Positions 1-64,000 are shown, counted from the first letter of the stretch. The stretch: 64,000 nucleotides of DNA from Carpediemonas membranifera BICM (GCA_019828565.1 JAHDYR010000024.1:216734-280733); one strand, 5' to 3'. Numbers and translations: made by a program. The notes: generated by a model from the sequence alone, not told the origin.

Positions 1-2470
1 TCCAGGTTGGGTTCAACGGGCTTTGTCCCGACGTCCCCATGCGAGACGTCCCCGAGAACCCCCTGCAGTGTGTCGAAGTTTCCTCTAAGACTCTGAAGAC
101 CATCCTCAACACACTCAAGTCTGAGGCGGCCCCGGGGCCCTCCGGGCTATCGTTCCTTCACCTGAAGATCGCCTACAAGACATCAAGGCGCGAACTAGTC
201 CAGGCTCTGCTCCCGCTGGTTCAGGACATCCTGAACGGAGAAGCTTACACTGATGTGTTCAGTCATTGCATTCTCGTCCCTGTGCCGAAAGGTGAAGGGA
301 AGGTCCGAGGGGTCGCGATCGGCGACTCTATTCGCCGTGTGGCGGCAAAGGCACTCGCCTGGTCCGTCCGTAAGCGGCTGGTTGACGTCGATCGTGCCCT
401 GAAGGACCAGTTCGGAGTAGGTGAGAAGTGCGGCTTGGAGAGGTTGGGAGAGGAGGTGAGTGCAGTCTACCGAAGTGGCGGTACAGTGCTCACACTCGAC
501 CTTTCCAACGCCTATGGATGCTTGTCGAGGGCCTTCGCCATGAAGGTGGTGGCGGCCTACATGCCGGCGCTCATCCCATACCTGTCGACCATGTACCGAC
601 GGGGCTTACTTTTCTCTACCTCCGGCATCACCATGAGGTCGGCTGAAGGCATTCACCAAGGGGACCCGCTCTCGCCAATTCTTTTCAGCTTAGGCGTTAA
701 GCCCATTCTGGACGTCTTGCGCGAGGCTTTCCCTGGGTGGTGCATCCGTGCCTACCAGGATGACATTGTAGCCACCACTACCCGCCCGCTACAGTCGCCT
801 GGGGTCGGCCGTGAGGCCAACAATCTCACAGAACTCGCCGCTCAGAAGTTCAACGAGGTTGGCCTCCGCCTCAACCGTGCCAAGTGCGTGCTAGCCCATA
901 AGGATGTCGTTGACGGCAACACAACTGGTGGCGTCCCACGGAGACGCGATACCAAGCTGGTTGGTGTTCCAATCGGCTCCGCCACGCACATCATGCGGGA
1001 GCTAGGCTCTGCTAACCGCAAGGTTATGGAGCTGCTTGACGCTGCTGCATCGATGGTCTCTGACATTGGCGCGGAAGCCGTCGCCCCTGCCCTCCTAGTG
1101 ACGAAACTGTGTGCCCTCACCAAGTGGGAGCACTTCTTCCGCAATGTTTCGCCGGGCGGGGGTGACATGTTCGAGTCGCAACTGGACTTCGAACAGCAGA
1201 AGGTGGTCCCCGCCATCCTGAAGCTGCTCCAGTCCAGCGCAGAGACTGACAAGGACTTCGCCGCAAGGCTCTGTCTGCCGGTCAGTCAAGGCGGGCTCGG
1301 ATTGGCCATGCCCTCTGTTGTGTGGGCCCCAGCCTATCTGGGTGCCGCACGACAACTCATAGAGCTGAAGGTCGAAAGGCCCGAGGCTCTCATCCAAGAC
1401 GCACTGCCATGCATCCCGGCTCTCGCCGCGACGCCCAAGGATTGGCCGACATCATATGGCGATGTCAGAAAGCTCTCACTCGAGAGCACGCAGAAGAAGT
1501 TGGTACGCCTCCTGCAGGATAACATTTCCAGCCAACTGACTGTTTCAGTCGACTCGCCAAACGTGATCAGGTCTCTACTCGCGGCTGATCCAGCCGCTAT
1601 GGGTCGTAACCCCTGTGACGAGGGTGCTGCACCGATGCTTCGCAACCATGTCGGCCTTCCTGCCTTTGGAGACAGGCCACGACGTCTGTCCGCTATGCCT
1701 GGCCCGTAGTGTTAACCACCGGTCTGTCCCCTGCTCAGCCGAGCATTCTCTTACCTGTCCCTTCCTGAGGGAGGGGCTGGGATCGGAGCGGCACGACCAA
1801 ATTCGCGACACGCTCGCCAAACTGCTGCGCGGGCACCCCTGGCGCGTAAGAGTTGAGCATTGGCTCGGACGGGGCAGCGAGTGGACTGTGGACCGGACCA
1901 AACGGGTCAAGGCGCGGGCGGACCTCCTCTTGACCAGACCGGGCCATACCGAACCCGTTGTGCTTGACGTAGTGGTGAGCAATCACGCGTCTGCATCTAT
2001 GCGGAGCAAGAAGGAGCAGTACGCCAACTGGAACGTCCGGGTTATTCCCGTGGTCGTTCGCCAGAGTGGTGGTGTTGGTGCTGTGCATGGGAGAGGATGG
2101 ACCGATGAGATGCGCGACGTTTTGGGCCTTGATGCCGAAACTGTTGGGCAGATTGCCGACGCGGTCATGATGGCCTGTATGCGGCAGCAAGTTCATGTGT
2201 TCCATGCGTTCATGCGCCAGGCGGATGCTGCGCACCGTCAAGCTGAGGCTAATGGCCTCAACCACTAATACTGATGTTGTTTCTGTACTTTGAGCGTGAT
2301 CTGCGCGTTATTCGCGTTCGCGTTCGTTGTGACTGAGTGGAGAGTCGAAAGGGAGATTTCGGAGCGAGCAGTGCCTCAAACCCGACATACTGACCACTAG
2401 AGTGACGTCTTCGCTGCGCTCAGGCTCGCGAAGCTCGGCTGCGCCTCGCCGCTCGCAATACAGTTCGTCC
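1..2470 (+). mobile_element. CRE-clade-like non-LTR retrotransposon copy 1 (RT + restriction-like endonuclease), 5' end outside window
   Basis: ORF 39-1709 has RT motifs (RGVAIGDSIRR, QFGVG, LDLSNAY, GIHQGDPLSP, AYQDD). After a frameshift near 1610 it continues in ORF 1615-2268 with CPLC..H..C, HDQIRD and RADLLL..LDVVV (RLE). 3' UTR motif shared with copy 2. Confidence 0.85.
2409..2456 (+). repeat. 48-bp GC-rich 3'-terminal motif of CRE-like copy 1
   Basis: cttcgctgcgctcaggctcgcgaagctcggctgcgcctcgccgctcgc, identical at 4059-4106. Confidence 0.9.
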
Positions 2471-2541
2471 AAAAGGCAATAAACGATGCTCCCTCCCGAA
2501 ATGGAAATATCGTCATTTTCTGCGCCCCAGGCTGATCCAGA

Positions 2542-4120
2542 GACGTTACCGACGGCAACACCTCGGGAGGCGTCCCAAGAAGACGCAGCCTAAACCTCGT
2601 GGGCGTTCCGGTTGGGTCCGCTGCTCATGCGATGGGTGAGTTGGCCAAGGTCAACAGTCGCGTGATGCAACTCCTTAACGCTGCCGGAGAGATGGTGGCC
2701 AAGGAGGGGCCGGAGGCAACTGCCCCTGCGTTGATCATTGCGAAGTATTGTGCGCTCACAAAGTGGGAGCACTTCTTCCGTAACGTTCCCCCCGCAACGG
2801 GTGGAGTCGGCAACGGTCTCTACGAGGCTGAGCTCGGATTTGAGAAGAAAGAGGCGGTCCCGGCCATCCTCCGAATCCTGTCGAGCGAGGCTGAGGTCGA
2901 TGACGACTTTGCTCTCCGCCTGAGTATGCCGGTCGAAAGACGCGGGCTTGCGCTGGCAATGCCATCAGTCGTGTGGGCTCCCGCGTTCCTCGCGGCCACG
3001 AGACAACTGGCAGGGCTGGGTGTTACACGCTCACCTGACAGCGTGACGGGTGCCATCAAGTGTCTCCCGCCCCAGCTCAACACGCCGTCGAACTGGCCTA
3101 GTGGCTTGGACGATGTGAAGGCTCTTGACGCCGACCACACGCAGAAGAACTTGGTTCGCCTCGTTGAGGAATCTATTGCCACCAAGCTCTCTGTGAGTGC
3201 CGCCGTCTCGCCCAACGTCGTTCGGTCGTTCATGATGGTCGACCCGACCTCTCTTGGGCGCTCGGTAACCGATGCCGCTGTTGCCCCCATCTTCCGCAAT
3301 CACCTGGGCCTCCCCGCATTCACGCCCGGATTTGACGTCTGCCCTCTCTGCAGGGCACGCACCGTGAACCACCAGTCCGTTGTGTGCAACGCTACTCACA
3401 CCCTGTGCTGCCCATGCCTCCGTGGAGGCCTGGACGACGAGCGTCACAACGCTATCAAGGACGGGCTGGTGAGAGACCTGAAGGGTTATGGCTGGAGAGT
3501 CCAGTCCGAGGTGTGGTTGAACAAGGCCAGTGAGTGGACCATTGACCGGACCAAGCCTATGAAGGCGCGGGCGGACATCCTCCTCACGAAACCTGGCGTG
3601 AAGGCAATCGTCATTGACAACGTCGTCAGCAACCACGTGTCTCAGGCCATGACGAGCAAGCGCGCCCAGTACTCCAACTGGGACGTCAAGCTCATACCCG
3701 CGGTGACGCTTCACAACGGTGACGTTGGAAGAGTGCACGGAAGGGGCTGGACGGACGATTTGCGCGATGAACTTGGTCTTAAGGCTGAGCAGGTCCGCGA
3801 GATGGCTGATAACGCTTTCTTGGCGTGCATGAGAGGGCAAGTGCACACATATGCAGCGTTCATCAAGCAATGCGACGCAGCACATGCTGCAGCAGAGGAT
3901 TTGGGCCTCTCCCACTAATTGTTACTCAATTCTGATATTGGTGTAGCAATCGGCTCGTGCAGAGCGCTTCAGAGTGTTCTTGTTGGTTTTGTTGACTCGC
4001 CAGCGACTCACTGGATGGAGCGACGGAGGACCCCGACGCACCCCATAGCCTCAAACTGCTTCGCTGCGCTCAGGCTCGCGAAGCTCGGCTGCGCCTCGCC
4101 GCTCGCTAGACAGTTTGTCG
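2542..4120 (+). mobile_element. CRE-like non-LTR retrotransposon copy 2, 5'-truncated, divergent paralogue (ORF 2599-3918)
   Basis: Begins mid-protein (DVTDGNTSGGVPRRR vs DVVDGNTTGGVPRRR in copy 1). Retains CALTKWEHFFRNV, the CPLC/H/C zinc knuckle, HNAIKD and RADILL..IDNVV. Confidence 0.85.
4059..4106 (+). repeat. 48-bp GC-rich 3'-terminal motif of CRE-like copy 2
   Basis: Identical to 2409-2456. Confidence 0.9.
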
Positions 4121-4137
4121 TTGATTACATAAAAGTT

Positions 4138-4210
4138 TGCTCCCTCCCGGATTCGAACCGAGGACCTTGTGATTACTAATCACACGCTCTACCAACTGAG
4201 CTAAAGGAGC
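4138..4210 (-). tRNA. tRNA-Thr (anticodon AGT)
   Basis: Minus strand GCTCCTT-TAGCTCAGTTGGTAGAGC-G-TGTGA-TTAGTAA-TCACA-AGGTC-CTCGG-TTCGAAT-CCGGG-AGGGAGC-A forms a 73-nt cloverleaf with A/B boxes and TTTT downstream. Confidence 0.95.
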
Positions 4211-4253
4211 TCATGAGACGTCAGCTCCGGCGTGAGATAATGGAGCATGGGCG

Positions 4254-6711
4254 ATGGATCTGCCTGATTCGATTTATTCGAGCCGAACGAATCGGGATCG
4301 AATCAATTACGGCCAGATGGCTGAAGAAACCGAGAACAACACCGGGGACCGCACGCCTGAAGCAGAGAAGATCCCAGATCCGCAGAAGCGCATCAACGAA
4401 CTAACAGGCGAGTTATTGACGCTTCGAGATTTAATGTCGCTGGAGTGGCGCCACCCGGACTCACTAGCCATGCGTAACGAGTCCGAATGGCTGCAGATGC
4501 TCTACAGGGACATCGTCCTCCACCCGAGCTGGACAACCGAGACGATCAAGCTTCAGCTAATGCTCCGTCATGAGCTTCTCCTCATTAAGGACATCAATGG
4601 CTTTCACTACGCCGACGCAGTCAAGGACTACGTCAGAGCCCGACGTTCCAGGATCCGTGATTCCGAGAGCCTCACCGTCCTCATCGCAGAGGCCCGCTCC
4701 AGTGCCAGAGTCGCCCCCAAGAGCGATAAGCGCCCCAGAAAAAAACTAATTGTGCAAGACCATCAATCAACCGAACCACCACTCCCCACAACCCGTCGAG
4801 CGGGTTCTCTCCGCCACTCAGTGGCCGCGTGGCGGCGCTTGGGAGCGCCATCCGACGTGGTCTCTTGGGTTGGCGACGGCATACCCATCGAACTGACACA
4901 ACAACCGAGCAATCCTCGAATATTCCATCTCCCAGAGAAGGACTTAGCCAAGCTCGATCCGCTGGTGCGCGAAATGCTCTCATCGGGTGCCATACACCGC
5001 GTCTCATCGCCACCGAAGCTCACATGTCCTCTCTTTCCAGTCCCGAAGGGTACAGACAAATGGAGAGCAGTCCACAACCTCATACCGCTCAACAAGGTCT
5101 CCAAAGAGCGCCGTACGTTCCGCTTGTTCGGTGCCAAGAGAGCAGTTTTAAGCCTTGCGCCAGGAGACATGATGATGTCGCTAGATCTCCATGCAGGCTA
5201 CCACCACGTGTCCATTCACCCATCATCGCAGTCCCTCCTAGGCTTTTATTCACCGCGGCGTCCACTATCAGTTCACAGTCCTCCCATTCGGATGGTCCGC
5301 GGCGCCATTCTACTTCCAGAAGATCATGATTACCGTAGCGAAGATTATCAAGCGCCATTGCCGCGGTGTAGGAGTTGCCGTCTATCTGGACGACCTTCTA
5401 TTCTTCGGGAAGAAGAAGGCCCTTCTGCGCGAGCGCCAGCGCCTCCTGGACATCATGAATCAGCTAGGCTTTATCATCAACCACGACAAGTCAGTCCTAG
5501 AGCCCACCACAGTCCTGACATACCTCGGCATGCGCATCGACTCAGCTGCTCGGGTCATTTCCCTAGACTCGAAGAAGCGCAGCAGATACCGCCAATTGGT
5601 CGAGAGTGCGCTGATAGAAGGCAATATGAGCAACAAGAGGTGGCAATCCCTCATCGGGAAGCTATCCTTCGCATCTCTGTGCTTCCCCGACGGCCGCGCA
5701 TGGCTGAGACCTCTTCAGACAGCCACCGAGACGGAGAAAGGCTTTACGAAAGCCGTCCTCAAGGCCCTATCGTACTGGAAGCAACTGCTGAGCAGCGAAG
5801 ATCATCCTCCCCGCTCCTTCGACTCCCTGATCAGCATGTGGGGCGCAAGCCCGGCAATCGACATCCACATCCAGTCGGACGCCTCAGAAAAGGGCTTAGC
5901 TGCCATTATCAGGGACGGCTGCAAGCAGACGATCGTATCCTCCTCCGTCTCCCCCAACAGCCCGCTCCAGAACGAGTCCATTGCGGTGAAAGAGTTCTTT
6001 GCGGCGACGAACGCCGTGGAGACGCTCCTTCCACATCTAACGGACAGGGAGATCACCGTATTCATCGACAACAGCAACGCCTGCGCCTGGTTGAACAAGC
6101 AGGGATCAACGCGAGCCCCGCCGATGATCCAGGACGCTTGTCTCACCCTCTTTTCCCGCTTGGCCGCCTGCCAGATCACACTGAGAGCCCAGCACGTCAG
6201 CGGGCACCTCAATGTCTCCGCAGATGCTCTGTCGAGATACCAGCGACTGGAATGGCGGACACCACGAGGGATCCTCGCTGCCATACTGGAGGAGTGGGGC
6301 CCTCTCGAGGTCGACGTGACTGGTGGGAGGGACAAGGAGTTACTACTTCCCGGCTTCGTCGAGCGTTCGCTCACGCTGGCCGAGAGCGGCATGAGCTCGG
6401 AGTGGCGCAGCAAGAGAGTCTTCGCAGCACCACCATACGCCCTTCTTCCAGCCGTAGCCAACCGACTGGCCCTCATTCGCGCCTCACCAGCCTCACATCC
6501 GAGGCATACCAAGTCTGCAGTGGTCGTGGTGATGCCCGACGTCCAGTCCGAGGCGGTACGCCGCATCAAGGGCCTCTCCCCCTTCAAGAGAACGTTCAGG
6601 GTCTACGCGGAGGACATGAAGGACTCAGAGCTCCAGAACATCCTCGTGGGGGAAAAGCCGCGGCTCCTCGCCGTCTTCGTGCCGACGACGCCGCTTTCAA
6701 CGCAGTACTAG
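4254..6711 (+). CDS. DIRS gag-like + RT/RNase H/MT polyprotein, frameshift near 5255
   Basis: The first part of ORF 4254 joins ORF 5326-6711 across the RT LPFG region. Confidence 0.75.
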
Positions 6712-7591
6712 GTCTAGACGAGCTCAAAGGCTACGTGGCAACGACCAGGCGTGACACGGCGGGTGTCGTCTCCCAGTTCCTGACCTTCCGAGAGGCCAAC
6801 CCGGCATCGGACCGCGACATATTCCTGGCGTGGCTCGCTCGCGAGGCTGAGCTAGTAGGCCCAGACCGTCTGGCGCACCGGGGCTCGCTGGTGGTAAGGT
6901 TTGCACCCCTGGTATCAACGTGGGCACCCCCAGCTGCTCAAAAGGCATTCATCACCGAAGCGAAGCGCGCTACAGTCCCCAGGCCGCAACGCAAGGTCCC
7001 AGTGCGGGCTGCACGCATCCACCGCCTGATCCCCAAACTCGCCGGCCGCGACGAGGAGTTCCACCAAGCCTTCTTATTCGGCGTCGTTGCCTACGCAACA
7101 ATGTCGAGGCGCAGTGAGATCCTACCCCTCACTCCTCGGGATATCAGGGTGAAAGCAGGACTCGGCGTCTCTATCACCATCGACTCCACCAAGACAGGGC
7201 TTCGCGCAGTTAAGAAGTTCATCCCGTGGGTCGAAGGCGCGCTCAATCCGGCAGGGATGCTCATGGCTCACCTGCAGCGCTGGTGCCAGGACAGAGACGC
7301 CACCATCTGGAAGTCCCCCAACCTCGATGGGTCGAGGCTGGACCGAGGGCCGTTGCCCCCGCTATGCTCCAAGACAAGCTGAAGCAGGTCTTTGGAGACC
7401 CAGTTGGATCCCATAGCTTCCGTCGCGGGGCCGCAGCGGACGCTGTACTTCGCGGAATGCCCACTCCAGTGGTCATGGCCCTCGGTACTTGGAAGTCCGA
7501 GAGTTCCCTCCAGAGCTACATCGCCGAAGCGGTGCGGCTCGACCAGGAGACAGCTGTGACGAGGTGCGAATGGTTCGCGCACCTCGAATAG
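6700..7591 (+). CDS. Tyrosine recombinase of DIRS element (frameshift near 7370; start approximate)
   Basis: SRRSEI, STKT, HSFRRGAA, LGTWKS..SYI give the R-K-HxxR-W-Y catalytic set. Confidence 0.85.
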
Positions 7592-7744
7592 CAGTCGTCT
7601 CCTTCCTTTACTCGTACGGGTACGAGTGGTCCATAAAGATTGAATGGTCACCATCGGGATGGTGTAGGCGTGCGGGCGGGAAGCCCCAGGAGAATTCATA
7701 AGTGAATGTGAGTGTCTGCCTAGTCAGACGACAAGGAGAGTCTC

Positions 7745-8326
7745 ATGCGGCGCTGGAAGGAGGCCAGCCCACTGCGCCACGCTGACCCCTCCTGGAGACA
7801 GGCCTTCCTATTCGGTCTCCTGGCCTATACCACCACATCTAGGCCAGGCGAGATCTTTGCGCTCCGCAGCGAGGACATCAAGGGCAGACCAGGCAGAGGT
7901 CTCCGCATCCGTATTGTCCGCACCAAGACAGGCCGTACTGACGTCTGGAAGGTGGTTCCACGCATTGAGGGCCTGCCATTCTCCCCGGCAGACCTTCTCT
8001 TCGCACACCTGGAGGGTATGCGCCACCACAAAGGGCAGTCCGTCTGGCGTTCACCCGCTAGCATCGACGGCCGCCTCTCCCCAGACCATGCGATCGAGTA
8101 CACCGTCTTAGAGGACCAGGTCAAGGGTGTCTTTGGCAGGATCATCACCCTTCACGGCTTCCGCCGTGGCTCGGCCGCCGACCTAATCCTGGCTGGTGTG
8201 CCAGTTCCAGTGGTCGCGGCAAAAGGTACATGGGCATCAGAGGATAGTCTGATCAGATATATTGAGGACACGCTCCGCCTCGACGGGGTGTCGTCGACGA
8301 TTCCTTTCATCAAGCTTCTTGGGTAA
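7745..8326 (+). CDS. Second tyrosine recombinase (remnant of another DIRS-type element)
   Basis: SRPGEI, RTKT, HGFRRGSA, GTWAS..RYI; paralogous to the preceding YR. Confidence 0.8.
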   Translation: MRRWKEASPLRHADPSWRQAFLFGLLAYTTTSRPGEIFALRSEDIKGRPGRGLRIRIVRTKTGRTDVWKVVPRIEGLPFSPADLLFAHLEGMRHHKGQSVWRSPASIDGRLSPDHAIEYTVLEDQVKGVFGRIITLHGFRRGSAADLILAGVPVPVVAAKGTWASEDSLIRYIEDTLRLDGVSSTIPFIKLLG

Positions 8327-8772
8327 GGTTGAGGAGCCTACCCGGAGGTTACCGTTGTGCGTCAAAGTGAGACGAACGGTAAATGCATCAGGAGAGTTAT
8401 GGATAGTGTCTTGAGGGCCAAGAGAGGCCATGACCACAGCAATTGGGGCGACCGGGATAACCCCACGGATATGATTGCGTAGGCTTCCTTATCGTCTGCC
8501 TGACAGACTTGCCATACGGCAATGGACATGGGCGTCCGCGGCCCGGCGCTCCCATCATGCGATCCCGCCCCCCGGTTGTGCGGGTCCTACGACCCCACCG
8601 GGGCGCCCCGGCGGTCGGACGACGCCCGGCCAGGTGGACCAATTCGGAGGGAAAAATTTGAGCGGATCAATTTCCCCGCCCAATCCCCAGGTTTGGCCGA
8701 TGTCCGTGGAAGAACGCCTTCAGGCGCTTGAAAACCAAGTAGATGAGACGAAGGAAGAGAATGCTGCTCTGC

Positions 8773-9716
8773 AATGTGTCTGTGGTAAGGTTCAGCTCAG
8801 GCGTGGACATCGCGGGATCGGTTTCAAGTCTTCTTCCTCTCACGATTGTCCTTTTACAACAGAGAAGTTGATTAACCGACGGGTGCTAATCACCATCGAG
8901 CCGCTGCATGGTTTCGAGACCCCGACTCAGCCCTACCCCGTCTTCCGCGTGGAAAGTCTTGCCAACTCATCTGGCTATCACTTCAAGCTCAAGACGGCTC
9001 TAGAGCTCGTTGATGATGAGTGGCTGACTGCCGTTGCCCGCACCTTTAAGTCTACGTCCCATCTGGCCGAGGTACTTGAGGAGTTGGCGTCGCAGTACTC
9101 TAACTTCGACACTTACTGGGTGATACCGGGTCATTCTGATACAGAAACGTCGCGTATGATCATTGATACGTCTGCGAACGAGTTTCTGTATCACCATGAT
9201 CTGGTCCAGCTCATCCTCAGGTCATTCGAGAGCCCTTCCTTGGTGAGATCGACGCGTGTGCGTCTGATTTACTTTGCCACCTGCTCCGGACTCGACAGAT
9301 CTGAGGAGTCTCAGCTGTGCAGTGCTATTTCGACAGCCAAGTACAAGAACACATGCATTATCCTCACTCCTGAGAAGGTTCTGGCGCATGAGCTTGTTCT
9401 CCAGGACGCCTATTGGCTCTACCGCGCGACATGCCTCGACAATCCTCTTTTCTTTCTGACGAAGTACTTCTCTGGCTATCGTTTCGCGCCTGGCTCAGCA
9501 GGAAGACGGATTATAGCCAATGGTTCCTTGTCATTTCCCAACGAGGCCAGGGTCATCATGTCTGAGACTAGCTATGCCCGGCCCATTCCTCTTCCTGAAA
9601 TGCAAGACATCGTTTCTGATGTCAACGAGTATGACCCGTTAAGAACCGCCCAGAGAAGACTTATGAATGATCGATACATAAGCATGATGACCCGTGCGCT
9701 TGAGAGAGACGTGTAG
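8773..9716 (+). pseudogene. Caspase/CHAT-like protease of copy 3, 5'-truncated and fused to a foreign N-terminus
   Basis: WVIPGHS and RLIYFATCSG; near-identical to 55354-56359. Confidence 0.6.
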
Positions 9717-9753
9717 TAAACAGATATATAGACAATTAATGATCATCTCTCAC

Positions 9754-12700
9754 CTAAACAATCGGTCTCATGTCCTCTACTCGCTTATAGACAACCTTAC
9801 ATTTGCTGCAGAGGGGAACGATGTACAACTTGCCATCAATGGTGTACTGCACTTCCTCAGAGCAATGCTCACAGTACCACCAGTGACAGCCTCGGCAGCA
9901 AAGAAGAGTAGAAGCCTGTTCTTCTGCTTTCTTCGTGTTCTTGGATCTTAGGCCCTTTTTGCACGCCTGGCACTTGTTGCTGAGCCGGTAATATAGCACG
10001 CGGGACAGTAGTCCTTCTTGCCCTTCGTCCTGACACATTGCTCGTGCAGGAAACCTTTGCAAGCACAGCATCTCCTGAACGTAGTGCCGTCTGGATTGAA
10101 GAACCACTCGGGGGTACCACACAAAAGACATCCAAATAGCATTTTGCGCTGATGAAGGCTAAGGAAAGTCGTCTTACATGTCTCGGGTTCGGTAGGCGGG
10201 TCTCTCACACGGGTCTCTGAGACAAAGTCGTTGATCAGGACCTTAATACGGTCAACAACAGCATCGGACACGTTGTTAGACACCTGCTGCAGATCGTCGT
10301 CACCAAGCCTGGGTCGCTTGGCTTCCTCGTCGTCAAAGACGATCTTCTTCCGAACCGGCACCGATCGATCTGTCGTTGACTGAGGTGTGTCTGCTTCATC
10401 ACCAACACCAAGTGAAGACAGTTGCGTAGTCGACCGTATCGGTGGGATCTCTGCCTTGATCATCGTAGTCGGGGTCGATTTGACCGTTGCCTTTTGCTTG
10501 ACAGGCTTATATCTCACCCGGTTGATCACAGGCAAGTTCTCAAGGCTGATTGAGTCGGAAACATCGTTCAGTCCAGCATCTGAGAGAACTTCTGAGAGCA
10601 TCTGGCGGAACTCGGCATGGCAGGGCTGACTACGGACAGCAATGTGCTGCATGACAGAGCCATTGTACTCCGCAGAGGGTCTAACTGCTGTTATAAACGT
10701 AGTAACGCCGACAACAGTCGTCCGCCTGACCTGTTCCCGGAGTTCAATTGACTTGAACCCAGGGCATTCGGCGGCGACCCTGCGCTGGACCTCCAGAAGT
10801 ACCTTATGGATGTCGCGTGCACTCAAGTCGAGGTCAGTTGCCTCGTCGTCCTCAAATACTGAAGAAACAACGGCTGTAACAAATGAACGACGGAGATTTG
10901 CGAGCTTACTGTTGCCATACTGTCTGATGGGGGGCGTAGCAGTAATAGGTTCTGACGTGGGTTTGACCACGATTGACCTTCGGTCCAACTATGCGGATTT
11001 CCCCAAGTAAACGAATTCTCTCTTCAGTTCTAGAACTAGTGCATGAGTACTTCAATCAACACCGTTACAGGTAATTACCCCACTATCAAGCTGAAAGATG
11101 CAACCATCGAGAGTATTGACGCCTTTGAGCGTATGGGCAGGATTTTCCTTGCAACGAACAGCAAGGTTGCTCCCACGGACTTCTTGTCACTCGAAGACAT
11201 CACAGAACTTCAAGCACAATACCCCGACGTCGATTTCACGAGAGCTACCCTTGATCAACTCTCCACTCTGATGCGCAAGCTCGTAACTCCTGACAACGTC
11301 ATCGACCTGCTAGATAACCTAGCATCTCTCTCTCTTGACTGGGACAGTACCCGTAATGTCCCCAACGGCACCGCCATGGGTTCTATCGAGCGAGCAACCC
11401 GTGTGCTGGTCGCCAGCTTCCGAAACCGGATGCGTCTCTTCGACTCCCTTCCTCCGGGCGAGGACCTCCCCGAGGCCGCCACGGACGAGGAGGTATCCTC
11501 CAGACGTCACCGCTTTGAGCAGCTCTGTAGCAGACTGCTCATCGACGCTCCTCCAGCGGCCTAAGGCCCTGAAGACTAAGACGAGATGGATCTCGCTCCT
11601 ATGGGACGATGACTCCTTCGACGATACAGTCAAGTCGGCGGTCAAGGCGGCTAAGTTCCTTGACCGCCAGGGGTTCCCCCCAGGGGCCCGAAGGCCCACG
11701 TCCCGGCTCCAGCCGGCCACGTCAAGCGTGTGGGCCGAGGCCCTACGCATCCTGCCAACAGCCAGCGCCCTCAGGGCCCCAACCTCTCCAGACCTCAGGG
11801 TCAGCGCCCTTCGGGCCAGCAGGCTCCTCAGCCTCTTACCAGACCCTGCAAGTTTTGTCAGGGCTGGCACAAGGACTACCGCTGCCCTCAGCACCCGAAT
11901 TTCGCCGCTGAGGAGCGCCAGGCTCAGGCCAACGCGGCCCAGACTTCGTCTGCCGGTCCCATGACAACCACGGCAACTATAAATGGCCGTGAGTATTCTT
12001 TTACTGTTGACACTGGAGCAAGTATATGCTTTATGAGCCAGAAGGTTGTACGCCAGCTACCCAGGGACGCTGTATCAGTTGACACTGGAGAGTGGATCAC
12101 TGTGACCCTAGGGGATAACCACAAGGTTCGGACGAACCAAGTAGCTACGCTCACCTTCCGTCTAGAACGGCTCGGCCCAGTGCCCATTACGACGACCTGG
12201 AAGTTCTATGTGCTTCCAGGTGAAGCCTTTAAGGTCCTATTGGGCTGTGACCTTCTTAGGTCGCTCAAGTTCATCGACGATGAGACACTCAACTTCAACC
12301 TCGAGAAGCTAGGCTCAGAGGACGAATCAGAGTGGGTTCCATTCACTCACAGATACCTCGACGAGGATCTGAACACAGCTGAAGTGGAAGAGAACCACCC
12401 GGATATTCCGGACTCAGCGATAAAGCCCCAGCTCGAAGAGCTCGTGGCCGCTTTCCCCGATATTTGGGAAGAGTCTCTCCCCGCAGAAGGGTCTAACCTG
12501 GAGGAGATGACTATAGAGCTCGTAAACGAGCGGGACATTGTCCAGGCGAGAGCTAGAGGCCTTGCCGACGCGACAGCGGCGCTTGTAGCGACCGAGCTCG
12601 AGGAACTCTGGAGATCTGGGATTATCCGTGAGTCTCGAGGCCCTTACAGTTCCCCCATAGTGGTGGTGAAGAAAGGTCACAAGGGCTCCCAGAAAATCAG

Positions 12701-15404
12701 ACACTGCGTAGATTACAAAGAGCTGAACGACCTAACGATCAAGGACAAGTTCCCGATCCCAAATGTTAGACATTTCGTGGATCGCGCGGCAGGCTGCAAA
12801 TATTTTGCAGGCCTAGACCTAAGGCAGGGGTACTATCAGATGAACATGAGTGAAAAGGATATTCCTAAGACCGCGTTCGTTACCCCTGACTCGTACTTCG
12901 AGTTCACTAGGTGTCCTTTTGGTCTGACGAACGCTCCCTCAAGGTTCCAGCGTGCTATGCAGCGGGCCTTTGCGGAAATCCTCCATAAAGGAGTCGACAT
13001 ATACCTTGATGATATCATGGTATATGCTCGCTCGGAGGACGAGTTCGTCGCCCTGATGGAGAAAGTCTTCTCCATCTTCCGCGAGTACAAGCTACGCTTG
13101 AAAGCAGGCAAGTGCAAAATCGGCACGGACCACGTGGAGGCCGTAGGCTATATCGTCTCTGAGAGAGGGAAGCAGCTGGCTCCATCGCGTGTACAGGCGA
13201 TCTGGGATATTCCCGTCCCTGAGACGGCTAAGTCACTCCAGAGGGTGCTAGGTTCATTCAACTACGTTGCGCAGTTCATCGAAGACGCTGCTCGGACACT
13301 CCGTCCCCTGAACCACCTACTCACCACCGCCTTAAAGGTCAAGGGCTCACTCTCCGACCTTTGGACGGACGAGCATACCCAAGCTTTCGAAGCCTACAAA
13401 GCTAAGCTTACATCTGACACTGTTCTAAGCTTCCCTGACATCTCTAAGAGATGGATCCTCGAGACGGACGCGTCGAATGAGGGTCTAGGGGGAATCCTGT
13501 ACCAGGAGGACAGTGACGGCGGAAATCGCCAACTAGTGAGTTTCTTCGCAGGTGTCCACACGCCGGCTCAGTCGCGTTGGCCCACATATGAGCAAGAACT
13601 CCACGCCATCATCTACTGTCTGACTCGTCCCGACATGGCACAGCTTTTCCGTCTTAAAGACGAGATCGAGATTCATACTGATCACCAGAACTTAGTCTAT
13701 CTCTTGAAGAGAAAAGAACTTTCAAAAAAAGCTGCTCAGATGGGTTATGATTCTATCAGACTACAATTTCTCCATCACGCATATTGCGGGTGAGTCAAAC
13801 AAGATGGCGGATATGCTGTCGAGGGATATTCCTTCTGGTAACCAGGAACAAGCGAACCTGCTAGACGTGGGGGAAGCGACCCTGGGACCATCCTTAGAGG
13901 AGGTTCGGGATGACCAGGCCAAGCAGCCCGAGTCTACTAAGGAAGGTTGGGTGAAACTCGACGGAGTAACCCTGGTGGACGGCGTTTACTTGAAGGACGG
14001 CGTCCCCATTATACCAGAAGGCGATATTCGCTCGCGGTACCTCAAGGTCGCACACCAGTTCCATAGTGGAACCAACGCTACGTACCAGCGCCTGAGGACC
14101 ATGGCCTATTGGCCAGGCATGTTGCAAGACTGCAAGCGGATTGTTCGCACATGCCCGATCTGCCTTAAGGCGAGGATCAAGAACTATCTGCAGCCTGAGG
14201 CTGGGTCGTCGACTAGAACGTCACCCTGGGGAGACCGTAGCGGTCGACTCCATGGGACCTCTACCGAAGGATCAGAGGGGCGCCCGCTACATCATTGTAG
14301 CGACGGATATGTTCACGCGATACATGGAACTCATTCCGGTAGCGAGCATCGACGGAGACACCGTCGCGCAAGCCCTATGGGACAACGTATTCTCGAGGCA
14401 CGGGCTACCTAAGGAGCTCCTGTCAGACAACGGACCAGAATACGCAAACCAGATAGTCAAAGCGTTGACGGACACCCTACGGGTCAGCCATCACTTCACG
14501 ACACCTTACCACCCACAAAGCAATGGGCTGGCGGAGAGGCGTAACGCCGAGGTAGCAAGACACCTAAGGTGGATGGCTCTCTCTATCGCTCCTAAGGACG
14601 ACTGGTCGACCCTACTTCCAACAGTACGGATGATAATCAACGGTACACTGCAGGCGGCCACGGGATTTACCCCCCACGAGCTGGTCTATGGCCACACACA
14701 CAACATAATGGACAGTACTTTGTGGTCGGAAGAGACGCTAGGCGTCTTCGACTACAAAGGATTCTACGAAAACCTTAAGGTCACCCTGGCTAACCTCGAA
14801 GAGGCGGCAAAACAGGCAGTAGGGCCTCACCAGAGCCCGATCGAGACCACAGGCTTAGAGCCAGGGGACTACGTTCTTTGGAAGAACGAAGCCCCTCAAA
14901 AACTTGACACACCCCACACAGGTCCGTGGAAGGTGGTAGAGGTACTCCCCTAACAACAGAGCTAAGCTCATGTCGCTAAGCGATAACCGGCTCAAGGCTA
15001 CGCATATTGACAAGCTGATGAAGTTCGAGACTGATGTTAGCGAAGACCTTATGAGGCAGCTAGCTGAGTCGGATCAGGAGCAGTACAGAGTCGAAGATAT
15101 AGTATCTATCGACTGGAAAAAGGGTTCAGCCCGGGTCAAGTGGCTAGGCTACGATGAATTGACCGACGAGCCTCTCGGTGCCATAAAGCACCTCGAGATC
15201 ATCAAGCGTAAGGCACGCAAAGCTCGTAAGTCCCTCGACAAGTACTAAGTACCCTCTTTTCCCTTCCTTTAGCAGGTGGGTTTTTCTCGTCGAAGGGGGT
15301 AGTGACGTGGGTTTGACCACGATTGACCTTTGGTCCAACTATGCGGATTTCCCCAAGTAAACGAATTCTCTCTTCAGTTCCGGTACAGACACTTCTGAAT
15401 TCAT
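9754..15404 (-). pseudogene. PHD-finger gene of copy 3 disrupted by Gypsy A
   Basis: Matches 54087-55310; its first codons (15377-15404) are separated from the rest by the LTR element. Confidence 0.8.
10953..15376 (+). mobile_element. Gypsy A: chromodomain Ty3/gypsy, 74-bp LTRs (10953-11026, 15303-15376), 4-bp TSD GTTC
   Basis: TG..CA LTRs with 1 mismatch; PPT gaagggggtag; CCHC knuckle, DTGA protease, YLDD RT, TDAS RNase H, HHCC/DDE integrase, GPW motif and chromodomain (YRVEDI..VKWLGY). Confidence 0.95.
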
Positions 15405-15909
15405 GAGAATTTCTATCCAAGCTGTTTACGTTGTTACATTTGTCTATTTACGTAAACTCCTGGCATTGACAATACCTAAAACTGCGACATTTGTCGATCA
15501 TGATTCGAGCAACTAGCCACCAAAAGGTAGAAACGGTAACGTCAGGGCTCGTGGAAGTTGCCAAAGTACAAGATTCTTACCAAATAATCCGAAAAACTGC
15601 TCAGGGCTTGCGAAAGGAAGAAGAAATCAACAAAAAGGTGAATGACACAGAGTTTCTGCTGCAAGAGATACGCGATTTGTTTATAGATGCCATACAGACG
15701 ATGAGGGACAAGTAAAAATGACATTCACTAGCTTTGCTTCTCATTTCACATATTCTTGTGAAATATGTGAAATGTGAAACAGATTCTAGTGAATCTCATT
15801 TTTTCTTGCACTTTTTGGAGTATCTCCAGGGTATCTCCCGGGAGACTCTAGCCATTCCTACAGTATGACCTCGAGCTCCCCTGGACGCTCGAGACCGACG
15901 CTTCAACAG

Positions 15910-18900
15910 TGTAGTGGTCACCTGACCCGTATATATTTAGGCCATATTTACCACTAGGGTTCGACCCTATTTAAACACTTCGCATTGATTGTTGTTGTTC
16001 TGTGCCACCACAGTAATATTACTATCTAGATGAACGTAGAACAACTATCAACTTTCCTGGCACCCTATCTCACTAGTACGAAGCCTAAGGCATGGTATTC
16101 ATTCCGGGAAGCCTTCATTGCCCATTACGCACGAAACGCCGCTTCCAAGCCTCTGATCTTCGATTACGTCGCAGCGACGGTTTTGAAGATCATGTTCCTC
16201 GAATGCCCGGACCTCGAAGACCTTATTACTCGTGCCCGTGAGGTCACACAGCAACCCCGCGCTGCGCCTAGGGACCCCCTTCTGTTCCTCGCGCCCCCTG
16301 AGTCTGACACTGATGACGACACCGAGTCTGACACTGATAGTTCGGTCTCCGACGAGTCCGAGCATCTACCCGTTCACACACCCGAGACCCCTAACGACTT
16401 CAACAAAAGATTTATCTCAATGGTGAACGACATCTTCGGACCCCTCGACCGTCAGGACGCGCTCGACCGATTTGACTCGATTACCTTTGACACCGCCAGC
16501 AAGAACGTTTATGAGTCCATGCTCTACTACACGTTAATCTACCAGCGGACACTCGAAAACTGCGCCTCTGTACCCCCCGAAGCAGTCGAGCCTCGTAGCC
16601 AAATTCCTGAAGGGCATCCGCAATGATCGCTTACGTGAACGCTGTAAGACCTTTGAGGATAAGTCCTCCATCGCCAACACCATGCGCGCCGCTCTCTCCC
16701 AAGCCAAGAAGATGCAGCAAGCCGAGAAGGAATCCCACAAGTCGCGGAAGAAGGACGTAAATTATAGGTCCTACGCGCACGATTTCCTCGCTGCTACGGT
16801 TGAAGAGTACTTAGACGCAATGTCAGCCGAAACGCCTGAAGACGATCAAGCAGAACACCGCCCAGTCTTCAAAGTCAGACTGCACGGATCCTCCGTGCGC
16901 GCCCTCTACGACACAGGTGCCACCGCCAACTTCCTCCATGAGGCGAAAGCGAAGTCCCTGGGCCTCACCCCCATTCCTGAGTGCCACAGGGTTCGCCTCA
17001 TGTCAGGCCAACTAATCAACACCTCCCAAGTGGCCTACGATACTGTCCTGTACCCTTCTGTGACAGGTAGACCCCTCTCTGTACGCACAAAGTTTATCCT
17101 CATCTCACTCGACCATTACGATGCGATCATCGGGTTCCCACTCCTGCGCAGCGCGGGACTGATCGAGATACCCTCGCCTGACCCGACTCCGTCAAACCAG
17201 AACGACGACGACGAGATGTTCGAAAACGAGGTCGAGAGAACAGCCCCAGAATATGTGCAGTTTGCAGAAGCCAGCCAAAGGATTGTTGAAAAGTTCCCAG
17301 GCCTATTCGGGGACATTTCCAGCCCGTCCAAGCTCCCAGCATTCTCCCTGAAGACCAAGAATGACCAGGTCATCAACTGCTTCCCATATCGTCACGGCAA
17401 GCAGGTGGAAGATGAGGTTAATCGCCAGGTTGAGGAGCTGCTTGCTCTGGACGTCATCGAGCCTTCGGACTCAGCCTTCAATAACCCCATCGTCATGGCA
17501 AAGAAGAGAGGCAACAAGCTTCGCCTCTGCCTCGACTTTAGACGGCTATGCCGTGTTACGAATGAGTTTTATGCAACCAACTCCCGCAGTTTAGGGTCAC
17601 ACTTCCCCCCATGCGGACGCATTAACGGCGCCCGGAACTGCGGAACTTCTTCTTGGCGGCGGCGAACGCGGCTTCATGCTCTGGATGAGCGACGAGGTAA
17701 TCATCGAGAGCCGCTAGCTGGTCATAGTACCGGTTATAGGGTACATAGGAGTCTTCGTCGGGTGTGAGGCCTTCCCAACGGATGAGGAGCTCCAATGAGC
17801 CGTTCTTCTTCTTCTTGTGACCGACGATCTCCTTGACGGGCTGTTCGCCTTGCTCGAAAGCGGCGATCCGCTCGAGCTCGGTGTCGGATAAATCGGTCTC
17901 GAATCGGACCAGTCTGTCGGCGTGGACCGTGCTGACGCATCTTGTGACGAGGTCACGGACGCGGTAGGTGTTCGGGTGTTCGCCCTTCCCCTCCATGCGG
18001 AAGGGTCCGCGCAGGGGGGTGTAGATCTTAGCCGGGGGCTTGCCCGGGTAGCGCAGGAGAACGTATTGTTCTCTCTCCCACGCATGAGTGTCTGCTGTGG
18101 CCTTGGCCTTGCGCGCCTCGTACGCGCGAATCTTGACGCGGGCGAGGGCTTGTAGAGCGGCTACGTCCTCCTGGAAGCGGACAATCTCACCTTCATCAAC
18201 GCTCCCAGGGGTGCAGCTCTTCGTGGCGTTTGCCAGAGCGATCGGGGCGACCCGTAGCGTCGATTCTTTGCCGAACAGCAGTTCGAAAGGGGAGCGACCG
18301 GTGGTGGCGTGGCGGGTAGAGTTGATGACGTGTTGAGCGAGCGGTAAATAGGCGGGTCAGTTGCCGTCCTCTGCGTCTAGGAGGAGCGCTCTCATGCGAG
18401 ACATGATCGTGCCGTTGAGTCGTTCAACGACTCCGTTGCTGGCCGGATGGTAAGGGGTTGAGAACCTGTGCTGAAGACTGATGATGGCGTTACACTCGGC
18501 AATGAGGGCGTTACGGAATTGAGTGCCCTGGTCGGTTTGAATCTCCTTTGGGACTCCGAACGTGGACCACACATCCAGCATCGCTGCTGCAGCCTCTTCG
18601 GCCTTTGTAGTAGCGACCGGACGGAGGATCGTGAACTTGGAGAAGACATCCACGATCGTGATGATGTAGGACATGCCGGCCTCTTCCGGAAGGGGGCCTA
18701 TTGTGTCAAGCTGGACCGTCTCGAAGGGCTTGAGTCGCTGCGTGGAGTGCCACTTCGTCTTCTCGCGGGCAGGGGGTCTAACCTTCTGGCAGACAGCGCA
18801 ACTTCTGAGGGTCTCCCGGACGTCCGATTTCATGTCGGGCCAAGACTGCCCGGCGTTGCGGAGATTTTCCATCGTCTGAGCGACGCTGAAGTGGCCCTGT

Positions 18901-21900
18901 GCACCGGCGTGGTCCTGGTTGATGAGGTGACGGTGAGAACTGGAGACCTGTTCGATAGCGGCCTTGAGGTCGTCTCGGTCCTCTGGGACGCTGCTAGGAC
19001 GGGACAGCGAGTCGGCGACGACGTTGTGGACACCCTTGATGTGGGCGATGGAGTAGGGGTATTCGGTCATTGTCAGGCGCCAGCGAGTAAGCTTTTTCGT
19101 GCCCTCCTCGTCCGTCTTTCTCAGGAGCCAAATAAGGTTCCGGTGATCGGTTCTGAGAGAGAACGGCTTAATCTTAAGGAGGGCTGAGAACTCCGGTCGA
19201 GTTACACAGTGGATGATCGCGTAAAGCTCCTGTTCGACGGTCGACCACCTTTGCTGAGTCTCGTCCAAGGTCTTGGAATAAAAAGCGAGGGGAACCTTCT
19301 CAACTCCTTCGCCCTGCCAGAGGACCCCGCCGATCGCTACTGAGGAGGCATCGGTCTCCAAGGTCCAGGGCTTGTCTAAGTCTGGGAGGGCGAGCGCCGT
19401 GTGTTCGGTGACCAGGTCTTTCATCTTAGCGAAAGCGGCGTCCTGCTCGGCGCCCCAGGCCACGGGGGACGACTTCCCCGGAGAGCCCTTAAGCAGCCGG
19501 TTGAGAGGTGCTGCGGCGTCGGCGAGATGGGGAATGTAATTCGACAAGTAGTTGAACTTGCCGAGGGATCGACGGAGTTCCGACGTGGTGGTCGGAGGAA
19601 AGAGGTCGCGGATGGCCTGGACTCGAGCGGGGGCAACGGATCTGCCCATCTCGTTAACGATGAAGCCGCACACCTCAACCTCGGAGAGGCCGAGGGCACA
19701 CTTGTCGGCCTTCAGTCTGACGTTGGCCGCCAGTAGATGATCGAAGAGATCCGTGATGGCGCTCTTGAACTCTTCCTCCGTGTGCGAGTAAGTGAAGATA
19801 TCGTCGACGTAGGCTTTGGAGCTCTTGCAGTCTTCCAACACCTCGTCCATCGCTCTCTGGAACTTGGCCGGGGCATTCTTGAGCCCGAAGGGGGTACGAA
19901 GAAACTCGTAATGACCGCCTGGGATAGTGAAGGCGGTGAGTGAGACGCTGTCGGGGTCCATACGTTGCTGCCAGTAGCCGCTTCGGAGGTCGAGCGTGCC
20001 GAAGAGTGAGCAGCCGCTTGCCCTCATGGACGAAGGAGCGGATATCTGGTGTCGGGTAGCGATCGTCTTCGGTGGCTTCATTCAGAACGTTATACGCGAC
20101 GCAGAACCTGTCCTCACCGTTCTTCTTCTTCGCCATCACGTGTGGGGATGAGTACGGCGAGTCACTTGGGCGGATGACTAATTGTTGGAGCATCTTGTCG
20201 ATTTCAGCGGCGGCGCTGGACGCTTGGGAACCCTTAAGGGGGCGTGGTCTTGCCTTCGGGAGCCTGTGGTCGCCAGGCTTCAGGGTGATCTTGTGTGGAC
20301 GCAACTCGCTGCCGTCCTCTGGCAGCTCGCCGAAGAGCTCGCGGCGTTCGTATAGGAAGCCTTCGAGCCACTTAGTGAGGTCTGGATTGTCATCGTAAGG
20401 GATTCGGACCTTCTTCCACTCGTTATCAACATCAATCTCATCTGTGCAGGAGTCGAGATACGGGTGTGGAGGCAGATTGTCGTTGTCGGAGATGGTGGCG
20501 GATGACGGGATCAGCAGTCTGTCGTTCATGAGGTAGCCCAACCTTCTGAGGAGGTCGCGGCCGATCAGGACCTTTCGGCGTTTGGCGCGGATCACCATCA
20601 GCAATGCGGTGGCCTGCACGGTCTTGCCATCGATAGACGGGAGAGTGATGTCGACCTTTGCGGCCTTACCGATGGAGATGACCTCGTCGCCGGCGTCGAA
20701 GAGCTCGACTGAGGTGTCGATGAGCTGGTAATTCGGGACCTTCGCTAGTGCGGGCTCCGAGATGACTGAGACGCAGGCTCCGATATCGAACTTCGTCTTG
20801 ATTTGGACACCGTTGATCGTGGCCGGGACGTTGATGGGGTCGTTGTCGATCTCAACAGCCCCCACCTCATAGACGTCACCTTCGTCCTCGGACTCGGCGT
20901 CATCTGAGGCGTTGTTGTCGACTTCATGGACGTCGCGCTGGCCGCGCGAGTTGCGAAGCTTTGAGGAGTCCCTCAGGAACATGTTGCCGGCCCGACGGTC
21001 GGACTGCGTACCGCTGGTCTGCTTCTGGTCGTTCTTCCGCGGCTGAGAGGAGCCGGAGGTGCCCTTGGACTGGTTGTCCTTCTGCCGTGCGAGGAACCTG
21101 CATGACTCTGTCGTATGGTTACTGTTCCACCCATGAGACTTGCACCACTTGTTGAAGTGCTGTGGGATGGCATACTTGTGCTTGTCTTTGAACTGGAGAT
21201 AGGGATCGCTTGTATGGGGCAGTACTGTCGGCTTTTTGCTTGCCAGGGGCGCGACGGCCGCTGTCTTTCTGGTCGGCGGGTTGGGATGTTACCGCGAACG
21301 CCCGCCACGGGACAATAACGCGTTCGTCGTGATCGACGTCGAGGTTCTCGAGGCGAGAAAGAAGATCGTCGATTGACTCGGCTGGGTCCTCGATGATGTC
21401 CTCGTAAAGAGCCTCGGCGTCCTTGCTATAGCCCTTGAGGAAGATCGACCCCAGTAAGCGCTCGGTCGAGTTGTAGGTTAGTGCCTCGATGTCTGGGACG
21501 CATGGATCGTAAGCGTTGAGGATCCTACGTAGCTTGAAGACGGCGAGTCGGTGCTCGACGGCTGGGCCGAAGAATCTAAGGCCGGATGCCTTGTCGCGCA
21601 CCATCTTCAGTCTCGATCCCATGTCGAGGGTCGGTAGGAGCGTATAAACGATGTAGGGGATGATCGCCTTTGCCTCGGCGCGGAGGTAAGCGTAAACGTC
21701 GGGGAAATCAGCACGCTTTGGCCAGGCGGCCAGGTCGGGCTTCTCATCTATGGTGGGCTCCGGGACCTTGTCAGAGAAATCTGGGAGTGTCATGTCGGTC
21801 CCGTCAGGCACGGGGACAGTCGGGGTTGCGGCGCTGAAGAGGTCGGACCATCTGTTGGCCGCGGGGTCCTTCATGTACGAGGTGATGAATGTCCTGGCCT

Positions 21901-24900
21901 TCTCAGTGGCCTCCGGGATTGCGCGTTGTATCTCTGCCGAGATTGACTCCTTTGTCAGGCTGGTGAGGGCCGGGTCCTTGAAGTTTGAAGAGACCCGCAC
22001 ACACTCTGCGTACTGCGCTCGCTTGCAGGCCGCCTCAAAGGCAGCAGCGAAACGCTTGGCGATTGCATCTGCGGTGGGATTGTGGGATATAGCTTGCGGA
22101 GCCTCGTCCGAACGGGCCTGAGCTCGGGCTTCGGCGTCAGACATAATGGAGGTCTGGAGGCTCTCAAGAGTGGGAAATTTCGCTGTCGGACGCCAATCAC
22201 GCTTTAACTTCGCGACCGTGTCCGCTGTGAGCGTTTGGATGAAAGAAGTTGGGTTTCTCTCGTGGATAATTGCAGTGGTGTAATCCGCGAGCGCCTGGAT
22301 TGCGCTTTCTGGATCATTAGTCGTGAATTGCTTCATTTCACCGGTAATATCGATATTATGCCGTGTTACGAATGAGTTTTATGCAACCAACTCCCGCAGT
22401 TTAGGGTCACACGGCTGAACCTTATCACCCAGGCCGAGGAGCATCCCCTACCCCTCATCGACGACTTGATTGATCACCTACAAGGCCAACAGTTTTACGC
22501 CACGCTGGACCTATCCAAAGCGTTCCACCAGATCATAATCAACCAGGACTCGCGCAAGTATACCGCTTTTGTGGCTGGTGGGAAGAAATACCAGTATAAG
22601 CGGATGCCCTTTGGGCTTCGTAATGCTCCCATCCACTGCCAGAAAGCCATGGAACACATTCTGGGTCAATCCCTTTATACTCAGTGTCTCGCTTACATAG
22701 ATGACATTGTCGTCTTTGGAGCGAACCGTGACGAGTTCCTGAAGAATCTGGAGGACGTGTTAGCTCGCATCCACGCGGCCGGTCTGAAGCTTAATCCTTC
22801 CAAGACGGTCATTGGAGCGACTTCCATCGACTATTTGGGCTGGCGAGTAGACAAGGACGGTAAGCGGATCTCCCCCGACCGTCTGGAGGCCATCCATGAT
22901 CTCAAGGAGCCGACTAGTCTGACGGACGCCCGAGCCTTGCTCGGGTTCGCGAACTACTTTCGAGCACTCATTGAGCGTTACGTCGATATGACTGAACCCA
23001 TCACCGAGCTCACCCGAGCCGCCGAAAAGTTCGTTTGGGGCGACCGACAACATGACGCGTTTGAGCAGATTAAGCGAGAGCTTCTACTGCAGCGCACGCT
23101 GGTCCACCCCTGTCCCGACGAACATCTCCACATTTTTACGGACGCATCAGACTACGGCATTGGTGGCGTGCTGATGAACGCGGAGTTTAAGCCCATCGCG
23201 TTCTTCGCCAAGACGCTCACGCCCCAACAGCGCCGTTGGTCTACGATAGAGAAAGAGTGCTACGCTCTGTACTTCGGTACTACCAAGTTCAGACGCTATC
23301 TCGCTGGACGAGACTTCACAGCTCATCTAGATCACCGTAACTTGGTCTACATGGACCGTTCCTTGAATTCCAAGGTGATTAGGTGGAGCCTCGCACTGTC
23401 TGAGTACTCATTCGACATCGTACACGTTCCAGGTTCCGATAACTCTGTAGCGGACACCCTGTCCCGCCTCGTTCACCTGGACGAGACCTCCGTCGAACCT
23501 TCCCCTCCACCCGAGGCGCATCGGGAATCCTTCCAAGAAGCACATGGCGGAGATGCTGGTCACCTTGGCCGTGATGCCACCTGCAAACGCATCATAGCCG
23601 CCGACAAGGGCTGGCCTGGCATGCGCCGGGACGTTACTGCCTGGATAAGACAGTGCCCTGTTTGCCAGTTGACACGCCTCAAGCTTTCACCGTTTCCCCA
23701 AGCGACCCATCCCATGACCGGCAGCCGACCCTTCGAAGTAGTGGAGGCCGACACCATTGGTCCCCTCTCACTGTCCGGGCAACACCGCTACGCGGTTGTG
23801 ATTATCGACACGTTTACTAGACTCACCCAAGCCTACCCCACGAAGAGCACGGACGCTGTATCTGCACGTTCGGCTTTATCGACATGGATGAAACACTATG
23901 GCTCCCCGACATGCTTGATTACCGATGGTGGCTCACAGTACCATAACAGAACCATCAGAGAATTTTGCCAAGACCACGGTATAAGACACGAGATCGGTAC
24001 GCCTTATCATCCTGCGGGACAGGGTGCTGTTGAAAGAGCGAACAAAGAGGTGAAGAGACACCTACGCGCCTGGATTCTCGAACATGACGACGACTGGGAG
24101 GACGCCTTACCACGAATCACGAATATAATCAACAACGCACCTCTAACCGCCTCCAACCTGTCGCCGTACGAAGTCCTATACGCCAGGGACGTCCACGAAC
24201 CGACTAGACAACCTTCCCTCACCGTCGACCACTTCCGTACCACCCTACGCTGTTTACAGAGCAGACAACGCGCTGTCGGTGGCCAAACTCCAGCGCAGAG
24301 CCATCCAGCGAGTCATCTCCTTGGATCCGCCGCCATGATCCAGCGCAAAACTGCCATAGGCATCGTACCCCGGGGCCCGGTCCGGGTCATCTCCACCAAT
24401 CCCGACCGCCCCAACACCTACGTCGTTCAAGACCTCACCACTGACCACCGCCTGACAGTACATGCCTCTGAGCTTTACCAGTTCGAGGGCAGCTACACTG
24501 ACGCTGAGCTCAAACACTGGGCAGCCCGCAACGAAGGAGAGTACGTGGTTAGGAAGGTTGCTGACCATCGCCGACAAGCGGGCAACCTTCAGTTCCTCCC
24601 TCTTGTGGGAGGGTTACGATGACGACGAAGGCACATGGACCGATTACAGCCGCGAAATCGATGGATTAGCTGCCCTGGACGCATACATTAATGAGCATCC
24701 GAGATTGAAGCTTCCATCACTCAGGAAGGGACGCCACGCCGGTAAATCCCCCTGAGACGTGTGCTGTTGATGTTGTTTGATGAAGAAAGAAGAGAAGAAG
24801 AGGAAAAGTGATTGCAATCACGAGGATAATGATAATGAACGCAAATGATCACCTAAGAGAGAGAGAGAGAGCGTGAACTCGCCGAAACGAACTAATGAGA

Positions 24901-25287
24901 AGCGATGAAACTGAAGAAGCGAGACAGAAGCGCGAAAGAGACAGAAATGGAGAAGAATGAAGTATAGAGCGTGAAGAATATCATAGTTACGTACCAATCC
25001 GTCGTCACTGGCAACTTAGACGCAATGACTCATTTTGTGCCAAATCTGACAAAAAGGACCAAATTTCCGAAGATCGCAAAAGGAATTTAGATTAGGTCTG
25101 GGGACGACAAGATCTTTTATATTTGATCGATATCTTTCAATTTGATGACAATCCACAATGTTATGGTGGAAGTCATGGGGGCAGTGTAGTGGTCACCTGA
25201 CCCGTATATATTTAGGCCATATTTACCACTAGGGTTCGACCCTATTTAAACACTTCGCATTGATTGTTGTTGTTCTGTGCCACCACA
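15910..25287 (+). mobile_element. Gypsy B: chromodomain Ty3/gypsy, 103-bp LTRs (15910-16012, 25185-25287), 5-bp TSD AACAG; contains Gypsy C
   Basis: Identical TG..CA LTRs; gag 16030, DTGA protease, RT LCLDFRRL|NLIT split by Gypsy C, YIDD, integrase and chromodomain to 24755. Confidence 0.95.
17548..22411 (-). mobile_element. Gypsy C: chromodomain Ty3/gypsy, 53-bp LTRs (22359-22411, 17549-17601), 5-bp TSD CGGCT
   Basis: Identical LTRs; PPT ggggggaag; gag from 22336, DIGA protease, YVDD, TDAS, integrase, chromodomain (IRWEG). Confidence 0.95.
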
Positions 25288-28200
25288 AACAGTGGCGGCC
25301 GGAGGTGTACTCTGGCAGCACGAGGGCACCAGCAAAAAGCCCCTCGCCTACTTCTCGAAGACGTTTTCGGAAACTGAACGGCGCTGGGCAACGATCGAAC
25401 AAGAACTATACGCCATAGTATACTGCATAACAAGACCAGAATTCTCGCAGATACTCAAGCTGAAACCATTCACGGTGCTCACAGACCATCGTAACATCTG
25501 GCTCCTACAGAAGTCAGAAGAGGGCACAAGAAAGCTCACGAGATGGCGGCTAATCCTCACAGAGTATCCGTTCGCCATTCGCCATATCCCTGGAGACACA
25601 AACCTGGTCGCTGACGCGTTGTCGCGTCCAAGTGGTTCTATCCTTGAGCTCTCAAGTCACCCCAGTCAAATCATCGCCAACGCCCACAGCGGTGCCAACG
25701 GACATGTTTCCGTGGGCCAGACCCTCCGCAACCTGCGGAACGCCGGCGAGAAATGACACACCATGGGACAGGACGTTAAGGAGTACATCAAGGAATGCGC
25801 CGTATGCCAGAAGCTGAAGCCTCACCCGAAGACTACCGCGCCCTGGCACTCGACCCAGAAAAGAACACCCTTCGAGACGGTTCAGATCGACACCATCTGT
25901 GGCCAAATAAAGAGAACTAATGACGAAGTGAGGTTTATTCGAAACCCGATCAAGGGCAAAAATGGTTATAACTAAAATTGCCCAACACTTCTCTCTCTTA
26001 GAAGAGTGGGTGACACTCGAGATAATAGTCGAGAGCCTCGAGGTCCCTGACCTCGAGGTAGGGAAGCCATTGGTCGTCCTCGGCACCATAGCCATCCCAG
26101 CGGATGAGAAACTCGAAGGAGGTCTTGTTGGGGCCGCCACGGTGGGCCAGGATCTCTTGTACAAGGTAGGAGTCCTCGTCCATGGCGACGAGCTCGATGT
26201 CAGTGAGGAGGCCATTGGAGACGAAGCGGCGGAGGCGTGTGGCGTGATAGGTCTGGGTGCGACGAGTCGCAGGATTGATAACCTCGTAAATGTCGTTCGA
26301 GCGGGAAGTTATGGTGTAGGGGCCCATGAGCTTGGGGGTCAACTTGCTGTCGGGACGCGTCGGGTAGGTTACTAAGACCTGGTCGCCGATGGCAAAGACG
26401 TCCGAGGTTGAAGGGCCGGGGTTGAAGGTCTGATCCTGGTTAAGGCGGGCTGCTTGAACGAGGATCTCCTGGATTTGGACGATGTCTGGGTGCTCTCCCT
26501 CTCCCTGTGACACTACGTCGATGATGCTGCGGTCGAGGTTGACGGCGGTGCCGAAGACGAGGGCAGCGGGTGACATGCCAATGCTAGAGTTGGTGGTAGC
26601 GTTAAGAAGGCGTTGGACCATGGGCAGGTACAGAGACCACTTGGAGGAGAGTCTGAGTTCAGAGGTCAAGGCGAGGTCAAGGCGACGAGATGACGGTTCA
26701 CCTCGCGGTTGACCCTCTCGACTAGGCCGTTCGCGCGGTGGTGGTAGGGCAGCGTGACGGTGTGGGCCACGTGCAGGGAGGCCAAGATCTCCTTGAAGAG
26801 CTTGGCAGTGAACTGGGAGCCGCCATCAGTGCGGACGGTCTGAGGGAATCCGTAGTGGCCGGCGAACTGGATGAATGCGCGGCAGGCAGACTCGGAGGAA
26901 GTTGAAGGGACAGCGACTAGCTCTGTAAAGCGTGAGAAGTTGTCAACCGTGACGATGATAAACTTGTTACCAAAGTCATCCTCCGGGAAGGGACCCATAG
27001 TGTCGATGGAGACGGCCACGAACGGGTCAGAGGAGAACGTAGGACGCAGGGTAGAAGTCGTCTTCTTGGCTGTCTCGCGGACCTTCTGACAGATGGGGCA
27101 TGAGGCAATAAAGCCCTTGATGTCATCCAGCATGTTGGTCCATTCGATGCCGCGGAGCTTGAGGCGCTCCATGGTGGTCACGGCGCCCATATGGCCGGCG
27201 ACGGGACCATGCACGGACTCAATGTCCACATGATGGTCAGACAGGGAAGTGACAGCCTTGAGACAGCGAGAGAGGACATCTGCGGCCGCGTTGTCGAGGC
27301 CGGGGATGTGATGAATCACGAAGACATACTCTTGGAGACGGAGGCTCCAGCGCACGACCTTCGGGGTCTCACTGCGCGACATGTAGATCAAGTTCTTATG
27401 ATCGGTCTGGACCTCGAAGAACTGGCCTCGGATGAACGGATCGAACTTGGTGATGGCGAAGAAGATTCCATATGCTTCTTGCTCGATCGTGGCCCAAGCT
27501 GACTCAGTCATCGTGAAGCGGCGCGAGACGAAGGCGACAGGTGCCTCCTTGCCGGAGACGGGATCTTGCTGCGCGAGGAGAGCGCCACAGCCGAGCGAAG
27601 AAGCGTCGGTCTTGATCACCAGGGGCTTCGAGTAGTCTGGGAAAGATAGGAGGGGTGCCTGGACGATAGCGCGCTTGACGGTGTCCCAAGCAGTCTGTTC
27701 GGACTCACCCCACTCGAAAACGGTCTTGGAGCCGCAGAGGTCGTACAGGGGAGCCATGATACGGGCGAAATCTGCGACATGGTCACGGTAATAGTTCGCG
27801 AGACCGCAGAAGCTTCGCAGCTCGGAGGGGTTTGACGGAACGGTCATTGAGCCGAGGGCTTCCTTGCGCCAGCTGGAGATGCTGATGCCCTGTGAGCAGA
27901 CCGTGTGGCCGACGAACTCGAGCTCGGTGCGGAGGAAGACGCACTTGCTCAGCTTCAGGCGTAAGTTGTGGGCGCGGACGAGTTCGCATACTGTTAGAAT
28001 GGCCAGTTAATCCGGGGATATACGGAGGATAAACGCAAATTCCTTATTCGTGCTTCAGGGCGTTCGAAGTCCTAAGAAGCAGCTGAAATGATAGATGCGA
28101 GTGCATTAATGACATATCCATGCTTGATGTAACATGTGCGAGATTGGTGGTCGAGCAAATTGCCTCTCGCATTTTAAGGTCGAAGGCAAAAGTGGTCGTA

Positions 28201-29072
28201 CGACCAAGTGGCCTTGTCAGCAAAGTCTGTGTGTTCTAAAGAGTATCCTCTGTTGTTTTTATGCGTCAACTCCTTCTCAGTCGCCGGGAACTAATGACTG
28301 AATCAACCAATCAAAAGAATGAAGCTGTCCCCCAGAAAGCAGGCCATACTACGGTGGTATATAGTCAGTATACATCATCGGAGTATGTTCGGTTTTCTGG
28401 GGGACAGATTCAATCTTCTGTATCTCAAAATTTGCAATTTTTTTATCGGCGATAAGATGGAATCAGAAGACTTGGCTCAGAGCTCAAGTGCACTTAGCTC
28501 CATAGAGCTGAGATCGGCAATTGGCATGATCCACCGCCGCAGAAGGTGCCCAAAGAGGCGCTGACGTTGAGCGGTCGATCATGGCCGTTTAACACATCAA
28601 CGGGGGCCTCATCCCATGCAGTATCCATAACTTTTTACCATTTTCTTCTAGCTGCACTGGTTGGCAAATGAGCATTTTGTGTCGCCTTCATCATGGCAAT
28701 ATTCGAGATCAAATCCAGATTTGCTTTTTTTGTGCACAAGGAGCACAACAGCAAATTCGCAAGTAATGCAGATGAAAATCAGATGAATCTTAATCAGGCA
28801 CTCTCATACACACACTGCTTTAGTTTCGGAGCCAACGTCCATAAACTGAAGGAGTTCTGAACATTGTTTCACCAATTGTGTGAAACTGGTGAAATTGTGA
28901 AATAGTGTTGAAACGGCCAGAGAAGAAGAAGGAACCCCGGCAGCGCAGTTGTAGCTGCTCTTATAGAGCTATAGCAACAGCCAAATTGTCTGATTTATCT
29001 CACAGACCGTTGCGCATGTACCTGCCTAGTTTTTGTACAAAAATCTTGTTTTTTTTAAACTCTACAGAAATC

Positions 29073-31612
29073 ATGGTTGCTCATATTGTGTTCGAGAGCC
29101 ACATCGGTACAATATATGATGACCAGCCACGCTCAGTTGAGCGCATGAATTACCCTCTTGGCTGTACCTACTTCGCCATGGTCGGAATTGGCCTCAACTC
29201 CGCCAGAACAAGACCTCAGCGCGAGCAATTCTGCCAGCTCGTCCGCGAGATGGAGGAGGCGGACCTGATCTCCCAGCGCATTCACGACGCAAGGTTCTTC
29301 CGCCCTCCAGCAGACTCCCGTCCCTTCCAACGTGCCGCAACCGCACACGGAAATCAACACCCTCCTCACCCTGTCTTCGTACGGGACGATTACCGCACCC
29401 ACGCCATCCAGGAGCGTGCTGTGCAGGACTACAACGACTCAGAGGAGCGCTCCGCCAACTTTTCTGAGATCATGGAGCTCACATCGATCCTGATGTACGT
29501 CCGCAATGGCTTCAACTCGACCCAAGAGCTCTTTAAGCTCATCAACAACATCTCCCGCCGGCTTGGAAAGCCGATCTCGAAGAACAAGACCGCGGAGGTG
29601 CTCATTAAGGACCTTGGCATTGACATGACCAGAATATCTGGTGTCTCAGAGGCCCTCACTGAGGAGGAGCGCGCCTTCGTCAAGCATCTCGTGCCGTGCA
29701 GGTCGGTCTCAGGCAATACAACATGGCGGCGTACCATGTCCGGCACGCAGTCGCGACTTGAGCTCACGAACCGTTTGACTGTAGCCGACGGAGCCGAGCC
29801 GACTCCGTTTTTCGACCACGACCTCGTCGCCGACCACACTTGGGAGCGACCGACGCTCACCCTCCACTATGACAGCGAATCCGACGCTGTCCAGCACTAC
29901 CAGTCCCTCAAAGGCAGTGTAGGTATCGCCCATCTGGGCAAGCGACTGAACAGCTCGACCTGGGACAAGGTGGAAACGGTGTGGTTCGATGGCGTGTACT
30001 ATCTGCAGCAGGCAGTGCTTCACCCGGAGTGGCTCGAGTCTGACCAGACGAACTTCGAGCGTTGCTCTCGTGCCCTTCAGGACCCAGGCCATGTCGAGTT
30101 CCAACCACTAAAACTACTCCTGTGGCTCGACGCATGGAAGGGACATACCGCAACGTTCAAGATCCGCATCTACGACCCGTCAGGCTTCACGTTCCCTAAC
30201 CGCATCACTCCCCCCTTCCGACTCGTTGAGTGTCTTGCCGGTGAGAAGGAGCTGACGGAGGAGGGAAACCTTCAACTCGTTGAGGAAGAAGTCGAGCGGA
30301 TCTATCAAGCCCTCATACCGATCAGAGGAACTGACCAGGTCACCACCTTCGACCAAGTCATCGTCATGGGCGATCACGCGGCCATCAGGAAGCTGTCATC
30401 CGGCATCGAGGGTAATGGAGGGCACTATCCCCAGCCCTTCAACAGCATCCGTCGAGACCACAAGGCGCTGCACCCCATTCCGGCGCACTCTCGGGTCACC
30501 TTGCATGATTTGCTCGAGCAGAAGGCAGCGTTCCACGCCGTGCAGGCCGACCCCGACCGTGTGCAGGACCCGAAAGAGGAGTATGGCAACTTCTCCGACA
30601 AGAGGGCCATCTTCGAGAACCGGCCAGAGCCCCGAGTCATCCACACGGAGCGAGTTGTCTTTTTGTCCTCCGATCATGCACAACTCGCACCGCCTGCTCG
30701 AGCAAGTGGCACGGCTATGCGCCAGCTTCCCCGCTGATCGGAACGCAACTGCCGTAGACAAGCGCAAGCTCCAGCGCATGTCATCCAACCGCAGTATTGA
30801 CCGCACTGTCGGGTGCAACGAGCAGTCTGCTGCCAGAGTTCGCATGGCGAACACCACGAACGAGGATTACGAGGCTCTTCCTGAGTCCGTCCAAGATATT
30901 GTGCGACTCATTGGCTATCTCCAGGCTCTTTACTACTCAACCGAGCCTGTCACCGACAGCAAAGTCGCATTCCACTTCTTGGCCGCGTCCATGTGCCACC
31001 TGTTCCACGTCATGCTCAGTCTGCAGGCACACCAGACAAAGCTGGCGTTGCTCCCTCCTGGGCAAGCAGACAAGGCGGAGAAGCCATGTGCCCAGACACT
31101 CTATGTCAACAGCAGGCTCACTGCCCAGCCTCTTCTTCACGATCATCTCCGCATTCCTCTTTTTTTACCTCCTCGAGGAGTTCTTTGAGAGAGAGTTCAT
31201 CAAGAACCAGGAGGTCCGAGCCGAGTTGCACAGGTCGGCCATGATCGAGAAGCTGTGTTTGACCGAGCAGACCACCCTCATCTGCACGTTCTTAACGGGT
31301 ATTCGCTCGTTCGGTCGCCAGGACTACTCAGTCCCCCCGCTGAACAGGCTTCGTCGTGTCCGAGTCCACCAATGCTGCAGACAAGCTCGCTCATGGTTCG
31401 CCATTCGCAGCCACATGGAGGCAAGGCACCAATTCCATGCCACGGCGGCGGTGGTGCGCCTCTTCCAGGAGCTCGTTGACGAGATGTGGCAGTACGTCAA
31501 CGATTATACGGCTTTGGCATGGGACGAAGAGTCTGGGGTGATGGTTTGCGAGTTGGCAGACATGGGTGAGGAGCTTGTTTGCTGCATTTGCGGTCATGCA
31601 CGCGCTGAGTAG
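29073..31612 (+). CDS. Putative DDE transposase, CMC/Transib/RAG1-like; frameshifts near 30660 and 31130-31170
   Basis: WLDAWKG (D), VMGDHAAIRKL..G..YP (D), PPIMHNSHRLLEQ, LEEFFERE (E); all conserved in copy 2; largest ORF inside the TIRs. Confidence 0.65.
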
Positions 31613-31734
31613 TGAGTAAAGGAGTTTTATTGGTCAGTACATCCCATTTGGTGTGTTTCCCCAACTACCAATTTTTTTTTCAACATTGGTAGTTTCACAA
31701 TTTTCACATTACGTCACTTGTTTGGTGAAAAACA

Positions 31735-32660
31735 ATGGAAACGCCACTTCCGACATGGCTGACGATGAATTTATCGCAACACAAGGCCTATATTCAATAT
31801 GTCAAGCTTTCAGACAAGTCTGAGCTCTTGCCGTCTGTCAGGGCCTTCTTCAACAGAGATCTGGCGACTTCGAACCTCGACTGTCTGAACTACTCATTCG
31901 TCATGTATGTCAGACCCACTACACTTCTTGTTAACACAGTCTCATCGCAATTCGTGGGGTTGAGATGGACAACATCAAGGCTGCATGCCTTCTCTTCCGC
32001 GAGTCGTACAGGGAGGGGCAGACCCTGAGCGGACAACTGCACCAGGAGCGGTTTGTCATCGGCTTACGGACAGCCGTCTCCTGCAGAGGTCTTGGGTTCG
32101 CGAGGGTGCTTCTTAGCATAGCATCTGCCGAAGAACTCGTCCGACTGCAGTGCGACAAGCGACTCCAGGACATGTATGCGTCCTTTGGCCTCAAGGAGTC
32201 ATCGGACCCGTCGCAGGTCGAGCAGCTGGTGGACACGGGGGGCAACCCACTTGCCATTGTCACGATGGAGGGCACGATGGGTCCCAACAAGTGGACCAAC
32301 CTCGGCAAGAGCCTGACAGAGTGCTGTGGGATGATAATGCAAGGCTCTACGTTGATCCGCGTGACCAACCATGGTAATAGACTTGATCAGCACGCTCATG
32401 GGATGCCTGCTTCCGACAAGAGGAGTGTTGACTCGTTCGTGGAACGCACCCGTGTGTCCGTGCGCCGTGAACGTGCGGCAAAACGGCCTAACGTCACCCG
32501 CATCAGGCAGAAGTTGATGATTATCCGCCATTACAACCTTCGTTCTTTCACGCTGGTCAAAGAGATCAAGGAAACGAGGACCGAGATGCGTAAGGAGAAG
32601 AAAGCCAACTTCTGGGACAGTGAATGGAATATTTCCGTTGAGGATGACGAAGAAGTGTAA
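31735..32660 (+). CDS. GNAT acetyltransferase (35-nt intron 31905-31939)
   Basis: Acetyl-CoA motif A LRTAVSCRGLGFARVLL and downstream MYASFG; the intron GTATGT..TTAACACAG joins the two ORFs in frame. Confidence 0.75.
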
Positions 32661-32684
32661 ATGAAATGAAAATAAAACAAGAAT

Positions 32685-33389
32685 TTATAGCTCCTGTGCC
32701 GAACACTCTAAGTAGTAATTCATGATGGCTTGGTATACCTTGCGACGCAGCACATCACGCGATTCTGCCTCAGCACGTTCCGCATTCCGCTTGGCAATGA
32801 CAGAAGTGAGCTGACTGAGTGTCTTAGCCTCCTTCTTCAGAACTCTGGTGGGTCTGGCGAAGATGAGATCCGCGTCGCGGTCACGGCAAGGCTTGCTCAG
32901 GACGAGCTTGACGTCATCGACCGTCACACCGCACGATGAAGCAGCGAAGGCATGGACCTTAGCCCGGTAGGCGATGGGAATGCGGTGAAAGGCATCATCC
33001 ATCTCGCGGACAGTCGCGATGAGTGGGTCGTCCGTGTCCAGCTCATCTGTCTGGGCGTCAAGACTGAGGAGAGCCTTGAAGCGGTGACGCTTGTCCTCAT
33101 CACCGCCTCCCTGCCACTTGCGGCTGATCTCTTCGACCGACTGGAGATTGCCGTAGAGCTTGTCCTTCTTCAAGGAGGCTACTTTCATTTTAGGGACCTC
33201 GGCGGCAAACTTCTGGCTGAAGTCGACAACCCATCCGTTTGCGCGGGTAATATCGTCATTATTAAGGAGGAAATTGCTGATAAAGGTCTGAACGATCTCG
33301 ATGGGCGTCTTGTGAGCTTTTCGGGCTGTTTTCGTGGACTTGTTGGACTTGCTCTGGCTCTTTTGCTGCGCTTTCTTGCCAAGAGCCAT
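32685..33389 (-). CDS. Conserved hypothetical element protein (ORF-X), Lys-rich N-terminus
   Basis: Homologous to 59670-60357 (RFKALLSLDA/RFRALISLDA, VIAKRNAERA/VIEKRNAARA). Confidence 0.8.
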   Translation of the reverse strand: MALGKKAQQKSQSKSNKSTKTARKAHKTPIEIVQTFISNFLLNNDDITRANGWVVDFSQKFAAEVPKMKVASLKKDKLYGNLQSVEEISRKWQGGGDEDKRHRFKALLSLDAQTDELDTDDPLIATVREMDDAFHRIPIAYRAKVHAFAASSCGVTVDDVKLVLSKPCRDRDADLIFARPTRVLKKEAKTLSQLTSVIAKRNAERAEAESRDVLRRKVYQAIMNYYLECSAQEL

Positions 33390-34127
33390 TCTCCTCTCCT
33401 TTTGAGCTTCAGTGGCCTGTATATTGCCTTGTTTACTTCTTTGCCATCGTTGTTTCCTTAAAATGCGTGTGAAAATGTGAAATGAACTGTGACTCTCGAC
33501 ATTGCTGCGCAGCTATGGTATTCCAACGGCACAGAACGGGTTTATAGCATGCATATGATCCATTCTGGTGCCTTTATCCTCTATAACCAACATCAGTCCA
33601 TCAAAAATGAATCTTGCAACAGAATACTCATCCACACGCATCGAGAACGAAAAAGAAGCATATAACCAACATCAACAACCTAATAGAAGGCTGCATGCAA
33701 GCGTAGAGCTCTCCTAGTCAATTCTTCATTTTCACCACCATCGATCTCCACGTCAGGATGAAACCGTGCGCCCAAAAGCTCAGAGATGCCGTTATAGATG
33801 ATATAACGACGTCTCTGAGCTTTTCAGCGATTTCAGTTTCTGGCCATGGATAAGCTACAAATCCTGTCAATGTTGTCCTCAGAGGACACTGAAAAATTTA
33901 ATCTGTGTCCTCTGAGGACCAAATTGACAAAATCGAAAATGGAGCGATGAGATGTCCATCGAAAAACGGCCAAAACAGCGCAGGTGCAGAATGAGCTGAA
34001 AATCGGCCAAGGGGTAGCTCTTGGGTCTTTATGGCTGATCGGAGGTATTTACATGACAGCTGGCAATATTTATTGAGATAAAACGTATTTCATTTTTCGA
34101 GAAAGTCTTCTGAGGACCAAATTGACA

Positions 34128-36304
34128 ATGGTTAACGAAGACATCATCTCTCTCGGCAAACTGAAGGAGACAATGCTTGCTCCTGACGATTCTGGTATGT
34201 CACTTTCATTTTCACGGTCCTATTTACACAGATGATTCATTCCGTGCATACGACGCCCTTTCGTCCACAAAGAGCCGTATAACCTGGCTGCAAGATCACG
34301 GCATCGTCTCTGATGACCCTCTGTTCTTCGTTTGCGTCCGTCTGATCAGCATTCGTACGATCAACGTTGTTTTCGGGTTCCCGTTGAAGCGCACTTTAAG
34401 CCAGCACGTTCACGACTATGGAGTTGCCAAACTACGCGCGATATGTGACGCAACTAACCGCAACTACCTCTGCGAGGTCGACTTTGACTCTCCCGACACA
34501 ATTGAGGCATTCCGACGGAAGTTTTGTGACCACTTCACCGCCAAATCTGTTCATAAGGCTCTAGTCGGCGTCGACTCGCTCCCCTGTTGAGAAGCAGGTT
34601 GAGATTTACCGCGCATTCCACCTTGTGTTGCGCCACAAGGACTCGAAGAAACTCGATTCTCGTGTTCCGGCAGGCCAATTTGGCCAGTTTATCGCCCACG
34701 CCCAGCTCAGCAAGAAGCTGTCCTTCGCTGGCTCAGAGAAGCTGGCCGAGGAGTTGGCTAAGATCGGTTCGCTCGATCCGTCAGCTCCTCTGAAGAGGAA
34801 GATCGCTCGTCTTGAGAAGGAGCTCGCCTCATCGACTGCTGCTCTGATGAAGGTCCAAGAGGAGTTAGTCCGGGCCCAGGACCACTCAGCAGCAGCCACC
34901 AAGCCTTCTGCCGTCGTTGCTGCCCCTCAGCCACTTCCGGTTGTCGACGCAGAGTCCACGACACACGATGAATTTTCCGACACTGACGAGTCCGAGTCTG
35001 ATGACCACTCTGAACCGGCCGCCATGCAGGGTGACGGCGTTCCTTTGCCCCAGACTGATCAAGACATCGACGTAGAGTCTGATGTGGACGACACAGACAC
35101 CGTTGGTTCTCTCCTTCAGCAGCTAGACGACACCATTGCAGGCCTTGATGATGTCCCTGAGTCTGTGCGCTTGTTGGAGCAGTACGAGCCCTTGATAAAA
35201 CGGCTTGCTGAGGAGAGGGAGGCGAGGGAGGCGCTTGAACAGGCTAACAGAGAGTCTGAGGAGTCCCAGAAGAGACTTGAAGCTGAGTTAGGTCAGCAGA
35301 AGGCCGAGGATCAGGCGATCCATCAGTTTACTCAAGCAGAGTTGGCACGGGCGAGTGAGGCTGGGCTTGAAGCGCTCGCCGATGAACTCGAGGACAACTG
35401 GGCTGAGCTTGTCAGGCGCGCCGAGGAGGCAACAGTGGAGCTTGACCGCTACGTTCCTCTCGCTGCCTTGATGGTACTGTTCCAGAGGAACAATGTGACT
35501 GGAGCCTTATGGACTCGGATCAATAGCACCATGATGAGGTACGGGGGCCAGAAGTTCATAACGGTCCCACCTCTCGACCTCGGTCTGTCGCCAGAGATGA
35601 AGGCTATCATCAAACAGCACTCTCCGACGCCTGCCAATGTTCCCCCTATGCAGATATACTTACGGAGCGACGTTGATAGGCAGAAGTACATCGACGTGGA
35701 GTACGACAAGGTAGGCGAGCGAGTTCTCAAAGATCGTAAGAGTTGGCGGAAGATTGCAGTCAACCCGGATGGATTGTGCATCGGCTACTGCCTGCAGAAG
35801 GTTGAGAATGGCGAGTTCGACAAGAAGTTTGCGGCAGAGGAAGTGGCAGCAGTGAGGGAGGAGGTGCGCGCCTGGGGATTCTCCGATGCTGGCGAGAGGC
35901 TGAGGCTTGAGACGTCTAACGTGTTCGTGCCCACCCTGATGTTCGACGATGCCACTGATTGGTACAGCAACTTTGGTGTCATGGCCTGGTCAGCTCTGAA
36001 GAGCAAGACTGTAGTCGTTATCTGGGTCAAGATGTTGACGTACCATGACAAGTATATTGTGCGGATGCATTTGACGGAAGTTTATGAGTCCGGCATGGTC
36101 CGGCGTGGATCTGATGAAGATGTGGCTGCGGCGCAAGCTATTGTGGTCGTCAAGGATGAGCATGCGACGCTATTTGTCCGCAAACGTTCAAAGGGTGGTA
36201 AGAGAAAGGCTCATACGACTTATATCAAGCGCAAGGCAGTCGATAAGGATCGCGAAAAGAGAGTTGTTGATGCCGAGGACGTTAAGCGTGGAGTTCCCGA
36301 GTAA
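34128..36304 (+). CDS. Acidic/coiled-coil protein with C-terminal OTU-like cysteine protease (37-nt intron 34195-34231; frameshift near 34583)
   Basis: VNPDGLCIGYCL (OTU D-G-x-C) and VVVKDEHATLF (His); syntenic with the clearer OTU in copy 2. Confidence 0.6.
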
Positions 36305-36330
36305 AAAAAGAGATGTTTTGACATTTTAAT

Positions 36331-37141
36331 TCATTTCTTCCGCTTCTTGAGTGCCGGATACTGCTCCAGGAACCTTGTGAGATAGTTTGGATGAGAAATG
36401 GGCAGACTCGGGAACCTAGCAATGGTTAAGACCTCACCCGCATCAAAGAAGATCTCGCCGTAACTGATACGAAGAAACTCTTCGGCCTGAATGACGTTCG
36501 TCGACTCAACCGCAAGGACTGGAAGGTCCTTGAGCAAACGGTTGGTGAACTGGCAGTTGGTGTCACTCTCACTGTGGTTGATGAGGTGTACACCAATGCC
36601 TTCACCTTCGCCGGCGTCGACGTGAATGTTGCTAGCGTCGAATGAAATGCTGTGTAAAGGCATAATGAACAATGAACAAACACCATGTTGCTGTTATTCG
36701 CGTGGTAGTCCTCGTCGGACACAATCCTACCGGCGTAAATGCCGAGGAGCTTTCCGGGCTCAATTGCGGCAGTTGCAATGAGGCCTCTACCCACGTCCGT
36801 GTGGTCGGGAGCCAGACAAGGCTGCACCTCAACGGCAATGGAGGGGTGGGTCAGCCGGGTGGATAACCAACTCGGGGGGTTCGAGGGGAGGAAGGTCCTT
36901 CTCGGCCTCTTTAAGCTCCCCTGATCGACTCCTCGGGAGTGTTTGGGTAGATCGCGGCGACCAGATCCGGATGCAGTGCCTGAGTATGCACAACGGATTC
37001 AATGATGGAATCTTCGCTTGAGGAATCCTCCTGAGAATCATTTGAAGGCGCAGACGGCGGCGTCTTGCCCGCAGTGGACGTAATGGGTATTCTGATACCC
37101 CCAGGCTGCGGCTTTGGTGGGAGCGCCTTTCTTCTCGCCAT
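36331..37141 (-). CDS. SET-domain lysine methyltransferase (32-nt intron 36650-36681; upstream frameshifts)
   Basis: GRGLIAT..I..G..LGIYAG, HLINHS..NC and EFLRISYGEIFF. Confidence 0.85.
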
Positions 37142-37327
37142 CTGATTTTTTTTTGCAAACGGACACGCGGTATTTCTCGGGATTGATGGGGCCGTCTCAC
37201 ACCGTAAAGGACACACATACAATATCTTATCTGTAACACCAGAATGCTTGCTTATTGTGGTCCATATCCTTCCCTATAGCTGGTTCGGCCAACTACCAGT
37301 GTTGGAAAAAAAAGTGGTAGTTGCCAA

Positions 37328-38353
37328 ATGGAGAGGAAATTTGGCAAATTCGGTACCAGACGCATCAGCGACCATCCTCTCACGTATGAATGCGTCTGTG
37401 GAATCACTAGGCCGCGTTCTGACCTTCGCAACCAGGGCCTGAAGGAATATGACGGAATCAGGTACACGCATGACTGCCCCTTCACCCTGAGCAAGCTTGT
37501 GAACCGCCGCATCGTTATCCTGCTCGAGCCAGTCCATGGCTTCGAAGCACCTACTTGTGCGAACCCGGTCTTCACTGTCACCGGGCTTGCTGGCTCCGAG
37601 GGGTACCACAAGCGCATGAAGGCCATCCTCGATCTCGTCAGCGACGAATGGCTCACCACGGTTGCCGTCAGTTTCGTCTCGACGACCCACCTCGGCTCCA
37701 TACTGCAACAGTTGGCTGCAGAATTCGCCAATTTCGAGACATTCTGGGTTGTTTCTGGCCACAGCGAGACCACAACGTCGAGAATGATCGTTAATGCGAG
37801 CGCTAACGAGTTCCTGTACCTTCACGATATCGTACAGATGATCCTCTTCGCTTTCCGTGAGCCATCCCTCGTCACCACCAGCCGGGTTCGGCTCATCTAC
37901 TTCGCCACCTGTACCGGAGCGGACAATAGCGAGTTCTCTCTGCTTAAGCAGTCCATTTCGACCCAGGCATACGAGCATACGTGCATCATTCTCACTCCGG
38001 AGAAAATGCTTGCCAAAGAACTCGTCCTGCAGGACTGCTTTTGGCTCTACCGCACTACATGCATGGACAACCCGCTCCACTTCGTCTCGCGTTACTTCTC
38101 CGGCTATGGGCTCGCACCTGGCACAGCAGGGAGACGGGTTATCGCGAATGGATCAATGTCCATAACCCCGGGCGCGATTGAGATCCTCACAGCCACTCAG
38201 TTCCGCACGCCAATCCCTCTTCCCGAGATGGTCGACCTTGTTTCTGAGGTACTTGCATATAGACCACTGCAGAGATCTCCGGCGGATGTTATGGCCTCGC
38301 GCTACATTACTGAGATGACAGTTGCGCACAGAGCGGCACTGGAAGACACTTAA
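37328..38353 (+). CDS. Putative clan CD (caspase/CHAT/separase-like) cysteine protease
   Basis: Intact 341-aa ORF; FWVVSGHS and RLIYFATCTG give His/Cys after hydrophobic strands; conserved in all three copies. Confidence 0.55.
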   Translation: MERKFGKFGTRRISDHPLTYECVCGITRPRSDLRNQGLKEYDGIRYTHDCPFTLSKLVNRRIVILLEPVHGFEAPTCANPVFTVTGLAGSEGYHKRMKAILDLVSDEWLTTVAVSFVSTTHLGSILQQLAAEFANFETFWVVSGHSETTTSRMIVNASANEFLYLHDIVQMILFAFREPSLVTTSRVRLIYFATCTGADNSEFSLLKQSISTQAYEHTCIILTPEKMLAKELVLQDCFWLYRTTCMDNPLHFVSRYFSGYGLAPGTAGRRVIANGSMSITPGAIEILTATQFRTPIPLPEMVDLVSEVLAYRPLQRSPADVMASRYITEMTVAHRAALEDT

Positions 38354-38376
38354 AGTTCAAAATCTCCCTATTTAAC

Positions 38377-39586
38377 TTACTCAATTGGCTTCATATCCGC
38401 CACCTTCTGGTAGACAGTCATACACTGGTCGCAGAACCTGACACGATAGTCCTGGCCGTCGAGATGGAACTCAGCATAGCTGAAGTGTTTCTCTTCGCAG
38501 AACCAGTTTAGGCACGCCCGGCAGACGCCAGTGTCCTTTGTCGACTTGTCTCCGTCCTTGATACACGCGTGACATCTGTTAGACCTTCCTGCCAGACTGC
38601 AAGCTGCGCAAACCTTTCTGTTCTTACCATCAATCCTCTTCTCTCTGACACACTGAAGATGCATGAACTGATGGCAGAGATAGCACGTTTCATACTCGTT
38701 TCTTTTCATGTTTGGGTTGAAGTACCATTCAGGTGAGGGCACAAACAGCGCATGCGAACAGTAACTTACGCTGATATAGCTTCAGAAACGTCGCTTGCTT
38801 GAGGGCGGGGACCTTATCGTTCATTTCAACGGCCTTGGGTGACTGCTTGAGGAGATCAGTGACAGTTGTGGAGAGTGAAGCCGTCACCATCGCGGCAACC
38901 TCCTTCAAGTCAGCCTCTTCGAGCCTCGATCGCTTCTGAGCAGGCTCATGCATCTGCGCATCAAAATTAAGCTTCTTGACGGGGGAATCAGGCTTGATGG
39001 TAGCCAAGTCAGCTCTTTTTCTGAGCTTTGGTACCAATGTTGTCACTGGAGTCTTTGTGGGTGTCTCTGCGGGTGTTTCTGCTGGGGTACGTGGCTCAGG
39101 CTGGAGCTTGCGATGCTTGATCCTGATTACAACGGCTGGAGGCCATTGAATGCCGGTGCAAGTGATCAGACTGGAGACATCGTGGAGTCCAAGTCCCCGA
39201 AACAGCACAGACATCCTGTTTCTAAACTCCTGCAAGTGTTCAGCTGCATTTGCTCTGTCTCTGACAACCAGGTAGGGTATCTTTGTGCCAATGAGCTCTG
39301 TGCCACCCTTTCTACTTGCCACAAATGCCTGAATGGGCTCAGTAGTCGTGCGCCTGACGGAGTTTGCAATAGCAATCTTGCGAAAGCCGTTGCAGAGGCC
39401 CGATATCACATCCTGCATGCCAAGGAGAGCGCGATGAACGTCAGAGGTCGTCAGACCGATAGTTGGGATGTCCGCGACGTCGAAAAAGCATTCCAGGAAG
39501 CTAGTCACGAACAGCCGGCGGTACTCTGTTATGATCTTGTTATTATCACTTTGAATAAGCAATGAATGGTTATGCAACATCAGCAC
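38377..39586 (-). CDS. PHD-like Cys-rich finger protein (frameshift near 38740; start uncertain)
   Basis: CAVC..CYLCHQFMHLQC..CAAC is C4HC3, followed by further CxxC pairs. Confidence 0.75.
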
Positions 39587-42500
39587 CTACCTACGAATCA
39601 CAAGAATGCCCCTAGCACGTCGTATGCAAGCAAAAATGAGACTTACCCGTACCTTCCGCACGTTTCTCTACGTTTCACAAACGTTGGTGAAACGTGTGAA
39701 ATAGTGAAAAAGATACGGGTGAATCTCATTTTTTCTTGCAGTTTCTTGTGCAAAAGGGTGTTTATCCTCCGTATATCCCCGGATTAACTGGCCATTCTAA
39801 CAGTATGCGAAGACCTGATGCAGAAGGGAGTTGTGGCCCTCGATCGTAGACGCGTGTACGATGACATCATCAAGGTAGCACTCGACCCCGCGGCCCAAGA
39901 GTGGAGCTAAGATCCGCATCATGCCTCGCTGGAAGTAGGAAGGCGCGTTCTTGAGACCGAAGGGGACTCTAACGAACTCGTACAGGCCGTTGTGCGTGGC
40001 AAATGCAGTCCGAGGAACAGCTGTTGCGTCGAGGGGGAACTGGTGGTAGCCACTGCGCAGGTCAAGCGTGGTGAAGTACTTGCTGCCATTCAGGCGAGAC
40101 AAGATGGACTTAATGTTCTGCAGGGGGAATCGGAAGTCGCGGCTGACTGAGTTGAGGAGGCGGTAGTCTACGACCATCCTATGTTCACCGTTCGTCTTTG
40201 GCACGACGAAGCAAGGGGCGGAGTAAGCCGACTCCGATAGGCGGATGATGCCAGCCTCAAGGAGGGCCTCGACCTCTCGATCGATGACCTCAGTCATGGC
40301 CGGGGAGAGCCGGCGAGGGGGAACGTGGGTCGGAGTTTCGTCTGTGACGGCGATCTCCATAGGCTGAACCTTGGCAGGCTCACGAGGGATGGGACCGAAG
40401 ATGTCTTCGAACTCGCGAGCGAGGGCTGCGACGTTTTCATCGAGCTCGATCTGGCCATCTTCGTCAAGGGGTGTAACCTCGCCGAGGTCCTGAGGCTCAG
40501 TCGCGGGAGGAGCCAGTAGGTTGAACGTTTGGATCACGTCGAACCCAAGGATGAGGGGCTCACCGGTGTTGAGGACGTGGGCGCTGATAGTACCTCCGAC
40601 TGAGTGGGGAGACCTGTTGACCTTGATGTCAAGGAGCGTGCGATGGGCAGACGTGGCGATGCCATTGGCCGTGCTTATCTTGAGCTCATCAGGGATCATG
40701 ACCAGGCCCAGAGACTTGGCCAGCACTGGGCTGATGAAGGATGAGGAGGCGCCTGTGTCGACCAGGGCGTCGACGCGGTCGGTGCTCTGGGGAGCAGGGG
40801 AGCCGACGGGCGCGAAGGCTCGTACGTTGGTGCTGAGGCGCATGACTGGTCCGCTTGTTGCCATCTTCAGAGAGATGGGCGTCGTCCGGCGGCCCGTAGC
40901 GAAGAAGCCGGGCTTGGACTTGTTGGGGCAGTCAGGCCTAAGGTGGCCGGAGAGGCCGCATCCATGGCAGACAGGCTGCGGCTTGGCAGGGGTACCGGCA
41001 GGCTTATGGTTGTCTGGTTTGTTGGATGGGAAGTGGGGAGCAGGCGCTGCGGTAGCGTGAGGACGAGTGGGGTGGAAGCTCGGAGGCGGACGTGTGGCCT
41101 GAGGGCGCGGGACCTCGGGCTGACCGAACTCGGCGATGGTGCGCTTGGCCTCAGCCAAGGTCTCGACCTCTTGGAAGGCGGCACGCTTGGCGTCGGCGAG
41201 CGTCTCAGGTTCGGAGGCCTTGACCCGGCGGCGCAGTGAATCTGGGGACAGTCCGCGGATGAAAGTGCGGCGTAGTGTCTTCTCATCGGGGAGGTAAGTG
41301 GAACAGAGGTCCTCGACGCGGTCGAACCTGTCGAGGTAGGCGAGCAGAGCGCTGTTGCTGGCCGTCGTGGAGGACATGGCGGTTGCTTCCAGCTTAGACA
41401 GAACGGCCTGAGTGCTCTTGGGAGCGAATAAAGCGGAGTAGATCGCCGACAGGACGTTTTCATCTGGAAGGTCGTCAAAGTTGTCAATGCGAAGGCGGAT
41501 CAGGCGTAAAACACGGCTGGAAATGAGCATACGGACAGATAGTGCTCTGTCGTCGGGAACTTGGGCGGAATAGGCCTCGAACTTGTCGTTGAAGCTGCAG
41601 AAGGCCGTTTCGGAACGAATGTCGTTGAGAAAAGGGGCTGAAATCGTTTGATAGTCCATGGCGGTGAGTAAGTAAGCTTACTGTGGCCAAATAAAGAGAA
41701 CTAATGACGAAGTGAGGTTTATTCGAAACCCGATCAAGGGCAAAAATGGTTATAACTAAAATTGCCCAACACATCGGACCTCTTCCGAAGGACGACGGCT
41801 ACAAGCACATCATCGTTTTTATCGACGCTTTTTCCAAGTTCGTCGTGCTGAAAACCGTGCGCTCCACAGGAGCAGATGAGGCTGCCAGCGCAATGCTGGA
41901 GGTCTGGTCACTGTTCGGGGCCCCCCGAGCCATCCAGACAGATCAAGACACGCAGTTTAAGAACTCCGTCATCGATGAGTTGAATAAGCGCATCTCGCTC
42001 AATCACCGATTCTCTACAGCATACCATCCTCAAAGTAACGGCATAGTAGAACGCACAAACGGAACTATCGTCCGTAGGCTCCGCGCTCTGCTCATCGACA
42101 GCGAAACGACCGAATGGACGCCATTCCTGCCAATCGTGCAGCACATTATCAACACTAGCGTCCACTCCACAACTGGATTTACTCCTTTCGACATCCTCTT
42201 CGGGCACACGTCGTCACTGACACAAATCTCGCCTGAACAACTTATTGACGCCACGCGCGCCTCTCCCGACATCCATGAGGCCATCAGTCTCTTCCACAAG
42301 GACCTTAACACTATACACGAGCAAGCTCGTACACGCATCAGCGCCTATGAGAACGCCAACGACGCTCACCAAACCACAGACGACATCAACTGGAACGACG
42401 AAGAGCTCGTGCTCATCCGTTATCCTACCAAGGCTCCCAAACTCCTACCTCCACTCCGCGGCCCCCTACTGATGTTTGGAGGAGGGAAGAGTCCCAACAC

Positions 42501-43099
42501 ATTCCGACTCCGCGACCTGGTCTCTAAGGCCGAGATACTCGTCCACCAGGAACGCCTCGTCCGATTCCACCGCGGCTCTGTAACACTCGCGACACTCGAA
42601 CGCCTCGCTGCCTACGAGCAAGACGAGCAGCAGGTCGACCACATCGTAACTCACCGCGTGCGTCGTGGAAAGATCGAGCTCCTGATCCATTGGGCTGGGC
42701 TCGAGCAATCGGAAGATTCGTACATCCCGTACAATTCGTACTATGACCAACTAGCCGCCCTTGACGTTTATCTCACCGAGAATCCGTCCTATAAGTCGCA
42801 GTTCGCCGCGTACAAACGCAAGTTCCGCGGTAAGGGTTCAAGGTAGTTGATCATGAGAGGGGAAGTGTCGGCAGGTTTATTAATTACCCTGATCAACTCC
42901 CACACGTGCAGTTTATATAAAGTCAGACCACCTGTTCGAACTAACAACATGGCACAACGGTCGCCGGCGCGAAATATATTCCGCTTACACAGACTCTAAT
43001 CAGCGAAAAAATTTATCCCCCATGGTTTTAGAGCAGCGAGACTGCCTAGTCGTCTGCACGTCAGACATGCAGGTACGGCGCGAAGCCAACCCTCTCGGA

Positions 43100-44400
43100 C
43101 AAGCGTGGTCCGGGGCCAGTGACGGCAACTCCCTTGCTCTGGGCTGTGATGCCTGGGGTAAGCCGGCAGCGCTCAGGTGATGTCCTGGAACCTCACCCTG
43201 ATCGTTTGGGTTTTGGTCTCGAAAGGCCCTGATTGGATCATTTCCAGAACCTCGAGAACGAGCCCGATGCCTAATAAACATCCTGTTGCCATTTATGATC
43301 GTGCAGAGCACGGTGATCTCTAAGAGGTTTGAAAAACATACACTGGAGCCCCAGGGAGCACAATTCTGGCGCGTGATGTGATGCGCCTGTCCTTGCTAAG
43401 AGAATTGATGATCTGACTTTACATAAACTGCACCCGGTGTCTGGAACGCCACACGTGATGCCATTTGGAGGAGATTCGGTAGGTTCGCTGCCCCCGTAGG
43501 TGGGCATGACGTTATTATCGGTAGAGTTTTCGATATTTTTTACCAGAGAAACCATCGACAAGCTCGACAAGACTTCAGATGCTTTGACTGAACGGGGCCA
43601 GTGCAATTTACGAGACGGCATGCCGGTAATTCACAGCCTAGACTCGTACTACTCGAGCCGTATCCGTCGACAGTTAACCGAAGAAACTGCCAGTGTCTCA
43701 ACAAGATCTTGACCGAGGCCATAGTAGTGGTGTGCGGTGAGTTCCACAGCGGGATCTCCAGGAGACCCGCCGGAGAAAAGAATTTCGCTTTGGTTGCTCA
43801 ACGAAGGTTGCAATTGGCCTGCTATCGGGCATGCTGCGTTAGTGTTTGCCGAGCGGGTCGCCAGTTCTTGAAGCCGAGTGGGCCGAGCTCCGTGTGGAGC
43901 GACAAGGATGGCTGATGTATGGCCGAAAACCGACCATCCCATCGCCACCCCCATTCGCCTGAAAGTCTTCTACGGGAGCTCGGGATTCACCACGCCTGCT
44001 GGTATGTTCATTCCTTGCGCGCCATATCGAAAGTTCGCGAGAGAGATAGTTTCCCTTCTCAAGGGGTATAACATTGTCGTCGATCTTAACATGGTAGACG
44101 AGGATCGCACCACCGTCGTCTGCCCTCACAGCCACGCCCCCTACAAGCGAGTTCGTCCGCGTGATGACCAGCACGTTCACCCACATCGTGTGATGCTCTG
44201 CGAAAATCCACAGTGCCGTGGTGCTCAGTGGCGCGCAACAGTTCCTGATGCTCTGAATGTTGATCATCGGGACAAGAGTGCCGCAGAGACATCCTGTGGC
44301 GTTCTCTTGCCACGGAAGATGAGCTCAGTGGCTCTCCGTTCAGTCGCACATTGATCCCACGTCTTCAAGCATCATTCCAGTATCATCAATTGGCTAACCG
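43100..44400 (+). pseudogene. Degenerate Fanzor/TnpB-like RuvC nuclease
   Basis: ORF 43878-44354: VFYGSSGF..P, MVDEDRTTVVCPH, CENPQC, HRDKSAA; a possible frameshifted LGCD-PG near 43140. Confidence 0.6.
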
Positions 44401-44759
44401 CCAACATTCGTCTACGGACGGATGATGTTGTGCAGTTTGGCACTTTGATCGTTCCTTTCAGGCCCTGTCTGGAGGTTCGAACAATGTGTTTATACTGCGC
44501 AACAGGGCTGCCCGGTTGAGCCGCTGACAGTGTTGGACCGGTGGGACCGGTTACGTGACACTGAATGTACATGTATAAATCGATAAGACTCCCTCCTCAG
44601 GATGATAACAAGGCAAGTGAAAACCCTAACCGTGCACCAGCGGGCACATGCAGAGAGACCGGCAATGCGTGGGTTCTCGTTTAACTATGAAGAACGTTGA
44701 GGCACTCAACAGTTGTATTTTTTGATTTAAAAGGCACTGTTGACAGCTTGCCCGGGGGC

Positions 44760-45374
44760 TTATTCGTCGCGTTCACCAGTCTTGACACCGGTCGAGGTGG
44801 ACTTGCTGGCAGTGATAACGTTCTCACCCATGGTCTTCTCGTTGAGAGCAGCGACAGCGGCGGCGATGTCAGCGGGAGCGAACTCCACGAAGGCGATGGC
44901 ACGGCGGGCGAAGCGGCGGCGGGGGTTGATCACGCGGACCTCAACGGGGGTGGGAGCACCGTTGGCGGCGATGAAAGCGGTAAGCTCCTCGACAGTGCAG
45001 TCGCGGTCGAGGCCACCGATGAAAACGATGGACTCGGACTCGGGGCCGACCTCAGCAACGCGGCGCTCGCGGGGCTCACGAGGCTCACGGCGGGGCTTGG
45101 GCTCCTCAGTGGTCTTCTCGTCAGACTTCTTGGGAGAACGGCGGGGACGGCGGCGGGGCTCGCTCTTAGCGACCTCGATGCGGAGAACCTCATCGTTGAT
45201 CATAAGATCGGTCTTGGCAGCAGCGGCATCGCGGGCCTCCTCGGAATCGAAGCCAACATGGCGGTACGGACGAGTCATGGAGCCAGTGACTCTAGTAGCA
45301 TCGGGGAAAACAGCCTGAAGCTCTTCCCTCTTAGTACCAACGGGGACGTTACCAACAAATATCCAGGAGCTCAT
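44760..45374 (-). CDS. Two-RRM RNA-binding protein
   Basis: RNP2 IFVGNV and VFIGGL; RNP1 RHVGF and IAFVEF; strong codon bias. Confidence 0.85.
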   Translation of the reverse strand: MSSWIFVGNVPVGTKREELQAVFPDATRVTGSMTRPYRHVGFDSEEARDAAAAKTDLMINDEVLRIEVAKSEPRRRPRRSPKKSDEKTTEEPKPRREPREPRERRVAEVGPESESIVFIGGLDRDCTVEELTAFIAANGAPTPVEVRVINPRRRFARRAIAFVEFAPADIAAAVAALNEKTMGENVITASKSTSTGVKTGERDE

Positions 45375-45684
45375 ATGGAGTCTGTCTTGCGAAAAGCAGC
45401 CAGCTTTTTTCACGCAAAACTTATCAAGACGAGGTTGACGTGAAGGGGACAAAAGGTGCACGAGGGACCGATACTGCATCAGCAAAACTCACATCTTTAT
45501 CGCGAAAAAGTGGCTCAAATCTGGCAAATCAATGTCCGGATCCCAGGCCAGCGACGATGCTCGAATGCGTTTCATAAGCTAGAAACCTTGTAATAACGTC
45601 GCAAATGCCCGATCCGCTGTCATTTCCACCGCTGCTATCTTACGAAGTTGTATTGCGAACCTTCTTCTTTTCGGGCCTCTCGGA

Positions 45685-46461
45685 ATGGTCTATCAATCAT
45701 ATTCAAGCACACTCCCGACATCTCGCCCTCCAGAATATGCTCTCGCCTATCCCGAATCGACCTACACGGTCCAGCAACCCGACGAGACGTTCTCTGTCGT
45801 GGAGCATTCTTCCAGATCCTACACGATGCAACCAGCCGCATCGGGCGGTAGGATCGACCGAGAAGTCCTTCGTGCCGCTAGAAACCGCCTCCGCCACGTT
45901 CTTCGCCGAGTATACTTCCTTGATACCCGCGTCCGCACAGGCGCCAGCACCGTGGCCGGCGCGGGTGTCGGCGCTCTCGTAGGCAGCTTTGTGATGCTGC
46001 CATTCGCGGGTGGAGCGGTTGGCATGGTCGTAGGCTTCGGCCTTGGGCGGGCCATCTCGAAGGAGCCGTTCCGCGAAGCCACTCGGCACTTTTTCTCCAG
46101 AGCACCCGAGGCGCTCGATTTCGACGAAGACGCTCTCGAGGAGTTCGTCCGAAACAACCAGAGCCTCGTCCGGCAGTCTTTCGGCCCTTGGTTCTGGGAG
46201 ACGCTGCCGCCCGTTCGAAAACGAGAGAGCCTGCCCACTCAGTCGAGGACGATGCCAGCAATTACTATGCAAGGCCAGAACCAAGGCCAGATGTGGGCGA
46301 GCGGCCCTGCACCACCAACTCGGGAAGTGTACCGGCCTAACGCTGTTGCTGAGAGAAGCCTGGTGAAGGCAGCCGATGTCCAGCCTGCCTACGCGTTCTT
46401 CCCGGACGCAGAGATCTTGGATGAGGAAGACGAATTCCTCAGGCCACAACCATACGCGTAA
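45685..46461 (+). CDS. Hypothetical protein with glycine-zipper hydrophobic segment
   Basis: 258-aa ATG ORF; GASTVAGAGVGALVG..GGAVGMVVGFGLG. Confidence 0.65.
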   Translation: MVYQSYSSTLPTSRPPEYALAYPESTYTVQQPDETFSVVEHSSRSYTMQPAASGGRIDREVLRAARNRLRHVLRRVYFLDTRVRTGASTVAGAGVGALVGSFVMLPFAGGAVGMVVGFGLGRAISKEPFREATRHFFSRAPEALDFDEDALEEFVRNNQSLVRQSFGPWFWETLPPVRKRESLPTQSRTMPAITMQGQNQGQMWASGPAPPTREVYRPNAVAERSLVKAADVQPAYAFFPDAEILDEEDEFLRPQPYA

Positions 46462-46757
46462 AAGTTTTTAAAGAGTGAATGATTGAGTTAGGTTCCAGAG
46501 ACTAGACGCTTCAGGCACTCATACAAGTCATACAATGTTCGGTGTTGCTGGACCCAGCCTCGTGAGCACTACAAACAAAAAACACGCCAGCATCAGCAAG
46601 GATGCCTGCCTGACAAATCACGTGCTCCACTGAAGCATCGTGGGTCACCATGATGGTGATGGCGCGGGTTACTGGGGTTTTGAACGCCAGCACTTTTTGC
46701 GAACTCAGAATCGTACGAACCCCCAAAATGGCGTCATAATCTTCGCAACAAACTACT

Positions 46758-47450
46758 ATGGATGAACCCTTTCTCTCACGTCTAGCAAAACGCGTTGGAT
46801 CTGCGGCCTTGTACTCTCTCGGCATCGAGGAGCCGTGGACACCGGCCAGCACGCCCAACTCAGTCACTGGCCGCCTTCTCTCACCCAAATCACCCATCGG
46901 CGCTTTCATGAAGTCACCACAAACTGAGTATGTTCAGAAGGCGCGTAATCTTGCGCTCAACATCGGCGCTCACGTAATCGTCTTCCTCCTCTGCCTTTCG
47001 TACGGCTACCTGCCATCAGCCATCGCTCTTTTCCTCAACATGGACAGCTCGTGGTATCACTCCCTCCACCGGCCTCCGCTCACGCCGCCCGGCTGGATCT
47101 TTGGGCCCATGTGGACGTTGCTGTATGCTCTCTACTCCACTACATTGTATAGGTCACTTGTTGAGGCGTTCAACAAGAGGCGGGGGTACATGCTTCCGCT
47201 ACTGACGATTTTGTTCACGTATACCCACGTCTTCAACATGATCTGGACGCCTCTATACTTTGGATTCAAGCGGCTCGACCTCGCTTTCTTCGACAACGTC
47301 CTGCTGGTGTTCATGAACTATCTGTGCTACGCCACTGCCGGTATGGTGTGGAAGCCATCGCTCGTGCTTTACTTGCCCATGGTGCTGTGGGTCATGTTCG
47401 CCTGCTATCTGTCAGCGTCGTTCTACCTTCTGAACGGGCCATCGCCGTAA
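46758..47450 (+). CDS. TSPO: TspO/MBR family translocator protein
   Basis: WYHSLHRPPLTPPGWIFGPMWTLLY, NMIWTPLYFG, LPMVLWVMFA. Confidence 0.9.
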   Translation: MDEPFLSRLAKRVGSAALYSLGIEEPWTPASTPNSVTGRLLSPKSPIGAFMKSPQTEYVQKARNLALNIGAHVIVFLLCLSYGYLPSAIALFLNMDSSWYHSLHRPPLTPPGWIFGPMWTLLYALYSTTLYRSLVEAFNKRRGYMLPLLTILFTYTHVFNMIWTPLYFGFKRLDLAFFDNVLLVFMNYLCYATAGMVWKPSLVLYLPMVLWVMFACYLSASFYLLNGPSP

Positions 47451-47689
47451 ATTAACGTCTTTTTATACACATGATGCATTGTACGAGTCGTTGGGTCGTT
47501 TTGAGTCATCCTATGTCGCTTTGATAAACTGCACAATACTTGTCTTATCCTGCACATTCGTCGCGATGCCGTTCCATTTCGCACTTTAGCACCAAAATGA
47601 ATCGGTCGATATAATGTCATTAACCCTATTTCCGCATTTTAAAGCACAATCCGCATGCTATACACTACCACATTTCTAAAACTGCGTGT

Positions 47690-49171
47690 TCAAACTGGGA
47701 ACAAGTTAAACAGGTCGAGCACAAAAGATGTGATCAAAACGTTAGGCAGCATAGCGAACATACCGATCATGATCATGAGTGGGGAGAGGTATAGATACTT
47801 CGGGGCGTGTGACTGGGTCATGTTGAACGAAGCGATGGCTGCCGGGGCGCCGCCAACATAAATAAGACTGCGGGCCTCCTCTCCACTCAGCGGGAGTGGC
47901 AGGCAGAGTAGGGCGATGACTATAGGAGTCGCCACGAGTCGTAGGAAGACGATGATGCAGGCGTTGACCCACATGACCTTCTTGTTAATGGCGGGTCCCG
48001 CGTGCACGAGGTCGGGTTCCCCATTGGTGTTCTTAGCTGTCAAAAACAGACCCACGCTGATGAGGCCGACGGGGACGACAATGTTATTCCCGTAGGTCAT
48101 GGCAGTTGCGACCAAAGTCGGCGTGTCCGCCGAAAGAACATAAAGAATCACCCTGAAAATCAGGCCAAAGTATAGGCCCACCAGGAGGGGAGTAAAGAGG
48201 GACCGGCGGACCAGATTGATGGTCCACACAACCACACCCAGCCAGACAGGACGCGAATTGACTACCACAGTCGAGTCAGAGTCAGAGTCCGACTCGAGGT
48301 CGGAGCTGGCCGCGGCGGGGGTGCGGCTTGAGTGGTGTGGGCGTGGCTGGTGCTTGTCTGTCGGGACATGGCTGTCAGCTTCACTGCCGCTGTCGTTGGC
48401 ATCGCGGTGGTTGTCGGGTGTTGTGTTGTATGACTCTTCGTTGGGTTCATAGCTGTCGAGAGCGTCGACCCTGGGCATGATGGGGAGATCTGGGAGGGCG
48501 ACCGAGGACGAGTTCACAGTGTGGGGCAGGCCGGGTGCGATCGTCTCGGTAGGATCTGCCTCTGACTCAGCGAGACTTGATTGGTCATCAGACAGGTCGG
48601 GAGACTGCTCATTGGCAGTGTTCTTGCCTTGTTCGTGTCTGGTGTTGAATTCATCAAAAGGATCCTGTTCCTCGGGTAGGGCCACCTTCTTGTCCTTTTC
48701 AGGCGGTGCTAGTGCGAATATGATCTGGTAAATGGGCACGAAGATGAGGATTGATGGGAACATGTGGAGAAAGGGATAGGTCTCCGCTGCCTTCTCGCCG
48801 AGCATGGCAGTGCAGATTGGCACGCCAAGAATAATCGCGTTGTACCATGTAGCTCCCATGTGCAGCGTCATCATGTAGCGAGCGGGGAGACGCTGGACAC
48901 CAGATAGGATGAAGACTGGGATGGAGATGACGATGAACTGGATGATGACAACGAGCATGTAGATGATGTAGCTGCTGTCCATTGGCATCGTGAGACCAGT
49001 ACGGAACATCATGAATGGGAATCCGATCTTCATCACGAGCGTGTTCAGAGCTTGAAGGTGCGTTTTCGTCAGCCAACCACGGCTCCCAAAAACTACACCA
49101 ATGAATATCAGTACGAACAAAGGTACAAGTGCATTAAGAACGTTGCTTATGAGCTCCGTCCATTCGCTCAT
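47690..49171 (-). CDS. Auxin-efflux-carrier (AEC/PILS-like) family membrane transporter
   Basis: 5+5 transmembrane segments around an acidic loop; LNTLVMKIGFP, NAIILGVP, RLVATP, APAA. Confidence 0.8.
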   Translation of the reverse strand: MSEWTELISNVLNALVPLFVLIFIGVVFGSRGWLTKTHLQALNTLVMKIGFPFMMFRTGLTMPMDSSYIIYMLVVIIQFIVISIPVFILSGVQRLPARYMMTLHMGATWYNAIILGVPICTAMLGEKAAETYPFLHMFPSILIFVPIYQIIFALAPPEKDKKVALPEEQDPFDEFNTRHEQGKNTANEQSPDLSDDQSSLAESEADPTETIAPGLPHTVNSSSVALPDLPIMPRVDALDSYEPNEESYNTTPDNHRDANDSGSEADSHVPTDKHQPRPHHSSRTPAAASSDLESDSDSDSTVVVNSRPVWLGVVVWTINLVRRSLFTPLLVGLYFGLIFRVILYVLSADTPTLVATAMTYGNNIVVPVGLISVGLFLTAKNTNGEPDLVHAGPAINKKVMWVNACIIVFLRLVATPIVIALLCLPLPLSGEEARSLIYVGGAPAAIASFNMTQSHAPKYLYLSPLMIMIGMFAMLPNVLITSFVLDLFNLFPV

Positions 49172-49618
49172 ACAAGGCAACGACAAGTATGCCTGAACAA
49201 GGGTCCAGAAGTGGAGTGATCAAACCATGATTCGATCCGATTCTGGCAGTTTTAGACTGATTCGTCAGTATGTGGAGGGGTATAGGAGTCAAGCCGCGAG
49301 CTGAAAGAATGTGAATGTTGTTCCTTGACACCTGTGCTGGCCGTGGAAACCCCTGCCCCGGCATGTGCCCGCGGAGAGTGGAGAAATGGACAAGATGTGC
49401 GTCATATTGGTCAACGACTCTTTTCAAGTTAAGCTAGGTCATGTATCCCCTGTATACACAACTCCGCCCGGTGGACCCGCAGTTCCATCTTGATCATTGG
49501 GAATGCTGATCTTCGGCAGACAGAAGAAAGGTCTAGACTGCTGAAGAGAAGCATCGTTAACAATGTCCAGCGGAGTTGGTCAATTTATGATGCTCATGTA
49601 TCACGCCAAGCAACGACA

Positions 49619-51253
49619 ATGCGCGCTCCTTTCATCGTGATTGAAGGTCTTGATCGCTCTGGGAAGGACACACAATCCGAATTGATACTAGAATATGTGT
49701 CATCTCGCATGAAAGCCAAGTTGATTCATTTCCCGAACCGTGAGACCACAACAGGCCGCCTTATCAACGACTACCTTCAGAAGAGGGTCAAACTTACGGA
49801 TACCGAGATTCACAACCTCTATGCAGTGAATAGACGCGAGGAAGAGGTCGCCATGCGCCACGACCTCCTCAACGGCACCGCCCTGATCTCCATCCGGTAT
49901 GCTTTCTCAGGCGCCGCGTACTCCAAGGCCAAGGACGTGCCCGAGCTGCCCCTAGAAGCCTGCCTCGGCCCCGACCGCGGCGTCATTGCTCCTGACACCG
50001 TCCTCTTCCTGACCAGTAGGGTGGCCGACGTGTCCGCCCGGGCGGGGTTCGGAGACGAGCTTTATGAGACCTCCCCCTTCCAGGCAAAGGTCGCAGCAAG
50101 TTTTGAACTCGTCAAACAAGAGTCGGTCGACTCTGTGCGGTGGGTCGACATCCCGACCGGGACCATCGAGGAGGTGTTCGAGTCCATCAAGGTGGAGCTT
50201 GACAGGATGCTCGCAGACGCTGCTAGTGACAACCTGGGCCCTATCAGGCGGTTGTGGGCGACCCCCAGCGGCGACTCCCAGCAGCTCGAGACAGACCGTG
50301 TCATCCTTGTCGACGAGGACGACCGGGCCGTCGGATCTAGTACGAAGCGCGACACACATGTCCACCCAGGCCAGCTGCACCGTGCGTTCAGTCTGCTTCT
50401 CTTTAATGAGGCGGGCCGACTCCTTCTCCAGCAGCGGGCGGCCTCGAAGACGACATTCCCCCACTACTGGAGCAACACCGTCTGCTCGCACCCCCTGGAC
50501 GTCCCTGACGAGAACACGGAAGTCCCCATCGTCGGAGTCGGGCGGGCCCTGGTCAGGCGGGCTAAATACGAGCTCGGACTCGACCTGGGCGATGTCGAGC
50601 TGACATGCCCCGCTCGTATCAGATATCATGCAAGATCTGACTCAATCTGGAGTGAGAATGAGGTTGACTACATCATGGTCGGCCGGGTTGAGGGTCGAGT
50701 CACCCTGACTGCCAACCCGGACGAGGTCAGCGCGGTCAGATGGGTTGACCGGGAAGAGATGGCCGCCATGCTCGCGGACAGGAGCCAGCTGGTGTCCCCG
50801 TGGTTCCGGGCGATTTGCGAGCAGCTCATCCTGGCTGCATGGAGCGGTACGGTTGTCAGATTGACTGAATCTAAGGATTTGATCCGGATACAGCCCGATA
50901 TTCCGGCATCATTTGTGCCCCTTGAGGTCCGGCAACATGTTTTTGTGACAAACGTACCTGGGTCGAAACTCGCGTGGCATCGCATGATATGTCCCTGGAG
51001 ATCTGTATGTTCTGTCGAAGATATGACCGCATCCGAGTCTGCCGAACTGTTCTTGACACAACAAGATGTAACACGGCAACTTAAGCGCATCTCCGGTTTA
51101 GCTGGCTGCACGATTTTGAATTACTCAACTGTGGCCGGGTTTTCCGGCATGCAGGATAGGATGAGCGTCCATGTTGTCGCAAGAAATGATGATGAGCACG
51201 AGTCGAGTATTTATGACCTGGTCGAGCAGAGCATGAAGGCTGGACGGGAATAA
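49619..51253 (+). CDS. Thymidylate kinase + type-1 IPP isomerase + degenerate HIT-like domain fusion
   Basis: IEGLDRSGKDTQ, FPNR and RYAFSGAAY; then LHRAFS, LLLQQRA, NTVCSHP and ENEVDY; then an FHIT-like tail. Confidence 0.85.
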   Translation: MRAPFIVIEGLDRSGKDTQSELILEYVSSRMKAKLIHFPNRETTTGRLINDYLQKRVKLTDTEIHNLYAVNRREEEVAMRHDLLNGTALISIRYAFSGAAYSKAKDVPELPLEACLGPDRGVIAPDTVLFLTSRVADVSARAGFGDELYETSPFQAKVAASFELVKQESVDSVRWVDIPTGTIEEVFESIKVELDRMLADAASDNLGPIRRLWATPSGDSQQLETDRVILVDEDDRAVGSSTKRDTHVHPGQLHRAFSLLLFNEAGRLLLQQRAASKTTFPHYWSNTVCSHPLDVPDENTEVPIVGVGRALVRRAKYELGLDLGDVELTCPARIRYHARSDSIWSENEVDYIMVGRVEGRVTLTANPDEVSAVRWVDREEMAAMLADRSQLVSPWFRAICEQLILAAWSGTVVRLTESKDLIRIQPDIPASFVPLEVRQHVFVTNVPGSKLAWHRMICPWRSVCSVEDMTASESAELFLTQQDVTRQLKRISGLAGCTILNYSTVAGFSGMQDRMSVHVVARNDDEHESSIYDLVEQSMKAGRE

Positions 51254-51259
51254 ATAATC

Positions 51260-51992
51260 TGAGTACCTCGAGCACATGGCACCTGGGGTGCTAAGACGCG
51301 CAGGTAGAGTCGAGCAGCTTATGGATCAGAATTTTCGAAACGCCCGAAGCGGCATTGGGTCCGAGGAGCACGAGAGTGAAAGGAGTTCCTCAACCCCCGT
51401 TGGAAGCATGAGTTAGGCGGCTAACACAGTCTTGCTACCCGGAACTGACAGATGTTTTGAGGTTGAACGAAATCACCCAGAACACGATTCTGTCGGGAAG
51501 GCTGATGAGATTACATCGACGAAAGCAGTTAGTAGAGAGGATGCACGTATCACGGCGTATAAGCTGTCACAGGACCATCAAAGGGCCATTTTGGTGTGAC
51601 GACTCAATGGAGTCGAGCACTTGGGGACCACATTGGTCTTCCAGTGCCACCTAGGCGTGGCGAGTTGATTGGATTTGATATGGTCAGGGTGATTCGGAAT
51701 TTAGATCTCAGACAAATCAGGACTATTGCAGAGTAGAGATAATGAGTGATCCGCAGGCAGATGCAGCCTTTAACTTACATGGAACCGAAGTTGAAAGCGC
51801 CGGAAGAACCCGGTTCAGCCCCTCAGGCTGTTAAGATGAACCGAAATAAACATCTTACCCCCCCTTTGGATTAAGAACACATGCTAGTTGAGTACCACTC
51901 GAGCCCATTGGCACCCGGGGTGCTGAGACGCCCGAGAGGGCGCACGGAAACGCGCAGTTTATGGCATCAGAATTTCGAATGCCCGAAGGCAC
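51260..51992 (+). repeat. Degenerate ~100-bp direct repeat (51260-51355 and 51889-51992)
   Basis: tgagtacc..tcgagc..tggcacc.ggggtgct.agacgc..tatgg.atcagaattt.cgaa..gcccgaag at both sites. Confidence 0.75.
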
Positions 51993-52635
51993 GTCGGGCA
52001 CGTCCGCAGAACCTCCTGTATCCCAGGAAGAATTCCGAAAGTTTACCTACAACGTAACTGCCACATTGGAGTCCATGAAAACGAAGATGGAAAACATCGA
52101 GGAAAAATCCATCCAGAGGGAGGTAGAACAAGAAGAGTACGAGCTAGAAACCGATGAGCAAGCAACCCAGGGAACCTTCCAAGGCTTTCCGTCCTTCTTG
52201 TTCGATTTGGAGCTCCCCAAGAGGTACGGGCCCCGCGACGAAGCCAAGTTCCTACGCGAGATCATGCGTCTCCTAACGGCCGCGGACCCGCATTCACTCG
52301 ACGTGAACGATCTACTGCTCCGTCTCCTGAGCCGGTTCAAGGTCCTTCTCCTCAAGGACGACTACGACGACAACGTCTGTGACTACGCCACTGCAGCCCT
52401 CCGAGCCACGCCCCCGAGGTCTGAGATGGAGATCGAGACGATCCTCGCTAAGGCCAAGACTAAGGGCAAGCGTAAGCGTCGGAATTTTCAGGAGCAGGGC
52501 TCCAGCAGCGTCGGCCGCCGGGCCCTTCCAAGCTTCAAGGAGCGCAGGGTGCTCACGAAAAGAGGTGATACTGAATGCGAGGAGAGTGCTACGTGCCGCA
52601 GGGATCACCAACAACAGAGACGAGATCCTCCGTAA
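51961..52635 (+). CDS. Gag-like ORF resembling ORF1 of the DIRS element at 4254
   Basis: RDEAKFL..LLSRFKVLLLKD..DY vs RNESEWL..LMLRHELLLIKD..DY, followed by a basic stretch. Confidence 0.45.
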   Translation: MASEFRMPEGTSGTSAEPPVSQEEFRKFTYNVTATLESMKTKMENIEEKSIQREVEQEEYELETDEQATQGTFQGFPSFLFDLELPKRYGPRDEAKFLREIMRLLTAADPHSLDVNDLLLRLLSRFKVLLLKDDYDDNVCDYATAALRATPPRSEMEIETILAKAKTKGKRKRRNFQEQGSSSVGRRALPSFKERRVLTKRGDTECEESATCRRDHQQQRRDPP

Positions 52636-53775
52636 CCCCAACGGAATCCTAGGGCTTCGAGACATCTTCTACGCAATGACAGAGCCCTTAGACCCGAGAG
52701 AGGACGAAGAACGGCGCCTAGCAGAGGCCAAGGAGAACGTCACCATCCAACCAGGGCACAGGGACATGAGCAAGTGGCCTTCCGACCACAAGATCGAAGA
52801 GGCCATCCTCCAACCGAGAGAACAGAGCAACATCGAGTGGGACAGTGAGAGAGACAGCATTGAGGGCAGAGAGACGGGTACATTCACGCTCACATCAGGG
52901 TATGGAGATGAGAAAGCCGTCGAGGCCATCGCAGGAGAGGAGGTGTGGGACCCCACTAACCAGGGCCTGGTCACCAGGATCGCTATGGAGCAGGACGATG
53001 GCACCTACAAGGTCCTCATCGACATCAGAGATTGCAAAGCATGGCAGATCACCAGATTCATGGAGGAAGGCAGGGACATCCTCAGGTTGCAGGCCCCGGA
53101 GGCGCCGGCGGTCTGGCAGGCAGCTTGGTGCAAGACAGGAGTCAACACGGAGGGCAGAGGCGCAATAAGGGCACAAGGACAGGAGACGCCGCTCAGCAAC
53201 AAGCTCGTCTTCTCTGACGTCAGGGCCAGGGTGATCAATGCCACCAGCCGCCGCCAAAAAGAGGGACAGGGAAGAAGAGTCAGACAACGAGAGCGGCGCA
53301 CAGACCAGCCAAGAGGAAGACCCCAAACCCAAGGTCGTGTTGACACAAGCGGAAGGAGTGAGCGCCAGAAGGGGCCTTGGAGCCGAGCTTGATCAGCAGG
53401 AAGAAGAGAGCATACCCCGAGCATCAGAGGGAAGTGCATCAGCAGGGAGCCTACCGGAGGCATTGCAGAGTCAGGTTCAGAAGAAGCTCATCCTCGGTTC
53501 TATCGACTTCGAGTGTGGAGATCCTGGGAGTGAGAGGGCAGGGATCAGTGCGGTGCCGACAGAGGGGGGGCTCGTGCTAGTGGACGTCGAGACGGGGGAG
53601 GTCGTTGGCCATGGCCACGGCCTCATACTGTAAGAATGGCTAGAGTCTCCCGGGAGATACCCTGGAGATACTCCAAAAAGTGCAAGAAAAAATGAGATTC
53701 ACTAGAATCTGTTTCACATTTCACATATTTCACAAGAATATGTGAAATGAGAAGCAAAGCTAGTGAATGTCATTT

Positions 53776-54000
53776 TTACTTGTCCCTCATCGTCTGTATG
53801 GCATCTATAAACAAATCGCGTATCTCTTGCAGCAGAAACTCTGTGTCATTCACCCTTTTGTTGATTTCTTCTTCCTTTCGCAAGCCCTGAGCAGTTTTTC
53901 GGATTATTTTGTAAGAATCTTGTACTTTGGCAACTTCCACGAGCCCTGACGTTACCGTTTCTACCTTTTGGTGGCTAGTTGCTCGAATCATGATCGACAA
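53776..54000 (-). CDS. Small 74-aa subterminal ORF (also at 15491-15715)
   Basis: Open in both near-identical copies, helical-looking; no counterpart seen in copy 1. Confidence 0.3.
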   Translation of the reverse strand: MSIMIRATSHQKVETVTSGLVEVAKVQDSYKIIRKTAQGLRKEEEINKRVNDTEFLLQEIRDLFIDAIQTMRDK

Positions 54001-54086
54001 ATGTCGCAGTTTTAGGTATTGTCAATGCCAGGAGTCTACGTAAATAGACAAATGTAACAACGTAAACAGCTTGGATAGAAATTCTC

Positions 54087-55310
54087 ATGAATTCAGAAGT
54101 GTCTGTACCAGAACCTATTGCTGCTACGCCCCCCATCAGACAGTATGGCAACAGTAAGCTCGCAAATCTCCGTCGTTCATTTGTTACAGCCGTTGTTTCT
54201 TCAGTATTTGAGGACGACGAGGCAACTGACCTCGGCTTGAGTGCACGCGACATCCATAAGGTACTTCTGGAGGTCCAGCGCAGGGTCGCCGCCGAATGCC
54301 CTGGGTTCAAGTCAATTGAACTCCGGGAACAGGTCAGGCGGACGACTGTTGTCGGCGTTACTACGTTTATAACAGCAGTTAGACCCTCTGCGGAGTACAA
54401 TGGCTCTGTCATGCAGCACATTGCTGTCCGTAGTCAGCCCTGCCATGCCGAGTTCCGCCAGATGCTCTCAGAAGTTCTCTCAGATGCTGGACTGAACGAT
54501 GTTTCCGACTCAATCAGCCTTGAGAACTTGCCTGTGATCAACCGGGTGAGATATAAGCCTGTCAAGCAAAAGGCAACGGTCAAATCGACCCCGACTACGA
54601 TGATCAAGGCAGAGATCCCACCGATACGGTCGACTACGCAACTGTCTTCACTTGGTGTTGGTGATGAAGCAGACACACCTCAGTCAACGACAGATCGATC
54701 GGTGCCGGTTCGGAAGAAGATCGTCTTTGACGACGAGGAAGCCAAGCGACCCAGGCTTGGTGACGACGATCTGCAGCAGGTGTCTAACAACGTGTCCGAT
54801 GCTGTTGTTGACCGTATTAAGGTCCTGATCAACGACGTTGTCTCAGAGACCCGTGTGAGAGACCCGCCTACCGAACCCGAGACATGTAAGACGACTTTCC
54901 TTAGCCTTCATCAGCGCAAAATGCTATTTGGATGTCTTGTGTGTGGTACCCCCGAGTGGTTCTTCAATCCAGACGGCACTACGTTCAGGAGATGCTGTGC
55001 TTGCAAAGGTTTCCTGCACGAGCAATGTGTCAGGACGAAGGGCAAGAAGGACTACTGTCCCGCGTGCTATATTACCGGCTCTAGCAACAAGTGCCAGGCG
55101 TGCAAAAAGGGCCTAAGATCCAAGAACACGAAGAAAGCAGAAGAACAGGCTTCTACTCTTCTTTGCTGCCGAGGCTGTCACTGGTGGTACTGTGAGCATT
55201 GCTCTGAGGAAGTGCAGTACACCATTGATGGCAAGTTGTACATCGTTCCCCTCTGCAGCAAATGTAAGGTTGTCTATAAGCGAGTAGAGGGCATGAGACC
55301 GATTGTTTAG
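54087..55310 (+). CDS. PHD-like finger protein (copy 2)
   Basis: Intact 407-aa ORF; CLVC..CCACKGFLHEQC..CPAC. Confidence 0.8.
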   Translation: MNSEVSVPEPIAATPPIRQYGNSKLANLRRSFVTAVVSSVFEDDEATDLGLSARDIHKVLLEVQRRVAAECPGFKSIELREQVRRTTVVGVTTFITAVRPSAEYNGSVMQHIAVRSQPCHAEFRQMLSEVLSDAGLNDVSDSISLENLPVINRVRYKPVKQKATVKSTPTTMIKAEIPPIRSTTQLSSLGVGDEADTPQSTTDRSVPVRKKIVFDDEEAKRPRLGDDDLQQVSNNVSDAVVDRIKVLINDVVSETRVRDPPTEPETCKTTFLSLHQRKMLFGCLVCGTPEWFFNPDGTTFRRCCACKGFLHEQCVRTKGKKDYCPACYITGSSNKCQACKKGLRSKNTKKAEEQASTLLCCRGCHWWYCEHCSEEVQYTIDGKLYIVPLCSKCKVVYKRVEGMRPIV

Positions 55311-55353
55311 TGTTTAGTGAGAGATGATCATAAATTGTATATATATCTGTTTA

Positions 55354-56359
55354 CTACACGTCTCTCTCAAGCGCACGGGTCATCATGCTTATGTATCGAT
55401 CATTCATAAGTCTTCTCTGGTCGGTTCTTAACGGGTCATACTCGTTGACATCAGAAACGATGTCTTGCATTTCAGGAAGAGGAATGGGCCGGGCATAGCT
55501 AGTCTCAGACATGATGACCCTGGCCTCGTTGGGAAATGACAAGGAACCATTGGCTATAATCCGTCTTCCTGCTGAGCCAGGCGCGAAACGATAGCCAGAG
55601 AAGTACTTCGTCAGAAAGAAAAGAGGATTGTCGAGGCATGTCACGCGGTAGAGCCAATAGGCGTCCTGGAGAACAAGCTCATGCGCCAGAACCTTCTCAG
55701 GAGTGAGGATAATGCATGTGTTCTTGTACTTGGCTGTCGAAATAGCACTGCACAGCTGAGACTCCTCAGATCTGTCGAGTCCGGAGCAGGTGGCAAAGTA
55801 AATCAGACGCACACGCGTCGATCTCACCAAGGAAGGGCTCTCGAATGACCTGAGGATGAGCTGGACCAGATCATGGTGATACAGAAACTCGTTCGTAGAC
55901 GTATCAATGATCATACGCGACGTTTCTGTATCAGAATGACCCGATATCACCCAGTAAGTGTCGAAGTTAGAGTACTGCGACGCCAACTCCTCAAGTACCT
56001 CGGCCAGATGGGACGTAGACTTAAAGGTGCGGGCAACGGCAGTCAGCCACTCATCATCAACGAGCTCTAGAGCCGTCTTGAGCTTGAAATGATAGCCAGA
56101 TGAGTTGGCAAGACTTTCCACGCGGAAGACGGGGTAGGGCTGAGTCGGGGTCTCGAAACCATGCAGCGGCTCGATGGTGATTAGCACCCGTCGGTTAATC
56201 AACTTCTCTGTTGTAAAAAGGACACTCGTGAGAGGAAGAAGACTTGAAACCGATCCCGCGATGTCCACGCCTGAGCTGAACCTTACCACAGACACATTCA
56301 AAGACTTCTTGGTCCTTACTGATGCGTCGCGTGCCGAATTCTCCGTATTTCTCGTCCAT
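55354..56359 (-). CDS. Caspase/CHAT-like protease (copy 2; frameshift near 56215)
   Basis: WVISGHS, RLIYFATCSG. Confidence 0.55.
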
Positions 56360-56554
56360 TTGCAATGTGCCATTTTTTTTCATGAATGGCACATTTTGAT
56401 TTGAAGCAAAGGACAAGCTTTTTGATCCAAGTAAAGAGGTATACCTTCATTGCTACACTATTTATGCATGCTACTGCAGTATTGTTCGGATCTGATCAGC
56501 GATGCGCCTGTTCTTCGGATCGGGAGTTGCGAGAAAAAAAAAGAGAACGAAGAT

Positions 56555-57517
56555 ATGGCGAGAAGAAAGATGCCCGCAAGGAAGCAGCAACCGGTAGGTA
56601 AGAGAAGGACTCAAAAATCCACCCAACAAGACTTTTTGAGTCATCTGCTTCTCCGCAGGATCAACGTCCTGCGGAAACGACTGTAACGGCAGCATCACCT
56701 CCTCCTCCGCCTCCCGAGTCGCCCGAGGATGGTAAGGAGCAAGATTCTCCTCCTCCTCCGCCTCCCGAGTCGCCTTCCCATTCATCCAGCTCGTCTGAAG
56801 CCGAGGAGGACTCCGTCGAGGGGTCCGTCATGCACGTCCACCCTAGGTGGACGCATGTTTACCCGGGTTCAGACCTGCAGGACGTCAAGCGGCTGATTTC
56901 GGATGAGATAAGCCTTCAGGCCATTCCTGCTCCGGCCTGGATCTCATCCGAGACCCGTTGCGACCCCCCGTCTGACCCAGGAGCCCGACCATCCGGCCCT
57001 CAATCGGACGCAGAGCGTCGGCCGAGGCATGATTGCCACTGAGGATATCTCAGCTGGCACATGTCTCGGCATATACTTCGGGAAGCTGATTCCCGATGCT
57101 GAGACGGCCAGCAACAACGGCCAGATGGTGTTTGTTTCGCATATTCCATTACCATTACACAGCATGTCATTCGCTGACAGTCAGGTCGCCGTCGATGCCA
57201 TGTCGGCCGCAGCGGGTGTCCACCTGATTAACCACAGCCCTGACGATGTCAACTGTGAGTTCGTGGACGTCTTGGTGGATGGCCTGCCAGTGATATCGGT
57301 CAGGGCCACTGCCAACATCGTTCGCGGCGAGTTCTTGCGCATCGATTATGGCGAGACCTACTTTGAGGCCGATGAAGAGGAGCACCCGGTTGCTCGCTTC
57401 AAGAGTCTCGCCATAGATGACCCTCACTACCTCGCTCGAAAGGTGGAGCAGTTCAAAAATACTGCAGGTCAAGCCGCAGCCCCGCAAGCGGAAGACCAAG
57501 TCCAACCCCGCCCGTAA
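56555..57517 (+). CDS. SET-domain methyltransferase (copy 2; 33-nt intron 57130-57162)
   Basis: GRGMIAT, GIYFG, HLINHS..NC, EFLRIDYGETYF; Pro-rich repeated linker. Confidence 0.85.
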
Positions 57518-57590
57518 GCGCTTCCACACTGCGCGCATGACTCAAGGCAAGAGTGAATAAACTTGAAGAGATATCAATTCAATCAATCAT

Positions 57591-58965
57591 TTATGAGCGG
57601 GTGACATCCTCCGGACGAGTAGCACGCTTCTCGGGCTCTGCGGCAGCTGCCTTGCGCTTGCGGTCCGGAAGACTGTAGACACAGGCATGACGATTCTCGA
57701 TGACGATGAACTGAGTGAGCTTCATGCTCTCACAAAGACCTAAGATCTTGTCCAGCGTCGCATCCTGGATGGGCAAGAACTCTGAATCTTCCCAACCTTT
57801 GTGGACCCAGAGGCAGGTAAGGTCCTCGTCGATCTGGGTGATGATTACCGGAGTGTGACTCAGCTCTACACTGGCCTGGATGGCCTCATGGTCTGCCCAG
57901 GGGAAAGGGGAGCCAGGCATCTCAGAGAACGGGTCGCCCTCGAACCCCTTGCCCTCACAGAAGGATCGGATGTCCTCGTACAGCTGAAGCTTCTCACCAA
58001 CAGTAGGCTGGGACCCAGTCCTGATGAGATGCATGGCGCTGAGAATGCATGAGCCATCCCCAGGCACCTCAGACCGCTTCAGAGAGCTTGTATCGTTCTT
58101 AAACTTCTTAGCGGTCTTCTCCATGATGGTCTGGACGTCATCTTTGGGGTCTGCGGCCACCAAAGCCTCCCGATCCAGGTCTATGACCTCAGCCTCCTTC
58201 TTCAAGGGCACAAGCTTCTCCGTCTCGAGCTTTTCAATCTTGGCCCGGGCTCGCCAAAGCTCCCTCTTCAAATCACGGATCGCACCGTTGTGTTCCACGG
58301 CAAGATGGCGGCGCAGGAGGCGCGATGTGCCACTCAGGGTACTTCTGTGGACGGGAGAGTCCATCAGAAGCGCGTCCAGGTGCCTTATCCGGTCGAACTG
58401 CACGTCGACCGGGTCCGACAGCTCAGGCTCGGCGTTGTTCTTGAACGAACGGACGACCCCCGACCTTCCTGGCTTCACCTTGCGCATTATGCGCTCACGG
58501 AGCAGCGAAAGGACTGAATAAGCAGGGAGTTATTTGGAGTACTTACCTCCAACGTCGTGCTCGTGATCCGAAGACACTTCTCGGCGGACCTTCTGGACAA
58601 GGCTGTCGTAGGCATGATCTCCCATGACCTTCTTCAGCTCAGCCGATGTCGTGATCAGCTCAAGCTGAGCCTCGGCAGTTTCTCTTAGGTGCAGGATAAG
58701 GTGAGGCGACCTGAAGAGCTTGCGAAGCGTTTTCCAGCCAATATCTGTGTAAAAAGGTATGGGGAAAGTACTTACGATCACGAAGAAGGGCGGTGAGGAT
58801 CTTGTCATCGGGCAGAAGGAACTTACGAAGAAGTGAGCACTTGATCATCTCCTGCGCGTTTGATGAGGCCTGACTGATCTCAGCGCTGTCATAGAAGATA
58901 AAGAACTGCTTACCAAACGTTTTCGAACGCTTCAAGAGCATGTAGAAGTCGAAAACCGATTGCAT
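57591..58965 (-). CDS. OTU-like protease/deubiquitinase (copy 2; introns 58745-58775 and 58514-58546)
   Basis: EVPGDGSCILSAM, WADHEAIQA, ENRHACVY; GTAAGT..CAG introns link three ORFs. Confidence 0.75.
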
Positions 58966-59669
58966 GATTATAAGGCTCTCAGGACCTAATGAAAAAAATT
59001 CATAAGGCTCTGAGAGCCTAATAAACTCATGCGGAAAAAAATGACCAGTATCAGTAGGCAACGGCGCGCGGGAGATTCATTAGGCTCTGAGAGCCTTATA
59101 CACGATTTCGAATTGGTGTATAAGGCTCTGAGAGCCTTATGAACTCAGAGAGGTCCTCGGGGCACTTCGGTGCAGAATTTTGATTGGGCATCTGATTGGA
59201 CCATGGGGCGGATGCTCAGAGGGATGAATGCGAGCTCAATGGAGACCATTGGACATGTCAGAGATGGCATGTCCAGGTGAAGGTCCATCATGGAAGGAGC
59301 CATTCACGATAAGTCTTCTAAATGTTGTGTTGCGAGCGTCTGAAGGGCTTTCTCTGGATACCGACCAAGATGGAGGTCACGTGGATCAACGGACGATAAT
59401 TGCGGTATTCTGGCCTTGTATGCCACTCTTAAATCCATTGTTTGATCCATTCCCGCGTTTATAGTTCATCTCAACGCTTCCTCGACGAGTTACAATTGTT
59501 GATGTTGTTTAGGTTCTATTACAGGCCATTCGAGGCCACAGAGCTCTCATGATGTTGTTTTAGTGATATACACATGCTTGCCAGCGTTTGAGGATCGATA
59601 CTCTTCTCCTTTCTTCGTTTGGTTTTCTAATTTCGTTGCGAGCATAAAAGTGCACCTTGAAGAAACGTT

Positions 59670-60357
59670 ATGCCTCCGAAACGGAGTAATACTGCTAAGA
59701 GCAAGGGCAGAAAGCGTCTAAACGCTGTGGAAATGATTTCTACTTACTTAGAGAAGGAGCACGCTGCTGGAAGCATCTCCGCTGCCGATGTCGCCACCGG
59801 AAACCGCATTTGCAATGAGGTGGTTGACAGACGCCCCAATGACCTCCCCCACATTCGTTCCGGAGGATCTTAGGGATGAAGCGGAGTTCCGTTCTCTCGA
59901 TAGCATTGAGCAGATCATGGCGCAGTACAAGGGCGAGTCTTCTGAGGCCAAGGAGAAGCGCTTCAGGGCCCTCATCAGCCTGGACGCCGAAGGAGATGAG
60001 GTCGACCATGGCAGCCCTCTCTTGGCAACTGTCCGTGAGTACCGCGAGCTGTTCCACGGCATCCCTCAGTCGGTCCGCCCCCGCGCTTACGCCTTCGTCG
60101 CCCAGAGGCTTGGTATCTCTGTCGACAAGGTCAGAGAGGTCCTTCTGGAGAGTGTGTGCCGCAAGGACTCTAAGCTCATCTTCGAGCGTCCGCAGCTTGT
60201 CCTCAAGAAGCACTCGAAGACCTTCAAGGACCTCGCCGCTGTGATTGAGAAGAGGAACGCTGCCCGTGCCGCTGCAGAGGCTCGTGATGTTCTGCGTATA
60301 CCCGTTTACGCGAGCCTCCTGCTCTTCCACGCAGCTAACGTCAACTCAAATGAGTAA
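59670..60357 (+). CDS. ORF-X homologue (copy 2; frameshift near 59850)
   Basis: Homologous to 32685-33389; N-terminus MPPKRSNTAKSKGRKR. Confidence 0.75.
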
Positions 60358-60377
60358 TAAATCGACTGCTTCTTCAT

Positions 60378-61338
60378 TTAATCTTCATTCTCTTCCTCAT
60401 CTTCCTTCTCAGACAGCAGATGGTACCACTCTTCCTCGAAATAGTTCTCTTTCTGGTAATCCTTACGCATCTTTGATCTCTTATCCACGATCTTTTTGGA
60501 CCAAATCCCTTCGGTTGCTGTCGTAAAGGGCGATGATTATCTCACGTTGCTTCTTGCGCGTCGGGTGCGGGGTAACACTCTTCCTCAGACGCTTAATGTA
60601 GCGGTTGAGCTTGTCCGAGGGCTTGGTGGGCAGGGTGGGTTGGGTGGCTTGGGTTCTCTTTGGGGGAGGCTGGACCTGGTCCACAGAAGTGAAAGCCGTA
60701 CCGTAGTCGACGGACGGGGGAGCCCTCCAGGACTTCATGGCATATCCATGGCAAGCAACGAGACTCTCACCGAGCTTCGTCCACTTGTTCGGGCCGTATG
60801 TTGCCTCCATGGTCACCAGTTTCGCATCATCCAGGTACTCCATCGTGGACTTTTTGCTTGGAGATGGACATCCCCATACGCTGGTAGGCTGGCACAAGAG
60901 AACTTACACACTGCAGGCGGATCCTCTGTCCGGCAGAGGCAACCGAAAGAAGAATCGTGGCGAGACCATTGCCCCTGGCATAGAATGCCGTGCGAATAAC
61001 CACAACATATAAGTCCTGGCGCAGCTCGGAAGGGGTTTCATCAGTAGCTTCGGTGTTGTATGACTCCTTCGTGAGCAACAAGGCCGAAATGATGGAATCA
61101 GTCTTGCAGTCACGAATCGCAACCAATCTGGGTAAATACCTGGGCAACACTGGGTGAACAAACATGAAGAAGCGATGATCGATGTCATCAACTCCTCTCG
61201 TGGCAACGTCCTGCTTAAAAAAACGTACGGACACTGGGGATGATGTCTGACTTATCAGAAAGTCTTACGTACTGTATATAAGCCTTATGGGCTGCAAGAG
61301 TATCCTCTGTCCAAGATTCTTTTCCCCGTTTGGTTCAT
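60378..61338 (-). CDS. GNAT acetyltransferase (copy 2; 36-nt intron 61128-61163; frameshifts)
   Basis: IRTAFYARGNGLATILL, YQRMG; KAYIQYV and GPNKWT shared with copy 1. Confidence 0.75.
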
Positions 61339-61468
61339 TTTCACAAACTTTTGTGAAACCTGCGAAATGTGAAATGTGCCATTCATGAAAAAAAAGTGGC
61401 ACATATGAAAAAAATGAATGAATTTATCACGGAACCATCTTACATCACTTTTATATCACGCGGATGCC

Positions 61469-64000
61469 TCAATTCTGTCTGCTACACTCTCCACACAGGC
61501 AGCAAACTAACTCTATGCCATGGTCCGCCAGACTGCATGACATCGTGCCCTCCTCACCCCACGTCAGCGTCGTATGCTCTTCTACAAACTCCCACACTTC
61601 ATCAACAGTCTCCTGAAAGGTCTGGATCATCTCACGAGTTGGCTCGAAGGTCACGGTGGTCAGTGTGCGGACACCAAACCAATGCTTCGCATCCTTACAG
61701 CAGTCGTGAACTCGCACACACTTGAGTCGCTGGAGCTGGGGGACAGAGTAGTCCTGCCGACCAAAAGAACGCATGCCCGTCAGGAAGGAACACGCGAGAG
61801 TTGTCTGCTCGATCAAGCAAATGCCCTCAAGGACTGCCTTCCTGTGCAACTTGGCTGCTACCTCCTGGTTCTTGATGAACTCTCGCTCAAAGTACTCCTC
61901 TAGGATATAGAACAGCGGCACCTTGAGATGCTTGTGGCACAGGGGGCTGCGTCGTGAGTCTGCTGATGCTGTAGAGGTTCTCAGCGCACGGTTTCTCCTT
62001 CGTCTTCGCTTCGCTGCTTGATAGCAGGGATATGGAAGTCTTATCCTTGTTAGGAATGAACGCAATCGTGACGTGAATGAGGTGGGGCCACTGCGGCAGC
62101 CATGAAGTGAAACGCGACAGCCGCGTCAGTCACAGGTTCGGACGAGTAGTACATGGCCTGGAGGTAGCCAATGAGCCGAATGATATCTTGAATGCACTCA
62201 GGGAGAGCAACGTAGTCCTCTTGGTCGTGGCAGCCATCCTTACACGTGCGGACGACTGCTCGTTACAACCTACGGTCCTATCGATGCTTCGCATGGACGA
62301 CATACGGCCAAGCTTAAGGTTGAGGAGCTTATTCTGGATGATCTCCTCGCGGGACCCGCGGGTGGTGGGATGCTTCTTGAAAGAACCACAGATATGGGCA
62401 ACCTGCTCGAGTAAACGGTGCGAGTCGTGCATGAATGGAGGGCATATGACGATCTTCTCAAGAGGGATGACACTACAATTCTCGAACACCATGCGTTCAT
62501 TGGTGAAATCGCCATAGATTGCAAGTACATCTTGAACTCGGTTCGGGTCGTCGACTTCAGCCTGGTATGCTGTCTTATCGTCCAGGTTGTCCTTGATGGT
62601 GAGACGATGGCGGCCTGCTATCGGGTGGAGCGCCTTACTTTTTGTGGTAAATCGTGTTGCAAGGGTGTGGATAGTTGGGCCGGCCCGACTTTCTGGACAG
62701 CATGTGGCGGAGGGCGGCATGATCGCCCATGACGATGACATGGTCGAAGATTGTGACCTCACCAGTGTCTCTGATGGGTATCTGACTCGTGTATAGGCGC
62801 TCAATCTCCTTCTCGACGCGAGAAAGAGACTCTTCCATCAACAAATCACCCTCGCTACCCATATACTCGACTATACGGAAAAGGTGGAGTAATCTTGTTG
62901 GGGAATGTGAAGCCTGTGGGGTCGTAGATGCGGAGCTTGAAGGCAGCAGAACCCCCTTTCCACCCGTCAAGCCATAGTAGGATCTTCATGGGGCTAAACG
63001 TGACTCCAACCCTGTTGCCAAGGGCGTTCTTGCATCGAACGTAGTTGGGCTGGTCCGACTCGAGCCATTCCGGGTGGCGAACAGCTTGCTTGAGGTAACG
63101 AACGGCATCAAACCAGACTCGATCAACCTTGTCCCATGTGGAGCTGTTGAGCCGCTTGCCGAGGGTGACTCCCTGGGTCTGCTTGAGCTCAGGGCGATGA
63201 CTTGTGGCCTCATCGCTCGTCTCGTAGTGAAGATCAAGCATTGGCTTCTCCCACTTGAAGTCAATGACGTTCTCCGCGTCCGTCAGGGCTGGATATCGAC
63301 ACCCTCGTCCACCGTTAGGCGATTGGTGCACTCGAGTCTCGACTTTGTGCCATTTCTGCCCCACCGCCAGGTCGTGTTGACTGTGACAGACTCCACAGGG
63401 ACGAGATGACCCAAGAAAGCAACCTCTGGTCTAGTCAGCGCTGCAACCAGGCCGTTGATCTTGGTGATATTGACCTGCAACTGCTTCACGAAGATATCAG
63501 CAGCCTTGCTGGAGATGATTGGCATATGAAGTCGCGCAGAAAGACTACGGATGAGCTTAAAGAGCTCATGGGTTGCGTTACAACCCGACTTGATGTACAT
63601 CAGGATAGAAACAAGCTCCAAAAATCTGCTTGTAGTTGCCGCTCTCAGTTGAGACCTCGTGCTGTCTCCGCAAGCGTTCGTGGGTGACAGCAATACGCGC
63701 GTGGTCACGTACGAAGACATCGAAGGTCGGGGGCGACTCCTATGGGGAACGTACTGCACGCAAGAAGGGTCGAGAGTCGTGCGGTCGGCGAAAAATCTCG
63801 GATCGACCTCCATGTCCGCAAATAGGCCCTGGTTAGCCATTTCCAAGATGAGTTCACGGAATTCTCGGCGCTGGCGGCCTCGATCCTGTGTATTTCCGCC
63901 AATACCAACAAGGGAGAGGTATGTATGAGCGAGAATGTAGTTCATACGCTCTGCAGTCCTTGGAGGGCCAGTATTGTCGTAGACAGTGCCAATGAAGGTC
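61469..64000 (-). CDS. Putative DDE transposase (copy 2; multiple frameshifts; start beyond window)
   Basis: WLDGWKG, VMGDHAA, PPFMHDSHRLLEQ, LEEYFERE. Confidence 0.65.

Follow-up and report, generated by a model that had tools for sequence, protein, structure and literature searches.

Transposons that keep one anti-silencing or epigenetic gene are already known. The locus studied here raises a wider question, namely what a DNA transposon would gain from carrying a whole set of genes for enzymes of the histone and ubiquitin type. It lies in a 64,000-nt stretch of the genome of Carpediemonas membranifera (hereafter, the window). We found that positions 27987-39807 of the window correspond to a DNA transposon of 11.8 kb with terminal inverted repeats (TIRs), referred to as copy 1, which interrupts a gypsy retrotransposon. 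The features of this locus and its relatives in the window are the following:

8773-15867, plus strand: subfamily B fragment (copy 3), made of 8773-10954 plus 15377-15867
25897-41775, minus strand: host gypsy, broken in its reverse transcriptase (RT) by copy 1; 95-nt LTRs, 99% identical (a young element)
27985-27986, unstranded: left copy of the target-site duplication (TSD), CG, from the excision test on the gypsy pol frame
27987-28034, plus strand: left TIR, 48 bp, beginning 5'-CATACTGT, from the inverted-repeat match; its 7-nt terminus is shared by subfamilies B and C and by L009
28312-28420, unstranded: left subterminal palindrome, 52-nt arms, 79% complementary
29145-31609, plus strand: predicted transposase (gene T), frame-broken in the window copy at 30660 and near 31160; intact 851-aa homologue in L009
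31729-32660, plus strand: gene G, with a conserved N-terminal block, a GNAT-like core and a basic tail
32685-33512, minus strand: gene X (ORF-X), conserved, with a weak helix-turn-helix hint
34177-36304, plus strand: gene O, an acidic/coiled-coil protein with a predicted C-terminal OTU-like domain at 35693-36292
36331-37038, minus strand: gene S, predicted SET-domain lysine methyltransferase, intact in subfamily B, its frame broken by 1 nt in A and C
37328-38353, plus strand: gene P, predicted caspase/CHAT-like protein (clan CD) of 341 aa, with an N-terminal CxC...HxC motif and invariant His145 and Cys195
38377-39586, minus strand: gene Z, predicted PHD (C4HC3) plus FYVE-like zinc finger; 5' end lost to a 313-bp deletion, frame-broken at 38737
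39625-39740, unstranded: right subterminal palindrome, 58-nt arms, conserved in part in subfamily B
39760-39807, minus strand: right TIR, 48 bp, from the inverted-repeat match
39808-39809, unstranded: right TSD copy (CG), from the excision test on the gypsy pol frame
53624-64000, minus strand: subfamily B copy (copy 2), inverted, running off the window end

The arms at 27983-28034 and 39760-39811 form a perfect 52-nt inverted repeat (100% complementary), including a 2-bp TSD. The element proper spans 27987-39807 and has the perfect 48-bp TIRs of the original prediction, with the outer CG on either side representing the TSD. This TSD length was assigned to copy 1 because, when excisions of 0-4 bp beyond the element were tried, taking out 2 bp with it, and no other length, repaired the gypsy pol frame and rejoined its flanks in a single blastx alignment. 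The interrupted ORF (39797-41659, minus strand) contains an RVT_1 domain (Pfam, E 4e-22), and the proposed clean insertion into a gypsy RT is thereby confirmed. Full-length sister copies are flanked by CG/CG (L002), GA/GA (L004) and GC/GC (L009). Across the family, elements measure 11.3-12.1 kb, with TIRs of 48-50 bp and a 2-bp TSD. The ends, which start with 5'-CATACTG and finish with CAGTATG-3', are common to subfamilies A, B and C and to L009. One subfamily C element of 18.5 kb (L008 644-19196) has perfect TIRs and flanks that do not make a TSD. A candidate left terminus of a subfamily D (L005:399 and L013:8897) was rejected as a true end, as the supposed flank is identical at both sites. 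An Rfam search of the element gave no match.

Near-identical copies of copy 1 (99.4-99.7%) were found on at least four other contigs. The family is therefore recently mobile, as had been proposed. Two diverged C. membranifera subfamilies, B and C, keep most of the genes. Copy 2, although inverted, keeps colinearity with copy 1, at 68-72% nucleotide identity in patches; approximately 1 kb of it is missing beyond the window end, and L004:1402-12735 is the full-length subfamily B reference. The third copy was expected to be near-identical to copy 2, and it is 99% identical, but it comprises only the terminal 2.7 kb and is split by a 4.4-kb gypsy (10948-15380). A related element of 11.6 kb in a second assembly (L009) has 74-bp TIRs, the same terminus, and genes T, O (with its OTU domain), P, X, S and Z; it also sits within a gypsy. 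The window region as a whole is a dense nest of transposons. Copy 1 is not the family's best copy: it is devoid of 313 bp at 39530, where the PHD gene starts, and exhibits several private 1-nt indels. Frame breaks affect many ORFs of the C. membranifera assembly, and most 1-nt indels are located in homopolymers of this Nanopore assembly (PMC8516963). These breaks may represent real defects or Nanopore homopolymer errors. Copy 1 is probably a defective, recently inserted member of an active family.

Copy 1 contains the seven genes anticipated, in the predicted order and orientations: transposase, GNAT, ORF-X, OTU, SET, His/Cys protease and PHD. A Pfam scan of the window ORFs yielded sub-threshold SET matches only, and intact sister copies were therefore required. 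Searches and fold predictions were run on the separate frame-broken pieces and on intact sister ORFs, rather than on joined proteins. An NCBIfam search returned nothing useful, and word-based protein searches gave matches confined to Carpediemonas copies.

The transposase had no match among Pfam and PDB sequences, even with a 17-sequence profile, and PDB searches with single sequences of T and of O found nothing. Just 19 relatives of T were recovered among 1.84 billion representatives; those with a named source are all from C. membranifera, and the others lie on unannotated contigs. When the AlphaFold2 model of T (pLDDT 76, pTM 0.73) was compared with Foldseek, the best 40 matches were RAG1 (E 3e-9 to 2e-5), followed in the ranking by HzTransib, an amphioxus RAG-like protein and the P element. 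Residues D339, D425 and E585 (P0016 numbering) are invariant; in the model, the first D lies on strand 1, the second right after strand 4, and the E within a helix. Altogether, these data indicate that T is a DDE/RNase H-fold enzyme of about 850 aa with a predicted RAG1/Transib-like architecture. The Carpediemonas family is a cut-and-paste DNA transposon with TIRs and a transposase of this RAG1/Transib-like type. The C(2)C and H(3-4)H zinc motifs are not conserved in the T alignment, which has no C-x2-C; this check found only PPxMHxS(H) (H-x2-H, with the second H variable) and RTxGCxEQ to be conserved. Introns were ruled out as the origin of the frame changes in T, since the breaks fall at different homopolymers in each subfamily.

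As for the cargo, gene S surpasses the Pfam SET cutoff of 22.4 bits in subfamily B (L004:8808-9335, minus strand; 38.6 bits) and subfamily C (L008; 30.3 bits). Its sequence includes HLINHS and RIDYG/RISYG, the PDB entries closest to it are a LegAS4-type SET and SETD8, and no NHS motif remains in the L009 copy. An annotated 32-nt "intron" in S was discarded because it would delete conserved residues. Gene S is thus predicted to be a SET-domain lysine methyltransferase. The model of gene P (pLDDT 66, pTM 0.71) points to a caspase/CHAT-like cysteine protease: all 50 Foldseek matches listed are caspases, MALT1, SAVED-CHAT or C11 proteases (44 at E <= 0.001), and the invariant G144-H145 and C195 are placed at strand ends. 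Every P relative found sits in an element copy. Gene O is predicted to carry an OTU-like domain. All seven PDB matches of its profile are OTU domains (best OTUD3, E 1.4e-3), the G and C of the Cys box (D-G-x-C) are invariant, and the H is present in all six sequences reaching the His box; the domain had no Pfam match. Gene Z likely encodes a PHD plus FYVE-like zinc-finger protein, as C-x2-C-x18-C-x2-C-x4-H-x2-C-x13-C-x2-C is invariant in 7 sequences and many PHD matches were found in PDB (best E 8e-5). In Pfam, PHD_4 matched Z at no better than E 0.018, and no kelch-like domain was detectable.

Gene G is a plausible, if weak, candidate for a GNAT-like acetyltransferase, a proposal that draws on an invariant R-G-x-G-x-A motif and on weak PDB matches, four of nine being GNATs aligned on motif A (E 0.6-2.6); Pfam and NCBIfam gave no match. 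Gene X, whose profile had no meaningful match in PDB, is a candidate DNA-binding protein. Hence, four of the five folds originally assigned are upheld (SET, OTU, PHD and caspase/CHAT-like), but the GNAT assignment is weak.

The original prediction also held that these genes form a selected multi-gene system. We obtained dN/dS values of 0.13-0.23 for T, 0.14-0.23 for P, 0.31-0.36 for G, 0.41-0.46 for X and 0.26 for Z (the sole computable pair, dS being saturated in the other two), whereas gene O reached 0.68 between subfamilies A and C; these values are rough and biased low, owing to saturation of dS and to scoring confined to blocks that align well. For most cargo genes, pN is well under pS across 27-57% amino-acid identity. 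These comparisons support the view that purifying selection has maintained the cargo in three subfamilies and, largely, in the second assembly too. Yet the set is modular, not fixed. Subfamily B keeps the genes and catalytic motifs, as predicted, but subfamily C has no OTU domain; GNAT is confined to subfamilies A, B and C and is absent from the L009 element; and the remoter transposase lineages, as sampled in L011-L013, were found with no caspase-like gene beside them. The PHD protein Z is the sole gene accompanying every transposase lineage examined. Since the cargo differs between lineages, no enzyme is indispensable, except perhaps this PHD protein.

How might these genes serve their carrier? 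We lean, with modest confidence, towards the view that the selected cargo works for the element, keeping the Carpediemonas transposon expressed or mobile in repressive chromatin. The transposase would cut the element out and insert it via its CATACTG ends, and the accessory proteins would act for the element, not for the host. Through the PHD protein, the machinery of transposition would be coupled to a state of the histone tails. Lysine marks would be added or removed by SET, GNAT and OTU, while some target would be cut by the protease. As a result, the element would remain expressed or mobile inside repressive, transposon-rich chromatin. That the element rewrites local chromatin, as initially proposed, is something we infer, with histone specificity assumed from the predicted folds. 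We also entertain, more tentatively, that the family is a new metamonad lineage with a RAG1/Transib fold, in which a constant PHD partner (a RAG1-RAG2-like logic) would be joined by SET, OTU, protease and GNAT to read and reset chromatin, either on the element's own copies or on its retrotransposon targets.

A different and rather unlikely scenario is targeting instead of anti-silencing, in which the PHD/FYVE-like protein, perhaps aided by SET, would recognise a chromatin state characteristic of retrotransposon DNA and steer insertion to such "safe havens". Gypsy pol has been hit by four independent insertions (copy 1, the right flank of L001, and both flanks of L004 and L009), Z alone adjoins every transposase lineage, and the transposase has a RAG1-like fold; a parallel is offered by the chromodomain found in integrases of chromoviruses or by the RAG2 PHD finger. 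However, no gypsy pol lies within 800 bp of the remaining copies, weak selection against insertions in TE regions would also yield nesting, OTU, protease and GNAT are left without a role, and the kelch-like domain is undetected in Z. The four insertions are equally compatible with guided targeting, with plain nesting in DNA rich in TEs and with anti-silencing.

Alternatively, OTU, protease, SET and GNAT may constitute a non-histone conflict toolkit that hits host defence or ubiquitin-signalling proteins or processes the element's own proteins, which would resemble the effector repertoires of other genetic-conflict systems. We regard this as improbable, even though the closest solved SET relative is the bacterial effector-type LegAS4, SAVED-CHAT defence proteases are among the best fold matches of P, and the OTU profile matches viral L-protein OTU domains, which are deubiquitinating and deISGylating. 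Against it, the C4HC3 signature of the PHD finger is typical of histone-tail readers, and LegAS4-type enzymes themselves methylate histone H3; moreover, sequence alone gives no substrate.

It is very unlikely that the extra genes are passive cargo, that is, captured host genes or decaying ORFs without a role. The assembly is rich in frame breaks and gene content differs between lineages, but pN is well under pS over the whole identity range, the catalytic Cys/His, the NHS/Y motif (except in the L009 SET) and the C4HC3 ligands are invariant, the set is retained in the second assembly, P relatives are all within element copies, and the 1-nt indels are mostly in homopolymers of a Nanopore assembly (PMC8516963). 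Finally, the notion that the 11.8 kb are a mosaic of nested elements or a mis-assembly, which the dense transposon nest around them might suggest, is barely credible given that the unit of 11.3-12.1 kb, its ends and 2-bp TSD unchanged, is found again at unrelated loci and across three subfamilies, and that cutting the element out restores the host ORF.

A DNA transposon in which selection has preserved a reader together with one or two writers, a peptidase of the eraser type and a protease would hold by far the richest cargo of this kind. It offers a natural system for studying the manipulation of chromatin or ubiquitin marks by mobile DNA. C. membranifera reportedly lacks ORC/Cdc6 and other canonical DNA-processing components (PMC8516963), and element-borne chromatin enzymes may count unusually in its genome biology. 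In addition, a transposase of predicted RAG1/Transib-like architecture from a deep-branching protist lineage, one that lacks the customary zinc motifs and makes a 2-bp TSD, bears on the diversification of RAG, Transib and CACTA, and its constant PHD-finger partner invites comparison with RAG2.

With respect to Transib, RAGL, ProtoRAG and RAG1-RAG2, the predicted architecture of T matches the RAG1 core, HzTransib and BbRAGL, with a D..D..E arrangement, and the 7-nt terminus CATACTG gives CA..TG ends like those of the RAG heptamer. RAG2 carries a PHD finger, as does the accessory protein Z. Unlike Transib, with its 5-bp TSD, the element generates 2 bp; T shows no sequence-level match to RAG1/Transib models, the likeness being at the fold level only; and T has no conserved C(2)C/H(3-4)H, Z shows no kelch-like domain and five more accessory genes are present. 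CACTA/EnSpm elements differ by their CACTA termini, 3-bp TSD and Tnp2-type transposase, and neither Pfam Transposase_21 nor any other CACTA signal was detected in the element.

An anti-silencing or peptidase gene accompanies the transposase in VANDAL21 (VANC), in Ulp1-carrying MULE/CACTA and in OTU-carrying Helitron-type elements. These differ in having one cargo gene and transposases of other superfamilies, and we know of none that unites SET, OTU, PHD, caspase-like and GNAT genes. In line with the original prediction, a literature search found no described TIR element bearing such a set, and the pairing of a RAG1/Transib-like transposase with conserved histone-/ubiquitin-type enzyme genes was not found described elsewhere.

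The element shares with the CMCT clade (PMC12730594) a DDE/RNase H-fold transposase, 5'-CA..TG-3' termini, a TSD inside the 2-5 bp range and a large multi-gene organization. The RAG1 likeness is visible only to structure-level methods, as for ESTA (PMC12730594). Two motifs that define the clade to which the fold of T points, C(2)C and H(3-4)H, are absent, which counts against this feature-based placement. Fungal DNA transposons with a TET/JBP dioxygenase (KDZ, Plavaka, hAT7, PHISTA and others; PMC12730594) are likewise TIR elements that hold an epigenetic-type enzyme as long-term cargo in several lineages. They carry one DNA-base enzyme, whereas the metamonad element is predicted to carry four or five genes for modifying or reading proteins.

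The transposon family represented in the window is mobile and has moved recently. Its copies there, and the retrotransposons associated with them, are the following:

27987-39807: copy 1, an element of subfamily A, with 48-bp TIRs that start CATACTGT
25897-41775: host gypsy of copy 1, with 95-nt LTRs that are 99% identical
53624-64000: copy 2, subfamily B, in opposite orientation to copy 1
8773-15867: copy 3, a subfamily B fragment
10948-15380: gypsy-type retrotransposon in copy 3, 4.4 kb, with LTRs of ~83 nt that are 96% identical

An inverted-repeat scan of the window detected 52-nt arms with 100% complementarity at 27983-28034 and 39760-39811, which bears out the perfect 48-bp TIRs of the original prediction; the additional palindromic bases outside them are target DNA and not part of the element. 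To reconstruct the insertion site, the element and 0-4 more bases were deleted, the flanks were joined and the product was compared with intact gypsy pol by blastx. Deletion of the element plus 2 bp gave a single unbroken alignment of 671 columns, whereas removal of 0, 1, 3 or 4 bp gave no continuous alignment to gypsy pol but two pieces in different frames. Because only the 2-bp removal restores the pol alignment, copy 1 inserted cleanly into the RT-coding sequence of a gypsy element, duplicating 2 bp (CG). The interrupted ORF matches RVT_1 in Pfam (E 4e-22), so the predicted clean insertion into a gypsy RT is confirmed. With LTRs so similar, the host gypsy is young, and therefore the insertion of copy 1 is younger still.

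Additional loci were taken from assembly GCA_019828565.1 and sorted into subfamilies A, B and C. Subfamily A, the type of copy 1, comprises L001, L002, L003 and L012, which are 99.4-99.7% identical; the element in L002 is complete (12,130 bp, TSD CG/CG). Subfamily B, the type of copy 2, comprises L004, L005 and L006, with a full-length element at L004:1402-12735 (11,334 bp, 50-bp TIR with one mismatch). The TSD of the latter, GA/GA, is non-palindromic, which settles the TSD length at 2 bp. Subfamily C consists of L007 and L008. The search for ends and TSDs proposed with the original prediction, run on the fetched loci, thus recovered 2-bp TSDs in L002, L004 and L009 (a contig of a second assembly), but at L008:644-19196 perfect 49-bp subfamily C TIRs stand 18.5 kb apart and their flanks, GT and TC, do not match. 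The span represents either a pair of elements or a single one that took up large insertions and whose TSD is gone. The gene order that copy 2 was said to share with copy 1 holds as colinearity by tblastx, inverted in the window. Copy 3, described as near-identical to copy 2, is 99% identical to it, but only the final 2.7 kb of a subfamily B element is present, and its PHD gene is split by the gypsy at 10948-15380, which has protease, RT, RNase H and integrase domains. Separately, L012 contains two inverted, facing subfamily A left ends (13841-14383 and 18424-18969), 4 kb apart and 99-100% identical across ~546 bp.

The transposase has no sequence match in Pfam, NCBIfam or PDB for any family member, including a 17-sequence profile, and only 19 relatives turned up when 1.84 billion representatives were searched with a profile. 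Those of named source are C. membranifera proteins of ~760-910 aa; the others lie on short contigs that lack annotation. The intact L009 transposase was modelled with AlphaFold2 on the family alignment (pLDDT 76, pTM 0.73), and the model was compared with PDB by Foldseek. The first 40 matches were all RAG1 (E 3e-9 to 2e-5), with alignments of 520-820 columns and TM by target of 0.41-0.54, followed by HzTransib, amphioxus RAG-like and P-element transposases. Three acidic residues are invariant: D339 on the first long strand of the model, D425 directly after strand 410-424, and E585 in helix 582-596, inside an RTxGCxEQ motif, which we take to resemble the EGNES motif around RAG1 E962. According to this model, the transposase is a DDE enzyme with RAG1-like architecture, with which D339, D425 and E585 fit. 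In ESTA, likeness to RAG1 is likewise visible only by HHpred (PMC12730594). The family shares CA..TG termini and a 2-5-bp TSD with the CMCT clade (PMC12730594) but not its C(2)C/H(3-4)H zinc motifs, and its 2-bp TSD differs from the 5-bp TSD of Transib. Judging from the predicted fold, we treat the transposase as an unclassified lineage, structurally nearest to RAG1/Transib-type enzymes and like them in its mode of action, and place it neither in Transib nor in CACTA.

Several of the folds proposed for the accessory genes were recovered. The SET gene passes the Pfam threshold in subfamilies B (38.6 bits) and C (30.3 bits), as predicted, and is annotated as SET in L003 and L008. It carries an NHS motif and a C-terminal Tyr motif, and its closest PDB relatives are LegAS4-type SET (E 2e-5), then SETD8, SUV39H2, MLL and ASH1L. 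Its ORF lacks 1 nt at a common site in A and C, after GTGTTTGTT (window ~36680, L008 ~9090, L007 ~17480), while B is intact; this may reflect a true frameshift common to both, systematic miscalling of bases, or recoding. The predicted PHD protein shows an invariant, C4HC3-spaced C-x2-C-x18-C-x2-C-x4-H-x2-C-x13-C-x2-C in seven sequences and then a second Cys cluster; against PDB its profile matches many PHD fingers on module 1 (best E 8e-5) and FYVE domains on module 2 (best E 7e-5). The protease-like gene is the 341-aa ORF at 37328-38350, whose product is 100% identical to a Carpediemonas membranifera hypothetical protein, and its relatives come only from C. membranifera or unannotated contigs. 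Among the Foldseek matches listed for its model (pLDDT 66, pTM 0.71), all 50 are caspases, CED-3, MALT1, SAVED-CHAT or C11 proteases; for 44 of these E is <= 0.001 (best 3e-5). G144-H145 and C195 are invariant and end consecutive strands in the model, so the caspase/CHAT-like assignment holds. Towards the N-terminus, E-C-V-C-G...H-x-C is invariant as well and suggestive of a zinc knuckle.

The OTU assignment also holds, though not in every subfamily. The OTU proteins of A and B are not linked by BLAST, but a D-G-x-C box and, towards the C-terminus, an H-A box are conserved in the two, and hmmsearch of all loci found further members. A 7-sequence profile matched only OTU domains in PDB (OTUD3 E 1.4e-3, nairovirus L-protein OTUs 5e-3, EschOTU), but the claimed domain is absent from the subfamily C gene. 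In the latter, the acidic middle part is 88-89% identical to A at the protein level (window 35018-35677 against L007:16335-17030 and L008:7947-8642), compared with 27-48% for the other alignable A/C genes, which suggests recent exchange or gene conversion between A and C. The GNAT-like protein has an invariant R-G-x-G-x-A in a strand-helix context and then an RLQC...Y...G block; four of its nine weak PDB matches are GNATs aligned on motif A, but only at E 0.6-2.6, so that the claimed GNAT is plausible rather than established. ORF-X, 30-36% identical between subfamilies and with a homologue in L009, gave only weak helix-turn-helix hints.

The same system is carried by two contigs, L009 and L010, of the NCBI assembly GCA_002919055.1 (WGS prefix PPCM01), which is without annotation. 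L009 holds an 11.6-kb element inside gypsy pol with 74-bp TIRs, a CATACTG terminus and TSD GC; it encodes transposase, OTU, protease, ORF-X, SET and PHD proteins in partly different orientations, and the GNAT-like gene is absent. The NHS motif is lost in the L009 SET and kept in that of L010. In the more distant transposase lineages of C. membranifera (L005, L011, L013), a PHD-like gene lies directly upstream of the transposase gene in divergent orientation; a SET-like gene (22.3 bits) accompanies one of these lineages, and no protease or GNAT-like gene was detected in any. Because gene content differs among the subfamilies, L009 and the distant lineages, the cargo is modular. The full conserved set originally proposed therefore reduces to a constant pair of transposase and PHD protein, with SET common, OTU and protease frequent, and GNAT confined to subfamilies A, B and C.

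Selection on element genes (Nei-Gojobori, well-aligned blocks only, with dN pushed down by this filter and dS saturated)
Transposase: dN/dS 0.13-0.23
Protease: dN/dS 0.14-0.23
GNAT-like: dN/dS 0.31-0.36
ORF-X: dN/dS 0.41-0.46
PHD: dN/dS 0.26 in one pair; dS saturated in the other two
OTU, A vs C: dN/dS 0.68 at dS 0.29

In these blocks pN was 0.31-0.48 and pS 0.60-0.87. The dN/dS check proposed for the cargo thus gave ratios below 1 (0.13-0.68), whose exact values are rough. They argue for purifying selection, firmly in direction though not in number, and by these comparisons the accessory genes are kept by selection within the element lineage.

Copy 1 itself is probably not autonomous. Relative to its sister copies it is without 313 bp at 39530, a segment that contains the start codon and first ~23 codons of the PHD gene, and it has private 1-nt indels at 29049, 30660, 33440, 33603 and 38737. 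The 313-bp deletion is a true sequence difference from the other copies. Where copies are 99.5% identical, almost every 1-nt indel between them sits in a homopolymer of 3-10 nt (for example 29049, 30660, 31332, 37145 and 37305, copy 1 against L001-L003), and therefore ORF integrity in the repeats of this assembly is untrustworthy. The C. membranifera assembly combines MinION R9.4 and Illumina reads (PMC8516963), and the pattern points to residual Nanopore errors in its repeats. The breaks that split the transposase fall in homopolymers that differ between subfamilies A, B and C, and its relative in the Illumina-only L009 is one unbroken 851-aa ORF; being homopolymer-located, subfamily-specific and absent from L009, the frame breaks are weak evidence of decay. 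Should they be assembly errors, the transposase, SET, OTU and ORF-X genes of subfamily A would be intact. Broken ORF pieces were left unjoined, and searches used separate pieces or intact sister ORFs.

From 8.7 to 42.8 kb the window consists of young gypsy elements and the DNA transposon nested in one another, with a further LTR pair (106 nt, 100% identical) at 15907-25287; the interval 47.7-51.3 kb contains ordinary host genes (Mem_trans, a thymidylate kinase-NUDIX fusion). Large ORFs (556, 439 and 1042 aa) stand amid diverged internal repeats (1872-2117 vs 3525-3767; 2409-2506 vs 4059-4157) at 39-7382; the 1042-aa ORF, the only one scanned there, has no Pfam match. Among the other loci, another kind of element (L013:1-8242, L012:724-8389) has long inverted ends made of ~1.1-kb tandem units, each containing CATACTGTG. 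Between these ends are an OTU-like gene (L013:2358-4247, L012:1303-2892) and one encoding 451-453 aa. The element has no transposase and may be a non-autonomous relative.

As to function, we infer that the accessory proteins serve the element by acting on protein marks: the PHD protein would read them, SET and perhaps GNAT would write them, and OTU and the protease would erase or cleave them. Their aim may be to resist silencing, or they may attack non-histone host factors. They may also choose insertion sites, for which four independent insertions inside gypsy pol are suggestive, although such insertions are also expected from plain accumulation in transposon-rich DNA.

A literature search found no description of this family and no TIR element combining SET, OTU, PHD, a caspase-like protease and GNAT, in keeping with the claim that none with the full set had been described. 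DNA transposons with one epigenetic or peptidase cargo gene are already known. VANC, Ulp1 and OTU are such single anti-silencing or peptidase cargos in transposons. Fungal DNA transposons with TET/JBP are a further case of a single epigenetic cargo (PMC12730594).
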